A stretch of DNA of 18,753 bases from IMG/VR virus record IMGVR_UViG_2698536576_000004. The stretch is one strand, 5' to 3'. The DNA is from a virus. Its lineage: Duplodnaviria > Heunggongvirae > Uroviricota > Caudoviricetes. The notes under the pieces were generated by a model. That model was given only the letters and a program-made list of their open reading frames with translations. It made no database searches and had not been told where the DNA came from. The position numbers were made by a program, and so were the translations under genes. Below, in pieces: positions 1 to 18,753 of this stretch (positions within the stretch are counted from its first letter, which is position 1; every line of letters starts with the position of its first letter).

Positions 1-1
1 A

Positions 2-1297
2 TTAATTTTTCATTGCTTCGTTATGGGGCATGGTTGGGGCAAACTCGCTTAACTGTGTATTTAACAAAGCTACCTGTGCATTATTGTTTTCAGACATCCA
101 TTTTCCGTATACCTGAAATACCATTTGCGCATCTGCATGGCCCATCTGGTTTGCTATAAATGCCGGGTTAGCACCAGCTGTCAGCGACCAGCAGGCATAA
201 GTATGTCTCGACTGATATGATTTTCGATGGCGGAGTCCGGCACGTTTTATCGCTGCGTCCCACATCTGCCTTATTGAGTCAACGGTAAAATGGTCACCAT
301 AATTTTTTACTCTCGCTGATACTTCAGGTTGAAAAACAAAGGTGCATTTTTGTTTTTCTGTTCTGCCATACTCTCTGAGGTGAACATCAATGATATGCTC
401 TTTGCTCAGTCTCGTTAATGTCATCTGACTCCGGAGAGCGTCGATTGCTGGCTTAATAAGATGAATGACCCGATTGGTTCCCGCCTGTGTTTTTGGTACC
501 GTGAAACGGTCTTTTGCTAAATTTCTCCTGATCATCATTGTTCCATTTTTCAGATCTATGTCCTCCCATCCAAGTGCACACAGCTCACCAGGGCGAACGC
601 CAGTATAAACAGAAACACACCATAAATTTTTTGCTTGCTGATTTCTGCACGCATCGATAAGACGGATAAATTCCTCCCGCGAAAGAGGATCCGGAATGGT
701 TCTTGATTCCTTTAATGGCGAGATCCCCTTAAACGGATTATCTGCCAGGTAACCGTTATCAACACCAAACTGGAACACGGCGTTAAGATTTGTCATGTAA
801 TTATTTACAGTTACAGCCGATCTCCCTGGTTGTGTAACAATATAGTTACTTTTGGGGATCTGGTATCCAGTCAGTAGCTCTTTACGAACCTCCAGTAATT
901 TTTCTTTATTAATCGATGAGGCAAGATTTTTTTCACCGATTATGCTTAGGATATTTTTGATGACGGCACGGTATGTGTTGAGTGATGTTTTGGCGACTTC
1001 AGTTTCTTTCAGTGCCAGAAATTTTTCAGCCAGTTCTTTTATGGTTAAATCTTGTCGGGCCTCACCAAATTTTTCCAGATTGCGTGAGGAGGGAAACTGT
1101 TTTGCATAGTCGAAAACACCAGTTTTTATTGCGTAACAAACAGAGGAGCGTAGTTCACCTGCAACGCGCCTGTTTTTTGCTGTGTCAGGAACCCCCAGAT
1201 TTTCCCTGACTCTTACGCCTTTATAAACAAACCAGATACGTAATTTCCCTCCATGGTTTTCCACGCCTGTCGGATATTTCATTTCAACTTCTCTCAT
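2..1297 (-). CDS. int: Phage tyrosine integrase (lambdoid IntR/IntQ-like site-specific recombinase)
   Basis: 431-aa ORF. N-terminal 'YPTGVENHGGKLRIWFVYKGVRVRENLG' and C-terminal catalytic region 'RHTYACWSLTAGANPAFIANQMGHADAQMVFQVYGKW' (R..H..Y tyrosine-recombinase signature) resemble the Rac/Qin-type integrase as I remember it. Stop codon at 2-4, so attP/attL lies just outside the window. Confidence 0.9.
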   Translation of the reverse strand: MREVEMKYPTGVENHGGKLRIWFVYKGVRVRENLGVPDTAKNRRVAGELRSSVCYAIKTGVFDYAKQFPSSRNLEKFGEARQDLTIKELAEKFLALKETEVAKTSLNTYRAVIKNILSIIGEKNLASSINKEKLLEVRKELLTGYQIPKSNYIVTQPGRSAVTVNNYMTNLNAVFQFGVDNGYLADNPFKGISPLKESRTIPDPLSREEFIRLIDACRNQQAKNLWCVSVYTGVRPGELCALGWEDIDLKNGTMMIRRNLAKDRFTVPKTQAGTNRVIHLIKPAIDALRSQMTLTRLSKEHIIDVHLREYGRTEKQKCTFVFQPEVSARVKNYGDHFTVDSIRQMWDAAIKRAGLRHRKSYQSRHTYACWSLTAGANPAFIANQMGHADAQMVFQVYGKWMSENNNAQVALLNTQLSEFAPTMPHNEAMKN

Positions 1298-1316
1298 TAG
1301 TTAGTGTGGCTTTTAG

Positions 1317-1568
1317 TCAAGTAAGATGACGTCTTGGTCTCGCTGATGCCTGGCGCTCAATCCAGCGATCAATTTCTTCCAGGTTGTAAAAGCATGGACT
1401 GTTATCCCATGGCATACCGTCATGAGCGACATGCTTATATTCCCTTCCTTCCATAAACGATTTTTCCCGGGCCTTTTTTAACGTACCTTTTTTTATTCCT
1501 TTCAGCGCAATTAACTGCTCTTCGGATACCCATTTGCCGGGAGAGACAATCATGATTACTTCGCTCAT
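1317..1568 (-). CDS. xis: Excisionase-like protein (DUF1233-type Xis)
   Basis: 83-aa ORF directly upstream of int on the same strand, the canonical xis position. Small basic protein. Exact start uncertain (alternative Met at residue 6). Confidence 0.65.
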   Translation of the reverse strand: MSEVIMIVSPGKWVSEEQLIALKGIKKGTLKKAREKSFMEGREYKHVAHDGMPWDNSPCFYNLEEIDRWIERQASARPRRHLT

Positions 1569-1640
1569 CGATTTCTTTATCTCTTACATCAGACGAGCGC
1601 CGGTTGCAGAATACCAGTCACAACCGGCGACAGTTGAACA

Positions 1641-4112
1641 TTAAGAATCAGCCTGACTCGGGATCAGTTTTTGCCAGATAACTGAAACGTATTTTGCCTG
1701 GTAACGGGCGTCATCAAGTGCATTATGGCGCTCACCTTCGAATGGAATAGCCGTTCTGGCATCGAAGTCTATGGCTTTCCCCAGCTCAACGATTGTGCGT
1801 ACATCGCGATCGTTGTAGTAACGCCACGGGCAGGGGATCCCCTGCCGTTCGTATGAACGGCGCAAAATCGTGTTGTCGAAGTTGGCTCCATTTCCCCAGA
1901 CCTGAACAAAAAATTCACCGGAGTTTTCGTCGATAAATTCCCGCAATTGTAACAGTGCATCATCTAACGGGATTTCATCGGTCATAATGGCAGATTGCGC
2001 TTCGCGTGATTGCTTAAGCCACCATTTAATGGTGTCCCGATCAATGACTCCGCCAGCAGTTTCCAGATCGATAGTCTTACTAAATTCCGGTCCCATATCT
2101 CCGGTTTGCGGATCGAAAAATATTGCACCTATTGAGATGATCGGGGCATCAGGATTTTTTCCCATGGTTTCAAGGTCGATCATTAGATGGTCACACGTCC
2201 TGCTGGTGGATGTGATTTCGTGATGACCGTTCACCTTAATTGAGTGATCTGCCGTCTCGCCAGTTTCATTATCGCTATCGTGATGCTGATTGCCGCCAGT
2301 GTTCTCCTTGTGTGGATGTTCAGCGCCTTCCATTTCCTTCGGATCATCTTCCTGAACTTCAACCTGATACTCTTCATCGAATGTTTCCTGGTATGTTGCG
2401 TCGCCCATCACCGCGCCACAATCAGGGCAGTTGTCGCCGCCGGTCTGACCGCAGGCGGTGCAGACTTTTTCCACTTCCTGTTGCGCCACTGGTTCAGGCT
2501 GTTTCGTTTCTGGCTCGTTTTGTAACGCATTTGGGCTGTTTTGTTCCGCTTTTTGGTAGTTCCGTTCCGATTCATGCTGGTTCTGGTTCACAGAATCGCG
2601 GGTCTGGATCCCCTTAACCCATTTCGGATCATTCGGGTCACTAATCCCTTCAACAAATTCACCACGTGATGCAGCAAGCAACTTATCGGCGTCAGGCTGG
2701 CTGATATTGGCTGCCTGCATAATTTTGTTTACTTCGTTAGCGGTAACTTTTATCGGTTCTGGTTGTTCTGAATCTTCAGCGGTATCTACATTTTGCGGTA
2801 AGCCCGTGTATGTGCCATTTTTTCGGGCAAAATATTCTTCTTTAGTGATTTCAGTGGCGCCAGCAGCCAGTGCCTTATCCAGACCAGAAAGTTTGTTTGC
2901 GCGACCGTATTTTTCTCCGTCCTTATCTGCGAAGAGGAAATAGAACGGCCCCTCACGCTCTACAGATGGTTCAGCTTCCGGCGCGGTTTCATTTTTTGGG
3001 ATATCAGATACCTCAGTTTCCACTGCATCAGTTTGTGTTTCTGATGACTGGAGAACATCAACAGTGCCCAGGTCTGTTTCTTCATTCTCAAACACGCCCT
3101 TTGTCGTCAGGTATTCGCAGATATATTTGTTCAGTGCTACGGGTTCTTTGTGAATGTCGATCGGACGCTCACGGACAAGGCCAAAAATAGTTTGGCGGTC
3201 GTAGCGAAGGGCATCAGGCTGTTTGCGCATTGATGCCGAGATACGCTTCCAGTCTTCGCGGTCGTTGTCGATAACTTCTTTTTTTGCCCAGCGATGGATG
3301 CTGCCGTCAATGTTTCCGGCATCCACATCACCAGGCCAGAGAGCGTAGGCCAGTTCGTCATCCAGTGTTTTCCATGTCTGCTTGTATTCGCGATGAATGG
3401 CAGCAATGACCGGGCTGATTTTTCCTGTTGAATTTTCAGTGTACTGTTGATTGGCTCTGGTGCGGGCGAGATCAACAACAGACGTGTATTTTCCGGTTTC
3501 CTTGCGTTCACCTTCGCGACGTTTTTTCCAGATGCGCATCTCTGCCTGAATTTCGGGCCATTTAGCACCAGGAATACATTTATGCTTAACCCACCCAATG
3601 GCGTGCAACTTAAGCTCCGGATACATGGCGTTAACTTCTGGCATTTTCATCAACGCTTCAACGATATGTCCGTCGAATGTTGCCATGTCTTCCTGCAACA
3701 ATTCCTGTGCGCTAATAACCATATCAACGGTGATGTTTTCACATGTGTCGAACTTAACCATGACAGCGTTCTGTACTTCAGGGGCCAGCTTGTCAAAAGT
3801 GACGTTCATCGGATCGGATTTAGTCTCAACCGGGACAAAAGAAGCAGACTCCTCATCCCAGCGGTTTTCCTGCATATATTCAGCATCCCATGAATCGAGG
3901 GCAGGGCGGGGTATGCCAGGTTTATCCTCGCAGACAATAAATTTATAAGCGCAGTCCTGAGCAGCCGTATAATGTTCCAGGAACTGCCAGTGAAATTTTG
4001 CTCGAGCACGGCGTTCGTCGCCAGCTTCAATGGCTGTGGCTACAGCCACAGCGCCTTCTTCCCTTGTTGCCAGTTCGTCAGGAATAGCGGCGCAAATAAA
4101 GACTTTACTCAT
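1641..4112 (-). CDS. Phage exonuclease, 823 aa; C-terminal DnaQ/DEDDh-like 3'-5' exonuclease domain (often annotated 'exodeoxyribonuclease VIII-like')
   Basis: C-terminal ~190 aa carry 'MIDLETMG...' (Exo I motif D-x-E) and a distal 'HNALDDARY' (Exo III H-x4-D). Central Cys4 ribbon 'CTACGQTGGDNCPDCG' and a long acidic/Gln-Pro-rich linker. SD-like GAGG 9 nt upstream of ATG at 4112. Confidence 0.8.
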   Translation of the reverse strand: MSKVFICAAIPDELATREEGAVAVATAIEAGDERRARAKFHWQFLEHYTAAQDCAYKFIVCEDKPGIPRPALDSWDAEYMQENRWDEESASFVPVETKSDPMNVTFDKLAPEVQNAVMVKFDTCENITVDMVISAQELLQEDMATFDGHIVEALMKMPEVNAMYPELKLHAIGWVKHKCIPGAKWPEIQAEMRIWKKRREGERKETGKYTSVVDLARTRANQQYTENSTGKISPVIAAIHREYKQTWKTLDDELAYALWPGDVDAGNIDGSIHRWAKKEVIDNDREDWKRISASMRKQPDALRYDRQTIFGLVRERPIDIHKEPVALNKYICEYLTTKGVFENEETDLGTVDVLQSSETQTDAVETEVSDIPKNETAPEAEPSVEREGPFYFLFADKDGEKYGRANKLSGLDKALAAGATEITKEEYFARKNGTYTGLPQNVDTAEDSEQPEPIKVTANEVNKIMQAANISQPDADKLLAASRGEFVEGISDPNDPKWVKGIQTRDSVNQNQHESERNYQKAEQNSPNALQNEPETKQPEPVAQQEVEKVCTACGQTGGDNCPDCGAVMGDATYQETFDEEYQVEVQEDDPKEMEGAEHPHKENTGGNQHHDSDNETGETADHSIKVNGHHEITSTSRTCDHLMIDLETMGKNPDAPIISIGAIFFDPQTGDMGPEFSKTIDLETAGGVIDRDTIKWWLKQSREAQSAIMTDEIPLDDALLQLREFIDENSGEFFVQVWGNGANFDNTILRRSYERQGIPCPWRYYNDRDVRTIVELGKAIDFDARTAIPFEGERHNALDDARYQAKYVSVIWQKLIPSQADS

Positions 4113-4205
4113 TTTGTTTTAACCTCATGACAGATTTAAGGATGAACAAATCCCTGCCATTGCTGGCATATAAGAATGAAACCGGATATTTATTACGGAA
4201 CTGTT

Positions 4206-4397
4206 TTAAAGACCTGCCGGGATTTCGATATTATCCTGGTGAATAACTTTATCGACCGGGTAACAGTTACCGGGAATTTTCTGTTCGGTTGCTGCAGTCA
4301 TACACTCCTGCATTGTCCTGTGAACACTGACTGCAATATCAACTGGCTCTCCGGAAACAAGAAAAACTGTCAGAACAAGCGCAAATGCTGAATTCAT
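4206..4397 (-). CDS. ydfD: YdfD-like small protein with N-terminal hydrophobic/signal-like segment (Qin lysis-associated protein family)
   Basis: 63-aa product starting 'MNSAFALVLTVFLVSGEPV...'. SD AAGGA 8 nt upstream of ATG (4395-4397). ATGA overlap with the dicB stop suggests translational coupling. Length and position match K-12 ydfD as recalled. Confidence 0.7.
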   Translation of the reverse strand: MNSAFALVLTVFLVSGEPVDIAVSVHRTMQECMTAATEQKIPGNCYPVDKVIHQDNIEIPAGL

Positions 4398-4582
4398 TGT
4401 GCACATCCTTTTGGCATCAGACGTAAACGAGCCAGCATTGAAACAATGCATATTTTATTTAATAGCTCCCGTTCTTGTTTTCTCTTGTTAATGGCATCTT
4501 CAGTAAATACAGGGTTACTGATAGAGACACCAATTTCAAAACAACCTTCAGACGTATTAACGTTTGGTAATAACGTTTTCAT
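4394..4582 (-). CDS. dicB: DicB cell-division inhibitor (MinC-activating), 62 aa
   Basis: 'MKTLLPNVNTSEGCFEIGV...MPKGCAQ', 62 aa, matches my recollection of DicB in length and sequence. SD GAGGA 8 nt upstream of ATG at 4580-4582. Lies ~170 bp downstream of DicF, as in Qin. Confidence 0.8.
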   Translation of the reverse strand: MKTLLPNVNTSEGCFEIGVSISNPVFTEDAINKRKQERELLNKICIVSMLARLRLMPKGCAQ

Positions 4583-4750
4583 TATCGCGTCCTCAACAAT
4601 GAATTTTGTGATGCAGTGCCTGGTGCCTCCAGGTGACGTTAACCAGTTAACAATTAACGCCGGATACAGAGAATCCACCCATAACACTGTTTTTGGTTTT
4701 AACTGTTCCGCGTGCGCTTAGCCGCATTCACCGCATCACAAAATTCACTT

Positions 4751-4809
4751 TAAAAACGGCGGCAGAGCAGTCACGGAGTAAAACTGATACCGCCAAACGT
4801 CACCAGAAA
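4751..4809 (-). ncRNA. dicF: DicF small RNA (ftsZ-targeting sRNA of the dicB operon) with intrinsic terminator hairpin
   Basis: Minus strand reads 5'-TTTCTGGTGACGTTTGGCGGTATCAGTTTTACTCCGTGACTGCTCTGCCGCCGTTTTT-3', essentially identical to the DicF sequence as I remember it, including the GGCGG...GCCGCC stem and U-run. Ends approximate to +/-3 nt. Confidence 0.85.
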
Positions 4810-5085
4810 ATTGATAACAGAGGGCGTTGCAGCGGGGTTGTCACTTAAGCGTATGGTCAACCTGACAACTCGGTGTCCTCAACGGGGAAGGAATAACCCC
4901 GCCATACTTACCGCCGCGCCATTTCGCGGTTTGCCACAACCGGAAGCGCACGGTCGAATTAAATTTAACGACACCGTACAGTGAGACGAACTTCGCCGTG
5001 CGCTTTCGTGTTGTGTGCCTGCTTTTAACCACGTCAGGCGAGGTGGTATCCTTCTTATCCCGAATAACCAAGAAGGAAATCTATA

Positions 5086-5285
5086 TGACTAAAGAAGAAT
5101 TTGTCTCTTATATTTTTGATAAAACGGTTGAAATGTATGCCGCTACTTACGGGTCCTGTAATCCTCTGAATAAACCAGAGGGGAAAGATGATTTCGACAA
5201 AATTTACCGCTTCTTGGAGGACCGCTATATCAAAAGGTTAGAGGACGCAGGGATCAAATCCCCAGTGAAGTCACCATTGTCCTGA
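5086..5285 (+). CDS. Hypothetical 66-aa protein, antisense-oriented within the leftward early operon
   Basis: ATG at 5086 preceded by AAGGAA with ~7-nt spacing. Product 'MTKEEFVSYIFDKTVEMYAATYG...' has globular-like composition. Overlaps the 3' end of the minus-strand ydfB/C-region ORF by ~30 bp. No homolog recognised. Confidence 0.3.
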
Positions 5286-5631
5286 GAACTTGCAGGACGT
5301 CATGATCGTAACTTCCATCCAAACCGCGACGGCAAATTGCTTCTCGTATTACCGGAAGCAGTTCGCTGGAAATCTCGGTGCATATTTCACCTGCTAATAC
5401 GCCTGGCTCAAGTGAGAATATTGGTGAACTTACGGTCTTGGTCTCGACAGTTTCAGAGTCAGTGCCAACATTATAAAGCTCAACGAAAGCGGTCTTGATT
5501 TTCCGGGCCAGATCTTTTGCTGGCTCGCTTGCAATATCTTTCCCGATTTCTCGCAGCACAGAATGCAATGTATGAGCTGCTGTTTTCTGTACATCAGACG
5601 GTAAATCTTTAAATTCCATCGTCAGCCTCAT
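5254..5631 (-). CDS. Hypothetical early-operon protein (occupies the ydfB/ydfC position of Qin)
   Basis: 125-aa ORF. The ATG at 5629-5631 overlaps the upstream gene stop (TGATG). A second ATG at 5617-5619 has GAGG 9 nt upstream. Same strand and operon as dicA/ydfA/dicB. Confidence 0.55.
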   Translation of the reverse strand: MRLTMEFKDLPSDVQKTAAHTLHSVLREIGKDIASEPAKDLARKIKTAFVELYNVGTDSETVETKTVSSPIFSLEPGVLAGEICTEISSELLPVIREAICRRGLDGSYDHDVLQVLRTMVTSLGI

Positions 5632-5783
5632 CAGTCAGTGTTTCTGGCTAACCAGCAACGCGCGCCAGATTCGGTTTTAAACGTTTTGCTTTTGGTATAT
5701 GTCATCGCGGTGAACGTACCGTCCTGGTTGGGGAACACGCCACATACCAGAGATTCGCTGTTGCCAAGATCGATAGTATCCAT
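5631..5783 (-). CDS. ydfA: YdfA-like small protein (50 aa)
   Basis: 'MDTIDLGNSESLVCGVFPNQDGTFTAMTYTKSKTFKTESGARCWLARNTD'. GAGG 6 nt upstream of ATG at 5781-5783. Size and position (first gene after the operator downstream of dicA) match ydfA. Confidence 0.7.
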   Translation of the reverse strand: MDTIDLGNSESLVCGVFPNQDGTFTAMTYTKSKTFKTESGARCWLARNTD

Positions 5784-5896
5784 GCTGACCTCATTTCCCC
5801 TTAACGCCGGGGTAGCGGAACTGTTTGCTGAGAACACCGTGCGGTGTGTTGATGGAGGTAATTTAGTTTTCTCATTATTTTTCGTCAAGGTTTTTT

Positions 5897-5918
5897 GATG
5901 AGAAAACTCAAGTATTGG
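5897..5918. promoter_or_regulatory. Putative DicA operator at the early-left (dicB operon) promoter
   Basis: 'TGAGAAAACTCAAgTATTGG' is a near-identical copy of the motif in the dicA/dicC intergenic region (6435-6453). Core TTGAG-N4-CTCAA is palindromic. Lies between the dicA stop and the ydfA start. Confidence 0.5.
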
Positions 5919-5975
5919 CGCAAGATAAAGCCAATACATTGAAATGTAAGGCTTTAAAATTTTGTGAAGGGATGA

Positions 5976-6383
5976 TTATTGATGCTTGTTGCGTTTGCGA
6001 GCCTCTAATAGCTCGGTGAACAGGCGATTAAAATTCTCAACGCGGGCGCGGAGTTCGCTGAGTTGTGCTTGTTGCTCTGATTTAGGAAGTGCGCGATACA
6101 AACGCAGCATCTCTAACTCATCTTCCGATAAGTCTAAGGCACTATCGAGTGAAACAGGGGGAGCTGGTGTTTTGTCCTCGTCGCCAAACAGTATCCAGGT
6201 TGGTGAACATTGCAATACCTCGGCGAGGCGATGCAAATTTTGCCCGCGCGGGGCTGTATGGTCACTTTCCCATAATGAAATTGATGAGCCAGATACGCCA
6301 GCAGCTTTGCTTAAACCGTTTTGACTTAAGCCTACCTGCTTACGTCTTTCTCTAATGCGTTGACCTAAAGTTTTCTCGTTCAT
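5976..6383 (-). CDS. dicA: DicA-like HTH (XRE family) prophage repressor
   Basis: 135-aa product from ATG 6381-6383. The '...LQCSPTWILFGDEDK...' block and C-terminal '...RARVENFNRLFTELLEARKRNK' match DicA as recalled. HTH region 'GLSQNGLSKAAGVSGSSISLWE'. An upstream in-frame ATG at 6432-6434 is also possible. Confidence 0.85.
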   Translation of the reverse strand: MNEKTLGQRIRERRKQVGLSQNGLSKAAGVSGSSISLWESDHTAPRGQNLHRLAEVLQCSPTWILFGDEDKTPAPPVSLDSALDLSEDELEMLRLYRALPKSEQQAQLSELRARVENFNRLFTELLEARKRNKHQ

Positions 6384-6404
6384 ATTTAGATATCTTAATA
6401 ACCC

Positions 6405-6453
6405 TTGACTTGAGATTCCTTGAGTGATTAGCATTGAGAAAACTCAATATTGG
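6405..6453. promoter_or_regulatory. Divergent dicA/dicC control region: candidate dicC promoter plus DicA operator
   Basis: TTGACT (6405-6410), 17-bp spacer, TTAGCA (6428-6433) as a weak -10. Palindrome TTGAGAAAACTCAA at 6434-6447 plus additional TTGAG half-sites at 6409-6425. Confidence 0.45.
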
Positions 6454-6460
6454 AGGTGCG

Positions 6461-6688
6461 ATGTTTAAATCAGACGTAATTAATTTTTACGGTACGAAAG
6501 CCAAAGTAGCGAAAGCTGCTGGCGTTGACCCATCTGCTGTTTCTCAATGGCAAGAGCTGGTTCCTGAAGGTCGCGCGATGCGTCTACAGGAGGCATCTGG
6601 CGGCGAGCTTCTGTATGATCCCAAGGTTTATGACGAATATCGTAAGACGAAGCGGGCGGGGCGGTTGAACAATGAAAATCACTCCTGA
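6461..6688 (+). CDS. dicC: DicC-like Cro-type regulator (YdaS/DicC family)
   Basis: 75-aa product from ATG 6461 with GGAGG SD. C-terminal '...LVPEGRAMRLQEASGGEL.YDPKVYDEYRKTKRAGRLNNENHS' matches DicC as recalled. Divergent from dicA. Confidence 0.8.
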   Translation: MFKSDVINFYGTKAKVAKAAGVDPSAVSQWQELVPEGRAMRLQEASGGELLYDPKVYDEYRKTKRAGRLNNENHS

Positions 6689-7193
6689 ACAGGCTCGTGA
6701 GGCTCTGGATGCTTGGATATGTCGACCAGGAATGACACAGGAGCAGGCGACGATATTAATCACTGAAGCATTCTGGGCTTTGAAAGAGCGCCCGAACATC
6801 GATGTTCAGCGTGTCACAGATGAAGGTGGCGCGGTTGATCAGCGAGCGCTTGGCGTTAATCGAGTGAAGATATTCGAACGCTGGAAGGCTATCGACACCA
6901 GGGATAAGCGTGAAAAGTTCACGGCGCTAGTGCCTGCAATTATGGAGGCTATCCGGATTAATGATTTCAGGTTGTATCGTGAAATTAGTGACGGAAAAAG
7001 CATCACGTACATGATCGCCGGGTTAAACAAAGAATATGGCGATGTGGTGGAGTCCGGACTGCTTTTTGCTGATCCTGCCGTAGTGGATCGTGAAACTGAC
7101 GAACTTATAGAAAAAGCAATTGCTTTCAAACTTGCGTATCGACAGCAATACCAACAAAAAGCTGGATGGAATTATGAGCCTTCTTTTTGCTGA
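6672..7193 (+). CDS. YdaT-like protein (functional CII-position protein of Rac/CP-933P-type prophages)
   Basis: 173-aa ORF overlapping the dicC 3' end by 17 nt. Position right after the Cro-like gene and loose similarity to YdaT; assignment from memory, moderate. Confidence 0.55.
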   Translation: MKITPEQAREALDAWICRPGMTQEQATILITEAFWALKERPNIDVQRVTDEGGAVDQRALGVNRVKIFERWKAIDTRDKREKFTALVPAIMEAIRINDFRLYREISDGKSITYMIAGLNKEYGDVVESGLLFADPAVVDRETDELIEKAIAFKLAYRQQYQQKAGWNYEPSFC

Positions 7194-8139
7194 ACGCCCA
7201 CTGGTTATAAACACACAGCTTGCGATGAAGATTGGCTTAAATGAAGCCATTGTGTTGCAGCAGTTGCATTACTGGTTGAGAGATACCAATTCCGGCATGG
7301 AATGTGATGGTGTTCGCTGGATTTACAACACAACGGAACAATGGCTGGAACAGTTCCCATTCTGGTCAGAGTCAACGTTAAAGCGCGCGTTTGCAAGTCT
7401 GAAAACGCTGGGGCTTTTGCGTTGTGAAAAGCTCAATAAATCAAAGCGCGATATGACCAATTTCTACACGATTAACTATGGGAGCGAGCTTTTAGATGAT
7501 GGCAAATTGAGCGAATCCATCGGTTCAAAATGCGCCGCTCCATCAGGTCAAAATGACACGATGGAAGAGGTCAAAATGAAACGCTCCATTGGTTCAAAAC
7601 GACCCAATGTCATCGGGTCAAAATGGCCTGATGATCTTACAGAGAATACAACAGAGATTACTACAGAGAATAAAAACACTTTTCGTCCGGAAGCTTCGCA
7701 ATCGGACCCGCAGACAGCTGAACAGAATTATTTAACCCAATATCCTGACGCGGTGGTTTTCAGTGCTAACAAACGTCAGTGGGGGAATCAGGAGGATTTG
7801 GCGTGTGCGCAATGGATCTGGGCACGAATCGTGAGCCTTTACGAACAGGCCGCCAGTGATGATGGCGAGATCATGCGACCAAAAGAGCCTAACTGGACTG
7901 CCTGGGCTAATGACGTGCGCACAATGCGGATGCTGGATGGCAGAAGCCATAAACAAATTTGCGAAATGTTTGGTCGGGTTCAGCGAGATCCATTCTGGGT
8001 AAAAAACATCATGAGCCCTTCAAAGCTCCGCGAAAAATGGGATGAACTGGTCATTCGCCTGGGGCGTTCACCTGTACAGCGTTGTGTGAATCATATTTCT
8101 GAGCCGGACAGCGAAATTCCACCGGGATTCAGGGGGTAG
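7174..8139 (+). CDS. Phage replication initiator/replisome organizer with DnaT-like C-terminal domain
   Basis: N-terminal wHTH-like 'LVINTQLAMKIGLNEAIVLQQLHYWL'. C-terminus '...ISEPDSEIPPGFRG' closely resembles the E. coli DnaT (primosomal protein I) C-terminus as recalled. Contains an internal iteron array. Start at ATG 7174 chosen; the ORF is open from 7120 (TTG). Confidence 0.8.
   Translation: MSLLFAERPLVINTQLAMKIGLNEAIVLQQLHYWLRDTNSGMECDGVRWIYNTTEQWLEQFPFWSESTLKRAFASLKTLGLLRCEKLNKSKRDMTNFYTINYGSELLDDGKLSESIGSKCAAPSGQNDTMEEVKMKRSIGSKRPNVIGSKWPDDLTENTTEITTENKNTFRPEASQSDPQTAEQNYLTQYPDAVVFSANKRQWGNQEDLACAQWIWARIVSLYEQAASDDGEIMRPKEPNWTAWANDVRTMRMLDGRSHKQICEMFGRVQRDPFWVKNIMSPSKLREKWDELVIRLGRSPVQRCVNHISEPDSEIPPGFRG
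7522..7626. repeat. Iteron-like direct repeats (GG(T)TCAAAA(T)G x5, 22-26 bp period) inside the replication gene; putative ori
   Basis: Copies at 7522, 7546, 7569, 7591 and 7617, followed by an A/T-rich segment with ACAGAGA(A/T)TA x3 (7640-7675). Architecture parallels ori-lambda inside gene O. Gives the protein its repeated 'IGSK' motif. Confidence 0.6.
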
Positions 8140-8141
8140 GT

Positions 8142-8354
8142 ATGCACAGCAGTAATCAACAGGCCGCAATCCAGCATTTGCTGGAGAACGGGGAAGCCAC
8201 GTTCCGGGAGCTGGCTGATGCTCTTGGTGTGACCAACAAGAAAATTCAAAACCTGCTCCAGAACATACAGCGGTACGGGCAGCTTGTGCGGGAGGGGAAA
8301 AAATATCGGCTGGTACCGAACTGGCAGGAAAAATCTGCATTGCAAAAGCGGTAA
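8142..8354 (+). CDS. Hypothetical small protein, possible winged-helix DNA-binding fold
   Basis: 70-aa ORF. ATG at 8142 three nt after the replication-gene stop, with GGGGG/AGG SD. Sequence 'FRELADALGVTNKKIQNLLQNIQRYGQLVREGKKYRLV' looks HTH-like. Confidence 0.6.
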   Translation: MHSSNQQAAIQHLLENGEATFRELADALGVTNKKIQNLLQNIQRYGQLVREGKKYRLVPNWQEKSALQKR

Positions 8355-8603
8355 CCGAAAGGTCAACAGCGTCGAAACAGGCTGCGGCGCAGGAATGTCG
8401 CCGGAACAGCAACGGATACCAGAGACAAAAAATTTTGGGGAGTAGTCGGGGAGTCGGTAACAGAGCTTAGGTAGAGCAATTGATGCCAACTGACCTCTAA
8501 CGTTTTGTTTCATGTTGTCATTATGTTTCAATTTAGTGGAATTGTTAATAAAATGTTTTTATAATTAAAAACCAAACTACAGATAGCATGGAGCTTTTGT
8601 TCA

Positions 8604-10160
8604 ATGAATGCCTATAAATTCAGAAATAATGATGAGATTGGAAAATTAGAGGCGGAAACTGATTCTTATCTTGATGCTTGTTTTTATGAGTCCAATGTTT
8701 TTAAAGGTATTGTGAATTTTGACTCTACTGAGAAGAATCCTGATTTTACAAGAAGAATTATTGTTGGAAGAACAGGAAGCGGTAAGTCTGCGTTGCTTAA
8801 AAAAATATTAGACAAAGGAAATATTAAGCTGCATGACACAATAGAGGCAGAAAATACGATATTTGAACATATTAATAACAATGTGTTTATATCTGATTTG
8901 ATCTCGAAAGGGATAGATTTACGTGGGTTTTATAAATCGTTATGGCTGCATGTATTACTTATGAAAGTTATACCAGCCGTTTATCGTTCTTCCTATCAAA
9001 GCTTTTTTGAGGAAATTAAAGATCTTATTGGTGGTAAGAAGAAACCGTATAAACCAGAAGTTGCGAATGATTATATTGAACAATTTAAAGAAAATTTCTT
9101 CAATGATAAAGCGCTCATTGAAATAAGTAACAAGCTTGAAAGTGATTTGTCATTCAAACTCGGAAATTCCGCTGTTGGTGTGGGTGGTAAAATATCTAAT
9201 TCTGATACAGCCAAAATACAATCAGAAACTTCAAGTTATGTGAGTCGTGAACTTCTTTTTAAACAAAAAGAACTTATTAAAATACTTAAAGAGGAGTTCG
9301 CTGACTCAAACCAGGTTAGAATAGTAATCAGTATCGATGATTTAGATAAATCTTGGTTAAGCACGAGCGCCATCAGATATGACTTTATTAATGCTCTTCT
9401 TGAGGCCTTTCGAGAATTATTAGATATAAAGTCGGTTAAGGTTCTGATATCAATAAGAACAGATATTTTAATGGGAATTTATAAAAGTAGTTTAAGGCAG
9501 GATGAGAAAGATCAATCTTTAATATATTCCATATCATGGAATAAAACGGAAATAAGAGAGATTATTGATGCTAGAATTAACCATTTGGTTAAAAATAGAT
9601 ATCAATCAAATAAGTCTGTATTAATGAAGGATATTTTTAATTTTACAGTTGAAGGTATTGGAGCAGATGATTATATCCTTGACAGAACAATGCTTAGGCC
9701 TAGAGATGCAATTAATTTCGTAAATATATGTCTTTCTGAGTGCGATGGTATGGTTAACATGAATGAAAATATTGTGTTAATTGCCGAAGAGAAATTTTAT
9801 TCATCCAGAAAGAGAGCTTTGGTTACAGAATGGAAAAGCATATATCCGTTTATCGAAGAATATTTGGATGTGCTTTCCTTGATTTCATTTTCTGATTTTA
9901 CAGTCTCAAACATAGGACAAGCAGTAAAAGATGATATATCGCAGCATTTACTTGATAGATTGACTGTAGTTAAAGAGGATGATCAACATACAAAAATATT
10001 GATGAATTTTGAGGAGTTACTTAAAGTCTGGTTCGTCGTAGGCGTGGTTGGCATAAGGAAAACAGCATCTTTAATTATATATTCATCTTTTGATAAACCT
10101 AATTTGGATATTACTGATATGAAGAGAGATTTTGTAATACATCCGTTGTTTGATAGGTAA
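8604..10160 (+). CDS. P-loop NTPase, 518 aa, KAP-like Walker motifs; AT-rich cargo gene, candidate defense/abortive-infection protein
   Basis: Walker A 'GRTGSGKS' (nt 8766-8789). Walker B-like 'RIVISIDDLDK' (IDDLD at nt 9333-9347), resembling the KAP-family hhhhDDLDR. Possible Arg motif 'LRPRDAINF'. Markedly lower GC than flanking genes (by eye, not computed). Preceded by an AT-rich promoter-like region (8500-8600). Confidence 0.85.
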   Translation: MNAYKFRNNDEIGKLEAETDSYLDACFYESNVFKGIVNFDSTEKNPDFTRRIIVGRTGSGKSALLKKILDKGNIKLHDTIEAENTIFEHINNNVFISDLISKGIDLRGFYKSLWLHVLLMKVIPAVYRSSYQSFFEEIKDLIGGKKKPYKPEVANDYIEQFKENFFNDKALIEISNKLESDLSFKLGNSAVGVGGKISNSDTAKIQSETSSYVSRELLFKQKELIKILKEEFADSNQVRIVISIDDLDKSWLSTSAIRYDFINALLEAFRELLDIKSVKVLISIRTDILMGIYKSSLRQDEKDQSLIYSISWNKTEIREIIDARINHLVKNRYQSNKSVLMKDIFNFTVEGIGADDYILDRTMLRPRDAINFVNICLSECDGMVNMNENIVLIAEEKFYSSRKRALVTEWKSIYPFIEEYLDVLSLISFSDFTVSNIGQAVKDDISQHLLDRLTVVKEDDQHTKILMNFEELLKVWFVVGVVGIRKTASLIIYSSFDKPNLDITDMKRDFVIHPLFDR

Positions 10161-10390
10161 TAGCAATGTGAATATGTTGAGACTACTGGAAAAGCTATAA
10201 CTCCTTTAGTAAAGTTTCCGTGGGTGCTTGAGGCTATCTGTCTCAGGCATGAACACCAAAGGCAGATAGAGAAAAGCCCCAGTTAACATTACGCGTCCTG
10301 CAAGACGCTTAACATTAATCTGAGGCCAATTTCATGCTAGACACATGTAGGTTAGCCTCTTACGTGCCGAAAGGCAAGGAGAAGCAGGCT

Positions 10391-10546
10391 ATGAAGCAGC
10401 AAAAGGCGATGTTAATCGCCCTGATCGTCATCTGTTTAACCGTCATAGTGACGGCACTGGTAACGAGGAAAGACCTTTGCGAGGTACGAATCCGAACCGG
10501 CCAGACGGAGGTCGCTGTCTTCACAGCTTACGAACCTGAGGAGTAA
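10391..10546 (+). CDS. hokD: Hok/Gef-family membrane toxin (HokD/RelF-type)
   Basis: 'MKQQKAMLIALIVICLTVIVTALVTRKDLCEVRIRTGQTEVAVFTAYEPEE', 51 aa, matches HokD/RelF as recalled. SD AAGGAGAAG upstream. In-frame upstream extension from 10334 not annotated separately. Confidence 0.9.
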   Translation: MKQQKAMLIALIVICLTVIVTALVTRKDLCEVRIRTGQTEVAVFTAYEPEE

Positions 10547-10613
10547 GAGACCCGGCGAGGGAGAAATCCCTCGCCACCTCTGATGTGGCAGGCATCCTCA
10601 ACGCACTCGCACT

Positions 10614-10641
10614 TAACCCGCTTCGGCGGGTTTTTGTTTTT
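10614..10641 (+). terminator. Rho-independent terminator downstream of hok
   Basis: Stem CCCGC-TTCG-GCGGG (10617-10630) followed by TTTTTGTTTTT. An additional hairpin GCGAGGGA...TCCCTCGC at ~10553-10575 is typical of hok mRNA 3' structure. Confidence 0.7.
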
Positions 10642-10762
10642 ATTTTCAACGCGTTTGAAGTTCTGGACGGTGCCGGAATAGAATCAAAAATACTTAAGTA
10701 GCGCGCAGGGATAAGAGGGATGGTCCCTTAAAGGGGAGAGCTAATTATCCGGAAGGATTCTG

Positions 10763-11014
10763 ATGATGAACATCGAAGAACTGCGTAAAATTTTTTGTGA
10801 AGATGGCCTCTATGCTGTGTGCGTTGAAAATGGAAATCTTGTTAGTCATTACCGCATTATGTGTTTGCGAAAGAATGGGGCTGCGTTAATTAATTTTGTG
10901 GATGGTCGAGTGACAGACGGATTTATCTTGCGCGAAGGTGAGTTTGTCACTTCATTACAGGCACTGAAAGAGATCGGAATAAAAGCAGGCTTTTCAGCTT
11001 TTGCAGAAGAATAA
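10763..11014 (+). CDS. rem: Rem-like small prophage protein (function unknown)
   Basis: 83-aa ORF. GGAAGGA SD 5 nt upstream of ATG. Position immediately downstream of hokD matches Qin rem (83 aa); identity assigned from memory of gene order and size. Confidence 0.6.
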   Translation: MMNIEELRKIFCEDGLYAVCVENGNLVSHYRIMCLRKNGAALINFVDGRVTDGFILREGEFVTSLQALKEIGIKAGFSAFAEE

Positions 11015-11080
11015 ACTCATCTACAATCTTGCGCGGGGCTGAACTCCCGCTGAGTAACACCGTGCCACCGGAGAAAACCG

Positions 11081-11359
11081 ATGGCACGCAACGTAAAATA
11101 TTACAATTCTGATAATTCGCCCGTTCTTGCCTGCACGCACGGGCGGTATTCTCACGCATTCAAGTCTGAATGGTTCCAGCACCCTCCATGCACTGCAGAA
11201 CAGGCCGAATGGCTGATTCATTCTTACCGCAGGCGCGGGTTCGAGGTTAAGAAAGCTCTCAGTCTCGACTATCGGCACTGGATAATCTCTGTCAGGCTGC
11301 CTTATTCCGAACGCCCACCACGTGCGTCCCGCACTTTCCAGCAACGGATCTGGAGGTAA
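11081..11359 (+). CDS. Hypothetical 92-aa protein
   Basis: ATG at 11081 with GGAG 8 nt upstream. Its stop TAA (11357-11359) lies inside/next to the SD of the following GTG-start gene, suggesting translational coupling. Confidence 0.5.
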   Translation: MARNVKYYNSDNSPVLACTHGRYSHAFKSEWFQHPPCTAEQAEWLIHSYRRRGFEVKKALSLDYRHWIISVRLPYSERPPRASRTFQQRIWR

Positions 11360-11360
11360 C

Positions 11361-12410
11361 GTGCGGGTATTACTTAGACCTGTTCTGGTGCCTGAGCTTG
11401 GGCTGGTGGTCCTTAAGCCGGGCCGTGAATCCATACAGATATTTCATAATCCTCGAGTGCTGGTGGAACCGGAACCAAAAAGCATGCGTAATCTGCCATC
11501 CGGAGTCGTTCCTGCCGTTCGCCAGCCGCTGGCGGAAGACAAAACATTGCTGCCGTTTTTTAGTAACGAACGGGTGATTCGTGCTGCTGGCGGCGTTGGC
11601 GCATTGTCTGACTGGCTATTACGTCATGTTACATCCTGCCAGTGGCCTAATGGCGATTACCATCACACTGAAACAGTCATTCACCGTTATGGTACCGGCG
11701 CAATGGTGTTGTGCTGGCACTGCGACAACCAACTGCGTGACCAGACATCGGAATCACTGGAGCTGCTTGCTCAACAAAATCTGACAGCATGGGTGATTGA
11801 CGTCATCCGTCACGCAATAAGCGGTACGCAGGAGCGGGAATTATCTTTGGCTGAATTATCCTGGTGGGCGGTCTGCAATCAGGTGGTGGATGCACTACCT
11901 GAGGCTGTATCGCGTCGTTCGCTGGGATTACCAGCGGAAAAAATCTGCTCGGTGTACCGCGAAAGCGACATCGTACCGGGAGAGCAGACCGCCACCAGCA
12001 TATTGAAACAACGCACAAAAAATCTTGCACCGTTGCCTTACGCCCACCAGCAACAAAAACCACCACAGGAAAAGACGGTGGTAAGCATCAACGTTGATCC
12101 AGAGTCTCCGGAATCTTTCATGAAGCTGCCTAAACGTCGCCGCTGGGTTAAGGAGAAATACACTCGTTGGGTTAAGACACAGCCGTGTGCTTGCTGCGGT
12201 ATGCCAGCCGACGATCCGCATCATCTGATTGGTCACGGGCAGGGCGGAATGGGAACAAAAGCACATGATCTCTTTGTGTTGCCTTTGTGCAGAAAGCATC
12301 ACAACGAGCTGCATACGGATACAGTGGCATTTGAAGAGAAGTATGGCTCCCAACTGGAGCTGATATTTCGTTTTATCGATCGCGCGCTGGCAACTGGCGT
12401 ACTGGCGTAA
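11361..12410 (+). CDS. ydfU: DUF968-family prophage protein (YdfU-like) with C-terminal Cys/His-rich HNH-like motif
   Basis: 349-aa product if started at GTG 11361 (GGAGG 4 nt upstream). C-terminal 'CACCGMPADDPHHLIGHGQGGMGTKAHDLFVLPLCRKHHNELH'. Position between rem and Q as in Qin. The ORF is open from 11322. Confidence 0.7.
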   Translation: MRVLLRPVLVPELGLVVLKPGRESIQIFHNPRVLVEPEPKSMRNLPSGVVPAVRQPLAEDKTLLPFFSNERVIRAAGGVGALSDWLLRHVTSCQWPNGDYHHTETVIHRYGTGAMVLCWHCDNQLRDQTSESLELLAQQNLTAWVIDVIRHAISGTQERELSLAELSWWAVCNQVVDALPEAVSRRSLGLPAEKICSVYRESDIVPGEQTATSILKQRTKNLAPLPYAHQQQKPPQEKTVVSINVDPESPESFMKLPKRRRWVKEKYTRWVKTQPCACCGMPADDPHHLIGHGQGGMGTKAHDLFVLPLCRKHHNELHTDTVAFEEKYGSQLELIFRFIDRALATGVLA

Positions 12411-12423
12411 GTGGAGAACGAGC

Positions 12424-13176
12424 ATGAACCTTGAAGCCTTACCAAAATATTACTCCCCAAAATCTCCAAAATTGAGCGATGACGCTCCAGCGACAGGCAC
12501 CGGTTGTTTAACAATTACGGATGTAATGGCAGCGCAGGGGATGGTGCAGTCGAAAGCACCACTTGGGTTGGCCTTATTTCTGGCAAAAGTTGGTGTTCAG
12601 GACGCTCAGTTTGCGATTGAAGGCCTGCTAAATTACGCGATGGCACTGGATAACCCGACATTGAACAAATTGAGTGAAGAAATCCGGTTACAGATTATTC
12701 CTTACCTCGTGAATTTTGCCTTTGCTGATTACTCCAGGTCTGCGGCAAGTAAGGCTCGCTGTGAGCATTGTTCAGGTACGGGATTTTATAATGTATTGCG
12801 CGAAGTGGTGAAACACTACAGACGCGGGGAATCTGTAATCAAGGAAGAATGGGTGAAGGAACTATGTCAGCATTGCCATGGTAAGGGCGAAGTCAGCACA
12901 GCGTGCAGAGGGTGTAAGGGGAAAGGGATTGTTCTGGATGAAAAAAGAACCCGGTTTCATGGCGTACCGGTATATAAGATTTGTGGGCGTTGTAATGGAA
13001 ACCGGTTTAGTCGTTTACCGACCACGCTGGCACGACGTCATGTCCAGAAGCTGGTACCAGACCTGACCGATTATCAGTGGTATAAGGGGTATGCGGACGT
13101 CATTGGTAAACTGGTAACAAAGTGCTGGCAGGAAGAAGCATACGCGGAAGCGCAATTGAGGAAGGTGACGAGATAA
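12424..13176 (+). CDS. quuQ: Late-gene antitermination protein Q
   Basis: 250 aa. Cys-rich zinc-binding motifs 'CEHCSGTG', 'CQHCHGKGE', 'CRGCKGKG', 'CGRCNG'. GGAGA SD 7 nt upstream. Followed by a promoter/terminator pair typical of PR'/tR'. Confidence 0.85.
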
Positions 13177-13207
13177 ATGATTTTTGCTGAAGATGGCGAC
13201 ATGATGT

Positions 13208-13236
13208 TTGCATTTTTCAAAAAACATGGATAAGAT
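13208..13236 (+). promoter_or_regulatory. Candidate late promoter (PR'-like) downstream of Q
   Basis: TTGCAT (13208-13213), 17-bp spacer, TAAGAT (13231-13236). A qut-type Q-utilisation site would be expected to overlap. Inferred from position and hexamers only. Confidence 0.35.
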
Positions 13237-13282
13237 TTTCTCAACGATGGGCTTTGTGTATCCGACGTTTAGAAAAAAGTAG

Positions 13283-13307
13283 AAAACCCGCTTATAAGCG
13301 GGTTTTT
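13283..13307 (+). terminator. Intrinsic terminator (tR'-like), potentially bidirectional
   Basis: Perfect stem AAAACCCGCTT/AAGCGGGTTTT around a short loop, with an A-run upstream and T-run downstream. About 105 bp past the Q stop. Confidence 0.65.
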
Positions 13308-13655
13308 GTGCTTTAAATGGGGCAATAGAGATATTGAATCTCATCCCGGGATAAACATTGGCAGTTGAAGGTCCACGCGAACCATTTATCCAGCAAAATT
13401 CCACGCGTAATCCTGTGGTAATTTCTTCTGCATCTCGAAGATTGAGAGCTGAAACGTGAAGCTGGGCATCGATACGCCATCGGATGGGAATATAAGACCT
13501 TTGCTGCTTTTGTAGTCAAAGTTTTTGACAATTCCTGTCATTTTAGGGGACAGAAAAACTCCTTAATACTGATAACCGGGTGCACCATACACACGTTCCT
13601 GGAGAAAACTACTTTTTTGATAGGATTGAAGGTGGCTGGATGTCTAAAATAAACA

Positions 13656-13684
13656 TTGCTTCATATGTTCAACTATGAGTTAAT
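13656..13684 (+). promoter_or_regulatory. cspB-like promoter (TTGCTT-17-GTTAAT) preceding a ~160-nt cold-shock 5' UTR
   Basis: Same hexamer architecture as the promoter upstream of the second csp gene (16558-16586). UTR contains a GCCGAAAGGC element near the RBS, similar to the cspA-family 5' UTR. Confidence 0.45.
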
Positions 13685-13851
13685 GACTGCGTCGGTTTGA
13701 AGAACAGACGATATACGAAGTAGTTTACTAAAGCAGTTCTCATTTCAGGTGTTATTCACTTATTCCTTCTTTGAGTCTCTCCAATTAAGTACGAAGTCGT
13801 TTCTGTTATGCAAACCATTTATGCCGAAAGGCTCAAGTTAAGGAATGTAGA

Positions 13852-14067
13852 ATGTCAAATAAAATGACTGGTTTAGTAAAATGGTTTAACGCTGATAAAG
13901 GTTTCGGCTTTATTTCTCCTGTTGATGGTAGTAAAGATGTGTTTGTGCATTTTTCTGCGATTCAGAATGATAATTATCGAACCTTATTTGAAGGTCAAAA
14001 GGTTACCTTCTCTATAGAGAGTGGTGCTAAAGGTCCTGCAGCAGCAAATGTCATCATTACTGATTAA
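13852..14067 (+). CDS. cspB: Cold-shock protein (CspA family), CspB-like
   Basis: '[38 protein letters not shown]...' with RNP1 'KGFGFI' and RNP2 'VFVHF' motifs. 71 aa. AAGGA SD 7 nt upstream. Confidence 0.9.
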
Positions 14068-14348
14068 AATTCATCGCTCGTCTGTATACGATAACGAAGA
14101 AGGCTGATGCCTGAGTAGAGATACGGACAGAGTAGTGAATATTGGATCTCTTTAATAAAAAGTAAGGAGGTCCAATACATGAAACAATGGCTAGCATATT
14201 TGGCAAAATCTTAATCAGGAAAAGTATGCTAACCATTGTGGTGAAGTGCAGGTTTGCTGCATGAATAGTTTTACAGCAGAAGCTAACTGCTGGCATGGCA
14301 AAACAAAGTGCGTAAGTGGATGACTCCCACAAAAAGCACCACAATCTC

Positions 14349-14371
14349 AAACCCGCTCAGGCGGGTTTTTT
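14349..14371 (+). terminator. Rho-independent terminator
   Basis: AAACCCGC-TCAG-GCGGGTTT followed by TTTTTATT. Lies ~280 nt downstream of cspB and ~60 nt beyond the 3' end of the convergent minus-strand zinc-ribbon gene. Confidence 0.7.
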
Positions 14372-14430
14372 ATTATCTGCTTTAAATATATTATTAAAAT
14401 ATAAAAAATACTTGTTACTAATAAAATCAA

Positions 14431-14601
14431 TCAGGCTACAGCTTTAAGATTTGTCTGGAATACTTTGTTGCAATGAGGGCAGATCAAAAGGGCACCTTTT
14501 TGTACTCTTGAAAAACTGTGTTCTGACTCTTGGGTGCAGTTTGGGCAGGAACATTTAACGAGATAATTACGGCGTGATTTTGAGTCTTTACGTTCTGACA
14601 T
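14431..14601 (-). CDS. Small zinc-ribbon protein (CxxC...CxxC), hypothetical
   Basis: 56-aa product 'MSERKDSKSRRNYLVKCSCPNCTQESEHSFSRVQKGALLICPHCNKVFQTNLKAVA'. AGGA ~9 nt upstream of ATG at 14599-14601. The ORF is open from 14652. Confidence 0.5.
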   Translation of the reverse strand: MSERKDSKSRRNYLVKCSCPNCTQESEHSFSRVQKGALLICPHCNKVFQTNLKAVA

Positions 14602-14819
14602 AGGCTTTTCCTGTATAAATGGCCGTATACAGTACACTAAATATGAAAACATTTCTCGTATTATTATTTTATATATGATTTTCTTTCAAAATAATTACCC
14701 ACATTTTTAATGTGTATGTTTTTTAGCGCCGTTGAGAACAACGTGTGCTGTCAAAACTACCCCGTAGACTCCGATCTTTTCAAACATATTGCACCATCCG
14801 TGTACATCGGGGTGAGGAT

Positions 14820-15035
14820 ATGAAATCAATGGATAAGTTAACAACAGGTGTTGCCTATGGCACATCGGCGGGTAATGCTGGTTTCTGGGCATTGCAGTTA
14901 CTCGATAAAGTAACTCCGTCACAGTGGGCTGCAATCGGTGTGCTGGGTAGCCTGGTTTTTGGCCTGCTGACGTATCTGACAAATCTTTATTTCAAGATTA
15001 AAGAAGACAGGCGTAAGGCTGCGAGAGGAGAGTAA
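14820..15035 (+). CDS. essQ: Class II holin (phage 21 S-type pinholin), dual-start 'MKSM'
   Basis: '[71 protein letters not shown]' (71 aa) closely matches S21/EssD-type holins. GAGGA SD. Two in-frame starts, Met1 and Met4 (holin/antiholin). Confidence 0.9.
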
Positions 15036-15039
15036 TCCA

Positions 15040-15347
15040 ATGACTCAAGACTATGAACTGGTTGTGAAAGGAGTCCGTAATTTTGAGAATAAAGTTACGG
15101 TAACTGTAGCCTTACAGGACAAAGAACGCTTTGACGGTGAAATTTTTGACCTGGATGTCGCCATGGACCGTGTTGAAGGAGCTGCGCTGGAGTTTTATGA
15201 GGCAGCAGCCAGAAGGAGCGTCCGGCAAGTCTTCCTGGAAGTAGCAGAAAAATTGTCAGAAAAAGTTGAGTCTTATCTGCAGCATCAGTACTCCTTTAAG
15301 ATTGAAAATCCTGCCAATAAGCACGAGCGTCCTCATCATAAATATAT

Positions 15348-15351
<4 letters not shown>
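15040..15351 (+). CDS. ydfR: DUF1327-family lysis-cassette protein (YdfR-like)
   Basis: 103-aa ORF between holin and endolysin. AGGAG SD. Stop overlaps the endolysin start (ATGA). Confidence 0.7.
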
Positions 15352-16375
<1,024 letters not shown>

Positions 16376-16557
16376 GGTAATATTAAATCGGAACATTTAC
16401 ATCGCTGAATGTAAAATTTAAATAAAAAGGACTCTTCCATGAGTCAAAATTTCTGAAATCTTAAGGGTAAGATAAAAGGTCTTAATCAGAATGACGCGTT
16501 TTATTAATAAATAAAGCCATTCTTTCATTGCTGTGTTTTTCTTTACAAAAGTAATCC

Positions 16558-16586
16558 TTGCTATGGGTGGTTAATCATGCGTTAAT
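16558..16586 (+). promoter_or_regulatory. cspI-like promoter (TTGCTA-17-GTTAAT) preceding a ~145-nt 5' UTR
   Basis: Same hexamer architecture as the cspB-like promoter. A/T-rich UP-like sequence upstream (16430-16550). Confidence 0.45.
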
Positions 16587-16737
16587 GGTGTTCTGGTTTG
16601 TTACAAATTTATCTGAAGCAGTCATTGTTATAATTTTATTATTTGTACCTCTTGAGATTTCCTTGTTGGTTTTTCTCTCTGATATTTTTTTTCGGACCAT
16701 TCTGCCCAAGGGCTAATTTCTTCAAAAGGTAATAATT

Positions 16738-16950
16738 ATGTCTAACAAAATGACTGGTTTAGTGAAATGGTTTAACCCTGAAAAAGGTTTTGGTTTCATC
16801 ACGCCGAAAGATGGCAGCAAAGATGTGTTTGTCCATTTCTCAGCAATTCAGAGCAACGATTTCAAAACATTAACTGAGAATCAGGAAGTTGAATTTGGTA
16901 TTGAGAACGGACCTAAAGGTCCTGCCGCTGTTCATGTAGTGGCGCTTTGA
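16738..16950 (+). CDS. cspI: Cold-shock protein (CspA family), CspI-like
   Basis: '[70 protein letters not shown]', 70 aa, with RNP1/RNP2 motifs. AAGGT SD 7 nt upstream. Confidence 0.9.
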
Positions 16951-17155
16951 GGTAGACAATATTACAAACCATATTCACTTTAGATGCCCGTGTTGTCATG
17001 GTTCCCAGTATAGAACATCATCTTTTGATGTTTCTGACATGAATCCTTTCGGGGCAAAATGTATCTTTTGTAAATCAATGATGATTACATTTGATAATAT
17101 TTCACAATACTTAAATGCCAGCCGTCTGTCGTTGGATTTAAAAAAGTGAAAATGA

Positions 17156-17177
17156 AGGCTCCTTCGGGAGCTTTTTT
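17156..17177 (+). terminator. Rho-independent terminator
   Basis: GGCTCC-TTCG-GGAGC stem-loop followed by TTTTTT (17172-17177). Confidence 0.6.
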
Positions 17178-17296
17178 GCTTGGTGTCTATTCGATGGATA
17201 CTCACATACTACGGTAACATCATGAAAAAAATCATAGTTTTTTTTAACTCTGAACCAGCAGTGGTAATGCCAGCGATGACTGGAGTTAACACCATC

Positions 17297-17452
17297 ATGC
17301 GTGAATATCCAAATGGCGAAAAAACACACCTTACTGTAATGGCCGCAGGGTTTCCATCTCTGACCGGAGATCATAAAGTCATTTATGTAGCAGCGGATCG
17401 ACATGTAACTTCAGAAGAAATTCTGGAAGCAGCAATGAGACTCTTGAATTGA
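17297..17452 (+). CDS. Hypothetical small protein (YnfN-like position between cspI and gnsB)
   Basis: ORF open from TTG 17180, with in-frame ATGs at 17222, 17267, 17276 and 17297. The 51-aa product from 17297 was chosen on size analogy to Qin ynfN; no start has a strong SD, so the start is uncertain. Confidence 0.4.
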   Translation: MREYPNGEKTHLTVMAAGFPSLTGDHKVIYVAADRHVTSEEILEAAMRLLN

Positions 17453-17624
17453 TTTGATTCTAATGCATTGATAATAAATGATAATCATCTTTATCTGTTT
17501 GTGTGAAATTTAGACCGTCGTATGTTGATTATTGCGATGTTTCATCTTATCTTTTATACGTTTGCTCCATATAATTGACACTACTGTGTACCAGGAAAGT
17601 CATAACAGACTAAAAGAGGAAATG

Positions 17625-17798
17625 ATGAACATTGAAGAGTTAAAAACAAAAACAGAAGCAGATATTTCTGAATATATAACAAAAAAAATCATTGAGCTTA
17701 AGAAAAAGACCGGGAAAGAAGTTACCAGTATCCAGTTTACTGCACGGGAAAAAATGACTGGTCTTGAAAGCTATGATATCAAGATTGATTTAATCTAG
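17625..17798 (+). CDS. gnsB: GnsA/GnsB-family protein
   Basis: 'MNIEELKTKTEADISEYITKKIIELKKKTGKEVTSIQFTAREKMTGLESYDIKIDLI', 57 aa, matches the GnsA/GnsB family pattern. AAGAGGA SD just upstream. Confidence 0.8.
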   Translation: MNIEELKTKTEADISEYITKKIIELKKKTGKEVTSIQFTAREKMTGLESYDIKIDLI

Positions 17799-17861
17799 TC
17801 TGTTTATAGTATTAGCATCAATTTCTCATCAGATGCTATTCAACAATACAAATTACCCATA

Positions 17862-17890
17862 AACCTCGTTTTTACGGGGTTTTGTTATAT
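17862..17890 (+). terminator. Possible intrinsic terminator after gnsB
   Basis: AACCTCGT-TTTT-ACGGGGTT hairpin (one G-U pair) followed by a U-rich tract TTTGTTATATTT. Weaker than the others. Confidence 0.4.
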
Positions 17891-18093
17891 TTAAACATTA
17901 CCGAATAGGTATAAATCTCGATTGTCGATGGTATTGGTTGTGTGACAATACCTAGTCTTTCCGGTATGCCTGAAGAGAATACAAACGACAGATTATGTAA
18001 GGGAAACGCGCTGAATCTTTAACTCTTTCATGCTGAGTGATTTGACGTTATATTTTTAGCCGTAAGTGAAGAGCAAACGCATGGAGCGACAAA

Positions 18094-18321
18094 ATGCATA
18101 AAGATCAATACACTGATGCCCCCTCCCAGGAGCAGGTTCGTGTAAAAACTATGCTTAATAGCACCATTTCGATGGGTTACCCGGATGTTGTAATTGCATG
18201 TATAGAACATCAAGTGTCTCTGGAAGCATTCAGGGCAATTGAGGCCGCGTTAGTAAAGCACGATAAGAATACGAAGGATTTGGATTTGCCCCTATATTTC
18301 CAGACACCTGTTATCACTTAA
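18094..18321 (+). pseudogene. Prophage gene truncated by IS2 insertion (native coding sequence ends at ~18280; last 13 codons are IS2-derived)
   Basis: The ORF reads continuously into the IS2 terminal inverted repeat that begins at 18281, so '[13 protein letters not shown]' is encoded by IS2 end sequence. Native part '[14 protein letters not shown]...VKHDKNTKD'. Confidence 0.6.
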
Positions 18322-18753
18322 CCCATTACTGGCCTGCTGCCGCAGATATTCCCGTGGCGAGCGATAACCCAGTGCACTATGCGGATGCCATTCGTTATAA
18401 TGCTCGAACGCCTCTGCAAGGTTCTTTGCTGCCGTTAACCCGTCTGGTTTAGGCATGATACTGATGTAGTCACGCTTTATCGTTTTCACGAAGCTCTCTG
18501 CTATGCCGTTACTCTCCGGCCTCCGCACCGCCGTGTTCTTCGGTTCAAGCCCCAACATCCGGGCAAACTGCCGTGTTTCATTAGCCCGGTAGCATGAACC
18601 ATTATCCGTCAGCCACTCTACTGGAGACGCCGGAAGCTCGTTGCCGAAGCGGCGTTCCACCGCTCCCAGCATGACGTCCTGTACTGTTTCACTGTCGAAG
18701 CCGCCCGTAGTGACTGCCCAGTGCAGTGCCTCACGGTCACAGCAGTCCAGCGC
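18281..18753 (-). mobile_element. IS2 (IS3 family) insertion sequence, partial; runs off the window's right edge
   Basis: Terminal sequence 'TGGATTTGCCCCTATATTTCCAGACACCTGTTATCACTTAACC' at 18281-18323 matches the IS2 inverted-repeat end as recalled. The adjacent minus-strand ORF matches the IS2 OrfB (InsD) C-terminus. Confidence 0.9.
18292..18753 (-). CDS. insD: IS2 transposase OrfB (InsD), C-terminal part; N-terminus lies beyond the window
   Basis: '...[62 protein letters not shown]...[29 protein letters not shown]' matches the InsD C-terminus as recalled (DDE integrase core). Reading frame stays open to the window end. Confidence 0.85.

Follow-up and report, generated by a model that had tools for sequence, protein, structure and literature searches.

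Results

Gene order at the locus

The window analysed in this study is an 18,753-nt viral stretch (IMGVR_UViG_2698536576_000004). Coordinates count from its first letter, and all the features described here lie on the minus strand. As read from the ORF list and its translation, a complete CDS (1641..4112) with an ATG start encodes an 823-aa protein, an intact YdfE-type "exonuclease" of DicB/Qin-type lambdoid prophages, consisting of a RecE-family scaffold and a DEDDh nuclease head. PHROG 2082 matches this protein along its full length, and a RefSeq protein annotated as "exonuclease" (WP_053287440.1) is 100% identical to it; the NCBI name is "3′-5′ exoribonuclease domain-containing protein". 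A GAGG Shine-Dalgarno sequence, the ribosome-binding site, can be read 10 nt upstream of the ATG (4123..4126).

The gene belongs to an early-left operon, which lies downstream of a DicA/CI-like repressor gene (5976..6434; Pfam HTH_3 and RefSeq) and is transcribed in the same direction. The DicF sRNA (4757..4808), a marker of the dicB-type early-left operon, was detected with Rfam RF00039 at 72.5 bits against a gathering score of 48. The dicB (4394-4582) and ydfD (DUF1482; 4206-4397) genes, identified by Pfam and RefSeq, are upstream of the exonuclease gene in the same leftward operon (4206..4582). On the other side are an excisionase gene, xis (1317..1568; Pfam DUF1233, E=1.6e-31, and RefSeq annotation), and a tyrosine integrase gene at the left prophage end adjoining rspB (2..1297; Pfam and RefSeq context). 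In summary, the order is dicA-like repressor, DicF, dicB, ydfD, exonuclease, xis and int, the exonuclease gene being the final gene of the dicB operon ahead of xis-int. This slot is the recE-recT position in Rac and Gifsy-2, which agrees with an earlier sequence-only reading that had placed the gene where lambdoid phages carry exo/bet or recE/recT. Since xis starts 72 nt after the stop codon of the exonuclease gene, there is no room for a partner gene. A promoter scan by simple consensus matching found no promoter-like site between ydfD and the exonuclease gene. Since the gene stands at the end of a repressor-controlled operon and no such site of its own was found, the lysogen probably does not express it. 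Induction or infection would switch on production of the protein, which the repressed lysogen would lack.

Identity with ydfE and occurrence in E. coli

How common is this gene? It was found in 3537 of 5426 complete E. coli genomes (~65%) at a coverage of at least 80%, and as many as 10 places in one E. coli genome match it. The K-12-type ydfE fragment, in a K-12 derivative, matches nt 1-767 with 99.5% identity and is then interrupted by IS2. The window gene is the intact 823-aa form of ydfE, a pseudogene of the K-12 Qin prophage. The precomputed Pfam annotation of a 93%-identical homologue (P0001) lists PF27430 YdfE_N, PF16473 and PF27432 YdfE_C. With both YdfE domains, as read on this homologue, and collinearity with K-12 ydfE, the protein is a member of the YdfE family. 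It is a common protein of E. coli that is already annotated, and no functional study of it was found in the literature.

It was also considered whether the gene is a decaying remnant. The dN/dS ratios of the folded parts range from 0.09 to 0.41, values that leave out some distant loci whose divergence is saturated or for which the wrong reading frame was picked. The scaffold and the head are both under purifying selection. Furthermore, thousands of genomes retain an uninterrupted frame, and isolated viable phages also carry the gene. The remnant idea was rejected on these grounds.

A RecE scaffold with an acidic linker

It was found by BLASTP that aa 262-625 align with residues 278-591 of K-12 RecE (E=3e-63), with 40% identity overall and about 80% over aa 473-625, a segment including the zinc-ribbon linker. 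The NCBIfam exoVIII model NF007259 matched only aa 246-625 (model positions 271-602 of 877), and its score of 285.9 bits is below the equivalog cut-off of 1269. Because aa 262-625 are homologous to the non-nuclease part of RecE, the protein is a chimera of the RecE family whose nuclease head has been exchanged.

The scaffold is composed of three modules. D1 (aa 1-205; 3498..4112) is an alpha/beta and helical YdfE_N module with an AF2 pLDDT above 90 and dN/dS of 0.09-0.29; its Pfam family, PF27430, was the one precomputed on P0001. D2 (aa 245-345; 3078..3380; pLDDT above 90) is helical, aligns to RecE 278-360 and has a conserved TLDxEIAxAL...EDWKRWS...R block and a dN/dS of 0.15-0.18. Common to RecE and Gifsy RecE, it is the most widely kept module. 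An acidic disordered loop (aa 346-387) precedes D3 (aa 388-435; 2808..2951; pLDDT about 90-97), a small beta-hairpin/helix module, and the segment of aa 386-500 has a dN/dS of 0.15-0.20. A motif scan and alignments with RecE and a related locus (L019) revealed a short motif, GISDPNDPKW (aa 489-498; 2619..2648), that is conserved among family members differing in their N modules and heads.

The motif is followed by a disordered acidic Gln/Asn-rich linker (aa 500-640; 2193..2615), recognised by composition and a pLDDT below 50. BLASTP aligns it with RecE aa ~480-591 at about 80% identity. Residues 501-640 contain 30 D/E against 9 K/R (net charge -21), together with 14 Q, 11 N and 7 P, and selection on the linker is relaxed (omega 0.4-1.35). 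Inside it is a Cys4 zinc knuckle, CTACGQTGGDNCPDC (aa 551-565; 2418..2462), with a weak Pfam DZR match. The internal ribbon and the acidic linker had both been noticed by the sequence-only reading. The knuckle is an optional linker module; it is present in the window protein, K-12 RecE, P0128, P0136, P0133 and P0162 and absent from P0122, P0141 and P0242. As the last three are DEDDh-headed, the idea that the DEDDh head needs the knuckle was rejected.

Does the scaffold have relatives of known fold? For aa 1-500 (pLDDT 83), Foldseek found none in the PDB (best E=1.4) and none in BFVD (best E=0.06 on a 68-residue piece), and a profile search of PDB sequences found none either. A 2023 review (PMC11611040) describes the N-terminal domain of RecE as having no known function and gives the nuclease domain as residues 564-866. 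The sequence-only reading had assigned an unknown role to the N-terminal ~600 aa and had missed that aa 262-625 are the middle region, ribbon and linker of RecE.

A DEDDh nuclease head of the DexA family

The C-terminal head (aa 641-819; 1656..2192) was assigned to the Rv2179c/DexA family of DEDDh exonucleases, whose polarity is 3′-5′, by Pfam, phmmer, Foldseek and residue mapping. Pfam PF16473 (Rv2179c-like) matches aa 642-813 with E=2.3e-67 and 226.6 bits against a cut-off of 27, spanning model positions 2-177 of 177. D646, E648, D746, H796 and D801 align with D7, E9, D119, H186 and D191 of T4 DexA, the catalytic residues as named in PMC12153337. Thus, Exo I (D646-x-E648), Exo II (D746) and Exo III (H796-x4-D801) are all present, and the pentad is invariant across five aligned homologues. 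The stretches DLETMG (aa 646-651) and HNALDDARY (aa 796-804), from which a DnaQ-like nuclease had been proposed, contain four of these five residues. DexA (8kel) was the only PDB sequence match by phmmer and also the top PDB match of the AlphaFold model by Foldseek (E=5e-8; TM (target) 0.61-0.68). The next Foldseek neighbours are RNase T, DnaQ domains, Orn and Cap18, and REXO2 is also among the fold neighbours. The head has a pLDDT of 70-89 in the AlphaFold model and a dN/dS of 0.34-0.41.

Is there any trace of the RecE nuclease? The last 200 aa showed no BLASTP similarity to the nuclease domain of K-12 RecE (RecE 600-866), the protein has no DUF3799/PDDEXK Pfam match, and the RecE head as a tblastn query gave only E > 4. 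The domain HMM searches and structure prediction by which the sequence-only reading proposed to check its assignment thus gave a DEDDh head with a DexA-like fold, and the homology to the RecE nuclease that would have spoken against it was not found by BLASTP or Pfam. The nuclease domain belongs to the DEDDh class with a predicted 3′-5′ polarity, and not to the 5′-3′ PD-(D/E)xK class.

Some family names suggest a 3′-5′ exoribonuclease, which might trim or degrade host or phage transcripts or sRNAs. The founding member of the Pfam family is Rv2179c, an exoribonuclease of M. tuberculosis, the NCBI name of the protein refers to an exoribonuclease domain, and RNase T, Orn and REXO2 are among the fold neighbours. 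However, the nearest solved relative by both sequence and fold is a DNA exonuclease, DexA; EcD, the closest tested relative, cuts DNA; and the domain stands in for a DNA exonuclease on the RecE scaffold. Even RNase T cuts DNA too. An RNA-directed role is quite improbable.

A defence role also has to be weighed. EcD, a standalone E. coli DexA homologue, cuts the 5hmC-containing DNA of T4 and protects against T4 (PMC12153337). By analogy with this HREX/EcD kind of nuclease, the window protein might serve prophage defence or superinfection exclusion by degrading modified-cytosine phage DNA and sparing host DNA. The head is in the DexA family, is 39% identical to an EcD-like 189-aa protein (a sequence inferred from the primers in PMC12153337, not from an accession) against 23% for DexA, and is encoded by a prophage-borne gene of about 65% of complete E. 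coli genomes. The signature described in PMC12153337 is nevertheless absent. The proposed 5hmC readers W152 and D169 of DexA correspond to Y766 and A780, the latter aligned less certainly in a variable loop, and the window head keeps the tetramer-forming Asp (DexA D90) as D718, whereas EcD has Ala there. No PADLOC model matched the protein. As the last gene of an early-left operon under repressor control, and without a promoter-like site in front of it, the gene is also probably not expressed in the lysogen. The EcD-like gene itself belongs to a P2-like prophage, where it is part of the early operon on the Cox side; therefore, even EcD may be a lytic-cycle gene of a phage. Taken together, a defence role of the EcD kind is unlikely.

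Head types and their partner genes

The sequence-only reading had stated that no RecT partner is adjacent. Pfam and PHROG scans, which were the search for Erf- and Rad52-type annealases, found no RecT, Erf, Rad52 or Bet family member in any ORF of the window. A tblastn search with three RecT types, lambda Bet, Exo and Gam, and a Mu-Gam-like protein gave a best E=0.05 in the window, an extended host locus and phage HannyBb. Could the missing RecT be an artefact of the window edge? HannyBb is a complete 45-kb phage with a 99.3%-identical exonuclease gene, and no Red or RecET component was found in it; with xis only 72 nt downstream in the window, the artefact was rejected. A 205-aa early ORF of HannyBb was considered as a hidden annealase and dismissed, having no Pfam match and PHROG matches only to families of unknown function.

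I surveyed 100 related loci, mostly near-identical E. coli loci, and found that the head type predicts the partner gene. None of the 83 loci with a DEDDh head has RecT, although 58 of them include at least 1.5 kb of downstream sequence; in 48, the distance from the end of the head to xis/int is 76-149 nt. In contrast, RecT is immediately downstream in all four loci with a PD-(D/E)xK head, a count to which Rac and Gifsy-2 can be added. A phrog_7838 head is followed by a Gp157 / "Mu Gam-like end protection" gene in five of five loci. Since most of the DEDDh loci are near-identical (heads at least 95% identical in 76 of 83), the rule rests on about 6-7 independent lineages. Some proteins show the swaps directly. 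P0128 consists of a RecE N-terminus (100% identical) and a DEDDh head (98%). L019 matches the window protein with 86% identity over aa 1-499, after which comes a Gifsy-type PD-(D/E)xK head followed by RecT; in the pairwise alignment, its breakpoint is directly after GISDPNDPKW. The swap junctions lie inside the linker.

These results bear on whether the protein is still a recombination protein, whose scaffold would provide the recombination function together with a host or unlinked annealase or RecA. The scaffold is that of RecE, full-length RecE is better than the nuclease domain alone in linear-linear recombination (PMC11611040), and the gene is in the exo/bet slot. On the other hand, no annealase was found in any of the 83 DEDDh loci or in the whole genome of a related phage, and the relatives that keep RecT always keep the PD-(D/E)xK head. 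A two-component SynExo system (RecET, lambda Red) is recognised by an adjacent gene for a single-strand annealing protein, and no such gene was found among the window ORFs. It is also recognised by a 5′-3′ dsDNA exonuclease that leaves 3′ tails, whereas the window nuclease domain is of the predicted 3′-5′ DEDDh class. As known for SynExo systems, 3′-5′ polarity leaves 5′ overhangs, the wrong substrate for RecT/Bet-type annealing. A recombination role of this kind is highly doubtful, and the contrast between 0 of 83 and 4 of 4 loci upholds the earlier view that the function is not classical RecET-type recombination.

The partners also bear on an anti-defence or host-takeover nuclease, which would degrade host DNA for salvage or destroy 3′-ended DNA or RNA immune molecules. 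Several observations are in line with it: host-DNA scavenging is the classical role of DexA (PMC12153337); the gene is an early lytic gene adjoining the host-directed dicB, DicF and ydfD; standalone homologues occur in the accessory "ea" regions of lambdoid phages (L007); and swappable heads on one scaffold resemble arms-race modularity. Against it, temperate lambdoid phages are not known to break down the host chromosome, no target emerged, and nothing ties the scaffold to a defence system of any kind. RecT and the Gam-like protein, which accompany the other head types, point to DNA-end metabolism and not to immunity. On balance, such a role is rather unlikely.

Discussion

What is the most plausible function? 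With a probability of roughly 60%, I propose an early-lytic, partner-free 3′-5′ DNA exonuclease mounted on a RecE scaffold, and not a RecET-type recombinase; its activity is predicted from sequence. The head would remove nucleotides from free 3′-OH ends by two-metal catalysis. Its substrate is more likely to be DNA, since DexA and EcD cut DNA and the scaffold is that of RecE. The scaffold may bring whichever head it carries to one target. Double-strand DNA ends are the likeliest candidate, given that the other head types are accompanied by RecT or by a Mu-Gam-like end-binding protein. The protein would then act alone as a nuclease trimming or degrading 3′ ends, not as one half of a RecET/Red-type single-strand-annealing recombinase. 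Among the roles suggested by the sequence-only reading (anti-restriction, DNA-end processing and anti-defence), the evidence favours DNA-end processing, and a defence or anti-defence reading is weakly supported.

A broader idea is offered tentatively. The RecE/YdfE scaffold may be a general targeting platform, directed to DNA ends or to a host factor via GISDPNDPKW, which temperate phages of enterobacteria would fit with interchangeable heads: PD-(D/E)xK accompanied by RecT, phrog_7838 by a Mu-Gam-like protein, and DEDDh by no partner. The DEDDh version, carried by about two-thirds of E. coli genomes, might then represent an unrecognised single-protein activity in 3′-end processing or anti-defence, distinct from known phage recombination systems.

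The sequence-only reading had overlooked the RecE homology, the identity with ydfE and its near-ubiquity in E. coli, and the head-partner pattern. They matter for several reasons. The gene ranks among the commonest prophage genes of E. coli, and phage records routinely mislabel it "exodeoxyribonuclease VIII" despite the opposite nuclease class and the lack of RecT; choosing "RecE" homologues by name would therefore mislead both annotation pipelines and recombineering screens. Naturally swapped heads also provide a genetic handle on the role of the ~600-aa N-terminal part of RecE. Because one scaffold serves three or four heads with different partners, its function cannot depend on RecT or on nuclease polarity. 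In addition, EcD/"HREX" seems to belong to a large family of DexA-like nucleases of phage early operons.

Comparison with known systems

RecE of the K-12 Rac prophage shares with the window protein the early-left slot before xis-int, a homologous middle domain, GISDPNDPKW, a nearly identical Cys4 knuckle and acidic linker, and the plan of scaffold, linker and C-terminal nuclease. It differs in having a PD-(D/E)xK 5′-3′ head instead of a DEDDh 3′-5′ head, in being followed by recT, and in its N module (PF06630 Exonuc_VIII instead of YdfE_N). The Gifsy-1/2-type RecE with RecT and the relatives L019 and P0131 have the scaffold modules (27% identity over aa 136-336 for Gifsy RecE), while their head is of the DUF3799-type PD-(D/E)xK class and RecT is always next. 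YdfE (b1577) of the K-12 Qin prophage is the same gene, on which the YdfE_N and YdfE_C Pfam families were built, but the K-12 pseudogene retains only the N-terminal ~255 aa of a form that has 823 aa with the linker and head.

As for the head, T4 DexA (exonuclease A; 8KEL/8KEN) has the same Pfam family, fold and all five catalytic residues. However, it is only 23-26% identical and is a standalone protein of 227 aa with extra loops, whereas the window head sits on a scaffold of ~640 aa and has Tyr and, in the less certain alignment of the variable loop, Ala in place of the proposed 5hmC readers. EcD/"HREX" (PMC12153337) is likewise of this family, with the catalytic residues, and prophage-encoded. 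The EcD-like protein is standalone and belongs to a P2-like prophage, in contrast to the tethered window head; it has A78 at the position of DexA D90 and keeps W152, where the window head has D718 and Tyr, respectively. Further relatives are the standalone Rv2179c-like exonucleases of lambdoid "ea" regions, such as the 190-aa protein of phage 1720a-02, which is 60% identical to the head and also early-left. These proteins are not fused to a scaffold; therefore, the head can work on its own.

A DEDDh nuclease head on a RecE-type scaffold

ORF 1641-4112 of the window (- strand) encodes a protein of 823 aa, and the fold of its C-terminal nuclease domain (the head) was identified by several methods. 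Residues 642-813 belong to the Pfam family PF16473 (Rv2179c-like, E=2e-67), and T4 DexA (8KEL/8KEN) is the sole sequence match in the PDB. In an AlphaFold run on an alignment of 49-57 sequences, the head was modelled with a pLDDT of 70-89, and its top Foldseek match was DexA (E=5e-8), followed by RNase T, DnaQ domains, Orn/REXO2, and Cap18. The five catalytic residues of DexA named in PMC12153337 align with D646, E648, D746, H796, and D801, which are invariant among the relatives. Thus, the DEDDh, DnaQ-like C-terminus proposed in the sequence-only reading is present. It was also checked whether the C-terminus resembles the PD-(D/E)xK nuclease of RecE, and BLASTP against K-12 RecE gave no similarity for the last 200 aa.

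What that reading overlooked, while it was right about the structure, is that the N-terminal part is homologous to RecE. Positions 271-602 of the NCBI exoVIII model match aa 246-625. BLASTP aligned aa 262-625 with RecE 278-591, with about 80% identity from aa 473 on, including the zinc knuckle and the acidic linker. The similarity ends shortly before the RecE nuclease domain, which comprises residues 564-866 according to a 2023 review (PMC11611040); the same review describes the function of the RecE N-terminal domain as unknown. Since the match covers the middle and the linker and ends before the nuclease domain, the protein is a RecE-family chimera.

The N-terminal part (the scaffold) has three confidently predicted domains (aa 1-205, 245-345, and 388-435; pLDDT mostly >90), followed by moderately confident helices up to a conserved GISDPNDPKW motif (aa 489-498) and by a linker predicted to be disordered (aa 500-640), which precedes the head. 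The zinc ribbon and acidic linker noticed earlier are borne out by a Cys4 motif, CTACGQTGGDNCPDC (aa 551-565), lying in a 140-aa stretch of net charge -21 that is predicted to be disordered. No relative of the scaffold fold was detected in the PDB or BFVD, nor by profile in the PDB. When aa 1-640 were searched exhaustively with HMMER, just 244 clusters among 1.84 billion representatives were retrieved, and the retrieved loci and phage records are mostly from Enterobacterales and their phages. The GISDPNDPKW motif (window 2619-2648, - strand) is near-invariant across differing N-terminal modules and nuclease heads, K-12 RecE included, and one natural head-swap breakpoint follows it immediately. 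The motif may serve for docking or be a hotspot of recombination.

Modular exchange and partner genes

Modules are freely combined among the representatives. The N-terminus is of the YdfE_N type (the ORF 1641-4112 protein), of the RecE PF06630 type, or of both (the homologue P0122); the zinc knuckle is present or absent; and the head is DEDDh, RecE/DUF3799 PD-(D/E)xK, a PHROG 7838 'exonuclease', or a PHROG 26058 C-terminus of unknown nature. The homologue P0128 joins a RecE N-terminus (100% identical) to a DEDDh head (98% identical). In L019, a locus from a soil MAG, the protein is 86% identical to the ORF protein across aa 1-499, and right after GISDPNDPKW it continues into a Gifsy-type PD-(D/E)xK head, followed by RecT. 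Because L019 switches at this point and the similarity to Rac RecE ends near aa 625, two independent junctions, after aa ~499 and after aa ~625, can be placed by alignment inside the flexible linker.

Does the head type go with a particular partner gene? I classified 100 related loci obtained by targeted look-ups and from species-representative genomes and IMG/VR. The head type predicts the partner gene. A RecT-family gene lies directly downstream of the PD-(D/E)xK head in all four such loci (Pfam-confirmed in L014, E=2e-36), and Rac and Gifsy-2 provide two further recE-recT pairs (Gifsy-2 RecT, E=8e-39). RecT is found in none of the 83 loci with a DEDDh head, a count that rests on about six or seven independent lineages, as 76 of the 83 are near-identical; these lineages include the ORF 1641-4112 protein, P0122, P0141, P0242, a RecE-N type in the locus L004, and a second copy in E. 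albertii. In 58 DEDDh loci the sequence extends at least 1.5 kb downstream, and in 48 of these xis/int starts 76-149 nt past the head. The PHROG 26058 head (two loci) is without a partner. The PHROG 7838 head, which has no Pfam match, is followed in 5/5 loci (L013 7223-7717 and L022-L025) by a Sipho_Gp157 gene matching the PHROG 'Mu Gam-like end protection'; together, the two genes may form a distinct DNA-end module.

The lack of a RecT partner had already been noticed from the window, and wider searches agree with it. None of the window ORFs belongs to an annealase family by Pfam or PHROGs. As tblastn queries, RecT proteins of three types, the lambda proteins Bet, Exo, and Gam, the RecE head, and a Mu-Gam-like protein were run against the window together with the extended host locus and the genome of HannyBb, a complete 45-kb phage carrying a 99.3% identical gene; the best E value was 0.05, and no nearby annealase gene emerged.

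Prophage setting

From a lambdoid prophage inserted beside rspB, the window covers the left arm, the immunity/replication region, and the lysis region. E. coli LH85-a is 100% identical across the aligned 97% of the window, and the closely related isolated phages are HannyBb, PhiR42_1, Tritos, and mEp460; the PPompW prophages are also closely related. On the - strand, a dicA-like repressor gene (5976-6434) is followed by a DUF1391 gene, the DicF sRNA (4757-4808; Rfam 72.5 bits), dicB, ydfD, the exonuclease ORF, whose ATG is preceded at 10 nt by a GAGG ribosome-binding site, xis (1317-1568), and int (2-1297). Since a promoter scan found no promoter-like site between ydfD and the exonuclease start, the ORF reads as the final gene of the early-left dicB operon. 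Between its stop codon and the xis start lies a perfect 9-bp inverted repeat, CGCCGGTTG-N14-CAACCGGCG (1598-1629, - strand), without a T run, possibly a hairpin for RNA processing or regulation.

Elsewhere in the window, the sole other nuclease-like gene of the early region is YdfU (11322-12410, + strand), a DUF968 protein whose C-terminus is of the HNH type (PHROG 96 'HNH endonuclease'; in Pfam, weak matches to HNHc_6 and RecA-dependent nuclease). A 518-aa Sll1717-family/KAP-type P-loop NTPase (8604-10160, + strand), without a PADLOC model match, is encoded in a 31% GC island flanked by replication genes on one side and hok/sok on the other. Its place looks like a variable defence-cargo slot, because in the same prophage of other strains it holds DUF4209, AIPR, KwaB-like, or RelA/SpoT genes. 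Rfam located the sok antitoxin RNA (10222-10396, + strand) alongside hokD/mok, and two cspA-type thermoregulator leaders (13691-14083 and 16592-16977, both + strand) preceding the cold-shock genes cspB and cspI. At its right end, the window contains a fragment of an IS3-family transposase (rve_3; 18292-18672, - strand). The alignment with the best-matching genome stops at 18280, and that genome has an IS1 in its DUF2514 lysis gene; in several strains, this region is a target of IS elements.

Identity, selection, and naming of the gene

In K-12 derivatives, nt 1-767 of the gene are found at 99.5% identity, followed by IS2. Thus, ORF 1641-4112 represents, by this match, the intact form of the known K-12 pseudogene ydfE. 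Of 5426 complete E. coli genomes, 3537 have the gene at a coverage of >=80%, with up to 10 matching places per genome. In comparisons with E. albertii copies and L019, dN/dS of the window gene was 0.09-0.29 in the scaffold domains, 0.34-0.41 in the head, and 0.4-1.35 in the linker. Within a single pairwise comparison, segments differ more than 10-fold in synonymous divergence, which indicates recombination inside the gene. Between the window gene and the E. albertii copy L018, this divergence falls from 0.33 at aa 1-205 to 0.02 at the head, evidence of recent intragenic recombination.

The architecture is already in databases (PHROG 2082; Pfam YdfE_N, YdfE_C, and Rv2179c-like), the newer YdfE_N and YdfE_C families being precomputed on homologues. 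RefSeq labels the protein 'exonuclease' or '3′-5′ exoribonuclease domain-containing protein', while phage records label it 'exodeoxyribonuclease VIII'. A functional study of the protein was not found in the searchable literature, nor was the rule linking RecE scaffold, head swap, and partner in the literature surveyed. The gene is chiefly of value because it offers a natural experiment on the N-terminal region of RecE, which is still unexplained; it also corrects the widespread 'exoVIII' mislabelling.

Proposed mechanism and comparison with DexA and EcD

As far as the sequence tells, the gene combines a DEDDh active site, which is intact and under selection, with a RecE scaffold; it belongs to an early-left operon, and no annealase accompanies it. 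The head would take nucleotides off free 3′ ends. Its substrate is more likely DNA, because DNA is what its nearest studied relatives cut, namely DexA and EcD (a standalone DexA homologue of E. coli; PMC12153337), and because the head replaces a DNA exonuclease. The scaffold may carry whichever head to one same place, probably double-strand ends, given that the sister architectures have RecT and Gam-like partners. A 3′-5′ nuclease leaves 5′ overhangs, and these are no substrate for RecT/Bet-type annealases; this may be why RecT is lost whenever the DEDDh head is present. I give this whole picture, a 3′-end DNA-trimming head delivered to ends by the scaffold without an annealase, a probability of about 0.6. 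Biologically, the protein may serve to trim ends, break down host DNA, compete with other phages, or counter defences.

EcD (also HREX) degrades 5hmC-containing T4 DNA and protects cells (PMC12153337). Is the ORF protein a prophage defence nuclease of this kind, degrading incoming modified-cytosine phage DNA and sparing host DNA? By means of the cloning primers of PMC12153337, an EcD-like protein was located in IMG/VR; it has 189 aa, begins with MIDTET, and has Ala78 as that paper describes. The head is 39% identical to this protein versus 23% to DexA, which would favour such a role. However, the EcD-like protein has Ala at the DexA D90 position while the head keeps Asp (D718), and at two further positions used as criteria in PMC12153337 the head has Tyr for W152 and Ala for D169. 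Moreover, the gene lies in a repressed operon and its product has no PADLOC match. A defence role of this kind is therefore improbable, and 3′-end trimming at DNA ends remains the preferred reading. The EcD-like gene, for its part, belongs to a P2-like prophage, where it is placed beside a Dam methylase in the early operon on the Cox side; in L127 (4173-4742 and neighbours), as in L112, L117, L130, and L133, the order is int, C-type repressor, Cox, ..., exonuclease, Dam methylase. Like the gene studied here, it may be a phage lytic-cycle gene. Since the primer-matched 189-aa gene lies in such an operon, the published 'bacterial' defence exonuclease EcD appears to be a phage early gene.

Follow-up and report, generated by a model that had tools for sequence, protein, structure and literature searches.

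An undamaged dicBF early-left operon in a probable mEp460-type, Qin-like lambdoid prophage of Escherichia coli

Background

In the Qin prophage of Escherichia coli K-12 MG1655 (b1569–b1579), dicC and dicA are followed by ydfA, then by dicF, dicB, ydfD and the N-terminus of an exonuclease, with ydfB and ydfC also present in the region. The operator of this prophage, Oc (TTGTTAGTCATAACTAACAA), has been defined experimentally (PMC3441716). Repression by DicA and the action of the antirepressor Rem have been described (PMC10448788), as has the processing of the small RNA DicF from its leader by RNases E and III (PMC10448788, PMC5069750), and the targets of DicF are reported in PMC5069750. The K-12 promoter dicBp is reported not to respond to mitomycin C and to be derepressed by Rem (PMC10448788). 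The same 2023 paper records that mEp460_ev081 carries dicB, dicF, dicAC and rem, states an analogy with phage lambda, and likens K-12 DicA to the Gifsy-type repressors (PMC10448788).

Here we compare these systems with a stretch of 18,753 nucleotides of viral DNA (IMG/VR record IMGVR_UViG_2698536576_000004), which as a whole we call the window. The region spanning positions 1–6700 is very probably the immunity switch and early-left operon (the equivalent of the lambda PL operon) of an mEp460-type, Qin-like lambdoid prophage of E. coli, and no sequence evidence against this reading was found. The gene order is that of K-12 Qin, and nine features, from dicA to int, all lie on the minus strand, spaced −4 to 445 nt apart. 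The assignment of the parts, their intactness, the layout of promoters and operators and the near-identity to functional phages were all computed here. Repression, RNA processing, read-through into the distal genes and the activities of the products are, in turn, suggested by the work on K-12 and by the lambda analogy.

DicF, dicB and ydfD

The DicF sRNA is found at positions 4757–4808 (minus strand); its terminator hairpin and U-run extend to about 4751. It matches Rfam RF00039 over the full model (1–52/52; 72.5 bits, gathering score 48, E = 1.4e-14) and is identical to K-12 dicF at 52 of 53 nucleotides. Positions 1–52 are the same; nucleotide 53 is changed from C to G (GCCGCCC to GCCGCCG), just 3′ of the terminator stem and outside the predicted stem, and the predicted hairpin is the same as that of K-12. 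Through nucleotide 52, the 5′ and 3′ target-pairing regions (as defined in PMC5069750) and the terminator hairpin are unchanged relative to the characterized K-12 RNA. The G at nucleotide 53 would be expected to leave pairing with ftsZ mRNA unaffected. A preliminary description of this DNA had called DicF essentially identical to that of K-12, and had named divergence at the seed or terminator as the finding that would overturn this. Both the Rfam search and the K-12 alignment bear the claim out, and no such divergence was seen.

The sequence around DicF is conserved as well. The non-coding upstream leader (4809–5026, minus strand) falls within a block (3346–5026) that is 98% identical to K-12, and the leader and the spacer between DicF and dicB are 97–100% identical in the alignment. 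The conserved flanks reach 218 nt upstream of DicF and 174 nt downstream of it. One might take the sequence resembling DicF for a relic without function, or put the K-12-like gene order down to chance. We found nothing in support of either idea, and both are effectively ruled out by an Rfam score far above the gathering score, by the 52/53 identity within conserved flanks, and by an identical copy of the G variant in the phage HannyBb.

Downstream of DicF, dicB (4394–4582, minus strand; 62 aa) encodes a member of the cell-division inhibitor family that is identical to K-12 DicB at 61 of 62 residues, with full-length matches to PF05358 (134.6 bits, cut-off 27) and NF049927 (130.4 bits, cut-off 100). 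It is followed by ydfD (4206–4397, minus strand), which encodes a protein of 63 aa in the lysis protein family DUF1482 (PF07358), 62 of them shared with K-12 YdfD. The two genes overlap by ATGA at 4394–4397, as had been reported and as can be read directly from the sequence: The TGA stop of dicB overlaps the ATG of ydfD, and the same 4-nt overlap occurs in K-12. The first gene of the leftward operon is ydfA-like (5631–5783, minus strand; 50 aa, DUF1391). Its product matches PF07151 and is identical to K-12 YdfA at 43 of 50 residues. Rfam, the K-12 alignment and family profiles thus place the minus-strand dicA, ydfA-like gene, DicF, dicB and ydfD at or near the positions first given for them.

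The immunity region

The repressor gene (5976–6383, minus strand) encodes a 135-aa HTH_3 protein of the DicA family and the mEp460 immunity type. Against NCBIfam NF007257 it scores 239.4 bits over residues 1–135 of 135 (cut-off 101), and K-12 DicA itself scores 234.3. Its name in the preliminary description, dicA, therefore holds at the level of the family. It does not hold for the K-12 allele: only 73 of the 135 residues (~54%) are identical to K-12 DicA, the N-terminal helix-turn-helix region has diverged, and the operators are different. Pfam gives helix-turn-helix families alone for this protein, and the S24 peptidase (cleavage) domain is absent. Divergent from the repressor gene, across an intergenic region of 77 bp, is a gene for a Cro-like regulator of the DicC family (6461–6688, plus strand; 75 aa; Pfam P22_Cro, PF14549). 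It matches NF007282 over its full length (165.3 bits, cut-off 130) and is 70% identical to K-12 DicC, again with a diverged N-terminus.

The leftward operon appears to start from a putative equivalent of dicBp (5860–5910, minus strand), for which the promoter scan gave a −35 hexamer TTGACG (5888–5883) and a −10 hexamer TAAATT (5865–5860). This site is bracketed by two candidate operator copies (repeats D1 and I1), one exact at 5899–5910 and one with a single mismatch at 5863–5874. On the other side, a promoter-like site directed rightward toward dicC (6405–6448, plus strand; TTGACT, an 18-nt spacer, TAGCAT) is followed by a candidate inverted-repeat operator, ATTGAGAAAACTCAAT, at 6433–6448, which is 13–28 nt upstream of the dicC start. 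Allowing at most one mismatch, the operator motif occurs three times in the whole window, where 0.18 matches are expected, and all three lie in the immunity region at the two promoters. We assign these sites as candidate operators from the repeats and their position. It should be noted that the consensus promoter and terminator scans were, overall, not above shuffled expectation.

K-12 carries operator-like repeats of its own at the aligned positions, and its promoter hexamers are likewise in the same places. With respect to dicC, the candidate ATTGAGAAAACTCAAT is placed just as Oc is in K-12, although the two sequences differ. The recognition region of the repressor is not that of K-12 DicA, and the candidate operators are of the TGAGAAAACTCA type. 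With just 54% identity to K-12 DicA, and with candidate operators of its own (TGAGAAAACTCA) at the places of the K-12 ones, the repressor is, as judged from sequence, a heteroimmune DicA of an immunity type other than that of K-12.

The module between ydfA and DicF

Where K-12 has ydfB and ydfC, the window has a 613-bp module that consists of ORF121 (5254–5619, minus strand; 121 aa) and the convergent ORF66 (5085–5285, plus strand; 66 aa), which shares 32 nt with the 3′ end of ORF121. By blastn, positions 5027–5639 have no match in K-12 DNA. Neither protein is similar to YdfB or YdfC, and blastp with ORF121 returned nothing even at E = 100. The preliminary description had placed a "ydfB/C-region ORF" here, but at both the DNA and the protein level ORF121 is unrelated to ydfB or ydfC, and this assignment is excluded. 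The only matches for the two proteins are PHROG families of unknown function (phrog_33007 over residues 1–121/121 of ORF121, and phrog_34441 over 1–66/66 of ORF66); searches of Pfam, PADLOC and PDB sequences gave nothing significant.

The convergent plus-strand gene inside the operon had been overlooked in the preliminary description. ORF66 is annotated in LH85-a (WP_000159335.1) and in mEp460_ev081; it is common to the window and this phage and absent from K-12. A comparison of the window with mEp460_ev081 for coding selection on ORF66 is uninformative because there is not one nucleotide difference in the gene. Given its position between ORF121 and the DicF leader and its convergent orientation, ORF66 could interfere with leftward transcription. 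That it is an independently expressed unit, colliding with or antisense to the leftward operon, is a speculative and rather improbable idea; if true, it would mean that the amounts of DicF, DicB, Xis and Int are gated at this point.

The exonuclease–xis–int arm

K-12 aligns with the window at 1–1161 (intQ) and at 3346–5026 (ydfE to dicF). It lacks positions 1162–3345, in whose place is a 706-bp remnant of IS2E, which confirms the earlier statement that the K-12 arm was truncated by IS2. In the window, as had also been claimed, dicB and ydfD are followed on the same strand by an intact exonuclease, xis and int, each a single uninterrupted frame with a profile match over essentially its full length (Pfam/PHROG). 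Frameshifts in int or xis had been named as a possible objection; none was found there or in any other gene of the left arm.

The exonuclease (1641–4112, minus strand; 823 aa) matches phrog_2082 over residues 1–822 of 823 and Pfam PF16473 with 226.6 bits, the latter reflecting a C-terminal DEDDh 3′–5′ exonuclease domain (Rv2179c-like) at residues 642–813. By tblastn, K-12 ydfE corresponds to residues 1–256 only. The excisionase gene xis (1317–1568, minus strand; 83 aa; Pfam DUF1233, 1–69/70; phrog_539) is absent from K-12. The tyrosine integrase (2–1282, minus strand; 426 aa, with an alternative start at 1297; Pfam Arm-DNA-bind_2 and Phage_integrase, PHROG integrase) includes the part encoded by 1162–1282, which K-12 intQ lacks. 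K-12 Qin is a decayed copy of this arrangement, from which the IS2 event took the C-terminus of the exonuclease, xis and the start of int. The description of the window as a more complete version of the K-12 element is apt in the sense that its Qin left arm is fuller, while its DicF, dicB and ydfD are near-identical to those of K-12.

Between ydfD and int, no terminator signal exceeded shuffled expectation. The scan cannot decide whether the transcript is continuous because its counts equal the shuffled expectation and it fails to flag even the DicF terminator. It is important to note that the intrinsic terminator of DicF must be read through for dicB, the exonuclease, xis and int to be expressed.

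Comparison with phages and other switches

A close relative is the functional phage mEp460_ev081 (LR597641), which is collinear with the window over 1–8132 at 96.3% identity and covers 100% of 1–6700. It shares int, xis, the exonuclease gene, ydfD, dicB, DicF, ORF66, ORF121, ydfA, the repressor gene and the Cro-like gene. The window and this phage agree at 100% in the repressor, the Cro-like protein, Xis, YdfA, ORF66 and Rem, and the phage Int is 99.3% identical (aa); the phage exonuclease (88% aa) and DicB (85%) are more diverged. HannyBb (PP925841) covers 91% of 1–6700 at 99.3% and has a different gene in the slot between ydfA and DicF; its Xis and Rem are 100% identical and its Int 99.8% identical to those of the window. 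PhiR42_1 (PV340562) and Tritos (OV696610) are further phage relatives. The genomes of mEp460_ev081 and its relatives are complete and include head and tail genes, whereas the window ends in IS2. Farther to the right, the place of K-12 relBE, flxA and ydfV is taken in the window by replication genes and a gene for a P-loop ATPase (8604–10160), the product of which had no PADLOC match and only a subthreshold NCBIfam match to an anti-phage family.

The layout is functionally analogous to the PL operon and CI/Cro switch of lambda. In both, the genes for the repressor and for Cro diverge, operators (candidates in the window) cover the two early promoters, and the leftward operon carries small host-modifying genes and a nuclease, followed distally by xis and int next to att. 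Unlike in lambda, the repressor is short and without a RecA-cleavable S24 domain, a DEDDh 3′–5′ exonuclease fusion takes the place of lambda Exo, the operon includes an sRNA (DicF), and neither an N homologue nor any N-like antiterminator was identified. A short, HTH-only repressor (135 aa here) combined with a prophage antirepressor (Rem here) also recalls the Gifsy-type GfoR/GfoA systems of Salmonella, from which the window differs in having no exact LexA box.

Rem and the trigger of induction

The gene rem (10763–11014, plus strand; 83 aa) was recognized by homology, and its function as the antirepressor of DicA is taken from K-12 (PMC10448788). The protein is 96.4% identical to K-12 Rem. 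No exact LexA box (CTGTN8ACAG) occurs anywhere in the window; boxes with one mismatch number nine against 5.7 expected, which is not above chance, and none is upstream of rem. This search therefore lends no support to SOS control. Because the repressor has no S24 domain and K-12 dicBp is reported to be unresponsive (PMC10448788), mitomycin C may be the wrong trigger for induction here.

A model of the operon

Based on K-12 Qin, we propose that the short repressor would bind inverted-repeat operators of 12–14 bp with the core TGAGAAAACTCA, one ahead of dicC, the divergent Cro-like gene, and two flanking the leftward promoter's −35 and −10 elements, and that the bound repressor would keep the operon off in the lysogen. 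Derepression would come from the element's own antirepressor Rem, from a spontaneous DicA/DicC switch, or from heat or urea, as in K-12 Qin. A single leftward transcript would then run through ydfA, ORF121 and the structured leader, from which RNase E, RNase III and DicF's own terminator would release DicF, presumably to block translation of ftsZ, xylR and pykA. Transcripts reading through the terminator would reach dicB (MinC-dependent division block, phage exclusion) and ydfD, and may go on to the 3′–5′ exonuclease, xis and int.

Live phage or domesticated remnant

A fully active temperate phage, inducible and competent for excision and plaque formation, is an unlikely reading of this element, even though several observations point that way. 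Int, Xis, the repressor, the Cro-like protein and Rem share 99–100% identity with their counterparts in plaque-forming phages, no gene of the left arm has a frameshift, and phages with the same arm have already been isolated (PMC10448788). However, IS2 begins at 18281, exactly where phage homology ends, and cuts a small gene, and compared with K-12, cspF has decayed. The att sites lie outside the window, whose start is one base past the stop codon of int; the att core is ~50 nt beyond the window start (identity between phage attP and LH85-a attL begins ~52 nt out). LH85-a, the only genome that is 100% identical (over 1–18280), has a prophage with IS1 in an Rz-like gene and IS2 in a tail-fibre gene; among complete genomes, none matched the full window with its IS2 junction. 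In LH85-a, int adjoins rspB, as in K-12, and the attL region (outside the window) is 98.7% identical to K-12, but the right end adjoins sitABCD/ompN rather than ydfJ, and this junction is non-cognate.

Somewhat less doubtful, though still not the reading we favor, is that the arm is a domesticated remnant kept for DicF and DicB (division control, metabolism, phage exclusion), with int, xis and the exonuclease as incidental survivors. Such a view was proposed earlier for K-12 Qin, and dicBF loci do occur in clearly defective prophages (PMC5069750). They are kept in most E. coli (4759 of 5426 complete genomes match the 4100–6700 stretch), and the decay of cspF and the IS insertions elsewhere in the element would fit as well. 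Yet 80% or more of the int–xis–exonuclease arm is matched in 2242 of the same 5426 genomes, and the arm is near-identical to that of live phages; this frequency and near-identity fit a recent phage origin or ongoing phage function, not long domestication.

Implications

Read as an mEp460-type early-left operon, the arrangement is one that has already been described, and it is ordinary and common; it is undamaged in this window and occurs in live phages too. The window can serve as a clean picture of K-12 Qin as it was before the IS2 event deleted the distal left arm. It also places dicBF in the early-left operon that live lambdoid phages carry, and shows that DicA-type switches exist in several immunity types, with operators exchanged at fixed positions. 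Genome annotations, phage genomes in the databases and the 2016–2023 dicBF literature already provide these three points, which carry little weight as discovery. Should ORF66 prove to be an independent unit, it would, together with the heteroimmune DicA and its operators, make up a layer of dicBF control in the mEp460-type element that is missing from K-12 Qin. For work on DicF and DicB in a natural isolate, induction is likelier to be achieved through Rem or heat than through the SOS response.

Organization of the left arm and comparison with K-12 Qin

The locus is the intact early-left arm of a mEp460/Qin-type lambdoid prophage, and its parts, intactness, and layout could be observed directly in this analysis. 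Nine co-directional features occupy the minus strand from 6383 down to 2, with −4 to 445 nt between neighbors: a 135-aa helix-turn-helix repressor (5976–6383), a 50-aa DUF1391 protein (YdfA-like; 5631–5783), a 121-aa ORF (ORF121; 5254–5619), DicF (4757–4808; Rfam, 72.5 bits vs. a gathering score of 48), dicB (4394–4582), ydfD (4206–4397), an 823-aa exonuclease (1641–4112), an 83-aa excisionase (1317–1568), and a 426-aa integrase (2–1282). The Cro-like gene dicC (6461–6688) is divergent from the repressor gene. The dicB stop and ydfD start share ATGA at 4394–4397, as is directly visible in the sequence, and the same overlap occurs in K-12. Because the nine features, the Rfam match, and the overlap were all found, the gene set and order reported in the preliminary description are confirmed; it read a well-known locus accurately and with care.

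In Qin, the cryptic prophage of Escherichia coli K-12 MG1655, intQ aligns to window positions 1–1161 (99.5%), ydfE, ydfD, dicB, dicF, and 218 nt of leader to 3346–5026 (98%), ydfA with its transcribed leader to 5640–5854 (91%), and the 3′ part of dicC plus ydfX to 6560–6951. The region 1162–3345 is replaced in K-12 by a 706-bp IS2E remnant, and K-12 therefore keeps only ydfE (residues 1–256 of the exonuclease encoded here) and a 5′-truncated intQ, with no xis. As had been proposed, the arm runs on into exonuclease, xis, and int here, whereas its K-12 counterpart is broken. DicF is identical to that of K-12 at 52 of 53 nt; the exception is the last base (G here, C in K-12), positioned immediately beyond the predicted terminator stem, and the two RNAs are predicted to fold alike. 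At the protein level, identity to K-12 is 61/62 residues for DicB, 62/63 for YdfD, and 43/50 for YdfA. The right arm of K-12 is truncated as its left arm is, given that ydfX (96 aa; 19347–19637 of the K-12 reference locus) corresponds to the N-terminal 93 residues of a 173-aa YdaT-family (CII-like) protein for which the window has an intact gene (6672–7193, plus strand).

The claim that ORF121 is a ydfB/C-region ORF did not hold: it has no similarity to YdfB or YdfC, and window positions 5027–5639 have no counterpart in K-12. The same module contains, on the opposite strand and convergent with the dicBF operon, a 66-aa ORF (ORF66; 5085–5285, plus strand) that shares 32 nt with the 3′ end of ORF121. 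Both ORFs are annotated in LH85-a, the complete E. coli genome closest to the window, and in Escherichia phage mEp460_ev081, and each matches a full-length PHROG family of unknown function (phrog_34441 for ORF66). ORF66 is preceded by a good AAGGA ribosome-binding site, and no consensus promoter was found upstream of it. It is absent from K-12 and from phage HannyBb, which has yet another gene in this slot; the slot is thus a variable accessory position. The convergent ORF66 inside the operon is the only loose end of the locus.

Immunity type and regulation

The repressor belongs to the DicA family (NCBIfam NF007257, 239 bits vs. a cut-off of 101), but it is only 54% identical to K-12 DicA, with the differences gathered in the N-terminal DNA-binding half; the N-terminal part of DicC differs likewise. 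Three copies of the 12-mer TGAGAAAACTCA, counted with up to one mismatch, are present in the 18.7-kb window, where 0.18 would be expected, and all of them fall in the immunity region. One candidate operator (6435–6446) lies within a 16-nt inverted repeat, ATTGAGAAAACTCAAT, situated 13–28 nt upstream of the dicC start and directly after a promoter-like site (TTGACT-18-TAGCAT). The other two (5899–5910 and 5863–5874) flank a promoter-like TTGACG-17-TAAATT on the minus strand, upstream of ydfA. At the aligned positions, K-12 has repeats of other sequence (TGTTAGTCATAACTAA and related), and the site before its dicC has been defined by experiment as the DicA operator Oc, TTGTTAGTCATAACTAACAA (PMC3441716). 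A diverged repressor N terminus together with distinct repeats at the K-12 operator positions argues that the repressor's recognition half and its operators were swapped jointly, apparently with promoter geometry kept; lambdoid elements of different immunity types usually differ in this way. Control of the operon by a DicA-type protein, as originally suggested, is therefore well supported, but we infer that the controller is a heteroimmune DicA.

A perfect 14-nt inverted repeat, ACGCCAGCAGCTTT / AAAGCTGCTGGCGT, is also present, at 6295–6308 in dicA and 6512–6525 in dicC. The helix-turn-helix regions of the two proteins share K-A-A-G-V, written with the same codons in both genes, and the repeat is probably a by-product of this common motif, not a site.

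Homology to K-12 Qin and the parallel with lambda PL suggest that the DicA-type repressor would hold the leftward promoter off and that derepression would yield a polycistronic leftward transcript. After presumed RNA processing, read-through would express dicB and ydfD, and then exonuclease, xis, and int. In K-12, derepression has been shown with the Rem antirepressor, through a spontaneous DicA/DicC switch, and on exposure to heat or urea, whereas mitomycin C is reported not to trigger it (PMC10448788). The window carries rem (10763–11014; 96% identical to the K-12 copy). Given this K-12 result, a repressor with no S24 cleavage domain, and no exact LexA box anywhere in the window, mitomycin C, suggested in the preliminary description, may not be the right inducer.

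Other loci in the window

At 8604–10160 (plus strand), in a stretch of 30%–32% GC, the window encodes a 518-aa P-loop ATPase assigned to the Sll1717 family (NCBIfam, 180 bits), with the replication genes on one side and hokD on the other. Related prophages have DUF4209, AIPR, KwaB-like, or RelA/SpoT-domain proteins at this position, and K-12 has relBE, flxA, and ydfV; it looks like a variable defense-gene slot. PADLOC gave no hit for the ATPase, and its match to an NCBIfam anti-phage model fell below threshold. A hok/sok type I toxin–antitoxin locus follows (10222–10546, plus strand; Rfam sok, 118 bits at 10222–10396), conserved with K-12 Qin but without the adjacent relBE; hokD is annotated at the equivalent position in LH85-a. 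Two cspA-type thermoregulator 5′ leaders (RF01766; 13691–14083, 158.8 bits, and 16592–16977, 112.8 bits, both plus strand) span cspB and cspI, cold-shock genes of the prophage. In the identical LH85-a sequence, cspF, which lies between them, is annotated as a frameshifted fragment, and bases 14059–14316 of the K-12 reference locus are missing from the window.

Prophage ends and the LH85-a rearrangement

From their sequences, Int and Xis look functional. The window starts one base past the int stop codon, and the identity between phage attP and bacterial attL begins about 52 nt beyond the window start, i.e., outside it. On the opposite side of the window, homology to LH85-a, mEp460_ev081, and HannyBb ends exactly at 18280, and an IS2 end (18281–18753, the terminal 473 nt; 96% to K-12 IS2E) closes the window, interrupting a small conserved gene (18094–18321, plus strand) at its 3′ end.

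LH85-a (NZ_CP100486.1, 2471800–2516100) is the only genome identical over 1–18280. Its prophage has IS1 in an Rz-like gene and IS2 in a tail-fiber gene, and the tail-fiber genes are split. The left end adjoins rspB, as in K-12, but the right end adjoins sitABCD/uspF/ompN (the neighborhood of the Rac site in K-12) and not ydfJ. The insertions and this junction indicate that the prophage is rearranged, which suggests inversion or recombination between two lambdoid prophages.

Distribution in phages and E. coli

Window positions 1–6700 match 79 phage records, with 100% coverage at 96.3% identity in mEp460_ev081, 91% at 99.3% in HannyBb, and about 80% coverage in PhiR42_1 and Tritos; the DicF–dicB segment is covered to at least 80% in 20 records. 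Compared with mEp460_ev081, identity is 100% for the repressor, the DicC-like protein, Xis, YdfA, ORF66, and Rem and 99.3% for Int. The mEp460_ev081 and HannyBb records both include complete modules for head and tail. The idea of a complete, functional Qin relative has already been published by Ragunathan et al., updating a 2016 statement that no sequenced phage had DicB or DicF (PMC5069750).

Among 5426 complete E. coli genomes, some part of 4100–6700 was matched in 4759, and at least 80% of it was covered in 176, representing the immunity and module combination of the window. The int–xis–exo arm was covered to at least 80% in 2242. Based on these counts, the intact arm is the common state in E. 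coli and K-12 the decayed one. This left arm is also present in deposited functional phages.

Follow-up and report, generated by a model that had tools for sequence, protein, structure and literature searches.

Palindromic sites flanking a DicA-type repressor gene in a Qin-site prophage of Escherichia coli as probable repressor operators

The two intergenic regions that flank the DicA-type repressor gene in a Qin-site lambdoid prophage of a non-K-12 Escherichia coli share a short palindrome, and the copies of this palindrome are very probably the operators at which the repressor binds, an assignment that we infer from sequence comparison. The window analysed here is the whole available stretch of this prophage, 18,753 nucleotides in length. 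An earlier, sequence-only reading of it had accounted for repression with two palindromic sites; at least four are present, and those at 5861-5874 and 6383-6400 had been overlooked.

The immunity region and its repeated palindrome

The repressor gene (5976..6383, minus strand, PGAP coordinates) encodes a protein of 135 amino acids that matches the NCBIfam family NF007257, 'transcriptional repressor DicA', along residues 1-135 (239 bits against a cut-off of 101), contains an HTH_3 domain (Pfam, 2e-15) and is 57% identical to K-12 DicA by BLASTP over 127 aligned residues (5-131), which is nearly the whole protein. Its best solved relative is the N-terminal domain of the P22 c2 repressor (E about 1e-15), with the similarity ending at residue 72. 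Pfam gives helix-turn-helix families only for this protein, in which the S24 (LexA-like) self-cleavage domain is absent, and RecA-mediated cleavage is therefore not expected. A longer product of 152 amino acids, given in the phage record, is disfavoured because PGAP and K-12 DicA both give 135 amino acids and the codon at the upstream start position is ATA in Buttiauxella ferragutiae. On the opposite strand, 77 bp from the repressor ATG, lies a DicC/P22-Cro-type gene of 75 codons (6461..6688, plus strand), whose product is recognised by NCBIfam NF007282 (DicC; 165 bits against a cut-off of 130) and by Pfam P22_Cro (3e-16) and is 70% identical to K-12 DicC, the differences clustering in the helix-turn-helix. 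Just downstream of it is a gene of the CII-like YdaT family (6672-7193). In the other direction, a leftward operon on the minus strand starts with ydfA (5631..5783; Pfam DUF1391, 4e-27; PGAP) and contains the DicF small RNA (4757..4808; Rfam RF00039, 72.5 bits against a gathering score of 48), the cell-division inhibitor gene dicB (4394..4582; PGAP annotation of an identical record and translation of the open reading frame) and ydfD (PGAP).

The 13-mer TGAGAAAACTCAA occurs exactly at 5899-5911 and at 6435-6447, as the earlier reading had stated, and is the longest word common to the two spacers, dicA-ydfA (5784-5975) and dicA-dicC (6384-6460); a common word of such length appeared in 2 of 5000 dinucleotide-preserving shuffles of both spacers, and the shared core thus exceeds chance. 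It is part of a palindrome, TTGAG-AAAA-CTCAA, made of two 5-bp half-sites separated by 4 bp. There is also a strong third copy, ATGAGAAAACTAAA on the minus strand at 5861-5874, so that TGAGAAAACTCA, one mismatch being allowed, occurs three times in the window (0.145 expected). The complete 45-kb phage HannyBb has an identical immunity module, with the same repressor, and at this threshold contains these same three copies and no others. When up to three mismatches are allowed, the 13-mer matches 16 times in the window (9.5 expected; 16 was reached in 3 of 200 shuffles). A literature search for the motif itself returned seven matches, each of them unrelated (primers or other genes).

The core had also been described as carrying an identical TATTGG extension in both places. 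These letters are indeed present, directly after the core at 6448-6453 and after one additional g at 5913-5918, but they are not conserved; the shared extension is a coincidence and was rejected as part of the operator. On the dicB side other E. coli sub-alleles read TATTTAA and Buttiauxella also differs, while on the dicC side the core is followed by TAT, GCC or CTT in E. coli sub-alleles, in which the ribosome-binding stretch TGGAGG, to which the TGG of TATTGG belongs, is the only constant element after the core.

Candidate operators at the two promoters

A consensus scan of positions 5600-6700 found only two promoter-like matches, and palindromic sites abut or overlap both of them. The leftward one, TTGACG-17-TAAATT (5860..5888, minus strand), is the predicted promoter of the dicB operon (dicBp, the PL analogue). 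It lies between the stop codon of the repressor gene and ydfA, with ydfA, DicF and dicB downstream on the same strand, which agrees with the earlier proposal that the operon has its own promoter downstream of the repressor gene. Its -35 is conserved in the alignment, and identical hexamers occupy the equivalent place in a Stenotrophomonas phage. Two predicted operators are associated with it. The OL-distal operator, TGATGAGAAAACTCAAGT (5896..5913), contains the exact 13-mer within a core (5898-5911) that has 13/14 palindrome matches, and is located 9 bp upstream of the -35. The OL-proximal operator, TAATGAGAAAACTAAATT on the minus strand (5860..5877), differs from the 13-mer by one mismatch and occupies the promoter spacer together with the first four bases of the -10. 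It is the best-placed site for repression of the dicB operon. It is unchanged in Buttiauxella and in E. coli sub-alleles, in which the adjacent spacer is scrambled, and the OL-distal operator shows single changes in E. coli sub-alleles.

Between the repressor stop codon and dicBp a stem-loop is predicted at 5926..5956 (minus strand; fold z-score of -3.3 against shuffles), the sequence of which is invariant in E. coli sub-alleles. It is probably a terminator or insulator between dicA and dicBp, an assignment that remains tentative because a strict terminator scan made no call. Another candidate, an 8-bp hairpin formed by GTATTGGC and GCCAATAC (5912-5937) that would act as a terminator with the operator as its U-tract, was rejected, being absent from the minimum-free-energy fold and not conserved. 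For the ydfA leader, the consensus fold across classes is a weak 4-pair helix only, which reflects a poor alignment.

The rightward promoter, that of the Cro-like gene (dicCp-like, TTGACT-18-TAGCAT, 6405..6434, plus strand), is sigma-70-like; the homologous dicC promoter of K-12 reads TTGACT-17-TATCTT, and the 5' terminus of dicC mRNA mapped by 5'RACE is consistent with the assigned consensus sigma-70 promoter (Yun et al. 2012, PMC3441716). The OR1-like operator of this spacer, CATTGAGAAAACTCAATA (6432..6449), is an exact copy. Its core (6434-6447) begins on the final base of the -10 and extends over the predicted transcription start, and the operator takes the position that Oc has in K-12. 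The flanks of the core vary, but the core itself is the same in Buttiauxella and in diverged E. coli sub-alleles. A second, OR3-like operator, TATTTAGATATCTTAATA (6383..6400), is predicted where it abuts the repressor ATG (6381-6383). With a matrix built from the other sites only it scores 16.9, the maximum elsewhere in the window being 8.8; it is 100% conserved in Buttiauxella, and a clear own-type operator is found at the equivalent place in two of the other repressor classes described below, D and E. It is likely a site for autoregulation by the repressor or for Cro-type shut-off of the repressor gene.

The additional TTGAG half-sites that had been noted in this spacer are present at 6410-6414 and 6420-6424, and lie within a candidate weak OR2-like operator, ACTTGAGATTCCTTGAGT (6408..6425). 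This sequence overlaps the dicC-promoter spacer and the first three bases of the -35 hexamer (6405-6410), and its centre is 24 and 25 bp away from those of the OR1-like and OR3-like sites, as in lambda. However, its matrix score of 6.1 is within the background and its second half-site is not conserved, reading TTGCG in Buttiauxella and, of two E. coli sub-alleles compared, TTGGG in one, and a middle operator was therefore not retained.

Co-variation with the repressor and alternative explanations

In Buttiauxella, whose repressor is 73-76% identical, TGAGTTTTCTCA (at the OL-distal operator) and TGAGAAAACTAA are invariant islands in otherwise diverged spacers. A wider comparison was based on eight loci from a scan of one genome per species, supplemented from a phage collection. 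Across a range that runs from E. coli to a Stenotrophomonas phage, the three promoter positions stay the same and each of four recognition-helix classes has a palindrome of its own there, an own-type site occupying the OL-proximal position in all classes. The spacing of 35-37 bp between the left-hand sites is conserved over the same range. An unbiased search for the best 14-mer shared by the two spacers recovered a class-specific motif in the same relative places in each of eight loci. When motifs and spacers were crossed, the own-class match had 0-3 mismatches and those of other classes 4-6, with the exception of class C; in classes D and E the recognition helix (AHVTISQW) is the same, and so is the operator. 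The pairs of helix and half-site (VSNVAISQW/TTAAG, VSGSSISLW/TTGAG, ISHVSVSQW/TTAGT and VAHVTISQW/TTAGA) form a natural series that might conceivably be used as a specificity code for repressors of the P22 helix-turn-helix type.

The exception, class C (Citrobacter braakii), matches its own spacer at 4 mismatches, while class A cores match it at 2-3. It has the TTGAG half-site and the DicC helix in common with class A (DRSAVSQW, close to DPSAVSQW) and differs from it in the DicA helix, so that part of the co-variation signal could follow DicC and not DicA. DicC helices also differ by class elsewhere (RLASLYSW in B, RLASVAAW in D, KAPTVYAW in E). This opens the alternative that the Cro-like DicC is the main or sole protein to recognise the palindromes, the DicA-type repressor using other determinants. 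We consider this improbable, since in K-12 it is DicA that binds Oc at the dicC promoter in vivo, where it also activates its own gene, and a single base change in Oc abolishes the binding (PMC3441716). Moreover, one report on K-12 describes that DicA represses both dicBp, which is derepressed 22-fold on deletion of dicA, and dicC, and that deletion of dicC has no effect on dicBp (Ragunathan & Vanderpool 2023, PMC10448788). In addition, the operators have the geometry of those of the P22 c2 repressor (PMC5175364), which among proteins of solved structure is the nearest relative of the DicA N-terminal domain. Because the repressor and Cro proteins of P22 and lambda share their operators, recognition by DicC would complement recognition by the DicA-type repressor more than compete with it.

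Three other explanations are each less probable still. The sites could belong to the CII-like protein YdaT, given that in the Rac prophage the corresponding spacer contains inverted repeats bound by YdaT homologues (PMC11879457). However, the known YdaT box, TTGATT-N6-AATCAA, is absent near the immunity region (a scan of the window gave one match at 2 mismatches, at 13771, which is below chance expectation), and K-12 Qin has the same operator architecture with ydfX and ydfW, and no annotated YdaT gene, beside dicC. Action at the RNA level, as the U-tail of a dicA terminator or as an element of the dicC leader, would fit the presence of the 6434-6447 copy within the predicted dicC leader and the fact that 5898-5911 reads UUGAGUUUUCUC on the dicA strand, directly after the possible 8-bp hairpin, GUAUUGGC...GCCAAUAC. 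That hairpin is nevertheless not conserved in E. coli sub-alleles or in Buttiauxella, the terminator scan called none, the 5861-5874 copy is promoter DNA upstream of the predicted start, and the copies occur in both orientations, as is predicted for a DNA palindrome. Finally, chance similarity or a non-functional relic of duplication, for which it may be said that both spacers are A+T-rich and that the 13-mer is barely enriched at up to three mismatches, appears effectively refuted by the 2/5000 shuffles, by the confinement of the similarity to the palindrome, which argues against duplication, by the persistence of the sites in Buttiauxella and in E. coli alleles amid changing neighbours, and by the different palindrome that each repressor class has at the same three positions.

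Relation to known switches, proposed mechanism and significance

This prophage shares with K-12 Qin the chromosomal site next to rspAB/ynfA, the gene order (divergent dicC and dicA, then ydfA ... dicF, dicB, ydfD), the palindrome right after the dicC -10, the separate promoter after dicA and the arrangement of the left sites, of which one precedes the -35 and the other occupies the spacer and -10 (in K-12, NC_000913 1648375-1648394 and 1648411-1648430). The two differ in the recognition helix (VSGSSISLW here, ISHVSVSQW in K-12) and in the operator (TTGAG-AAAA-CTCAA here, TTGTTAG-TCATAA-CTAACAA in K-12), and hetero-immunity is therefore expected. The prophage studied here is, in addition, far less decayed than Qin of K-12, having retained int, xis and the exonuclease gene, and replication-region genes follow its immunity module. 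In K-12, operators have been described in both intergenic regions, as stated in a report that cites Bejar et al. 1988 (PMC10448788). In the dicA-dicC spacer only Oc is bound by DicA in vivo and two weaker sites are not (PMC3441716), so that the weaker sites at 6383-6400 and 6408-6425 may not be bound alone here. The DicA site at dicB is given as low-evidence and of unknown location in the RegulonDB-derived curation quoted by Reg-Seq (PMC7567609); going by that listing, even the left-hand operators of K-12 rest on sequence and genetics.

The resemblance to P22 immC resides in the repressor N-terminal domain, homologous along residues 1-72 (PDB 2R1J, 1ADR), in the P22_Cro family of the Cro-like protein and in the operator. 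The P22 operator has TTAAG half-sites 4 bp apart, with the consensus ATTTAAGATATCTTAAAT, which is identical in its 5-4-5 geometry and close to the TATTTAGATATCTTAATA of 6383-6400 (PMC5175364). At its third base the half-site has G here (TTGAG) and A in P22 (TTAAG), and the contact residues Asn32, Val33, Ala34 and Gln37 of P22 are replaced by Gly, Ser, Ser and Leu, respectively; in contrast to P22 c2, the present repressor has no S24 domain. The left promoter also differs, having two sites that bracket the -35 here. The OL region of P22 is a contiguous triple operator. Lambda offers the logic of the bistable switch, with divergent repressor and Cro genes, multiple operators between them at neighbouring distances of 24-25 bp and a second operator set in control of the early-left promoter. 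Unlike in lambda, the C-terminal domain of the repressor is unrelated and not expected to undergo RecA cleavage, only two strong left-hand sites are present, and the left promoter immediately follows the repressor gene in the same direction, which makes an insulator between them necessary. The RacR/YdaS/YdaT region of Rac likewise has divergent genes for a repressor and a Cro-like protein, with a YdaT-family gene after them (PMC11879457), and differs in its repressor RacR and in its operators.

In the proposed mechanism, the 135-amino-acid repressor, with its P22-c2-like helix-turn-helix and non-cleavable C-terminal domain, would bind the palindromes, most likely as a dimer and possibly with cooperativity. 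Since the strongest site (6434-6447) begins on the final base of the -10, repressor bound there would block RNA polymerase at the promoter of the Cro-like gene. If K-12 DicA at Oc is taken as a guide, it would probably also stimulate the weak promoter of the repressor gene. The site at 6383-6400 would let excess repressor or Cro-like protein shut off the repressor gene, the DicC/Cro-type protein probably binding the same sites, as in P22 and lambda. On the left, occupation of the two sites, 36 bp apart and bracketing the -35 of the separate promoter, would silence the early-left operon ydfA-dicF-dicB-exonuclease-xis-int. Control of both the Cro-like and the dicB-operon promoters by one repressor, as had been proposed, is thus supported by the anatomy of the region and by K-12 genetics, binding by this particular allele being our inference. 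It has further been considered, as a rather unlikely addition, that repressor at 5896-5913 together with the stem-loop at 5926-5956 forms a roadblock to read-through of the repressor transcript into dicF and dicB, in which case the left pair of sites would serve both promoter occlusion and insulation.

In all, this is an ordinary variant of the DicA/DicC/dicBp switch with a different recognition sequence. Conceptually it is nothing new, because the design of the switch was, according to the later report cited above, described in 1988 for the Qin prophage of E. coli K-12, and it is of modest practical use. The module is widespread: the OR-specific segment is present in 797 and the OL-specific segment in 791 of 5426 complete E. 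coli genomes (about 15%), near-equal counts that fit the two being inherited as a single module. Even so, the repressor has no annotation beyond 'helix-turn-helix domain-containing protein', and the operators are unannotated. The comparison also locates the likely DicA sites at dicBp of K-12 (NC_000913 1648375-1648394 and 1648411-1648430), for which the quoted curation gives the location as unknown (PMC7567609). Knowledge of the operators may allow the prediction of hetero-immune Qin-type prophages and phages, and indicates where dicF and dicB, with their effects on cell division, resistance to phage and the regulation of virulence, are kept silent.

A repeated palindrome at two predicted promoters

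The interval between 5600 and 6700 encodes a 135-aa repressor (5976-6383, minus strand), a divergent Cro-like protein (6461-6688, plus strand) and the YdfA protein (5631-5783, minus strand), with the Rfam-detected DicF RNA (4757-4808, minus strand) and dicB (4394-4582, minus strand) located further to the left. The repressor scores 239 bits against the NCBIfam "transcriptional repressor DicA" model (cut-off 101) and the Cro-like protein 165 bits against the DicC model (cut-off 130), and their identities to the K-12 proteins DicA and DicC are 57% and 70%, respectively. The sequence-only reading had described a 13-bp palindromic operator duplicated on either side of the repressor gene, and exact copies of TGAGAAAACTCAA indeed occur at 5899-5911 and 6435-6447; the TATTGG and TTGAG sequences it reported also match the window. 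This 13-mer is the longest word common to both intergenic spacers; only 2 of 5000 dinucleotide-preserving shuffles gave a shared word as long. The window holds three copies with at most one mismatch against 0.145 expected. The third, ATGAGAAAACTAAA (5861-5874, minus strand), had been overlooked. Escherichia phage HannyBb encodes an identical repressor, and its complete 45-kb genome has only these same three copies at up to one mismatch.

A position matrix trained on nine class A sites from the window and two Buttiauxella loci identified a fourth site outside the training set, TATTTAGATATCTTAATA at 6383-6400, which scores 16.9 versus a best score of 8.8 elsewhere in the window. The region 6408-6425, which covers the "extra half-sites" proposed earlier, scores 6.1, which is background level. 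Whether 6408-6425 acts as a middle right-hand site is uncertain, as is the role of the fourth site. The TATTGG extension falls outside the site, since the bases following the right-hand core vary (TAT, GCC or CTT) and in E. coli sub-alleles the left-hand site runs on into TATTTAA.

By consensus scan, the stretch 5600-6700 contains exactly two promoter-like sites, TTGACT-18-TAGCAT (6405-6434, plus strand) and TTGACG-17-TAAATT (5888-5860, minus strand), the latter between the repressor stop codon and ydfA. The palindrome at 6434-6447 begins at the end of the plus-strand -10 element, that at 5898-5911 lies 9 bp upstream of the minus-strand -35 element, and the copy at 5861-5874 occupies the spacer and first four -10 bases of the minus-strand promoter. 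Centre-to-centre distances are 49 bp between the right-hand site (6432-6449) and the fourth site (6383-6400), 36 bp within the left-hand pair (5896-5913 and 5860-5877) and 536 bp from right to left.

Co-variation of predicted operator and recognition helix

Relatives were drawn from one genome per species, phage records and diverged E. coli alleles. In two Buttiauxella species the repressors are 73-76% identical to that of the window, with an unchanged recognition helix; their spacers have diverged and the invariant elements are TGAGTTTTCTCA(A), TGAGAAAACTAA, the -35 hexamers and the 20 bp preceding the repressor ATG. An E. coli sub-allele with a left spacer 80-90% identical occurs in about 200 genomes, and in the two E. 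coli sub-alleles examined the proximal left-hand site and the right-hand palindrome are unaltered, the interval from the proximal operator to the -35 is scrambled, and the distal site differs by single substitutions.

A change of recognition helix goes together with a change of palindrome, and the three promoter positions that carry the palindrome stay the same. The window and Buttiauxella (class A) combine helix VSGSSISLW with operator TTGAG-N4-CTCAA; K-12 and Citrobacter sp. (class B), ISHVSVSQW with TTGTTAGTCATAACTAACAA and relatives; Citrobacter braakii (class C), ISHATISLW with TTGTTAAATAAACTCAACAA; and phage PPompW and a Stenotrophomonas phage (classes D and E) have in common both helix VAHVTISQW and operator (C/G)TTAGATTTT(C/T)CTAA(G/C). 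For each of the eight loci, the best 14-mer common to both spacers was sought without bias, and every time the class motif emerged at a corresponding offset. When right-hand cores were compared with left spacers, 0-3 mismatches were found within a class and 4-6 between classes, except for class C because of the TTGAG half-site it has in common with class A. Such co-variation is the pattern that would be expected of repressor operators. The helix-turn-helix of DicC also differs from class to class, in step with these changes, as would be expected if DicC uses the same sites, and in class C there is some ambiguity, as the TTGAG half-site could follow either DicA or DicC.

In Citrobacter braakii (locus L007; 2410-2500 and 2905-3000) the DicC recognition helix is nearly that of the window and the operators contain one TTGAG half-site. 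The other half-site and the DicA helix look like the K-12 type (TTGTT...AACAA), which points to a hybrid immunity allele that may have arisen by recombination inside the operator/helix module.

Repressor start, transcript features and neighbouring genes

In the HannyBb record the repressor starts at an upstream ATG (152 aa, window 6434; 6384-6434, minus strand), which would put the start codon within the operator. The repressor is 135 aa in PGAP and in K-12 DicA, and in Buttiauxella ferragutiae the upstream codon reads ATA; the shorter form is therefore favoured. By Pfam the repressor has no S24 peptidase domain, and SOS cleavage is therefore not expected, as for K-12 DicA. An identical genome record annotates rem at about 10763-11014 (plus strand). 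Since Rem is an antirepressor of K-12 DicA that relieves repression of the dicB-operon promoter, dicBp (PMC10448788), rem is a candidate route of induction for this non-cleavable repressor.

Just past the repressor stop codon lies a stem-loop (5926-5956, minus strand; UAAAGCC.UACAU....AUGUA..GGCUUUA) that folds much more stably than shuffled sequence (z = -3.3) and is invariant in the diverged E. coli sub-alleles. A strict terminator scan made no terminator call here; the structure is a possible insulator that would keep the repressor transcript from reading through into the dicB promoter. The ydfA leader (5784-5855, minus strand), from the predicted dicB-operon start to ydfA, is conserved and contains, in order, CATCAA, a hairpin (ACACCG-CA-CGGTGT, about 5834-5851), GTTCCGCTACCCC-GGCGTTAA-GGGG and the ribosome-binding site; the first hairpin has another sequence in Buttiauxella and Citrobacter in which pairing is still possible (AATCACT...AGTGATT).

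The 5600-6700 interval is 100% identical to the chromosomes of E. coli strain LH85-a and many other non-K-12 strains. In the LH85-a record it sits within a lambdoid prophage inserted beside rspAB/ynfA, the Qin site, with the gene order integrase, excisionase, exonuclease, ydfD, dicB, two hypothetical-protein genes, DUF1391 (ydfA), a "helix-turn-helix domain-containing protein", a divergent "Cro/CI family" gene, a YdaT-family gene, a hypothetical protein matching the replication initiation O-like protein so named in HannyBb, another helix-turn-helix gene, a P-loop ATPase, hokD, rem, ydfU and the antiterminator gene ydfT. Downstream of ydfA, where K-12 has ydfB/ydfC, a 125-aa ORF (5254-5631, minus strand) matches PHROG 33007 (unknown function) and no Pfam family. 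The 518-aa P-loop ATPase (8604-10160, plus strand; Sll1717 family in PGAP), located between the replication-region genes and hokD/sok, has no match in a PADLOC search and may be prophage cargo or a defence-like gene; HannyBb carries different genes at this position. Rfam detects the sok antitoxin RNA beside hokD and two cspA-type thermoregulator leaders, at cspB and in the cspF region (10222-10396, 13691-14083 and 16592-16977), which are typical Qin-type prophage cargo.

Relation to the P22 and K-12 switches

Among solved structures, the closest relative of the first 72 residues of the repressor is the DNA-binding domain of the P22 c2 repressor (1ADR, 2R1J; E about 1e-15). In the alignment P22 Asn32, Val33, Ala34 and Gln37 are replaced by Gly, Ser, Ser and Leu, changes that would fit an altered specificity for the third base of the half-site. 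The P22 operator consensus, ATTTAAGATATCTTAAAT, has TTAAG half-sites 4 bp apart (PMC5175364), the same 5-4-5 layout as in the window, where the half-sites are TTGAG; the fourth window site (TTTAG-ATAT-CTTAA) comes very close to the P22 consensus itself.

In K-12, DicA represses dicC and dicBp, a promoter that closely follows dicA and precedes ydfA (PMC10448788), and both intergenic regions were noted to contain operators resembling the lambda PR and PL operators (Bejar et al., 1988, cited through PMC10448788). The K-12 operator at the dicC promoter, Oc (TTGTTAGTCATAACTAACAA), overlaps the dicC -10 element; DicA binds it and activates its own gene, and neither of two weaker sites in the dicA-dicC spacer bound DicA by itself (PMC3441716). 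The K-12 Qin sequence aligns with the window site for site and has the same design, and the proposal that one repressor controls both the Cro-like gene and a separate dicB-operon promoter is therefore correct as a prediction of a known design, being a rediscovery of that of Qin. Judging from the sequences compared, the recognition sequence is what sets this allele apart; a literature search found no paper with the motif in a DicA-type operator context. One curated source gives the location of the DicA site at dicB as unknown (PMC7567609), and the comparison of the window with K-12 resolves it by inference. In all, the palindromes are predicted repressor operators, with at least four sites, of what would be a version of the well-known DicA/DicC (P22-like) immunity switch with a new specificity.

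Follow-up and report, generated by a model that had tools for sequence, protein, structure and literature searches.

A putative replication origin embedded in the initiator gene of a lambdoid Escherichia coli prophage

The DNA analysed here is a window of 18.7 kb (18,753 nucleotides; 'the window' always means this whole stretch) and represents a chromosomal prophage. The locus under study is the early region of this lambdoid prophage: a cI-type repressor gene on the minus strand, a P22-Cro-type gene and a cII/YdaT-like gene lie, in this order, upstream of an O-like replication initiator gene. Genes for a 70-aa wHTH protein and an Sll1717-family ATPase follow the initiator, while int, xis, a RecE-like exonuclease gene, Q and lysis genes are found elsewhere in the window. 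The ATPase cassette is a rare one, inserted just downstream of the initiator. The main elements of the locus, including the parts of the initiator, are:

6405-6434, plus strand: pR-like promoter candidate (consensus scan only, 9/12 matches)
7174-8139, plus strand: replication initiator gene, 'O-like', 321 aa (ATG at 7174, stop at 8137-8139; ORF and translation)
7201-7497, plus strand: predicted N-terminal winged-helix DNA-binding domain, residues ~10-108 (AF2, Foldseek, phrog_6493)
7498-7779, plus strand: predicted disordered linker, residues 109-202, holding the whole putative origin (AF2)
7780-8061, plus strand: helical C-terminal domain, residues 203-296 (lambda O C-terminal homology; AF2 helices at 206-295)
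8074-8136, plus strand: DnaT-like C-terminal tail, VQRCVNHISEPDSEIPPGFRG (phmmer against PDB; NCBIfam DnaT positions 160-179)

The candidate promoter would drive cro, the cII/YdaT-like gene and the initiator, and transcription starting there would cross the putative origin.

Over residues 17-321 the initiator matches phrog_391, 'replication initiation O-like' (E = 3.4e-91), a family whose C-terminal part is also matched by lambda O. We obtained no Pfam family match for it (Phage_rep_O, RepA_N and DnaD_N included), no NCBIfam match beyond the C-terminal tail and no defence-system match with PADLOC. The protein shares 95% identity with its counterparts in HannyBb, an isolated phage, and in mEp460-type phages. 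Homologues, mostly annotated 'hypothetical protein', are matched in 2791 of 5426 complete E. coli genomes, with a query coverage of at least 80% in 1849 of them.

The AF2 model of the initiator, built from a 19-sequence alignment, is of low overall confidence (mean pLDDT 58). Its N-terminal domain shows the succession H-H-E-E-H-H-E-E at pLDDT 65-88 and matches phrog_6493, 'DnaD-like' (E = 1.5e-36). The best Foldseek matches of this domain are to the N-domain of staphylococcal plasmid RepA_N proteins, Rep-DNA complex included (4pql, 5kbj, 4pt7), with further matches to other wHTH proteins and to the DnaD N-domain 2v79; these fold matches are suggestive only, because their E-values are weak (0.01-0.2). 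Residues 109-189 and 191-202 have a pLDDT below 50, and the array described below (7495-7674) encodes residues 108-167. Since residues 109-202 are without confident structure, the DNA of the putative origin would encode the start of a disordered linker. In the C-terminal part, BLASTP aligns residues 147-294 with residues 135-270 of lambda O (33% identity over 148 residues, E = 7e-27), and phrog_2357 and phrog_277 match as well. The tail is again modelled with low confidence.

The linker-encoding DNA contains a phased array of direct repeats and, next to it, a block of shorter repeats:

7495-7517, plus strand: iteron 0, degenerate, GATGATGGCAAATTGAGCGAATC; in register 23 bp upstream of iteron 1
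7518-7540, plus strand: iteron 1, CATCGGTTCAAAATGCGCCGCTC; codon phase 2, encodes SIGSK
7541-7563, plus strand: iteron 2, CATCAGGTCAAAATGACACGATG; codon phase 1, encodes SGQN
7564-7586, plus strand: iteron 3, GAAGAGGTCAAAATGAAACGCTC; codon phase 0, encodes EEVKM
7587-7609, plus strand: iteron 4, CATTGGTTCAAAACGACCCAATG; codon phase 2, encodes SIGSK
7611-7633, plus strand: iteron 5, adjoining the putative unwinding segment, CATCGGGTCAAAATGGCCTGATG; codon phase 2, encodes VIGSK
7633-7636, no strand assigned: GATC (Dam site) at the junction of iteron 5 and the 12-mers, read from the sequence
7639-7674, plus strand: three tandem 12-mers, putative DNA-unwinding element, ACAGAGAATACA, ACAGAGATTACT, ACAGAGAATAAA

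A repeat search places five 23-nt direct copies at 7518-7633, with starts at 7518, 7541, 7564, 7587 and 7611 and start-to-start spacings of 23, 23, 23 and 24; TRF independently gives a period of 23 for the same array. The initial annotation had listed five core copies at 7522, 7546, 7569, 7591 and 7617, and these positions hold to within 1 nt; its period of 22-26 bp should be replaced by an in-register period of 23-24. The 23-bp consensus, CATCGGGTCAAAATGACCCGATG, is a near-perfect palindrome, identical to its own reverse complement except for a central A run, and can be laid out as CATCGGGTCA-AAA-TGACCCGATG. Iteron 2, for instance, is self-complementary at 16 of its 23 positions. The site of iteron 0 is a good GGTCAAAGTG copy in three relatives (L003, L004 and L017). 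When up to one mismatch is allowed, the 10-nt core GGTCAAAATG occurs 8 times in the 18.7-kb window, 4 of these inside the array, versus a mean of 2.1 and a maximum of 6 in dinucleotide shuffles.

The GATC is present at the junction in 14 of 16 aligned enterobacterial homologues. Behind it, the A/T-rich stretch with three ACAGAGA(A/T)TA repeats that had been reported directly after the iterons was recovered as such: ACAGAGAWTA occurs at 7639, 7651 and 7663 and at one unrelated site in the window, versus 0.07 occurrences expected by chance, and the full unit has the form ACAGAGAwTAC. The physical properties of the block fit those of an unwinding element. GC content is 0.33 and AT skew +0.45 at 7620-7679 (a strong excess of A on the top strand), and no other 40-mer of the gene is as unstable as 7637-7676 (dG -44.3, versus a mean of -54.5 and a standard deviation of 3.2).

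That this arrangement mirrors ori-lambda, as first proposed, holds for its architecture and for the homology of the C-terminal domain; the N-domain, however, is not of the lambda O type, and a P-like loader is lacking. In lambda and the Stx phages P27 and 933W, the origin likewise lies in the middle of the initiator gene (PMC7466680). Both systems have 4-6 tandem iterons with internal dyad symmetry, spaced by 20-24 bp (about two helical turns), and the annotated lambda iterons, with spacings of 20/24/23, are likewise palindromic. An A-rich segment on the C-terminal side of the iterons, TCAAAAyG in the iteron cores and an early-operon context of cI, cro, a cII-like gene and the initiator are further common points. 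There are also differences. The N-domain belongs to another family, with no Pfam Phage_rep_O match and no N-terminal BLASTP alignment, whereas lambda O matches PF04492 (Phage_rep_O) at 5.7e-36. The iteron arms are CATCGGGTCA here versus TCCCTC in lambda, the A-rich segment consists of three exact 12-mers and not of lambda sequence, and no P gene follows the initiator, which ends in a DnaT-like tail.

Two other systems bear comparison. In the staphylococcal RepA_N protein pSK41 Rep, a wHTH N-domain of ~120 aa binds four repeats located centrally in the rep gene; the central linker encoded by the ori DNA is dispensable, and the C-domain contacts host primosome proteins (PMC5703833). Structures of such N-domains are the best fold matches to our AF2 model, and here too the putative origin repeats lie within DNA encoding an inter-domain linker. 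Our initiator nevertheless has no Pfam RepA_N match (PF06970), comes from a phage and not a plasmid, and carries a lambda-O-like C-domain, and the fold match has an E-value of only ~0.01. The comparison with the 13-mers of E. coli oriC concerns only the possible mode of action: both elements consist of three head-to-tail AT-rich repeats of 12-13 nt that begin at a GATC and directly adjoin initiator-binding sites (putative ones here), but the sequences are unrelated beyond their AT-richness, there are no DnaA boxes here and the element lies inside a coding region.

We consider it probable (about 0.8), from the sequence features assembled here, that this lambdoid E. coli prophage has its vegetative (theta-type) replication origin in the array and the 12-mers, inside the gene of its own initiator like ori-lambda. 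Every architectural feature of ori-lambda accessible to sequence analysis is present, namely the linker location, at least four palindromic iterons, an easily melted A-rich segment and a lambda-O-like C-terminal domain, and the repeats are constrained at the DNA level.

Could the periodicity instead reflect a repeated peptide in the linker, or a structured RNA, with no function of the DNA duplex? The protein does contain IGSK three times (residues 116-119, 139-142 and 147-150), TEnT also recurs three times, and each palindromic unit could form a hairpin. However, 23 is not a multiple of 3, and copies 1 to 5 lie in codon phases 2, 1, 0, 2 and 2, thus in all three phases, and encode different peptides. 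Because of this, no uniform peptide motif results: the earlier statement that the repeats impose IGSK on the linker applies to three of the five copies, while iterons 2 and 3 give SGQN and EEVKM. We then compared mean pairwise identity by codon position among the 16 enterobacterial homologues (from Escherichia, Klebsiella, Citrobacter, Enterobacter, Raoultella, Izhakiella, Xenorhabdus, Morganella, Providencia, Trabulsiella and Edwardsiella), with the following values for codon positions 1/2/3:

N-domain: 0.76/0.86/0.47
Iteron cores: 0.78/0.86/0.82
12-mers: 0.98/0.79/0.92
90 nt after the 12-mers: 0.43/0.44/0.37

Synonymous sites in the repeats are more conserved than in the folded domain, and the 90 nt downstream of the 12-mers show an identity of ~0.41 among homologues. 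The iterons and 12-mers stand out as segments conserved at the nucleotide level, set in a region whose protein sequence can vary almost freely.

A wider collection of 12-mers leads to the same view. The motif nCAGAGAnTAC follows the last iteron in two to five tandem copies in ~60 species loci, Firmicutes included. In 176 copies from 59 loci, T9, A10 and C11, three positions outside the selection criterion, are conserved at 0.94, 0.88 and 0.80. Among the 167 in-frame copies, the first codon is ACA in 130 and a non-synonymous one (CCA, TCA, GCA or other) in 37, and never ACT, ACC or ACG; the second is GAG in 147 and non-synonymous AAG, GAT or GAC in 20, and never GAA. This absence of synonymous variants is informative because the search would have accepted variants with one mismatch. 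In several loci, some of them from Firmicutes, the first 12-mer lies 11 nt from the second and therefore falls into a different reading frame (RDY, not TET), with the DNA motif intact. Changes inside the 12-mers are thus more often non-synonymous than synonymous, and we rejected a protein-level repeat because of this inverted pattern and the use of three reading frames. A structured RNA or single-stranded DNA was also discarded, as the gene has no Rfam match and its folding energy reaches a z of only -1.6. Overall, a periodicity of peptide or RNA origin is very improbable, and both iterons and 12-mers are constrained as DNA, not as peptide.

The origin reading further gains from the distribution of the array. 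We scanned one genome per species and retained 80 loci encoding relatives of the N-domain, from Enterobacteria, Pseudomonas, Photobacterium, Acinetobacter, Comamonas, Staphylococcus, Bacillus and lactobacilli, of which 77 were tested for phased arrays. At gene nucleotides 281-520, at least three copies of an 8-mer phased at ~23 bp (or multiples) were present in 59 of the 77 loci, and at least four in 41. As controls, the N-domain region gave 3/77, sequence further downstream 0/75 and shuffled sequences 1/77. The initial annotation had named a lack of repeat conservation in homologous replication genes as grounds for refutation; the repeats are conserved in these 59/77 loci and, in the 16 enterobacterial homologues, at synonymous sites too. 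The iteron core varies by lineage around a retained pattern, GGnCAAAwTGnCC: E. coli has GGTCAAAATGACC, a form that recurs in a locus of Staphylococcus caprae, whereas GGGCAAATTGCCC, GTGCAAATTGCAC and GGACAAATTGTCC occur among Pantoea, Pseudomonas and Comamonas, and GGATCAAAATGATCC in Limosilactobacillus. Their conserved position and lineage-specific cores indicate that the repeats are co-inherited with the DNA-binding domain of the initiator. The array is modular, with an iteron core that follows the initiator lineage and a 12-mer block that stays constant. Klebsiella phages have the N-domain, iterons and 12-mers in common with the window at 79% nucleotide identity and then, directly after the origin region, a different C-terminal part. 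Such a mosaic joint is what one would predict for an N-domain and iterons that together make up a single specificity unit.

The 12-mers themselves reach further. Searching viral contigs for exact pairs of adjacent 12-mers gave at least 120 matches. Among the matches listed, 77 were scored (in three more the contig end was too close): almost all of them start 440-620 nt inside an ORF of ~900-1100 nt, and the pairs are preceded by 23-bp-phased repeats with at least 10 unrelated cores. When the 51-nt block was used as a blastn query, stretches with 85-97% identity to it were recovered from the initiator genes of phages of Klebsiella, Erwinia, Acinetobacter, Pseudomonas, Staphylococcus, Bacillus and Geobacillus. 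The nucleotide sequence of the 12-mer block is thus kept between E. coli and phages of Bacillus and Staphylococcus, beside many different iterons. A link of the 12-mers to the lambda-O-like C-domain, for which they might serve as a single-stranded DNA site, was considered and rejected, as 36/46 loci with the domain versus 28/37 without it have the 12-mers (Fisher p = 0.8).

Binding of the initiator to these repeats might serve mainly for control (autoregulation, copy-number 'handcuffing' or exclusion of related phages), with the true start of replication elsewhere in the prophage. Plasmid iterons are also described as mediating handcuffing and cloned lambda ori fragments as inhibiting related phages (PMC5397158, PMC3349717, PMC4488673), and the array does lie within a transcribed early operon. 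However, TRF found no second iteron-like array elsewhere in the 18.7-kb window, and the least stable segment, the A-rich 12-mer block, invariably accompanies the array, an arrangement typical of origins and not of operators; a purely regulatory role leaves this constant pairing unexplained. We regard a start site elsewhere as unlikely. Control and origin roles are not mutually exclusive.

Another question is whether the window copy still fires, or is a relic of a functional type in a defective prophage. The window is indeed chromosomal, the rare ATPase cassette has been inserted just downstream of the initiator, and a natural 290-aa variant of the initiator in related prophages has lost in frame exactly 93 bp (23+23+23+24) between iterons 1 and 5, with iteron 5 as the sole good copy left. 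This deletion matches recombination between iterons and in that respect fits the origin reading. Deletions between iterons are also found among lambda ori- mutants. On the other hand, the initiator ORF of the window is intact and, as mentioned, 95% identical to that of HannyBb, an isolated phage, whose array is essentially identical to that of the window and differs by a single substitution, located in iteron 4. No replication gene other than the identical module is annotated in the complete genome of HannyBb, a point that also favours the origin reading itself. Moreover, int, xis, cI, cro, Q and the lysis genes are all in the window, and no lesion points to inactivity. A dead copy thus seems to us a poor explanation, about as improbable as a purely regulatory array.

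How would such an origin work? Sequence and comparison show the anatomy of the locus, its constraint as DNA and the modular co-variation; the following scheme in three steps is one that we infer. Dimers of the N-terminal winged-helix domain would bind the palindromic iterons and form a wrapped, O-some-like nucleoprotein complex. Strain in this complex, probably with rightward transcription from the cro side, would open the 12-mer block, the least stable duplex; the help of transcription in opening is transposed from lambda (PMC7466680). The lambda-O-like C-domain and the DnaT-like tail would bring in the host replicative helicase. Because there is no P-like partner, this last step is one that we can only infer. 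A tblastn search of the 10.6 kb that follow the initiator revealed neither lambda P nor a DnaC-like or DnaB-like gene; no helicase or loader gene was found in the window using Pfam, PHROG, NCBIfam and tblastn, and none is annotated in the HannyBb genome. Since no phage helicase or loader is encoded, recruitment would most likely proceed via host DnaB-DnaC or the PriA/DnaT restart machinery.

The tail provides some clues to this step. The initial annotation had described a DnaT-like C-terminal domain. The domain is in fact lambda-O-like, and the resemblance to DnaT, full-length or as a domain, is restricted to the last 21 residues: phmmer against PDB retrieves 2ru8_A, 6aep_A and 9zbt_D (DnaT 159-179) with E-values of 0.006-0.017, and the NCBIfam DnaT model scores 17.3 bits, versus a cut-off of 201, over model positions 160-179 only. 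Within these residues, the pattern is near-identical to that of E. coli DnaT, VN-ISEPDS-IPPGFRG, whereas the rest of the initiator is a predicted origin-binding protein. A comparable fusion has been described in DopC, where an O-like HTH is joined to the DnaT C-terminal motif (PMC5509034). We surveyed 58 initiator loci for tail type and downstream partner, with ~1.4-10.6 kb of downstream sequence per locus (mostly ~2.5 kb):

DnaT-like tail (...IPxGFRG): no lambda-P, DnaC-like or DnaB-like gene downstream in the range searched, 28/28 loci
Tail ...SGFSEQDYG..W: IstB/DnaC-like gene and DnaB-like gene downstream, 6/6 loci
Tail ...WENTL: lambda P family (PF06992, 1e-57) downstream, 2/2 loci

The association of the DnaT-like tail with the absence of a partner has a Fisher p of 6.5e-8, a value that ignores the relatedness of the loci. 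As tail type predicts the downstream partner, the C-terminal tail is likely a partner-selection module, and here it would probably contact a host protein whose usual partner is DnaT. DnaT itself docks on PriA and is believed to recruit DnaB/DnaC (PMC13377028), and our literature search returned no stated role or binding partner for its extreme C-terminal tail.

The kind of system described here is textbook material, illustrated by ori-lambda and by origins embedded in the rep genes of RepA_N plasmids. Two findings are less expected: the 12-mers are conserved as nucleotide sequence across phyla, and the DnaT-like tail is associated with the lack of a loader gene. In a literature search whose scope excluded older subscription literature, we found no description of an mEp460/HannyBb origin and no 12-mer strings in a phage context; as far as this literature shows, the initiator/origin lineage is uncharacterised, which is no proof of novelty. 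The conservation of the 12-mers and the association of the tail may be combined in a tentative proposal, to which we give rather less than even odds as a whole. The 12-mer nCAGAGAnTAC would be a sequence-specific, host-independent element for origin opening or for helicase/primase entry, a functional counterpart of oriC 13-mers or DnaA-trios, shared, across the range from Proteobacteria to Firmicutes, by gene-embedded origins whose initiators belong to many lineages, whatever their iteron or C-domain type; and, where a module has no loader, the DnaT-like tail would connect the initiator directly to the host partner of the DnaT C-terminus.

Recognising an initiator with an embedded origin gives a replication module to prophages in which this gene is a 'hypothetical protein', and delimits a precise fragment for mini-replicons or origin-based interference. 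The comparative data separate a variable recognition part, the iterons, from a constant part, the 12-mers. If a conserved host or phage factor reads the 12-mers, these origins would offer a simple system for studying origin opening and helicase loading without a dedicated loader, and the association of the DnaT-like tail with loader-less modules provides a handle on the function of the C-terminus of DnaT.

The A-rich 12-mer block of the putative origin (nCAGAGAnTAC, window 7639-7674) recurs with its nucleotide sequence conserved in the initiator genes of Proteobacteria and Firmicutes phages, where it adjoins at least 10 unrelated iteron types. Across the set compared, which comprised the window block and loci L007, L008, L013-L088 and L089-L168, non-synonymous 12-mer variants are present and synonymous ones are absent. 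A Dam site marks the edge of the block:

Window 7633-7636: GATC, exactly where the last iteron meets the first 12-mer

Of the 16 enterobacterial homologues that were aligned, 14 have this GATC. The 13-mers of oriC start with GATC, and the junction site in the window is reminiscent of that arrangement.

A shortened form of the initiator gene lacks part of the iteron array:

L209 1807-1930: initiator deletion variant, E. coli GCA_054853035.1 (proteins P0017-P0023)

A 93-bp in-frame deletion joins iteron 1 to iteron 5 here, giving a 290-aa initiator. Because only a single good iteron is left beside the 12-mers, this prophage is probably origin-crippled.

Some host labels among the loci call for caution. 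Three metagenome-assembled genomes labelled Bacillota, Veillonella and Collinsella (L009, L012 and L065) contribute contigs that match the E. coli gene at 94-100% identity; the Nocardioides and Micromonospora loci (L056 and L057) are identical to each other and close to a Staphylococcus caprae locus (L053). All five probably reflect bin or culture contamination rather than true hosts.

Downstream of the initiator, the window carries the following features:

Window 8142-8354, + strand: gene for a 70-aa winged-helix protein, next after the initiator
Window 8480-8600: AT-rich stretch upstream of the ATPase gene
Window 8604-10160, + strand: Sll1717-family P-loop ATPase, 518 aa (NCBIfam, 6e-53)

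In most relatives, the first of these slots is occupied not by the 70-aa protein, whose similarity to the protein of the isolated phage HannyBb is marginal (23% identity, E 0.006), but by a DUF977 or PerC-type protein of 133-148 aa. The ATPase, assigned to KAP NTPase in Pfam, is inserted immediately 3' of the replication module, and of 5426 E. coli genomes just 10 carry the 2.1-kb stretch containing it at full length. The protein weakly matches an 'anti-phage protein' model and has no match in PADLOC; we consider it a candidate defence moron. Rfam matches, and an ORF accompanying one of them, lie elsewhere in the window:

Window 4757-4808, - strand: DicF sRNA
Window 10222-10396, + strand: sok antitoxin RNA
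Window 10334-10546: hok/mok-like ORF accompanying sok
Window 13691-14083, + strand: cspA-type thermoregulator leader, first of two
Window 16592-16977, + strand: cspA-type thermoregulator leader, second of two

The initiator ends in a sequence matching the final 21 residues of E. coli DnaT:

Window 8074-8136 (residues 301-321): DnaT-like C-terminal tail, VNHISEPDSEIPPGFRG

Among related loci L001-L061, none of the 28 initiators with such a tail is followed by a lambda-P, DnaC-like or DnaB-like gene in the downstream sequence surveyed; initiators with two other tail types have either P, or DnaC-like and DnaB-like genes, downstream. The DnaT-like tail also occurs with a different repeat array:

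L006 2627-2790: alternative array of 15-bp repeats, TCAAAATCTGACCCG, Shigella phage VIT_AJPSC

These repeats are unlike those of the window, and the 12-mers were not found in this locus under the search criteria used. Its initiator belongs to phrog_391 and has an HTH_36 N-domain. The Shigella phage shows that the C-domain and DnaT-like tail seen in the window also go together with a second putative origin layout.

Follow-up and report, generated by a model that had tools for sequence, protein, structure and literature searches.

A solitary ATPase gene in a variable slot of a Qin-like prophage

The window, by which we mean the whole 18,753-nt stretch of DNA analysed here, is a Qin-like Escherichia coli prophage integrated beside rspB. 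Between its replication module and the hokD–rem–ydfU–ydfT(Q) genes lies an intact open reading frame (ORF) of 1,557 nt, running from ATG to TAA, which encodes a 518-amino-acid (aa) protein identical to RefSeq WP_001741757.1. The locus is made up as follows:

8142–10188, + strand: strain-specific replacement segment, consisting of a 70-aa wHTH gene (8142–8354), a spacer and the ATPase gene; delimited by the points at which flank matches end
8450–8603, + strand: AT-rich leader with a candidate promoter of its own, read from the sequence; GC content falls to 0.26
8604–10160, + strand: coding sequence (CDS) of the Sll1717-family (KAP/STAND-like) ATPase, stop codon included; from the ORF list, translation, NF047389 and RefSeq

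Matches to the left flank in other genomes stop at about 8141 and those to the right flank start at about 10189, and the sequence bounding the segment recurs in other prophages of E. coli by the thousand. Of 5,426 complete E. coli genomes, 2,627 and 4,471 matched the prophage DNA to the two sides of the gene; the gene itself is rare and patchy, being present in 10–13 of them. The same slot holds ydfW–flxA–ydfV–relBE in the Qin prophage of K-12 and DUF977, a methyltransferase and IS remnants in strain 14EC029. These differing contents, together with the rarity of the gene, agree with the preliminary description of this DNA, which had taken the gene for horizontally acquired cargo in a slot of changing content. 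In the other hosts examined, the upstream 70-aa HTH gene showed no linkage to the ATPase.

The ATPase gene has a GC content of 0.314 (0.262 at third codon positions, GC3), against 0.516 for the 70-aa HTH gene, 0.474 for the replication-module gene, 0.513 for hokD and 0.523 for ydfU. When the window was scanned, its lowest-GC 1,557-nt stretch was found to begin at 8471 (0.311, versus a mean of 0.439, s.d. 0.047), with the profile dropping from about 0.5 to 0.26 across 8400–8500 and recovering between 10150 and 10200. With full-length homologues in the hundreds, a 1,557-nt ORF in 31%-GC DNA has not arisen by chance, and the earlier account of an AT-rich 518-aa NTPase gene was sound: the ORF is intact and has 31% GC among neighbours of about 47–52%. 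Within the extent given there, 8500–10160, the CDS occupies 8604–10160, and the first approximately 100 nt belong to the AT-rich leader. The accompanying claim that the gene is richer in A and T than every flanking gene is right in that windowed GC makes it the most AT-rich extreme; it is not the sole AT-rich part of the window, which also includes cspB (GC 0.352, GC3 0.236), dicB (0.36) and the stretches at 13.5–14.7 kb and 16.3–18 kb. The conclusion drawn from this composition, recent acquisition, did not survive, because the homologous genes have 30–34% GC in all hosts examined whatever their flanks (GC 0.40–0.54), even at 55–70% protein identity. Low GC is a trait of the gene family and no evidence for recent arrival.

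Upstream of the ATG, the leader carries a GGAG ribosome-binding site (8590–8593) and a candidate promoter with a perfect −10 TATAAT (8560–8565) and a weak −35. A sigma-70 consensus scan upstream of the gene reported no convincing promoter on the + strand because the −35 is poor, and the upstream DNA showed no conservation among homologous loci. The Qin-like prophage may be cryptic and the gene may be unexpressed, a point that, with the promoter result, we counted against a defence role.

Beyond this prophage, homologues were found in the gpA–portal hotspot of P2-like prophages (defined in PMC9122126) of Serratia and Klebsiella aerogenes, next to prophage integrases, on IncFII and other plasmids beside toxin–antitoxin genes, and, in one case, on an integrative and conjugative element (ICE), where the homologue adjoins a methyltransferase and ArdC. 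A Photobacterium homologue stands alone among housekeeping genes, and a 30%-identical paralogue, WP_000026497.1, occurs on IncF plasmids (59 PLSDB records). Nine homologous loci were searched for a conserved partner gene or flanking DNA cassette and none was found; similarity ends at the ends of the ORF. Across the contexts examined, the ATPase gene is always solitary and in accessory positions.

The protein belongs to the Sll1717 family of P-loop ATPases

A search with the NCBIfam model NF047389, 'P-loop ATPase, Sll1717 family' (cutoff 75 bits), gave a score of 180.5, residues 12–516 aligning to positions 1–450 of the 454 in the model, and RefSeq gives the protein the same name. The Pfam model PF07693 (KAP_NTPase) matched residues 58–300 at 28 bits, above its gathering threshold of 20, in line with the KAP-like signature noticed earlier; among 52 broader relatives it reached an E value of 0.001 or better in eight. 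We collected 428 homologues, of which the best 120 are nearly all full length. Truncated forms also occur, namely a 298-aa version with 110 member sequences and a shortened annotated CDS in a 69% allele. The wider family, which includes the anti-phage protein DS-41 discussed below, falls into about 1,800 clusters when grouped at 50% identity. Among the best 150 of 1,793 related clusters, full-length members are about 500–593 aa long with no added domain, and no effector-domain fusion was seen. Both the stand-alone architecture (~450–590 aa) and intact Walker A and B motifs are present in the 518-aa protein.

Searched against PADLOC-DB v2 (2023), the protein gave no significant match, mad8 and mad3 appearing at an E value of ~0.01 through the P-loop only. 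The 52 relatives gave weak matches only, to PDC-M28C (26 of 52, best E value 1.6e-6) and mad8. We rejected filing the gene under PDC-M28C or mad8/mad3, these matches being weak or confined to the P-loop. Likewise, tblastn against 50,697 sequenced phage genome records found no homologue; we counted both this and the PADLOC result against a defence role. Comparison of the family profile with PDB chains returned P-loop-level noise only (LRRK2 Roc and Der, E values above 0.03). The older NCBI name 'DNA repair protein', which many homologues carry, had no supporting evidence of any kind.

Conserved motifs and predicted fold

Conservation was assessed in a close alignment of 55 homologues and a broad alignment of 52 relatives (25–63% identity), and the fold was taken from an AF2 model (pLDDT 83). 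The following features were delimited within the CDS:

8637–8684, + strand: N-terminal motif IGxLxAExDxxLxxCF, aa 12–27; conserved in both alignments
8766–8789, + strand: Walker A (P-loop) GRTGSGKS, aa 55–62; sequence and both alignments
8847–9308, + strand: all-helical insert of ~150 residues between Walker A and B, aa 82–235; AF2 secondary structure
9324–9350, + strand: Walker B VISIDDLDK, aa 241–249; sequence and both alignments
9447–9512, + strand: sensor-1-type strand ISIRTD, then loop RQDEKD; sequence, broad alignment and AF2
9543–9839, + strand: helical lid domain, aa 314–412, with LRPRD at nt 9693–9707; AF2 and invariant P366/R367
9840–10157, + strand: C-terminal winged-helix-like domain, aa 413–518; AF2 order helix–helix–helix–strand–strand–strand

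In the N-terminal motif I12, G13, L15, A17, E18, D20, L23, C26 and F27 are invariant among the close homologues, and G13, A17 and L23 also in the broad alignment. The key residues of Walker A, Walker B and LRPRD are invariant in the 55 close homologues, and G55, T57, G58, G60, K61, D245, D248, P366 and R367 are invariant in the 52 relatives as well. The preliminary description had thus placed these three motifs correctly, with Walker A about 55 residues in, the Walker B-like sequence at aa 241–249 and the arginine motif, which is of the sensor-2 or KAP 'PR' type, at aa 364–368. In the sensor-1-type region R285, Q299 and K302 are invariant; residues 297–304 have low model confidence. The helical insert retains invariant W114 and H116, and its conservation as a region is 0.61 in the close and 0.25 in the broad alignment. 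A HEPN-type Rx4-6H or other catalytic site in the insert (R107...H116) was considered and rejected, the spacing being wrong and no family model matching.

In the model, an ATPase core split by the helical insert is followed by the lid and an acidic winged helix, an arrangement predicted to be a minimal module of the ORC/Cdc6 and STAND type. Cdc6/ORC is among its best structural neighbours, and TnsC and MuB are among those of a DS-41 model. The winged-helix domain is acidic (net charge −6) and ends in a nearly invariant IHPLF (nt 10137–10151), whose H513, nearly invariant in the broad alignment, may be likened to the histidine that STAND proteins conserve in their winged-helix domains. ORC/Cdc6-like DNA binding through this domain was rejected as unlikely given its charge, and we entered this too among the points against a defence role.

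No transmembrane segment was found, as had been noted before: the 19-residue Kyte–Doolittle mean peaks at 1.58, and this peak falls in the modelled winged helix (helix 469–479 and short strands 482–485 and 491–493). Searches of Pfam, NCBIfam and PADLOC revealed no nuclease, helicase or repeat-sensor domain. The earlier reading of the C-terminal part therefore stands as to the lack of nuclease, helicase and sensor domains; it is not featureless, as its last 200 residues are predicted to form an AAA+ lid and winged helix. The lack of an effector domain, which leaves any killing or blocking step hypothetical, was counted against a defence role.

Relationship to DS-41 and other ATPases

The relative with validated anti-phage activity is DS-41 (AAA2, WP_033812887.1; NCBIfam NF053860), a single-protein anti-phage system found with DefensePredictor (Science 2026, PMC13092281). 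Expressed alone in K-12 it protects against lytic phages, with plaque counts reduced by ~2.3 to 5.3 log10 for T4, Bas1, Candy, Bas63, Bas3, Bas69 and Bas19 (PMC13092281, Table S7). NCBI names DS-41 homologues 'Sll1717 family', and DS-41 itself scores 92 bits on the NF047389 model. Homology between the two proteins is detectable, and their predicted domain architecture is the same; the NPFEHYTAE(T/N)E motif of DS-41 corresponds to the N-terminal IGxLxAExDxxLxxCF of the 518-aa ATPase. The winged helix of DS-41, by contrast, carries VADPR and is near-neutral, whereas that of the 518-aa ATPase carries IHPLF and is acidic. Function cannot simply be transferred from DS-41, because the ATPase scores 39.1 bits (E value 4.5e-10) on the DS-41 equivalog NF053860, short of the cutoff of 370, shares 24% identity over 74 residues (BLASTP), and aligns by profile–profile comparison (hhalign, probability 88%, E value 2.9e-6) over 149 columns only; the part aligned by both methods is the lid domain. 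The phenotype of DS-41 has been measured, whereas that of the 518-aa ATPase is predicted.

The gene does not represent a novel type of system. In DefensePredictor Table S10, WP_001741757.1 stands for a cluster entered as a 'predicted novel defense gene'; the score given there (log-odds 14.7) is that of WP_000026497.1, the 30%-identical cluster member from IncF plasmids. Another relative appears in Table S4 (15.4), and HHblits in these tables connects one family relative to PifA (PMC13092281). The preliminary description had called the gene undescribed and matched it to no named system, and this part of it falls, given the RefSeq and NF047389 family name and the Table S10 listing. 'Sll1717' and WP_001741757.1 are absent from the main text of the papers searched, and two 2026 papers, one on STAND sensors and one on domain-centric discovery, do not treat the family.

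KAP-family P-loop NTPases with anti-phage activity include PifA of the F plasmid, Tmn, and EF_KAP and its relatives; defence by EF_KAP needs Walker B, and its protection is not abortive (PLoS Biol 2026, PMC13552941). Features that the 518-aa ATPase shares with KAP proteins are a Walker B of the DDLD type, a large insert separating this motif from Walker A, and a single-gene organization. Many KAP proteins have transmembrane helices within the P-loop domain, according to Aravind et al. 2004 as quoted in PMC13552941, and canonical KAP proteins, EF_KAP and Tmn have such helices, whereas the 518-aa ATPase is predicted to be soluble, the helices of its insert occupying their place. The 322-aa C terminus of EF_KAP, to which no function is assigned (PMC13552941), likewise differs from the lid and winged helix found here.

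STAND proteins (Avs, bNACHT, NLR-like) have a core of nucleotide-binding, helical and winged-helix domains with a sensor-1 arginine and a terminal winged-helix histidine. The 518-aa ATPase is predicted to share this order of elements, with R285 invariant and H513 nearly so across the broad alignment, but it lacks both the N-terminal effector and the C-terminal repeat sensor of STAND proteins. Weak matches to nSTAND1/3, AAA_16 and NACHT recur across the family, and the STAND Pfam models all remained under their cutoffs (for the 518-aa protein, nSTAND1 22 bits versus 27.1 and NACHT 13.7 versus 26.7). Compared with ORC/Cdc6 and Arch_ATPase proteins (SSO1545, 2fna; PAB2304, 2qen), it has an extra helical insert of ~150 residues and no basic DNA-binding winged helix, and it is mobile-element cargo, unlike ORC/Cdc6 at replication origins. 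RADAR RdrA and BREX BrxC act with partners (rdrB; brxA/B, pglX and pglZ), whereas the 518-aa ATPase is solitary: no rdrB, pglX, pglZ or brx gene was found in the window or the homologous loci examined, and TM-scores to the RdrA and BrxC structures are only ~0.3.

A probable single-gene defence system

We propose that this cargo gene of the prophage probably encodes a defence ATPase that acts against phages (or against mobile elements in general) as one self-sufficient polypeptide, because its homologues stand alone in the P2 hotspot, on plasmids and on an ICE and because its distant relative DS-41 is a validated system. Also in its favour are the full-length family match with its invariant ATPase residues, the DefensePredictor listing of the cluster, the patchy distribution of the gene and the lack of effector fusions among the best 150 related clusters. 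Of the earlier label, candidate undescribed defence gene, defence thus remains the best reading, as judged from genomic context and the DS-41 relative.

A role in competition between mobile elements or in their maintenance, through exclusion of rival plasmids and prophages, stabilization or addiction, is unlikely as an alternative to defence against lytic phages, and the two readings overlap more than they exclude each other. The closest homologues (86–89% identity) are on plasmids near partition, replication, integrase and toxin–antitoxin genes, the IncF plasmids carry the 30%-identical paralogue, the gene in the window stands in for relBE immediately upstream of hok/sok, and no sequenced phage genome among the 50,697 records holds a homologue, all of which would suit such a role. 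Against this, a single gene without antitoxin or partner is unlike known addiction modules, the Photobacterium copy stands alone among housekeeping genes, and DS-41 on its own protects K-12 against lytic phages (PMC13092281).

We give somewhat less credence still to an inert passenger in a decaying cryptic prophage, one that E. coli does not express or in which it has no function. Defects are common in Qin-type prophages, and AT-rich genes in E. coli may be silenced by H-NS; the AT content of the gene is high, the upstream scan gave no good promoter, and truncated copies exist. However, the ORF is intact, 10 genomes of chicken, pig and human origin carry it at 99.8–100% identity, and full length and the invariant catalytic residues are kept across genera, down to 25% identity, a pattern that indicates purifying selection on an active ATPase.

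It is very improbable that the gene is part of the prophage life cycle, as an ATPase of the early-right operon that would serve replication, loading or packaging in the manner of ORC/Cdc6 or TnsC/MuB. It does follow closely after the replication module, in the same orientation and without an intervening terminator, and Cdc6/ORC (TnsC and MuB for the DS-41 model) are among its structural neighbours, but its flanks recur in thousands of E. coli genomes and the gene in few, it resides in unrelated elements with replication proteins of their own (P2 gpA, IncFII RepA, ICE relaxase) and by itself at chromosomal sites, its composition sets it apart from every host examined, and its winged-helix domain is acidic.

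For the defence ATPase that we favour, a possible mechanism, which as a whole we hold only tentatively, begins with a resting protein that is monomeric and closed and has ADP or ATP bound. A phage product would be recognized by the two most variable parts of the protein, the helical insert and the winged-helix domain; these are its least conserved regions, as expected for a sensing surface. Recognition would allow ATP-dependent opening and oligomerization, for which K61, D245/D246, R285 and R367 would be essential, and the assembled ATPase would itself be the effector, trapping or remodelling the bound phage (or host) target or burning ATP. ATP burning has reportedly been seen for the KAP-type protein Tmn. 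More speculatively still, Sll1717-type proteins might work by a novel mechanism and form an immune ATPase class of their own, STAND/ORC-like switches stripped of effector domain and partner, whose ATP-driven assembly would neutralize a phage component or a host factor that the phage needs, with the insert as sensor and with a trigger in the IHPLF subfamily that differs from that of DS-41.

Implications

If a defence function is confirmed, the gene would represent a second, highly divergent and experimentally tractable branch of the Sll1717/DS-41 family. The family would then be suited to mechanistic work as the smallest STAND-like immune switch, a single soluble protein of ~520 residues with no effector domain, and such a minimal switch would allow the action of the assembled ATPase to be asked about cleanly. 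Confirmation would also mean that Qin-like prophages exchange defence or toxin cargo in the slot between replication genes and Q, relBE in K-12 and the ATPase here, in parallel with the gpA–portal hotspot of P2-like prophages, which holds homologues of the same gene.

An AT-rich ATPase gene in a variable prophage slot

The ATPase gene lies in a lambdoid prophage that resembles Qin and is integrated next to rspB. In this prophage, int, xis, an 823-aa exonuclease gene, ydfD, dicB and the DicF RNA are followed by a DicA-like repressor, cro, a YdaT-family gene, a 321-aa replication-module gene and a 70-aa winged-HTH gene, and then by the ATPase gene, sok/hokD, rem, ydfU, ydfT (Q antiterminator), csp genes and lysis genes.

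Features of the prophage (window coordinates)
4757-4808 (- strand), DicF small RNA (Rfam, 72.5 bits), adjoining dicB and ydfD, an arrangement shared with K-12 Qin
8142-8354, 70-aa winged-HTH gene (Pfam TrmB, 26 bits), of normal GC (0.516)
8604..10160 (+ strand), intact ATPase ORF, ATG to TAA, 518 aa
10222-10396, sok (Rfam, 118 bits), part of a hok/sok type I toxin–antitoxin locus
10391-10546, hokD CDS; the hok/sok locus (10222-10546) is directly downstream of the ATPase gene

Windowed GC analysis bore out the striking AT-richness claimed in the preliminary description: the gene has a GC content of 0.314 (GC3 0.262) against 0.47-0.52 in the genes on either side, the minimum-GC 1557-nt window in all 18.7 kb starts at 8471, and GC drops from ~0.5 to 0.26 across 8400-8500 and recovers just past the stop codon. 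However, the csp regions and dicB are likewise AT-rich (cspB GC3 0.236), and the gene is therefore the extreme of the window rather than uniquely AT-rich within it. The inference of recent acquisition drawn from this composition was not supported. Homologues have 30-34% GC in every host examined, beside flanks of anywhere between 40% and 54% GC (loci L002-L024), indicating that AT-richness is a lasting property of the family and not a sign of recent arrival of the window copy.

The suspicion that the surrounding slot is a variable cargo site was supported. In K-12 Qin, ydfW, flxA, ydfV and the relBE toxin–antitoxin pair precede the same hokD, so that in the window the ATPase gene takes the place of the toxin–antitoxin pair; in strain 14EC029 the slot is filled by IS remnants together with a DUF977 gene and a methyltransferase. 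Similarity to other E. coli prophages ends on the left at ~8141 and resumes on the right at ~10189. Within E. coli, the 70-aa winged-HTH gene is confined to the 10 genomes that carry the ATPase gene, and in other hosts it is never linked to homologues of the ATPase. Upstream of the ATPase gene are a perfect TATAAT (8560-8565) and a GGAG (8590-8593) with a poor -35, a candidate promoter for which the promoter scan returned no call; transcription may start from a promoter of the gene's own, and expression by read-through from the early-right operon is also possible. Elsewhere in the prophage, two cspA-type thermoregulator leaders (13691-14083 and 16592-16977), AT-rich as well (GC 0.33-0.38), lie ahead of the cold-shock genes (cspB-like and cspI-like).

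The ATPase belongs to the Sll1717 family

The protein, previously left unmatched to any named system, matched the NCBIfam model NF047389 ('P-loop ATPase, Sll1717 family') over its full length with 180.5 bits (cutoff 75), and RefSeq gives WP_001741757.1 the same name. It also passed Pfam KAP_NTPase (28 bits versus a cutoff of 20), and matches to nSTAND1 and AAA_22 were below the Pfam cutoffs. Full-length homologues of 54-89% identity were found in Enterobacterales, Vibrionales and Alteromonadales, and an exhaustive profile search of clusters at 50% identity yielded 1793 clusters at E <=1e-3 and 469 at E <=1e-30. Among the best 150 of the 1793 clusters, full-length proteins are about 500-593 aa long, and therefore none is fused to another domain. 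The three motifs quoted in the preliminary description were all found.

Motifs of the ATPase
aa 55-62, Walker A, GRTGSGKS
aa 241-249, Walker B, VISIDDLDK
aa 364-368, LRPRD

As also described earlier, hydropathy nowhere reaches a transmembrane level, and nuclease, helicase and repeat-sensor domains were all absent from the matches to Pfam, NCBIfam and PADLOC models.

A confident AlphaFold2 model, for which 55 homologues were used (pLDDT 82.6, pTM 0.79), predicts a P-loop core in which a ~150-residue all-helical insert separates the Walker A strand from the Walker B strand, followed by a sensor-1-type strand (ISIRTD), a lid of helices bearing RPRD and, at the C-terminus, a winged-helix-type unit (helix-helix-helix-strand-strand). 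Foldseek neighbours agreed with this fold at TM-scores near 0.3, and a PDB sequence search with the family profile gave no match. Residues that stay invariant in relatives with as little as 25-35% identity are G13, A17 and L23 of an N-terminal motif; G55, T57, G58, G60 and K61; W114 and H116 in the insert; D245, D248 and R285; P366, R367, E409 and W410; and Q299 and K302. The last two, invariant superfamily-wide, fall in a loop that the model does not place, RQDEKD (aa 298-303, window 9495-9512), where confidence is lowest (pLDDT <50 at 297-304); the loop may act between subunits, in the manner of an arginine finger, or on a substrate, and become ordered only in an oligomer. H513, within IHPLF at the C-terminus, is almost invariant, and we infer that it is equivalent to the STAND winged-helix histidine. 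Conservation is lowest in the helical insert and the winged-helix domain, the latter with a net charge of -6. We read the predicted architecture as a minimal nucleotide switch, similar to ORC/Cdc6 and STAND proteins, that lacks both effector and repeat-sensor domains.

A solitary gene on diverse mobile elements

At every locus examined the ATPase gene stands alone, with no conserved neighbour, and DNA similarity between homologous loci ends at the ORF ends. In Serratia marcescens and Klebsiella aerogenes, P2-like prophages carry homologues in their gpA-portal interval, which Rousset et al. (PMC9122126) described as the old/tin hotspot for anti-phage systems, and a Yersinia homologue adjoins the integrase of a 186/P2-like prophage. 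Others lie on Enterobacter IncFII-type plasmids beside integrase and toxin–antitoxin genes, next to parAB on a Yersinia plasmid, near relaxase, UvrD helicase, methyltransferase and ArdC genes in a Citrobacter/Klebsiella ICE, in a Dickeya island with Fic, and as a lone insertion between Photobacterium housekeeping genes. A paralogue on IncF plasmids, WP_000026497.1 (557 aa, 30% identical to the ATPase), has full-length matches in 59 PLSDB records, mostly conjugative plasmids of Klebsiella, Escherichia and Raoultella.

Example of the plasmid paralogue
5995-7668 of locus L020, WP_000026497.1 on the E. coli IncFIA/FIB plasmid NZ_CP081687.1, among IS elements and near replication and partition genes

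Across loci L002-L024, the composition of the family shows no drift toward host GC.

Within E. coli the gene is rare (10/5426 complete genomes, 99.8-100% identity; chicken, pig and human isolates). One strain, LH85-a, is 100% identical to window 7700-10300; its DUF2514 (Rz-like) gene carries an IS1 (L001 17892-18589; compare window ~16290) that the window lacks, so the window derives from one of the other ten-genome carriers or from a variant free of this IS1. In 3 further E. coli genomes, an allele of 69% nucleotide identity adjoins the integrase of a prophage integrated at icd. In strain MS1657 it lies between an icd fragment and the integrase (L027 6987-8539), and may be truncated because the annotated CDS spans 1284 nt although similarity extends over 1539 nt. 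The homologue cluster P0085, a 298-aa form 100% identical across 58% of the ATPase, has 110 member sequences; these could be truncated copies, or fragments from the assembly ends of draft E. coli genomes.

A distant relative of a validated anti-phage protein

A weak match (39 bits) to the NCBIfam model 'DS41_1_antiphage' pointed to the DefensePredictor study, in which DS-41 (construct AAA2, WP_033812887.1, 502 aa) is a single-gene anti-phage system (Science 2026, PMC13092281). From the plaque counts of its Table S7, DS-41 reduces plating of T4, Bas1, Candy, Bas63, Bas3, Bas69 and Bas19 by ~2.3 to 5.3 log10. The Sll1717 model gives 92 bits, above cutoff, for the first 399 residues of DS-41, the homologues of DS-41 carry the NCBI name 'Sll1717 family', and a profile of 43 DS-41 relatives aligned with the ATPase-family profile from Walker B through the lid (88% probability, E 2.9e-6). 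Together these matches place the two proteins, which share 24% identity across 74 residues, on separate, distant branches of one family with one validated member.

The same study lists, in Table S10, 1,041 clusters of E. coli proteins that include a 'predicted, uncharacterized' defence protein, among them the cluster represented by WP_001741757.1, the window's own protein; the entry was scored on the plasmid paralogue WP_000026497.1 (log-odds 14.7). Another relative scores 15.4 in Table S4, with PifA as the nearest known defence protein by HHblits. The motifs of the ATPase subfamily are in none of the proteins tested there, and the family is absent from PADLOC-DB v2 of 2023. Several membrane-anchored KAP NTPase proteins are anti-phage in a Walker B-dependent manner that is not abortive infection (PLoS Biology 2026, PMC13552941); according to work cited there, Tmn acts by ATP hydrolysis.

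The ATPase is thus neither unnamed nor unflagged, and its earlier description as a candidate undescribed defence gene survives only in its second half: defence is the best available interpretation, drawn from kinship and mobile context, and the protein would be an additional member of the single-protein Sll1717/KAP-type defence ATPases, of which one distant relative is validated. With homologues beside partition, integrase and toxin–antitoxin genes, we also considered a service in mobile-element competition or maintenance, which we regard as unlikely. That an intact ORF with such invariant residues is inert cargo seems slightly less plausible still. A phage life-cycle ATPase, despite the prophage setting, is very improbable.

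For the defence role, we consider a nucleotide-gated switch the most likely scheme. A phage product would be sensed by the variable helical insert, the winged-helix domain or both, and sensing would free a closed state for ATP-dependent oligomerization; the assembled ATPase would then itself do the work, sequestering or remodelling a target or consuming ATP, because there is neither an effector domain nor a partner. An ORC-like DNA-binding mode is unlikely, since the winged helix is acidic. Because its architecture is minimal and effector-less, the Sll1717-type family offers a clean system for studying how a bare STAND-like ATPase can stop phage.

Follow-up and report, generated by a model that had tools for sequence, protein, structure and literature searches.

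The closest described relatives of the toxin module considered here are the hok/mok/sok loci of plasmid R1 and of phage 933W (hokW/mokW/sokW), in which a tac-fbi pair frames the message, a 70-codon mok lies over a 51-codon hok, and a convergent antisense RNA of about 71 nt, ending in a long terminator hairpin, covers the mok start. Pairing of tac with fbi closes the full-length hok mRNA in the published hok/sok model. In the Qin prophage of Escherichia coli K-12, hokD has a different setting. There, co-transcription of relBEF is documented and hokD is read from the relBE promoter, and the truncation of mok by relBE integration has already been noted in the literature.

The gene upstream of hok in the present locus also has described counterparts. 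One is DS-41 (AAA2), a single-gene defence system validated in DefensePredictor, and others are the KAP-family NTPases and the BrxC ATPase domain, which is of the ORC/Cdc6-like AAA+ kind. The place in which the gene sits recalls the P2/P4 hotspots, where fixed flanks enclose swappable, low-GC cargo that is mostly a single gene (Rousset 2022, Vassallo 2022).

The window, that is, the whole stretch of 18,753 nucleotides analysed here (IMG/VR record IMGVR_UViG_2698536576_000004, Caudoviricetes), carries a P-loop ATPase gene, called the NTPase below, upstream of an intact hokD on the same strand. A sequence-only reading had put about 230 bp between the two, and exactly 230 nt separate the stop codon of the NTPase gene from the ATG of hok. 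That reading had gone on to place the NTPase in the slot that relBE holds in K-12 Qin and to suggest, as speculation, a partnership between the NTPase and Hok. The explanation preferred here, with a probability of roughly 0.7, is that these are two independent, separately mobile modules that are adjacent owing to where cargo lands in this type of Qin-like prophage. The NTPase cassette would fill a variable cargo ("moron" or defence) slot kept between the replication genes and hok/sok, and hok/mok/sok would be a self-regulating type I toxin-antitoxin unit. The features on which the argument turns are collected in Table 1.

Table 1. Features of the NTPase cassette, its junctions and the hok/mok/sok module, in positions of the window.
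Feature	Position	Strand	Basis or remark
wHTH gene remnant, frameshifted, in the replication module	8142-8470	+	intact form 109 aa
Low-GC cargo cassette (NTPase gene, AT-rich upstream region and ~45 nt of 3' flank)	8483-10204 (~)	+	
Candidate -10 of the NTPase promoter, TATAAT	8560-8565	+	putative, from reading the sequence
Candidate Shine-Dalgarno GGAG for the NTPase ATG (8604)	8590-8593	+	from reading the sequence
P-loop ATPase (NTPase) ORF	8604-10160	+	518 aa, Sll1717 family
Hybrid hok promoter, TGGAAA (10187-10192), 17-nt spacer, TAAAGT (10210-10215)	10187-10215	+	consensus-level
Full-length hok mRNA unit, from 5' end GGGUGCUUGAGG to the terminator T-run	10222-10641	+	
tac element	10222-10233	+	pairs with fbi 10596-10608
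Sok-type antisense RNA (SokD), ~71 nt	10272-10342	-	SokW mapping, promoter, hairpin
mok, 70 codons, overlapping hok	10334-10546	+	ORF list; same position as mokW in 933W
Sok promoter, TTGCCT (10377-10372), 17-nt spacer, TAACCT (10354-10349)	10349-10377	-	consensus-level
AGGAGAAGCAGGCTAT, 16 nt duplicated on either side of the relBE insertion in K-12-type Qin	10377-10392	+	uninterrupted here; K-12 breakpoint
hokD toxin gene, 51 aa	10391-10546	+	Pfam HOK_GEF
Intrinsic hok terminator, 7-bp GC-rich stem (hairpin 10615-10632), then TTTTGTTTTT	10615-10641	+	

Judged from its sequence, the hok/sok module is complete, with tac/fbi, mok, hok, Sok and its promoter, and the terminator hairpin all in place. 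HokD is 100% identical to K-12 HokD and matches the full 42-position model of Pfam HOK_GEF (PF01848, E=1e-23). The Rfam model RF01794 matches at full length from 10222 to 10396 (118 bits, gathering score 59), and homology with thousands of E. coli, phage-plasmid and phage copies starts exactly at 10222. The predicted fold of the hok mRNA has a z-score of -6.5, and the minimum-free-energy prediction pairs tac with fbi over 12 bp. The terminator that the sequence-only reading had given hok is borne out as a hairpin with a T-run in the bases that follow it, and the Sok-type antisense RNA that it had expected over the hok leader can now be placed on the minus strand, since the annotated SokW of 933W maps onto exactly this interval with no indels. 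The 5' end of SokD would be single-stranded and complementary to the region around the mok start, and would be followed by a long hairpin and a U-tail (predicted fold -30.5 kcal/mol, z = -5.5). The position of its promoter is kept in other alleles, as TTGACC ... TAATCT. A plus-strand Rfam "sok" match was considered as the Sok strand and rejected, the model being one that covers the whole hok leader in the mRNA sense.

The module thus has the same parts in the same order as its counterparts in R1 and 933W, and the 933W locus is 93% identical in nucleotide sequence, with a leader free of indels. However, the module of 933W lies elsewhere in the phage genome, and Sok differs from SokW at 6 of the first 17 nt, in the 5' recognition region, but at only 1 of the other 54, which may keep the two alleles from regulating each other. 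A further difference from the R1 and 933W loci is that the -35 of the hok promoter is here replaced by cassette sequence. In the regulation that would follow from these parts, tac/fbi pairing between the 5' and 3' ends keeps a stable hok mRNA locked, hok translation is coupled to that of mok, and the short-lived Sok antisense RNA, made from the convergent promoter, would block the mok start.

Upstream of this module lies the cassette, about 1.7 kb long and with one gene only. Its GC content is 31.4% compared to 48-51% in the flanks, and this composition marks the NTPase segment as foreign in origin. Similarity to other Qin-like prophages breaks off at 8141 (8482 for the wHTH-type backbone) and returns at 10205/10222. 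The stretch from 8142 to 10221 is present as a single unit, at 99.8-100% identity, in 10 of 5426 E. coli genomes. With the full 7800-11400 query, cassette included, identity in those 10 genomes is only about 98.8%, so the mismatches lie mainly in the flanks. By this distribution the NTPase cassette is uncommon and is transferred as one piece. Its DNA found no match in the phage collection and a single weak, irrelevant match, to an Acinetobacter plasmid, in the plasmid collection.

The left edge of the cassette is less obvious. An ORF of 70 aa annotated at 8142-8354 was considered as a member of the cassette, or as a regulator of the NTPase, and rejected because it is the remnant of a frameshifted 109-aa backbone gene with normal GC (about 50%). 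The C-terminal part runs on in another frame to a TAG at 8468-8470. Homologues of this winged-helix (wHTH) protein are 106-111 aa long and 75-80% identical across all 70 aa, DNA homology to Citrobacter-type prophages covers 8138 to 8471/8482, and translation in frame 2 matches their C-terminus. In other prophages, the intact wHTH gene precedes genes other than the NTPase. The 70-aa ORF was also tried as a diverged DUF977, of which it is a positional analogue at most (23% identity, E=0.007). On these comparisons, the wHTH remnant is part of the prophage backbone and lies outside the NTPase cassette.

What other prophages keep in the same place is more telling. Between the replication genes and the hok promoter, Qin-like prophages have at least eight different contents. 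These include SIR2, QueH with a methyltransferase fragment, DUF4209, an "anti-phage dCTP deaminase," sce7726 with a beta protein, methyltransferase/DUF7167 pseudogenes, and the Paa adhesin, and in BL21/BLR(DE3) the slot is empty. The same gene order is found in the viable phage HannyBb, and the right breakpoint recurs at 10222 in E. coli, phage-plasmid and phage copies. Conserved flanks around unrelated, interchangeable inserts, known defence genes among them, identify the slot by comparison as a prophage cargo/defence hotspot. Like the P2/P4 hotspots, it has fixed flanks and swappable cargo that is mostly a single low-GC gene, it also holds known defence genes (SIR2, dCTP deaminase), and a homologue of the NTPase is present in the P2 portal-gpA hotspot. 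It differs from them in belonging to Qin-like lambdoid prophages, where it occupies the early-right operon from the replication module to hok/sok, and in also holding non-defence cargo (Paa, QueH). The Qin-like slot was not found as a named hotspot in the phage defence-hotspot papers that were read. Its cargo is probably exchanged by recombination in the conserved flanks, with the replication genes on the left and hok/sok on the right, and in the NTPase lineage the right-hand joint would have fallen within the hok promoter.

The NTPase itself is a full-length member of the NCBIfam family NF047389 ("P-loop ATPase, Sll1717 family"), with 180.5 bits against a curated cutoff of 75 and an alignment that joins residues 12-516 to profile positions 1-450 of 454. 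No papers were found in a literature search on the name "Sll1717," and some sources label the protein "DNA repair protein." The match to Pfam KAP_NTPase (PF07693) is marginal (28 bits, gathering score 20, E=1.6e-6) and partial, taking in only profile positions 30-206 of 293; nSTAND1 and AAA_22 are other weak Pfam matches. Transmembrane helices are typical of classical KAP NTPases. The Walker A motif GRTGSGKS stands at about residues 55-62 and the Walker B motif ISIDDLD at about residues 242-248, and the motifs are invariant in the 38 homologues compared. In the AF2 model (pLDDT 79.7), the best folds found by Foldseek in the PDB are those of ORC/Cdc6 and BrxC, in weak matches (E about 3e-3, TM about 0.3) that point to an AAA+ fold of the ORC/Cdc6-BrxC-like kind that includes a long helical insert. 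What the NTPase would share with the KAP family and BrxC is a P-loop domain in which a long helical insertion separates the two Walker motifs, although the matches are weak and no BREX partner genes stand near the NTPase. No effector domain was recognised in the AF2 model or by Foldseek against the PDB, and the sequence itself found nothing useful among PDB chains (best E=0.2). The HMMs of PADLOC-DB v2 gave no match at E<=0.01 to the NTPase, Hok, the O-like protein or Rem.

Homologues of the NTPase gene share DNA similarity within the ORF only. They occur as single genes on plasmids (one IncFII, one ParAB), in an ICE and at two different prophage ends, and P2-like prophages have them in the P2 defence hotspot, flanked by portal and gpA. 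Across 13 loci in 7 distinct contexts, the homologues have no conserved neighbour at all, and none of the 13 has hok within 4-5 kb. This is the distribution of a stand-alone mobile gene. The accession of the NTPase is listed in Table S10 of DefensePredictor as a "Predicted novel defense gene," where it apparently represents the cluster of a hit with a score of 14.7. DS-41 resembles it in being a single P-loop ATPase of about 500 aa with Walker A, Walker B, an "ISWN" motif and a "PR(D/E)" motif in the same order, but the NTPase belongs to another family (Sll1717, NF047389) and the similarity is only remote. The DS-41 profile NF053860 scores 39 bits where the cutoff is 370, which is not equivalog level, and BLASTP finds 24% identity over 74 aa. 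By these scores the NTPase is a remote homologue of DS-41 and not a member.

An anti-phage role of the NTPase is most likely, as judged from its context and a machine-learning prediction. It would act alone, as an anti-phage NTPase of the abortive-infection type, and be expressed in the lysogen by an AT-rich promoter of its own; the -35 of the candidate promoter is weak, and its TATAAT site is unscored by a consensus promoter scan. A less favoured view, though one with some weight, is that the NTPase is not a defence protein and serves the mobile element in another way, for example, in DNA transactions or element maintenance. Its fold resembles that of ORC/Cdc6-type initiators, the "DNA repair protein" name and the lack of a PADLOC match fit such a service, and replication or partition genes adjoin it in several of its contexts. 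Against this, it is a rare accessory gene (10 of 5426 genomes) and therefore dispensable to the prophage, it is found in recognised defence hotspots and here in a slot common to SIR2 and dCTP deaminase, and it is both among the predicted novel defence genes of DefensePredictor and remote kin of the validated DS-41.

The junction between the two modules raises the question of how independent they are. The hok promoter is a hybrid, with a -10 homologous to that of other hok alleles and a -35 derived from the cassette, and the junction falls at about 10204/10205. Other alleles have TTGGCG, TTGGAG, TTGGCA or TTTGCG, 17 nt, and then TAGAAT, TAAAAT, TACAAT or TAGGAT, at the same distance to +1. The hybrid fits 8 of 12 consensus positions and is uncalled by the promoter scan. 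No terminator-like site or stable hairpin was found in 10160-10222. With the native -35 lost and no terminator in between, hok expression may depend partly on NTPase transcription, and such a partial dependence may weaken the description of the modules as fully independent. A stronger form, that the cassette destroyed the native hok promoter and most hok mRNA is read-through from the NTPase promoter, with transcriptional coupling and no partnership of the proteins, is unlikely but deserves to be kept in mind. If the genes are coupled in this way, the dosage of Hok would follow NTPase expression and would parallel K-12, where relBEF is one transcript and provides the precedent. The missing terminator speaks for coupling, as does the replacement of a native TTGGCG or TTTGCG, set 17 nt from its -10, by a TGGAAA-17-TAAAGT of only 8/12. 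On the other side, the -10 and its proper spacing to +1 are kept, and weakness is typical of hok promoters. Since nothing is missing from the leader, tac/fbi, mok or sok, a longer transcript would remain under post-transcriptional control, and there is also an alternative promoter-like site, TTGATA-17-TATGTT, at 10150-10178.

One could consider going further and supposing that the cassette has rewired hok/sok, such that hok mRNA is mainly a 3' extension of the NTPase transcript and induction of the NTPase also raises the hok:sok ratio and adds membrane killing. This is improbable. If it were true, whatever induces the NTPase promoter (phage infection, for instance, or a loss of prophage repression) would also trigger hok, and a defence NTPase would have become coupled to a type I toxin by a lineage-specific accident. 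The exact coordinates of SokD and of the hybrid hok promoter make co-transcription directly testable.

In K-12 the order is relB-relE-hokD-rem-ydfU-ydfT, with hokD directly after relBE as the sequence-only reading had it, and the window also continues with rem-ydfU-ydfT, which, with the identical HokD and the shared prophage family, ties the two loci together. As had been said, the window holds no RelB or RelE; tblastn with K-12 RelB, RelE, YdfV and FlxA gave a best E of about 3 (about 6 for RelB/RelE). The difference is that K-12 has no hok promoter, leader, mok start or sok beside hokD, and that its relBE lies outside the cargo slot that the NTPase occupies. Similarity between K-12 and the window begins at 10377, 14 nt before the hok ATG, and the relBE block is a 3.3-kb unit between the hok leader and the hok start codon, bordered by an exact 16-nt direct repeat (4061-4076 and 7378-7393 in L016). 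The ends of the unit read TGT...ACA and match at 19 of 26 positions as terminal inverted repeats (p about 4e-7); these repeats were found by reading both ends and scored separately, and are unlisted by the repeat finder. A truncated ISEsa1-like transposase lies at the left end. The IS1202 family is described as having 5'-TGT...ACA-3' ends, imperfect inverted repeats of about 24-26 bp, a large transposase, and target duplications of 3-5 or 16-28 bp, and ISEsa1 itself is reported to have no detectable target duplication. The relBE unit shows IS1202-type ends, the 19/26 repeats and the 16-bp duplication, yet its transposase is truncated and its 3.3 kb hold passenger genes. At twice the IS length and with a truncated transposase, transposition would need a second event or a passenger-carrying element. 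In the scenario proposed, a unit with IS1202-family ends, carrying ydfW-flxA-ydfV-relBE, would have transposed into the hok ribosome-binding region and severed hok from its leader and sok, and hokD would have become the third gene of the relBEF transcript.

This bears on the claim that the NTPase sits in the relBE slot. The cassette ends at about 10204, the hok/sok unit at 10222-10641 is intact, and relBE was inserted at 10377-10392. Alignment with Qin-like relatives puts the NTPase and relBE at different loci, and so the idea of replacement fails. What stands of it is that the NTPase is at a cargo-exchange site; what falls is that relBE was replaced there, the insertion points being separate. 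By gene order alone, a direct replacement at one shared site has some appeal, with both immediately upstream of the hokD coding sequence and between the replication genes and hokD. It is very improbable, since the junctions are about 170 nt apart and of different kinds, a recombination joint at about 10204 and a transposition into 10377-10392. In fuller K-12-type Qin prophages (KMi029, NCTC9087), other genes fill the slot equivalent to that of the NTPase, and the hok leader, detached from hokD, lies 3.3 kb upstream of it, on the far side of the relBE unit. The NTPase-type backbone also has a wHTH gene and not DUF977, and is therefore not derived from the K-12-type arrangement.

The proposed pairing of the NTPase as sensor with Hok as membrane-disrupting effector in a two-gene defence system can be set aside as very improbable, for all that the genes share a strand with 230 nt and no terminator between them, the NTPase has no recognisable effector domain, and hok/sok of plasmid R1 is said (by Pecota and Wood in 1996) to exclude phage T4, because the distribution contradicts it: the intact hokD unit is in 4007 of 5426 genomes (and in 79 phage records) and the NTPase in only 10 of these, the homologue loci lack both hok within 4-5 kb and any constant neighbour, the same hok unit also follows SIR2, dCTP deaminase, DUF4209, QueH and other cargo, and hok has complete antisense control of its own.

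Current concepts are unchanged by these findings, and every component is of a known kind. The adjacency of relBE and hokD in K-12 would be a transposition scar that decapitated hok/sok and not the normal state of the locus, and K-12 hokD ("relF") would therefore be without the regulation present in most E. coli copies. The comparison also delimits a specific slot for cargo in Qin-like lambdoid prophages. It reaches from the replication genes to the point where the hok/sok unit starts, and untested single-gene defence candidates, such as the Sll1717-family ATPase, DUF4209 and sce7726, may be harvested from it.

The window is a Qin-like lambdoid prophage of E. coli, and its positions 1-16275 are 100% identical to strain LH85-a. 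From left to right it carries int, xis, exo, DicF, dicB, a DicA-like repressor, cro, YdaT, an O-like protein, a small winged-helix ORF, the NTPase, hokD, rem, ydfU, a Q-type antiterminator, and the cold-shock and lysis genes. DicF and cspA-type thermoregulators are typical of Qin, and the two thermoregulators of the window precede cspB-like and cspI-like genes. This architecture belongs to viable phages, since HannyBb, a sequenced phage, shares the backbone order. In LH85-a, an IS1 copy is found in the DUF2514 (rzpQ-like) gene (17477-18244 of its locus, L001); the corresponding window site is uninterrupted, and the rest is identical. The 9 bp of window 16267-16275 are duplicated around this IS1, and the identity also stops at window 18280.

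Coordinates of the features discussed (window positions unless a comparison locus is named)
Feature	Coordinates	Strand	Basis or remark
DicF sRNA	4757-4808	-	Rfam, 72.5 bits
O-like protein	7120-8139		
Small winged-helix ORF, annotated	8142-8354		
NTPase	8604-10160	+	
SokD	10272-10342	-	71 nt; promoter, hairpin, 933W sokW mapping
mok	10334-10546		70-codon frame
Sok promoter	10377-10372 TTGCCT, 17 nt, 10354-10349 TAACCT	-	Read from sequence
hokD	10391-10546		
cspA-type thermoregulator 5' UTR	13691-14083	+	Rfam; two such UTRs score 159 and 113 bits
cspA-type thermoregulator 5' UTR	16592-16977	+	Rfam; second of the two
K-12-type relBE block	L016 4061-7393 (KMi029); L017 (NCTC9087); L002 ~7276-7346 (K-12)		

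A variable slot of this backbone is occupied by the NTPase, a cassette of foreign origin with one gene. The GC content of 8483-10204 is 31.4%, compared to 48-51% on either side, and homology to other Qin-like prophages stops at 8141 and resumes at 10205-10222. Elsewhere the slot holds a SIR2 protein, QueH with a methyltransferase fragment, a DUF4209 protein, an “anti-phage dCTP deaminase,” sce7726 with a “beta family” protein, methyltransferase/DUF7167 pseudogenes, the Paa adhesin (in an O157 strain) or, in BL21/BLR(DE3), nothing. In E. coli 7784 (O157-type; L023 1-334), the virulence adhesin gene paa lies directly upstream of the hokD unit, so the region carries virulence cargo as well as defence-type cargo. 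Only 10 of the 5426 complete E. coli genomes have the stretch 8142-10221, in each case undivided and at 99.8-100% identity. Over the entire 7800-11400 query, cassette included, nine of these ten are about 98.8% identical, so most of the mismatches must be in the flanks. This suggests that the unit was recently transferred onto diverged backbones or else that the flanks have recombined.

The left edge of the cassette is at about 8471-8483, and the AT-rich region upstream of the gene is included. This region has a perfect TATAAT at 8560-8565, a candidate NTPase promoter that went unscored in the consensus scan, and a GGAG precedes the NTPase ATG; both were read from the sequence. It also contains a strong promoter-like site on the minus strand (8520-8548; TTAACA-17-CATAAT, 10/12), directed away from the NTPase, and another such site (10655-10684, plus strand; TTGAAG-18-TAGAAT) lies between the hok terminator and rem. 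These two may be chance matches. Between the cargo and the hok promoter, several Qin-like prophages (L003 at ~4890-4950, L004, L005, L013 and L014) have a short, conserved, unannotated hydrophobic ORF ending in LAIVAVMAIYCLVIVLMDHLSD before its stop; the window and the NTPase lineage lack it.

The 70-aa winged-helix ORF at the left edge was considered as a part of the cassette and rejected, being a backbone gene of normal GC. Its homologues are 106-111 aa long, and a different frame, open to a TAG at 8468-8470, encodes the missing C-terminus, so the ORF is a frameshifted form of that gene. DNA homology with Citrobacter-type prophages spans 8138 to 8471-8482, and in other prophages DUF1627 and other cargo come after the intact winged-helix gene, with hok lying beyond them. 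The “helix-turn-helix” ORF at 8142-8470 is the frameshifted remnant of a 109-aa winged-helix gene, the frameshift being apparently near an A-run at ~8300-8330 (position by eye). Another E. coli protein cluster (P0130, 100 aa) is a different reading of the same region.

Downstream of the cassette, the hok/mok/sok module is complete as judged from its sequence. As the sequence-only reading had it, hokD follows the NTPase after a 230-nt gap, and a terminator (10615-10641) follows hok. The product is a 51-aa Hok/Gef protein identical to K-12 HokD. The unit starts at GGGTGCTTGAGG, the hok mRNA 5' end, and the Rfam model RF01794, which spans the hok leader in the mRNA sense, matches in full length at 10222-10396 (118 bits). 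Closure of the mRNA by pairing of its 5' and 3' ends (tac/fbi) is expected from the published hok model. When 10222-10641 is folded, the first 12 nt (10222-10233) pair with 10596-10608 (z = -6.5), and this predicted pairing is the tac/fbi closure. The Sok RNA, which could not be located by eye, can now be placed, and in its predicted fold (-30.5 kcal/mol, z = -5.5) the 5' end, which spans the mok ATG, is single-stranded and precedes a long hairpin and a U-tail.

The module is also found in phage 933W, where it is 93% identical and the leader is free of indels, and the phage's annotated sokW, mokW and hokW map to the tabulated positions of SokD, mok and hokD. SokD (10272-10342, minus strand) and SokW (L024 1551-1621) differ at 6 of the first 17 nt and at 1 of the remaining 54. 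In this alignment, the recognition end of Sok is the part that diverges between alleles, a pattern that would fit allele-specific recognition by the antisense RNAs of hok/sok copies sharing one genome. Of 5426 E. coli genomes, 4007 have at least 80% of the hok unit (median two copies), and the unit also occurs in 79 phage records and in phage-plasmids. In nearly all comparisons, similarity begins exactly at 10222, the mRNA 5' end, and the module is thus a discrete unit with a recurrent recombination boundary.

The NTPase had been proposed to replace relBE at a cargo-exchange site. The K-12 Qin order given for that proposal, relB-relE-hokD, is right (rem-ydfU-ydfT follow), and relBE is indeed absent, since a tblastn search with K-12 RelB, RelE, YdfV and FlxA gave no match in the window. 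The slot is variable, as proposed, but relBE sits elsewhere, at 10377-10392 inside the hok locus, so the replacement reading is right only loosely. When the junctions are mapped, the match of K-12 MG1655 to the window starts only at 10377, 14 nt before the hok ATG, and K-12 hokD therefore lacks the promoter, leader, mok start and sok. The fuller K-12-type prophages KMi029 and NCTC9087 have DUF977, then methyltransferase/DUF7167 pseudogenes as slot content, and after these the counterpart of window 10222-10392, with hok promoter and leader intact. Next comes a 3301-bp block with a truncated ISEsa1-like (IS1202-family) gene pair, ydfW, flxA, ydfV, relB and relE, after which hokD resumes at the equivalent of window 10377. 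In both prophages, a hok leader with sok thus survives detached from hokD, 3.3 kb upstream of it, and the slot content is separate from relBE, which argues against a shared slot for relBE and the NTPase.

The 16-nt sequence AGGAGAAGCAGGCTAT, from the hok Shine-Dalgarno/ATG region, stands as an exact direct repeat on both sides of the block. The two ends of the block, TGTTAACACCAAGC... and ...GCTTTGCGTTGACA, are imperfect inverted repeats matching at 19/26 positions (binomial p ~4e-7), and they terminate in 5'-TGT and ACA-3'. The reported marks of the IS1202 family are TGT/ACA ends, inverted repeats of 24-26 bp and a target duplication of either 3-5 or 16-28 bp, and the block resembles it in its ends, its inverted repeats and its 16-bp duplication. 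Two caveats apply: for ISEsa1 itself no duplication is reported, and the transposase gene at one end of the block is truncated. IS1202-family transposition appears to have brought relBE to hokD, with either passengers on the element or another rearrangement afterwards. In K-12, a larger deletion then removed the detached leader. This history fits earlier remarks that relBE integration shortened an ancestral 70-codon reading frame, as well as the documented relBEF co-transcript. In E. coli O111:NM 2010C-3053 (L015 4015-5747), an IS1203 (IS3 family) lies inside the hok coding sequence, its flanks overlapping by 3 bp, and this is another hok locus inactivated by an IS. Pedersen and Gerdes (1999) reportedly described hokD as inactivated by rearrangement.

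The right-hand joint of the cassette, placed by comparison of alleles, is inside the hok promoter. Other hok alleles have a -35 of TTGGCG, TTGGAG, TTGGCA or TTTGCG, then 17 nt, and a -10 of TAGAAT, TAAAAT, TACAAT or TAGGAT, and their spacing to +1 is constant. In the window, the -10 is retained in the right place (TAAAGT, 10210-10215), but similarity to these alleles ends at ~10205 and the -35 position reads TGGAAA, leaving an 8/12 consensus promoter below the scan threshold. A terminator scan and folding of the interval from the NTPase stop to 10222 revealed neither a terminator nor a stable hairpin, so read-through into hok is possible. It is unlikely to be a major source of hok mRNA, and hok made by read-through would remain under its usual control by the leader, mok, sok and tac/fbi.

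The sequence-only reading had also suggested that the NTPase and Hok form a sensor/effector pair, and the distribution of the two contradicts it. This hok unit follows many unrelated cargo genes, or none, and only 10 of the ~4000 genomes carrying it have the NTPase. Among 13 loci with NTPase homologues (seven contexts), no Hok ORF or hok-like DNA was found within 4-5 kb, nor any other conserved neighbour. The adjacency is positional.

The preferred reading of the NTPase is stand-alone defence cargo, with a probability of roughly 0.6. The 518-aa P-loop protein matches the NCBIfam “Sll1717 family” at 180 bits (cutoff 75) and Pfam KAP_NTPase marginally, and Walker A, Walker B and several other motifs are invariant across 38 homologues of 54-89% identity. 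Its AF2 model (pLDDT 79.7) has only weak matches in the PDB, the best being ORC/Cdc6 initiators and the BREX ATPase BrxC (E ~3e-3), and this comparison revealed no recognisable nuclease, protease or membrane domain. PADLOC gave no match. DS-41, a single-gene system validated in the DefensePredictor study, is a remote homologue (NF053860 scores 39 bits where the cutoff is 370; 74 aa align at 24% identity). The accession of the NTPase, WP_001741757.1, is in Table S10 of that study, where it apparently represents the cluster of a hit with a score of 14.7 and the label “Predicted novel defense gene,” which is a prediction and not a validation.

Homologues occur as lone genes in six or more further types of mobile-element setting, a pattern typical of such cargo: on an IncFII plasmid beside a recombinase and a TacAT module, in an ICE beside UvrD and TraI, in one prophage at the icd site adjoining its integrase, in another at the tail-fibre end, on a Yersinia plasmid beside ParAB, and between portal and gpA in P2-like prophages. 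DNA similarity to the homologues is limited to the ORF. A 72%-identical homologue lies in the portal-gpA interval of Providencia P2-like prophages (L030/L031 4001-5557), and others have described this interval as the P2 defence hotspot. Judging from other defence NTPases, one would expect nucleotide-dependent sensing and oligomerisation to lead to abortive infection.

Every part of the locus is of a known kind, and it illustrates them clearly: a cargo slot of a prophage, filled by an NTPase that is predicted to be a single-gene defence candidate, and beside it an intact hok/sok of the ordinary type. What is added here are the exact junctions, the coordinates of SokD, the hybrid hok promoter, and an apparently transposon-like origin of the K-12 relBE-hokD arrangement.

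Follow-up and report, generated by a model that had tools for sequence, protein, structure and literature searches.

In Escherichia coli K-12 MG1655, the gene ynfQ (b4724; 1638256-1638444, 189 nt) lies in the Qin prophage after cspI, as its paralogue ymcF (b4723) sits after cspG, and a plain translation of the two annotated coding sequences gives isoleucine, from ATT, as the first residue. YmcF and YnfQ were reportedly found by D'Lima et al. in 2017, by comparative proteomics and mass spectrometry after cold shock, and the same work is said to have established their cold induction and to have demonstrated the ATT start by mutation. Messengers with cspA-type leaders are known to become more stable and to be translated more in the cold. 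PMC10191623 refers to D'Lima et al. 2017 on bacterial AUU starts, and ynfQ is still counted among the uncharacterised Qin genes (PMC11551758). VanOrsdel et al. 2018 (PMC6001520) describe YnfR, the product of the next gene downstream, as cold-induced, and give the name 'ynfQ' to a different 37-aa ORF between ydfJ and ydfK.

Very few genes of E. coli are initiated at AUU, and ynfQ is one of them. Up to the time of one report, infC and pcnB were the only ones recognised (PMC5499595); according to that report, IF3 rejects AUU, which limits or regulates output, and IF3 proofreading is temperature-sensitive. In vitro, however, an AUU mRNA is less active than an AUG mRNA at low temperature (PMC5499595), and AUU is thus not by itself a cold-favoured start.

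The window analysed here, a stretch of 18,753 nucleotides, represents an E. coli prophage of the lambdoid, Qin type, inserted beside rspB. Downstream of cspI, a first-pass annotation had noticed an open frame with no canonical start ahead of its first pair of cysteines, and a direct reading of the codons bears this out. After a TAG at 16937-16939, the frame is open from 16940 to the TGA at 17147-17149 and encodes 69 residues. Its codons up to the first cysteine codon (16985) are TGG CGC TTT GAG GTA GAC AAT ATT ACA AAC CAT ATT CAC TTT AGA, with no ATG, GTG or TTG among them; the two ATT codons fall at 16961 and 16973, exactly where they had been placed. ATG 17039 is indeed the only canonical start of the frame, 3' of the first cysteine pair. 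Because none precedes that pair, the mechanical ORF list holds a single entry in this frame, the 36-aa piece at 17039..17149.

Table 1. Features of the cspI-ynfQ-ynfR segment, in coordinates of the window.
Feature	Position	Strand	Basis and remarks
cspA-type thermoregulator element (5' leader and cspI coding region)	16592..16977	+	Rfam RF01766 cspA
cspI, 70 aa	16738..16950	+	ORF list; RefSeq in several genomes; K-12 b1552
Shine-Dalgarno GAGGT	16949..16953	+	Overlaps the cspI stop; 7-8 nt 5' of ATT 16961
ATT initiation codon of ynfQ	16961..16963	+	RefSeq/K-12 CDS start; aligned codons; first residue matched by the Pfam YmcF-like model
ynfQ CDS, 62 aa and stop	16961..17149	+	(M)TNHIHFRCPCCHGSQYRTSSFDVSDMNPFGAKCIFCKSMMITFDNISQYLNASRLSLDLKK; identical to K-12 YnfQ; Pfam match
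First knuckle, C9-P-C11-C12 (predicted metal-binding)	16985..16996	+	In near-invariant block FRCPCCHGSQYRTS
Second knuckle, C34-I-F-C37 (predicted metal-binding)	17060..17071	+	In conserved block GAKCIFCK
ynfR, 21-aa small protein	17152..17217	+	RefSeq and K-12 b4749; begins 2 nt 3' of the ynfQ stop; shares sequence with the hairpin
Intrinsic-terminator-like hairpin and U tract	17154..17178	+	RNA fold; begins 5 nt after the ynfQ stop

The frame is ynfQ, a gene already known, including its ATT start, from the K-12 annotation, UniProt and Pfam. Of 5426 complete E. coli genomes, 2145 carry the segment 16700-17250 by megablast, and their annotation lists cspI, a gene called 'ynfQ' or 'ymcF: cold shock small protein YmcF', ynfR and ynfN, in this order. 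In the two records examined in detail, the RefSeq coding sequence WP_071524604.1, whose product name is 'cold shock small protein YmcF', corresponds to 16961-17149 of the window and begins at the ATT. An exact look-up matched the window protein without difference to YNFQ_ECOLI (K-12 YnfQ, b4724). Its residues 1-62 align with positions 1-62 of the Pfam profile PF23641 (YmcF-like) at 111.8 bits, against a cut-off of 27. Along with this full-length profile match, YnfQ shares with the YmcF-like proteins the motifs FRCPCCHGSQYRTS and GAKCIFCK and a place 3' of a cspA-family gene. A protein search returned 132 homologues across the Enterobacteriaceae, mostly of 62 aa, and all 120 among the matches listed carry PF23641. 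The frame is therefore far beyond what chance would leave: it is a conserved, annotated gene.

To locate the start of translation by comparison, we aligned the window and K-12 ymcF with 78 species-level loci, 80 sequences in all (80 loci were fetched of 277 found). At the codon aligned to 16961, ATT stands in 55 of the 80 (Escherichia, most Citrobacter, Kosakonia, Scandinavium, Yokenella and others), ATC in four (Salmonella and Siccibacter) and ATG in 21 (Klebsiella, Raoultella, Enterobacter, Leclercia, Silvania, Shimwellia and Citrobacter sedlakii). In many ATT loci, just 3-7 codons separate the upstream in-frame stop from the aligned codon, and none of these is a canonical start. GAGG, AAGG or AGGA is found at -12/-11 in all 80 sequences, and across 72 distinct sequences the AGG at -11 to -9, 8-9 nt 5' of the start, is effectively invariant (entropies of 0, 0.4 and 0). 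The databases also contain entries of 70-71 aa that begin 'MW...'. These are gene-caller extensions from a canonical codon in the 3' end of csp, and they still have isoleucine at the residue aligned to YnfQ position 1. The aligned start codons, the conserved Shine-Dalgarno and the isoleucine of the extended entries together point to initiation at 16961, which is thus supported on comparative evidence alone; ATT 16973 and ATG 17039 find no such support as starts. In this gene, then, the absence of a canonical start, an AUU at the very place where orthologues start and a Shine-Dalgarno at functional spacing occur together. Non-canonical initiation at ATT 16961 had been the second of three alternatives put forward for this frame, and it proves right to the base: the RefSeq and K-12 coding sequences begin there, and the homologue alignment that had been suggested as a check places the ATG of the 21 loci exactly on this codon.

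We accordingly read the locus, with a probability of roughly 0.93, as ynfQ of a Qin-type prophage, encoding a 62-residue miniprotein of the YmcF family that would be cotranscribed with cspI, start at AUU 16961 and have its terminator at the hairpin just downstream.

A different view, the first of the three alternatives, was that the frame is a recent start-loss pseudogene, in which an ancestral ATG became ATT and the frame is now decaying. The lack of a canonical start before the first cysteine pair fits such a history, as does the ATG found at the same codon in 21 related species-level loci; moreover, the prophage is cryptic and carries other decayed genes, for example a cspF pseudogene. The pattern of substitution in the coding sequence argues otherwise. 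Over codons 2-45, the mean column entropy is 0.36, 0.22 and 1.21 at codon positions 1, 2 and 3, respectively, so that substitutions in ynfQ are mostly at third positions. Against distant orthologues, pN is 0.07-0.13 and pS, which is saturated, 0.64-1.0; where dN/dS is computable, it is about 0.05-0.07. Nearly every locus retains an unbroken frame of 62 codons. Judged by these comparisons, the ynfQ coding sequence is under strong purifying selection and, by that measure, is a functional coding gene. In addition, the Shine-Dalgarno core is invariant, the gene is part of the K-12 annotation, and ATT or ATC is the majority state, in 59 of the 80 sequences, across Escherichia, Citrobacter, Salmonella, Kosakonia, Scandinavium and Yokenella and in the paralogue ymcF. 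The conservation of ATT/ATC in these 59 and the purifying selection contradict the idea of a pseudogene, which we reject as extremely improbable.

The protein itself bears on where translation begins. YnfQ has five cysteines, arranged as C9-x-x-C12 and C34-x-x-C37 with a further conserved C11. The first-pass annotation had given the arrangement as CxxC-N20-CxxC; the two pairs are there, but 21 residues, not 20, lie between C12 and C34. In an alignment of 30 diverse family members, residues 5-20 are the family's most conserved part, with F7, C9, P10, C12, G14, S15, Q16, R18 and S20 invariant and C11 and H13 conserved in at least 90% of sequences. Around the second knuckle, G31, A32, K33, I35, F36, C37 and K38 are invariant and C34 is conserved in at least 90%. 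The upstream cysteine pair, whose lack of conservation would have spoken against the longer frame, thus lies in the best-conserved block of the family.

These data also weigh on the suggestion that the product is shorter, made by initiation at ATG 17039 (36 aa) or at ATT 16973 (58 aa). The first of these is the only canonical start of the frame and the second is its second near-cognate codon, which is what speaks for them. M27, however, the residue encoded by the internal ATG, is unconserved, being K, R, S, Q or N in homologues, and the most conserved block, with the first knuckle, lies upstream of it. Codon 5, the ATT at 16973, encodes a conserved internal isoleucine, and species that use ATG align it to codon 1, not to codon 5. 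The Shine-Dalgarno is far from both candidates, about 20 nt from ATT 16973 and about 86 nt from ATG 17039. None of the homologues begins at the internal ATG, a finding that would have counted against the upstream start. We consider a shorter product very unlikely and keep AUU 16961 as the start.

An AlphaFold2 (AF2) model of the 62-residue protein (pLDDT 74) has two beta-hairpin knuckles with short strands around them (residues 17-19 and 32-34), and a C-terminal helix (44-58). The best E-value of a Foldseek search of this model against the PDB was 0.6, which is non-significant; the weak top matches, to MqsA, TFIIE-alpha and eL43, were all of the zinc-ribbon type. When the PDB sequences were searched with a profile, no match had an E-value below 0.05, and the marginal matches, at E = 0.05-0.2, were mostly to the Rieske box 'CPCHGSQY', as compared with CPCCHGSQY in the family. 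An NCBIfam match to 'ECs_2282 family putative zinc-binding protein' was sub-threshold (17.8 bits versus a cut-off of 37). In a 2026 review (PMC13348028), YnfQ as modelled by AlphaFold-3 has a metal site and the topology of a rubredoxin. In these models, the fold of YnfQ looks zinc-ribbon-like, a likeness that does not reach statistical support, and the metal could be zinc or iron. Our best guess is that YnfQ is a metal-stabilised binding module that would act in cold adaptation, with nucleic acid or the machinery of transcription or translation as its target.

The transcript context points to cold shock. The cspA-type element matches Rfam RF01766 over model positions 1-428 with 112.8 bits (gathering score 78; E = 1.3e-28), and this match implies that ynfQ is carried on a cold-shock mRNA. 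At the other end, the first-pass annotation had predicted a good terminator just 3' of the frame, and a hairpin followed by a U tract is present there. Positions 17154-17162 pair with 17167-17175 in a 9-bp stem closed by a UUCG loop. The fold has a free energy of -14.9 kcal/mol (z = -2.69), and 2 of 200 shuffled sequences fold as well. A simple terminator scan of the plus strand does not list the hairpin after ynfQ, and the call rests on the explicit fold.

Between these elements, cspI and ynfQ are closely apposed. The TGA of cspI, at 16948-16950, lies 10 nt 5' of the ynfQ ATT and is embedded in the Shine-Dalgarno (cTT-TGA-GGt); the ynfQ frame is +1 relative to that of cspI. We also considered a conserved RNA structure that masks the Shine-Dalgarno and start and thereby forces translational coupling. 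Folded alone, the window sequence of this region gives a non-significant z = -1.8, and RNAalifold on 20 diverse loci gave -0.9 kcal/mol, essentially unstructured; on these two results, such a structure was rejected.

The frame relationship is also the ground for the third alternative, recoding from the cspI region, in which ribosomes translating cspI would shift by +1 and produce a CspI-YnfQ fusion of about 137 aa. The shift would have to take place within 8 nt, between the ynfQ-frame TAG at 16937-16939 and the cspI stop at 16948-16950. Its attractions are that ynfQ is in the required +1 frame, with the two frames overlapping by a few codons, and that the ymcF homologue of Citrobacter sedlakii is actually joined in frame to a degenerate csp ORF. 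Yet an intact csp directly 5' of the gene is missing from 33 of the 80 sequences, and these specify the same protein, beginning at the same aligned codon; among them, Klebsiella, Raoultella, Enterobacter, Leclercia, Silvania, Pseudescherichia and Atlantibacter all keep the 62-aa protein with the same start. The residues before position 1 are unconserved as protein, the conserved Shine-Dalgarno stands at ideal spacing for independent initiation, and RNAalifold on 20 diverse loci found no conserved stimulatory structure at the junction. Since the 62-aa product and its start position are unchanged in orthologues that lack an upstream csp, this alternative too is contradicted, and we regard a recoded fusion as highly improbable.

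The relation between the start codon and the adjacent csp can be followed across the same 80 sequences. An intact csp ends 9-10 nt upstream in 47 of them, and all 47 have ATT or ATC at the aligned codon. An intact adjacent csp is absent from every one of the 21 ATG sequences. Klebsiella, Raoultella and Shimwellia retain a decayed csp remnant upstream ('...AVVNVVAKRG*'). There are 12 exceptions, in which ATT is retained without an intact adjacent csp: eight are of the Pseudescherichia type, three are Atlantibacter, with ATG as codon 2, and one is a Citrobacter with a frameshifted csp.

Taken raw and ignoring shared ancestry, the association of start codon with csp adjacency has a Fisher p = 3.5e-11, which we do not read as a true probability. 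The independent AUU to AUG switches are few, perhaps roughly 3-4, the groups being Klebsiella/Raoultella/Shimwellia, Enterobacter/Leclercia/Silvania, Citrobacter sedlakii and Atlantibacter (with its ATG at codon 2).

Having documented the identity of the gene, the position of its start, the conservation of the protein and of its Shine-Dalgarno and AUU, and the purifying selection, we propose the following mode of expression for ynfQ. It would be cotranscribed with cspI on an mRNA that bears a cspA-type cold-sensing leader; it would be translated from AUU 16961, with a GAGG 7-8 nt ahead of it that shares bases with the cspI stop; and transcription would mostly stop at the hairpin just past the ynfQ stop. 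The weak AUU start may hold YnfQ output low and tied to cspI, and ribosomes that end cspI 10 nt upstream would supply ynfQ initiation by translational coupling. Discrimination of IF3 against AUU, reportedly relaxed at low temperature, may add a cold-specific translational boost.

A broader and much more tentative idea, which we hold at somewhat worse than even odds, is that the start codon tracks the upstream gene, being AUU or AUC next to an intact csp and AUG after csp has decayed or been lost, and that the AUU would be fed mainly by ribosomes terminating on csp. Coupling cannot be an absolute requirement, given the 12 ATT loci without an intact csp. If the idea is true, termination-reinitiation or local coupling would make the output of the miniprotein a fixed small fraction of Csp synthesis, and temperature-sensitive IF3 proofreading would sharpen this coupling to csp for the cold. 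We know of no description of such a dependency of the ynfQ or ymcF start codon on csp. The correlation may thus be new, and it is the sole element of this work that might merit follow-up; should it hold, the family would offer a compact natural system for coupling to non-canonical starts and for IF3 proofreading in the cold. As a gene, ynfQ alters nothing that was known, being already in the reference annotation and in the 2017 literature. It does illustrate why AUU genes get missed: ynfQ is absent from mechanical ORF lists, goes unannotated in most of the phage records that contain it and receives a false N-terminal extension from some gene callers.

Several described systems can be set beside this locus. 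Within the same prophage, the first-pass annotation had likened the frame to a zinc-ribbon gene at 14431-14601, which is ynfU, on the minus strand. YnfU was identified by Weaver et al. (bioRxiv 10.1101/511675), who described its pair of zinc knuckles. The likeness holds in so far as both are small proteins with two CxxC-type knuckles, and ynfU adjoins a csp gene, cspB; it does not extend to descent. The ynfU gene has a canonical ATG and lies on the opposite strand, and 18 residues separate its knuckles, as against 21 in YnfQ. BLASTP gives no alignment between the two at E <= 100, and YnfQ matches neither of the YnfU profiles PF23499 and NF038384, both of which are matched by the window YnfU. 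With BLASTP empty and the Pfam families different, homology of YnfQ and YnfU was rejected.

Zinc-ribbon and rubredoxin-like domains, such as the N-terminal domain of MqsA, TFIIE-alpha and eL43, have two cysteine knuckles on beta-hairpins, as does the YnfQ model. YnfQ differs from them in its extra conserved Cys11 and His13, and in that its CPCCHGSQY faintly resembles the Rieske box II, CPCHGSQY (E = 0.065-0.2).

The closest counterpart is K-12 YnfQ (b4724), with the same 62-aa sequence, ATT start and Shine-Dalgarno and the same position in the series cspI - ynfQ - ynfR - ynfN - gnsB; the prophage of the window differs from K-12 Qin in the integrase beside rspB, in a P-loop ATPase gene and in the cspF pseudogene. 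YmcF (b4723) comes next: it too has 62 aa, is 65% identical to YnfQ and diverges from it in the C-terminal tail. Like ynfQ, ymcF starts at an ATT 10 nt after a csp stop; at both loci an AAGG/GAGG Shine-Dalgarno overlaps the csp stop, and a gene of the gnsA/gnsB type lies farther 3'. The loci differ at the 3' end of the miniprotein gene, which ymcE overlaps at cspG, whereas ynfR and ynfN follow ynfQ at cspI. Finally, infC (which encodes IF3) and pcnB share with ynfQ an AUU initiation codon preceded by a normal Shine-Dalgarno. Their proteins are unrelated to YnfQ, and the AUU of ynfQ, unlike theirs, follows at a distance of 10 nt the stop codon of a gene with very high expression. The ynfQ family is further set apart from infC and pcnB by the exchange of AUU for AUG in lineages that have lost the upstream csp.

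Across 80 YmcF-family sequences, we compared the start codon of ynfQ and its relatives (window positions 16948-16963 against L004-L084, our handles for species-level loci) with the state of the csp gene upstream. Wherever an intact csp ends 9-10 nt upstream, the start is ATT or ATC (47 of 47), and ATG starts, 21 in all, occur solely at loci where csp is decayed or absent; both figures are raw counts that ignore phylogeny. In Klebsiella, Raoultella and Shimwellia, a csp remnant is still visible upstream. Within the same 80 sequences, ATT is retained at 12 loci without an intact csp.

Pseudescherichia-type loci with ATT and without csp (L020, L022, L023, L026, L028 and L030) carry a tiny ORF, ATG-AAA-AAA-GGA-TAC-TAT-TAT-TAC-TAA, which covers roughly positions -19 to +7 relative to the start, is read in another frame and overlaps the ATT. 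It might stand in for csp as a coupling ORF. Alternatively, because it is missing in P. vulneris (L050), it may be there by chance.

Homologues of ynfQ, with 93-98% identity, are also found in sequenced temperate Escherichia phages, including Tritos, 2H10, mEp460, HannyBb and PhiR42_1 (records OV696610, PV340562, PV340573, NC_049950, PP925841, LR597641 and others). Five of seven Escherichia phage records leave the homologue without any annotated feature, presumably because of its ATT start.

The motif CPCCHGSQY (YnfQ residues 9-17; window 16985-17011) is invariant. Given the conserved C11, H13 and H6, the metal site may be other than a plain Zn(Cys)4. The motif faintly resembles box II of the Rieske iron-sulfur protein, CPCHGSQY, in cytochrome b6f subunits, a likeness that is not significant (profile against PDB sequences, E = 0.065-0.2).

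Downstream of ynfQ, the terminator hairpin takes its 5' arm from the opening codons of ynfR, a gene that can therefore be translated only from read-through transcripts. YnfR is strongly induced by cold shock (VanOrsdel et al. 2018, PMC6001520), and this induction would fit Csp-mediated antitermination. The length of the next gene, ynfN, depends on the annotation: that of K-12 gives 51 aa, from a start further downstream than PGAP's. Neither Pfam nor NCBIfam yields a match to ynfN.

Features of the window in order of position
Feature	Position	Strand	Remarks
DicF sRNA	4757-4808	-	72.5 bits
'P-loop ATPase, Sll1717 family' gene	about 8604-10160	+	just upstream of hokD/sok
hokD/sok	10222-10396	+	Rfam sok, 118 bits
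cspF pseudogene	13351-13553	-	frameshifted, truncated; points away from cspB
Second cspA-type thermoregulator	13691-14083	+	158.8 bits; spans cspB leader and CDS
ynfU	14431-14601	-	Cys-knuckle miniprotein gene
ynfR	17152-17217	+	21 aa; begins 2 nt past ynfQ stop
ynfN	17222-17452	+	76 aa (PGAP); starts 4 nt after ynfR
IS3-family (IS2-like) transposase fragment	18292-18672	-	right end of window

The other lysis-region csp gene, cspB, is followed on the opposite strand by ynfU, so both neighbour a gene for a Cys-rich miniprotein; the sequences of YnfQ and YnfU are unrelated.

In the closest genome, LH85-a, cspF is likewise annotated as a pseudogene, and the match to the window stops at 18280; LH85-a has an IS1 within rzpQ, whereas the window lacks it. 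In K-12, by contrast, cspF is intact and is followed by ynfS. The P-loop ATPase gene may be defence-type cargo, because the Qin prophage of K-12 has different genes at that place.

Follow-up and report, generated by a model that had tools for sequence, protein, structure and literature searches.

The DNA analysed here, a stretch of 18,753 nucleotides from a Caudoviricetes record (IMGVR_UViG_2698536576_000004; hereafter the window), ends inside a copy of the insertion sequence IS2 that has clipped the end of a small late-region gene. Very probably (roughly 80%) this is a recent simple insertion of IS2 into a dispensable accessory gene of a lambdoid prophage, with an effect limited to that gene. 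In the course of events proposed here, a complete or near-complete IS2 isoform jumped, not long ago, into a full-length lambdoid prophage integrated at the rspB side of the Qin site, entering a 68-codon homologue of lambdap79/YbcW at a point 20 bp from its end. The target gene is carried on the late transcript, with the lysis cassette and the cold-shock morons cspI, ynfN and gnsB before it and the terminase genes after it. The element lies inverted: the transposase runs antisense to the late transcript, and the right terminal inverted repeat (IRR) adjoins the gene, the invariant YSLVVD giving way to 13 residues read from IRR. A simple insertion predicts that the left repeat (IRL) ends in ...CAGGGGGCCAGTCTA and is followed by GGATTATTCCCTGGTGGTTGACTGA... 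and by the gene for the terminase small subunit (TerS). The insertion is an ordinary IS2 event of a known kind in accessory prophage DNA, and a crippling of the prophage is unsupported; mildly new are only the insertion hot region in which it falls and the relatedness of the clipped gene to one reported to trigger a defence system. The coordinates of the features are collected in the table.

Features of the window and IS2 insertion sites mapped in its relatives. Sites are given on the intact reference locus L001 (gnsB 3826-3999; the gene 4295-4501; TerS from 5054), where "-" is the orientation of the window's IS2 and "+" the opposite one.
Feature	Position	Strand or orientation	Remarks
DicF sRNA	4757-4808	-	Rfam, above gathering score
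sok antitoxin RNA, beside hokD	10222-10396	+	Rfam, above gathering score
cspA-type thermoregulator leader, before cspB-like gene	13691-14083	+	Rfam, above gathering score
cspA-type thermoregulator leader, before cspI	16592-16977	+	Rfam, above gathering score
ybcW/lambdap79-family accessory gene (PHROG 657)	18094..18280	+	first 62 codons and 1 nt of 68 codons
Chimeric 75-codon ORF	18094..18321	+	62 native and 13 IRR-read residues
GGATT, predicted left copy of the 5-bp target-site duplication	18276..18280	.	intact sequence GAAGGATT/ATTCCC (insertion point at the slash)
IS2 right terminal inverted repeat (IRR, 41 bp)	18281..18321	-	40/41 vs K-12 IS2A; outer end 18281
IS2 isoform, right-hand 473 bp	18281..18753	-	IS2 coordinates 859-1331; cut by the contig end
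IS2 transposase OrfB/InsD	18292..18753	-	C-terminal 153 codons and stop; open to the window edge
IS2 site	L001 3722	-	
IS2 site	L001 3904	-	
IS2 site	L001 4130	+	
IS2 site	L001 4252	+	
IS2 site	L001 4287	+	
IS2 site	L001 4327	-	
IS2 site	L001 4361	-	
IS2 site	L001 4450	+	
IS2 site	L001 4481	-	the window
IS2 site	L001 4484	+	
IS2 site	L001 4485	-	
IS2 site	L001 4519	-	
IS2 site	L001 4573	-	
IS2 site	L001 4595	-	
IS2 site	L001 4607	+	
IS2 site	L001 4628	-	
IS2 site	L001 4662	+	
IS2 site	L001 about 4660	-	

Read in reverse complement, the window from 18281 to its last base matches the last 473 bp of IS2A of Escherichia coli K-12 at 455 positions (96.2%), with 18 mismatches and no gaps. The motif TGGATTTGCCCCTATATTTCCAGAC... 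starting at 18281 is the outer end of IRR read on the opposite strand; the right-end repeat that is the hallmark of IS2, terminating in ...GGGGCAAATCCA, is thus present at a length taken from the literature (PMC3299598), its sole mismatch with IS2A falling at 18307 and its outer 25 bases being exact. The open frame on the minus strand shares 147 of 153 residues (96%) with the C-terminus of InsD1, matches positions 149-301 of 301 of the NCBIfam model NF006918, "IS2 transposase TnpB", with 349.5 bits, and matches the Pfam families rve (the DDE domain) and rve_3; the place of its stop codon and its orientation agree with those of IS2A (insC1/insD1; IS3 family, IS2 group). The first-pass annotation had set the start of the IS2 terminal repeat at about 18281, inside an ORF, and had read OrfB as InsD with a few substitutions, and both readings hold, the repeat starting exactly at its terminal base. 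The visible part amounts to 36% of the copy, with OrfA, the frameshift site and IRL lying outside the window. Among complete genomes the nearest relatives bear only the PGAP label "IS3 family transposase", an example being the variant of strain PSS-08-1, which differs from the window's copy at 2 of 473 positions; full 1331-bp copies of near-identical variants occur in related strains. Judged by its sequence, which stands at about 4% DNA divergence from IS2A, the element is best named an IS2 isoform.

On the other side of the junction, the window is 100% identical through base 18280 to an intact allele (WP_000548593.1, "hypothetical protein") carried by strains H7 and LH85-a, which runs on past this point as ATTCCCTGGTGGTTGACTGA; the insertion thus lies 20 bp short of the end of the gene. 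The native C-terminus, KD-YSLVVD-stop, has been exchanged for a tail in which KD is deprived of its hexapeptide: YSLVVD, six of 68 residues and invariant in the family, is lost, and 13 residues encoded by IRR are gained. This is what had been proposed for the C-terminus of the ORF, and the alignment with intact homologues bears it out, since their proteins extend six residues beyond the junction. All 21 aligned intact homologues terminate in KDYSLVVD; therefore none of them stops naturally where the IS begins, and the loss of the gene's end is real. The chimeric protein matches positions 1-65 of the PHROG 657 profile (E=1.8e-43), short of full length, and the window protein is, as read from its sequence, a disrupted member of that family. 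Chance similarity is excluded as an account of the IS2 end, the InsD frame, the chimeric ORF and the comparison with Qin given below.

The intact 68-residue protein matches PHROG 657, a family of unknown function, over its whole length (1-68 of 68, E=4.6e-48). The right end of phage lambda matches the gene at 83% at the DNA level over lambdap79 (47738-47944; 68 aa), and the two proteins are 74% identical, residues 16-68 being almost invariant; ybcW is the annotation of diverged E. coli copies of the same gene. With a dN/dS of 0.41 against lambda and changes clustered in codons 2-19, it looks like a genuine coding gene. The gene order essD-ydfR-rrrQ-rzpQ-cspI-ynfN-gnsB-[gene]-TerS-TerL is shared by H7, LH85-a and the lambdoid phage mEp460, which has the same gene at the same place. 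In lambda the corresponding order is Rz-bor-p78-p79-cos, with lambdap79 as the last ORF before cos and terminase; here too, the late region ends in this small ORF, which has lysis genes and morons on one side and cos/terminase on the other. This placement agrees with the earlier suggestion that a real late-region prophage gene had been interrupted. Lambdap79 and YbcW of the DLP12 prophage share the length of 68 aa, the position and the KDYSLVVD end, whereas the window copy is without its last six residues and has a foreign tail of 13. From a structural perspective, the AlphaFold model of the intact protein has a low confidence (pLDDT 63.6), with helices at 9-23, 29-38 and 43-56 and the tail, 57-68, modelled as coil. 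The helical core is thus predicted to be kept in the chimera, and this does not imply that the function of the protein is retained.

For the 68-residue protein no match was found in NCBIfam, PADLOC or PDB and none above threshold in Pfam, a hit to XFP_C (E=0.04) being discarded as noise. A functional hint comes from a preprint in which lambdap79 is reported as the activator of the Vulcan NADase defence system (bioRxiv 10.64898/2026.09.04.749371); the clipped gene is therefore a homologue of a recently reported trigger of bacterial NADase defence. The list of homologues also holds hundreds of near-lambda variants on ENA contigs of about 3.5 kb, and one copy turns up in an assembly of the plant Dovyalis caffra. 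Such entries probably stem from lambda DNA used as a control or spike-in and from contamination, not from biological diversity, and the 1,336 clusters thus overstate the breadth of the family. Upstream of the gene, right after gnsB, a terminator-like hairpin with a T-run is seen on the plus strand at 17861-17882; therefore expression of the ybcW-like gene from the late promoter would need Q antitermination, or else the gene has its own promoter.

The recency of the event is indicated by a sister prophage. That of strain LH85-a (L010 15001-34057) matches window positions 1-18280 with no mismatches and no gaps, its own IS1 in rzpQ excepted. It is without the window's IS2 and keeps the 68-codon gene intact, with TerS starting 553 bp after the gene. 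Its TerS (DUF1441; PHROG 141, terminase small subunit) is followed by genes for TerL, portal, protease-capsid, tail and tail fibre, and the prophage, about 42 kb long when IS elements are left out, adjoins rspB, the Qin site. The IS1 is flanked by a 9-bp duplication whose target corresponds to window 16267-16275, and another IS2 sits in the tail-fibre gene. Since the two prophages have no point differences but an unlike IS content, the IS2 insertion is very recent. Moreover, the chimeric protein, looked up exactly in a large gene-position index, occurs on one contig only, CXWT01000004.1 (assembly GCA_001268905.1; 218,528 bp; 2 samples), and the window junction was absent from all 5,426 complete E. 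coli genomes searched. On these comparisons the insertion is recent and strain-specific. The pair, with no SNPs in 18.3 kb, illustrates that IS bombardment can precede point mutation in the change of a prophage.

The final base of CXWT01000004.1 is also the final base of the window and falls inside the IS; as the draft contig stops within a repeated element, the left IS end and the second copy of GGATT lie outside the view. The value of the insertion is mainly that of a strain marker, and of a reason for the draft contig to end where it does. IS2 moves by a copy-out/paste-in pathway through a minicircle (PMC3299598). Wherever both flanks could be mapped, the neighbouring IS2 copies of other genomes are 1331 bp long and bounded by exact 5-bp duplications (TATTC, TAACC, TTATT and others); therefore a simple insertion with duplication of GGATT is the default expectation, and an intact prophage would be predicted beyond it. 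A hybrid outward promoter formed with the -35 element of IRR was not seen at the window junction, a weak one being found in EC23HZZ201 only. Mimicry of the IS2 end by the target (GGATTATTCCCT against GGATTTGCCCCT, 9/12) was considered and rejected, given that other places in the region, free of insertions, match as well or better; the same score near a fixed point is reached by 63% of shuffles and 68% of positions, which is no better than chance.

Alternatively, IS2 could mark the edge of an IS-mediated rearrangement (deletion, inversion or recombination), in which case the half of the prophage that encodes terminase, head and tail would be missing or elsewhere, and the prophage would be defective for that reason. 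The contig finishes within the IS, with nothing downstream visible in the window strain, and rearrangements of this kind are found among the relatives: PSS-08-1 has a 44-bp deletion adjacent to its IS2, in EC261 the module downstream of IS2 has been replaced, in J6 an IS2 is truncated by ISCro1 and the packaging genes are gone, and in HCP8S3_I1 the element abuts host ydfI directly, the whole packaging and structural half having been deleted. The last two are examples of IS2-bounded prophage decay. In sequence coordinates, the IS2 of HCP8S3_I1 occupies 2937-4267 of its locus (L026), and J6 (L013) carries two copies, at 386-1716 and from 2628 onward, of which the second is the one cut by ISCro1. 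Nevertheless, in at least 12 of about 17 mapped neighbours the IS2 is a plain 1331-bp insertion, bounded by exact 5-bp duplications and followed by intact TerS and TerL. A contig break within a multi-copy IS is the usual outcome of short-read assembly, and the sister prophage without a single SNP is full length, which leaves little time for a second event. A rearrangement is consequently rather unlikely; under it the order IRL, GGATTATTCCC..., TerS would not be expected, the order that a simple insertion implies.

A further question regards the consequence of a simple insertion. IS2 is classically described as polar in operons, and this, together with the location of the gene on the late transcript upstream of essential packaging genes, could suggest a strongly polar insertion that silences the terminase and packaging genes and thereby makes the prophage cryptic. 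In phage lambda, a dCas12a roadblock at lambdap79, a gene called non-essential in the same study, lowers plating more than 1000-fold, down to 3e-4 (PMC10695390); therefore a true block of transcription at the position of lambdap79 would harm the phage. A simple scan of a full IS2 copy in the window's orientation detected no site resembling an intrinsic terminator on the late-transcript strand, though Rho-dependent polarity may yet act there. Lambda Q is moreover said to suppress polarity, a classical result reportedly due to Forbes and Herskowitz in 1982. Late transcription is carried out by RNA polymerase loaded with Q, which is termination-deficient over tens of kilobases (PMC9388147). Across 19 complete genomes, IS2 copies occupy this stretch in either orientation and the modules downstream are often intact, an indication of tolerance rather than of function. 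Strong polarity with a cryptic prophage as its outcome is accordingly improbable.

About 570 bp separate the insertion from the TerS start downstream of it, and TerS itself is untouched; complete genomes with IS2 a few base pairs away, in both orientations, have annotated and intact TerS and TerL. Lambda-vir escapers in which recombination with Qin has removed lambdap79 remain viable and form plaques (bioRxiv 10.64898/2026.09.04.749371). The first-pass annotation had supposed that the terminase and packaging genes might be disabled and the prophage thereby fixed as cryptic. Neither supposition is supported: only six of 68 residues are lost, from a gene dispensable in lambda, TerS lies at some distance, Q-modified polymerase resists termination, and relatives that carry IS2 keep TerS and TerL; as a consequence of IS2, a cryptic state is speculative and unlikely. 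The recent simple insertion favoured here would, instead, alter or inactivate a small dispensable protein and be polar on the packaging genes no more than partially. No lambda-type cosN (GGGCGGCGACCT) was found near TerS, and no IS2 insertion of the relatives falls in the 390 bp directly upstream of TerS; judging only from distance and from this insertion-free interval, cos would be untouched. Likewise, it is unlikely that the additional 1.3 kb would overshoot a lambda-like packaging limit.

The region around the gene has been hit by IS2 many times. Chimeric queries that join the gene region to an IS2 end, in either orientation, retrieved 11 and 8 complete genomes with an IS2-type element nearby, the allele being present at >=95% identity in about 584 genomes. 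Within about 0.9 kb (L001 3722-4662, corresponding to about 17520-18460 of the window) there are 18 or more independent IS2 sites, together with one of IS3, and further chimeric proteins in the list of homologues suggest additional ones. At the window's own site four independent events fall inside 9 bp (L001 4477-4485): besides the window, EC23HZZ201 has an IS2 4 bp beyond it, oriented alike (duplication TATTC), CH4804 an IS2 3 bp beyond it, oriented the other way (TTATT), and GCA_964046225.1 an IS3 whose duplication, GGA (L001 4477-4479), shares its first nucleotide with the predicted GGATT and whose cluster has 59 member sequences. The IS2 and IS3 hits in the same gene elsewhere are separate events, as they involve other sites, IS2 variants differing at 14/473 and 9/473 positions, or another IS. 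A short-read draft whose junction falls at a contig end inside a repeat could raise the suspicion of an assembly artefact, in which prophage reads were fused with an IS2 copy from another place. Such an artefact, a chimeric contig end, is extremely improbable in view of the break exactly at the terminal base of IRR, the at least 17 other genuine IS2 insertions in the same stretch of complete genomes, the three IS3-family insertions within 5 bp and the 2 samples that the index gives for the contig.

Between L001 4663 and 5458, within the detectable range, no IS2 site was found. Control searches by the same chimeric-query approach retrieved 14 genomes for rrrQ and none for TerL, with denominators that are probably larger. 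The GC content, 36-44% in the hit region, rises to 54% across TerS-TerL. Regional "hot targets" of IS2, in a phage P1 region and in hemB, are mentioned by way of citation in Lewis et al. (2012; PMC3299598). The present cluster resembles them in the many IS2 sites crowded into a short AT-rich stretch, in both orientations and without a target consensus, and thus looks like regional hot-target behaviour; it differs from them in being drawn from natural genomes, where selection and target preference are inseparable. The clustering may owe something to selection, whether this removes insertions from cos and the packaging genes or favours them in the present region. A more specific proposal, that hits are selected in lysogens because they inactivate or decouple an abortive-infection trigger (lambdap79/Vulcan) or damp late read-through into the packaging genes, is doubtful and has a small chance of being right. 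If it were true, attenuation of late read-through would be an early step of prophage domestication, and the hits would represent a natural route by which prophages or hosts silence a defence trigger.

As regards K-12, its cryptic Qin prophage also carries an IS2, the 706-bp remnant IS2E located between ydfE and intQ at the integrase end. The earlier statement that this copy lies near intQ, at a site different from the present one, was correct, and the two insertions are independent as had been stated, being at opposite ends of the late accessory region. Qin of K-12 shares with the window prophage the chromosomal site and the block essQ/ydfR/rrrQ/rzpQ/cspI/ynfN/gnsB; it differs in having ydfO/ynfO in place of the ybcW-like gene and in the loss of TerL and of the head and tail genes. 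Blocks of Qin type recognised in the window are dicB/dicF, hokD, ydfU/ydfT and essQ-rzpQ-cspI-gnsB. The rspB junction is known solely through the identical prophage of LH85-a, the window beginning at the integrase gene. Between the replication genes and hokD, at 8604-10160 on the plus strand, the window encodes a P-loop ATPase of 518 aa (PGAP "Sll1717 family"; weak KAP_NTPase match) for which no PADLOC match was obtained. In similar prophages other cargo is annotated, namely DUF4209, AIPR, RelA/SpoT-domain, KwaB-like, AAA ATPase or DUF2326 proteins, which by annotation apparently replace the ATPase, and the segment looks like a variable slot for defence genes or other cargo.
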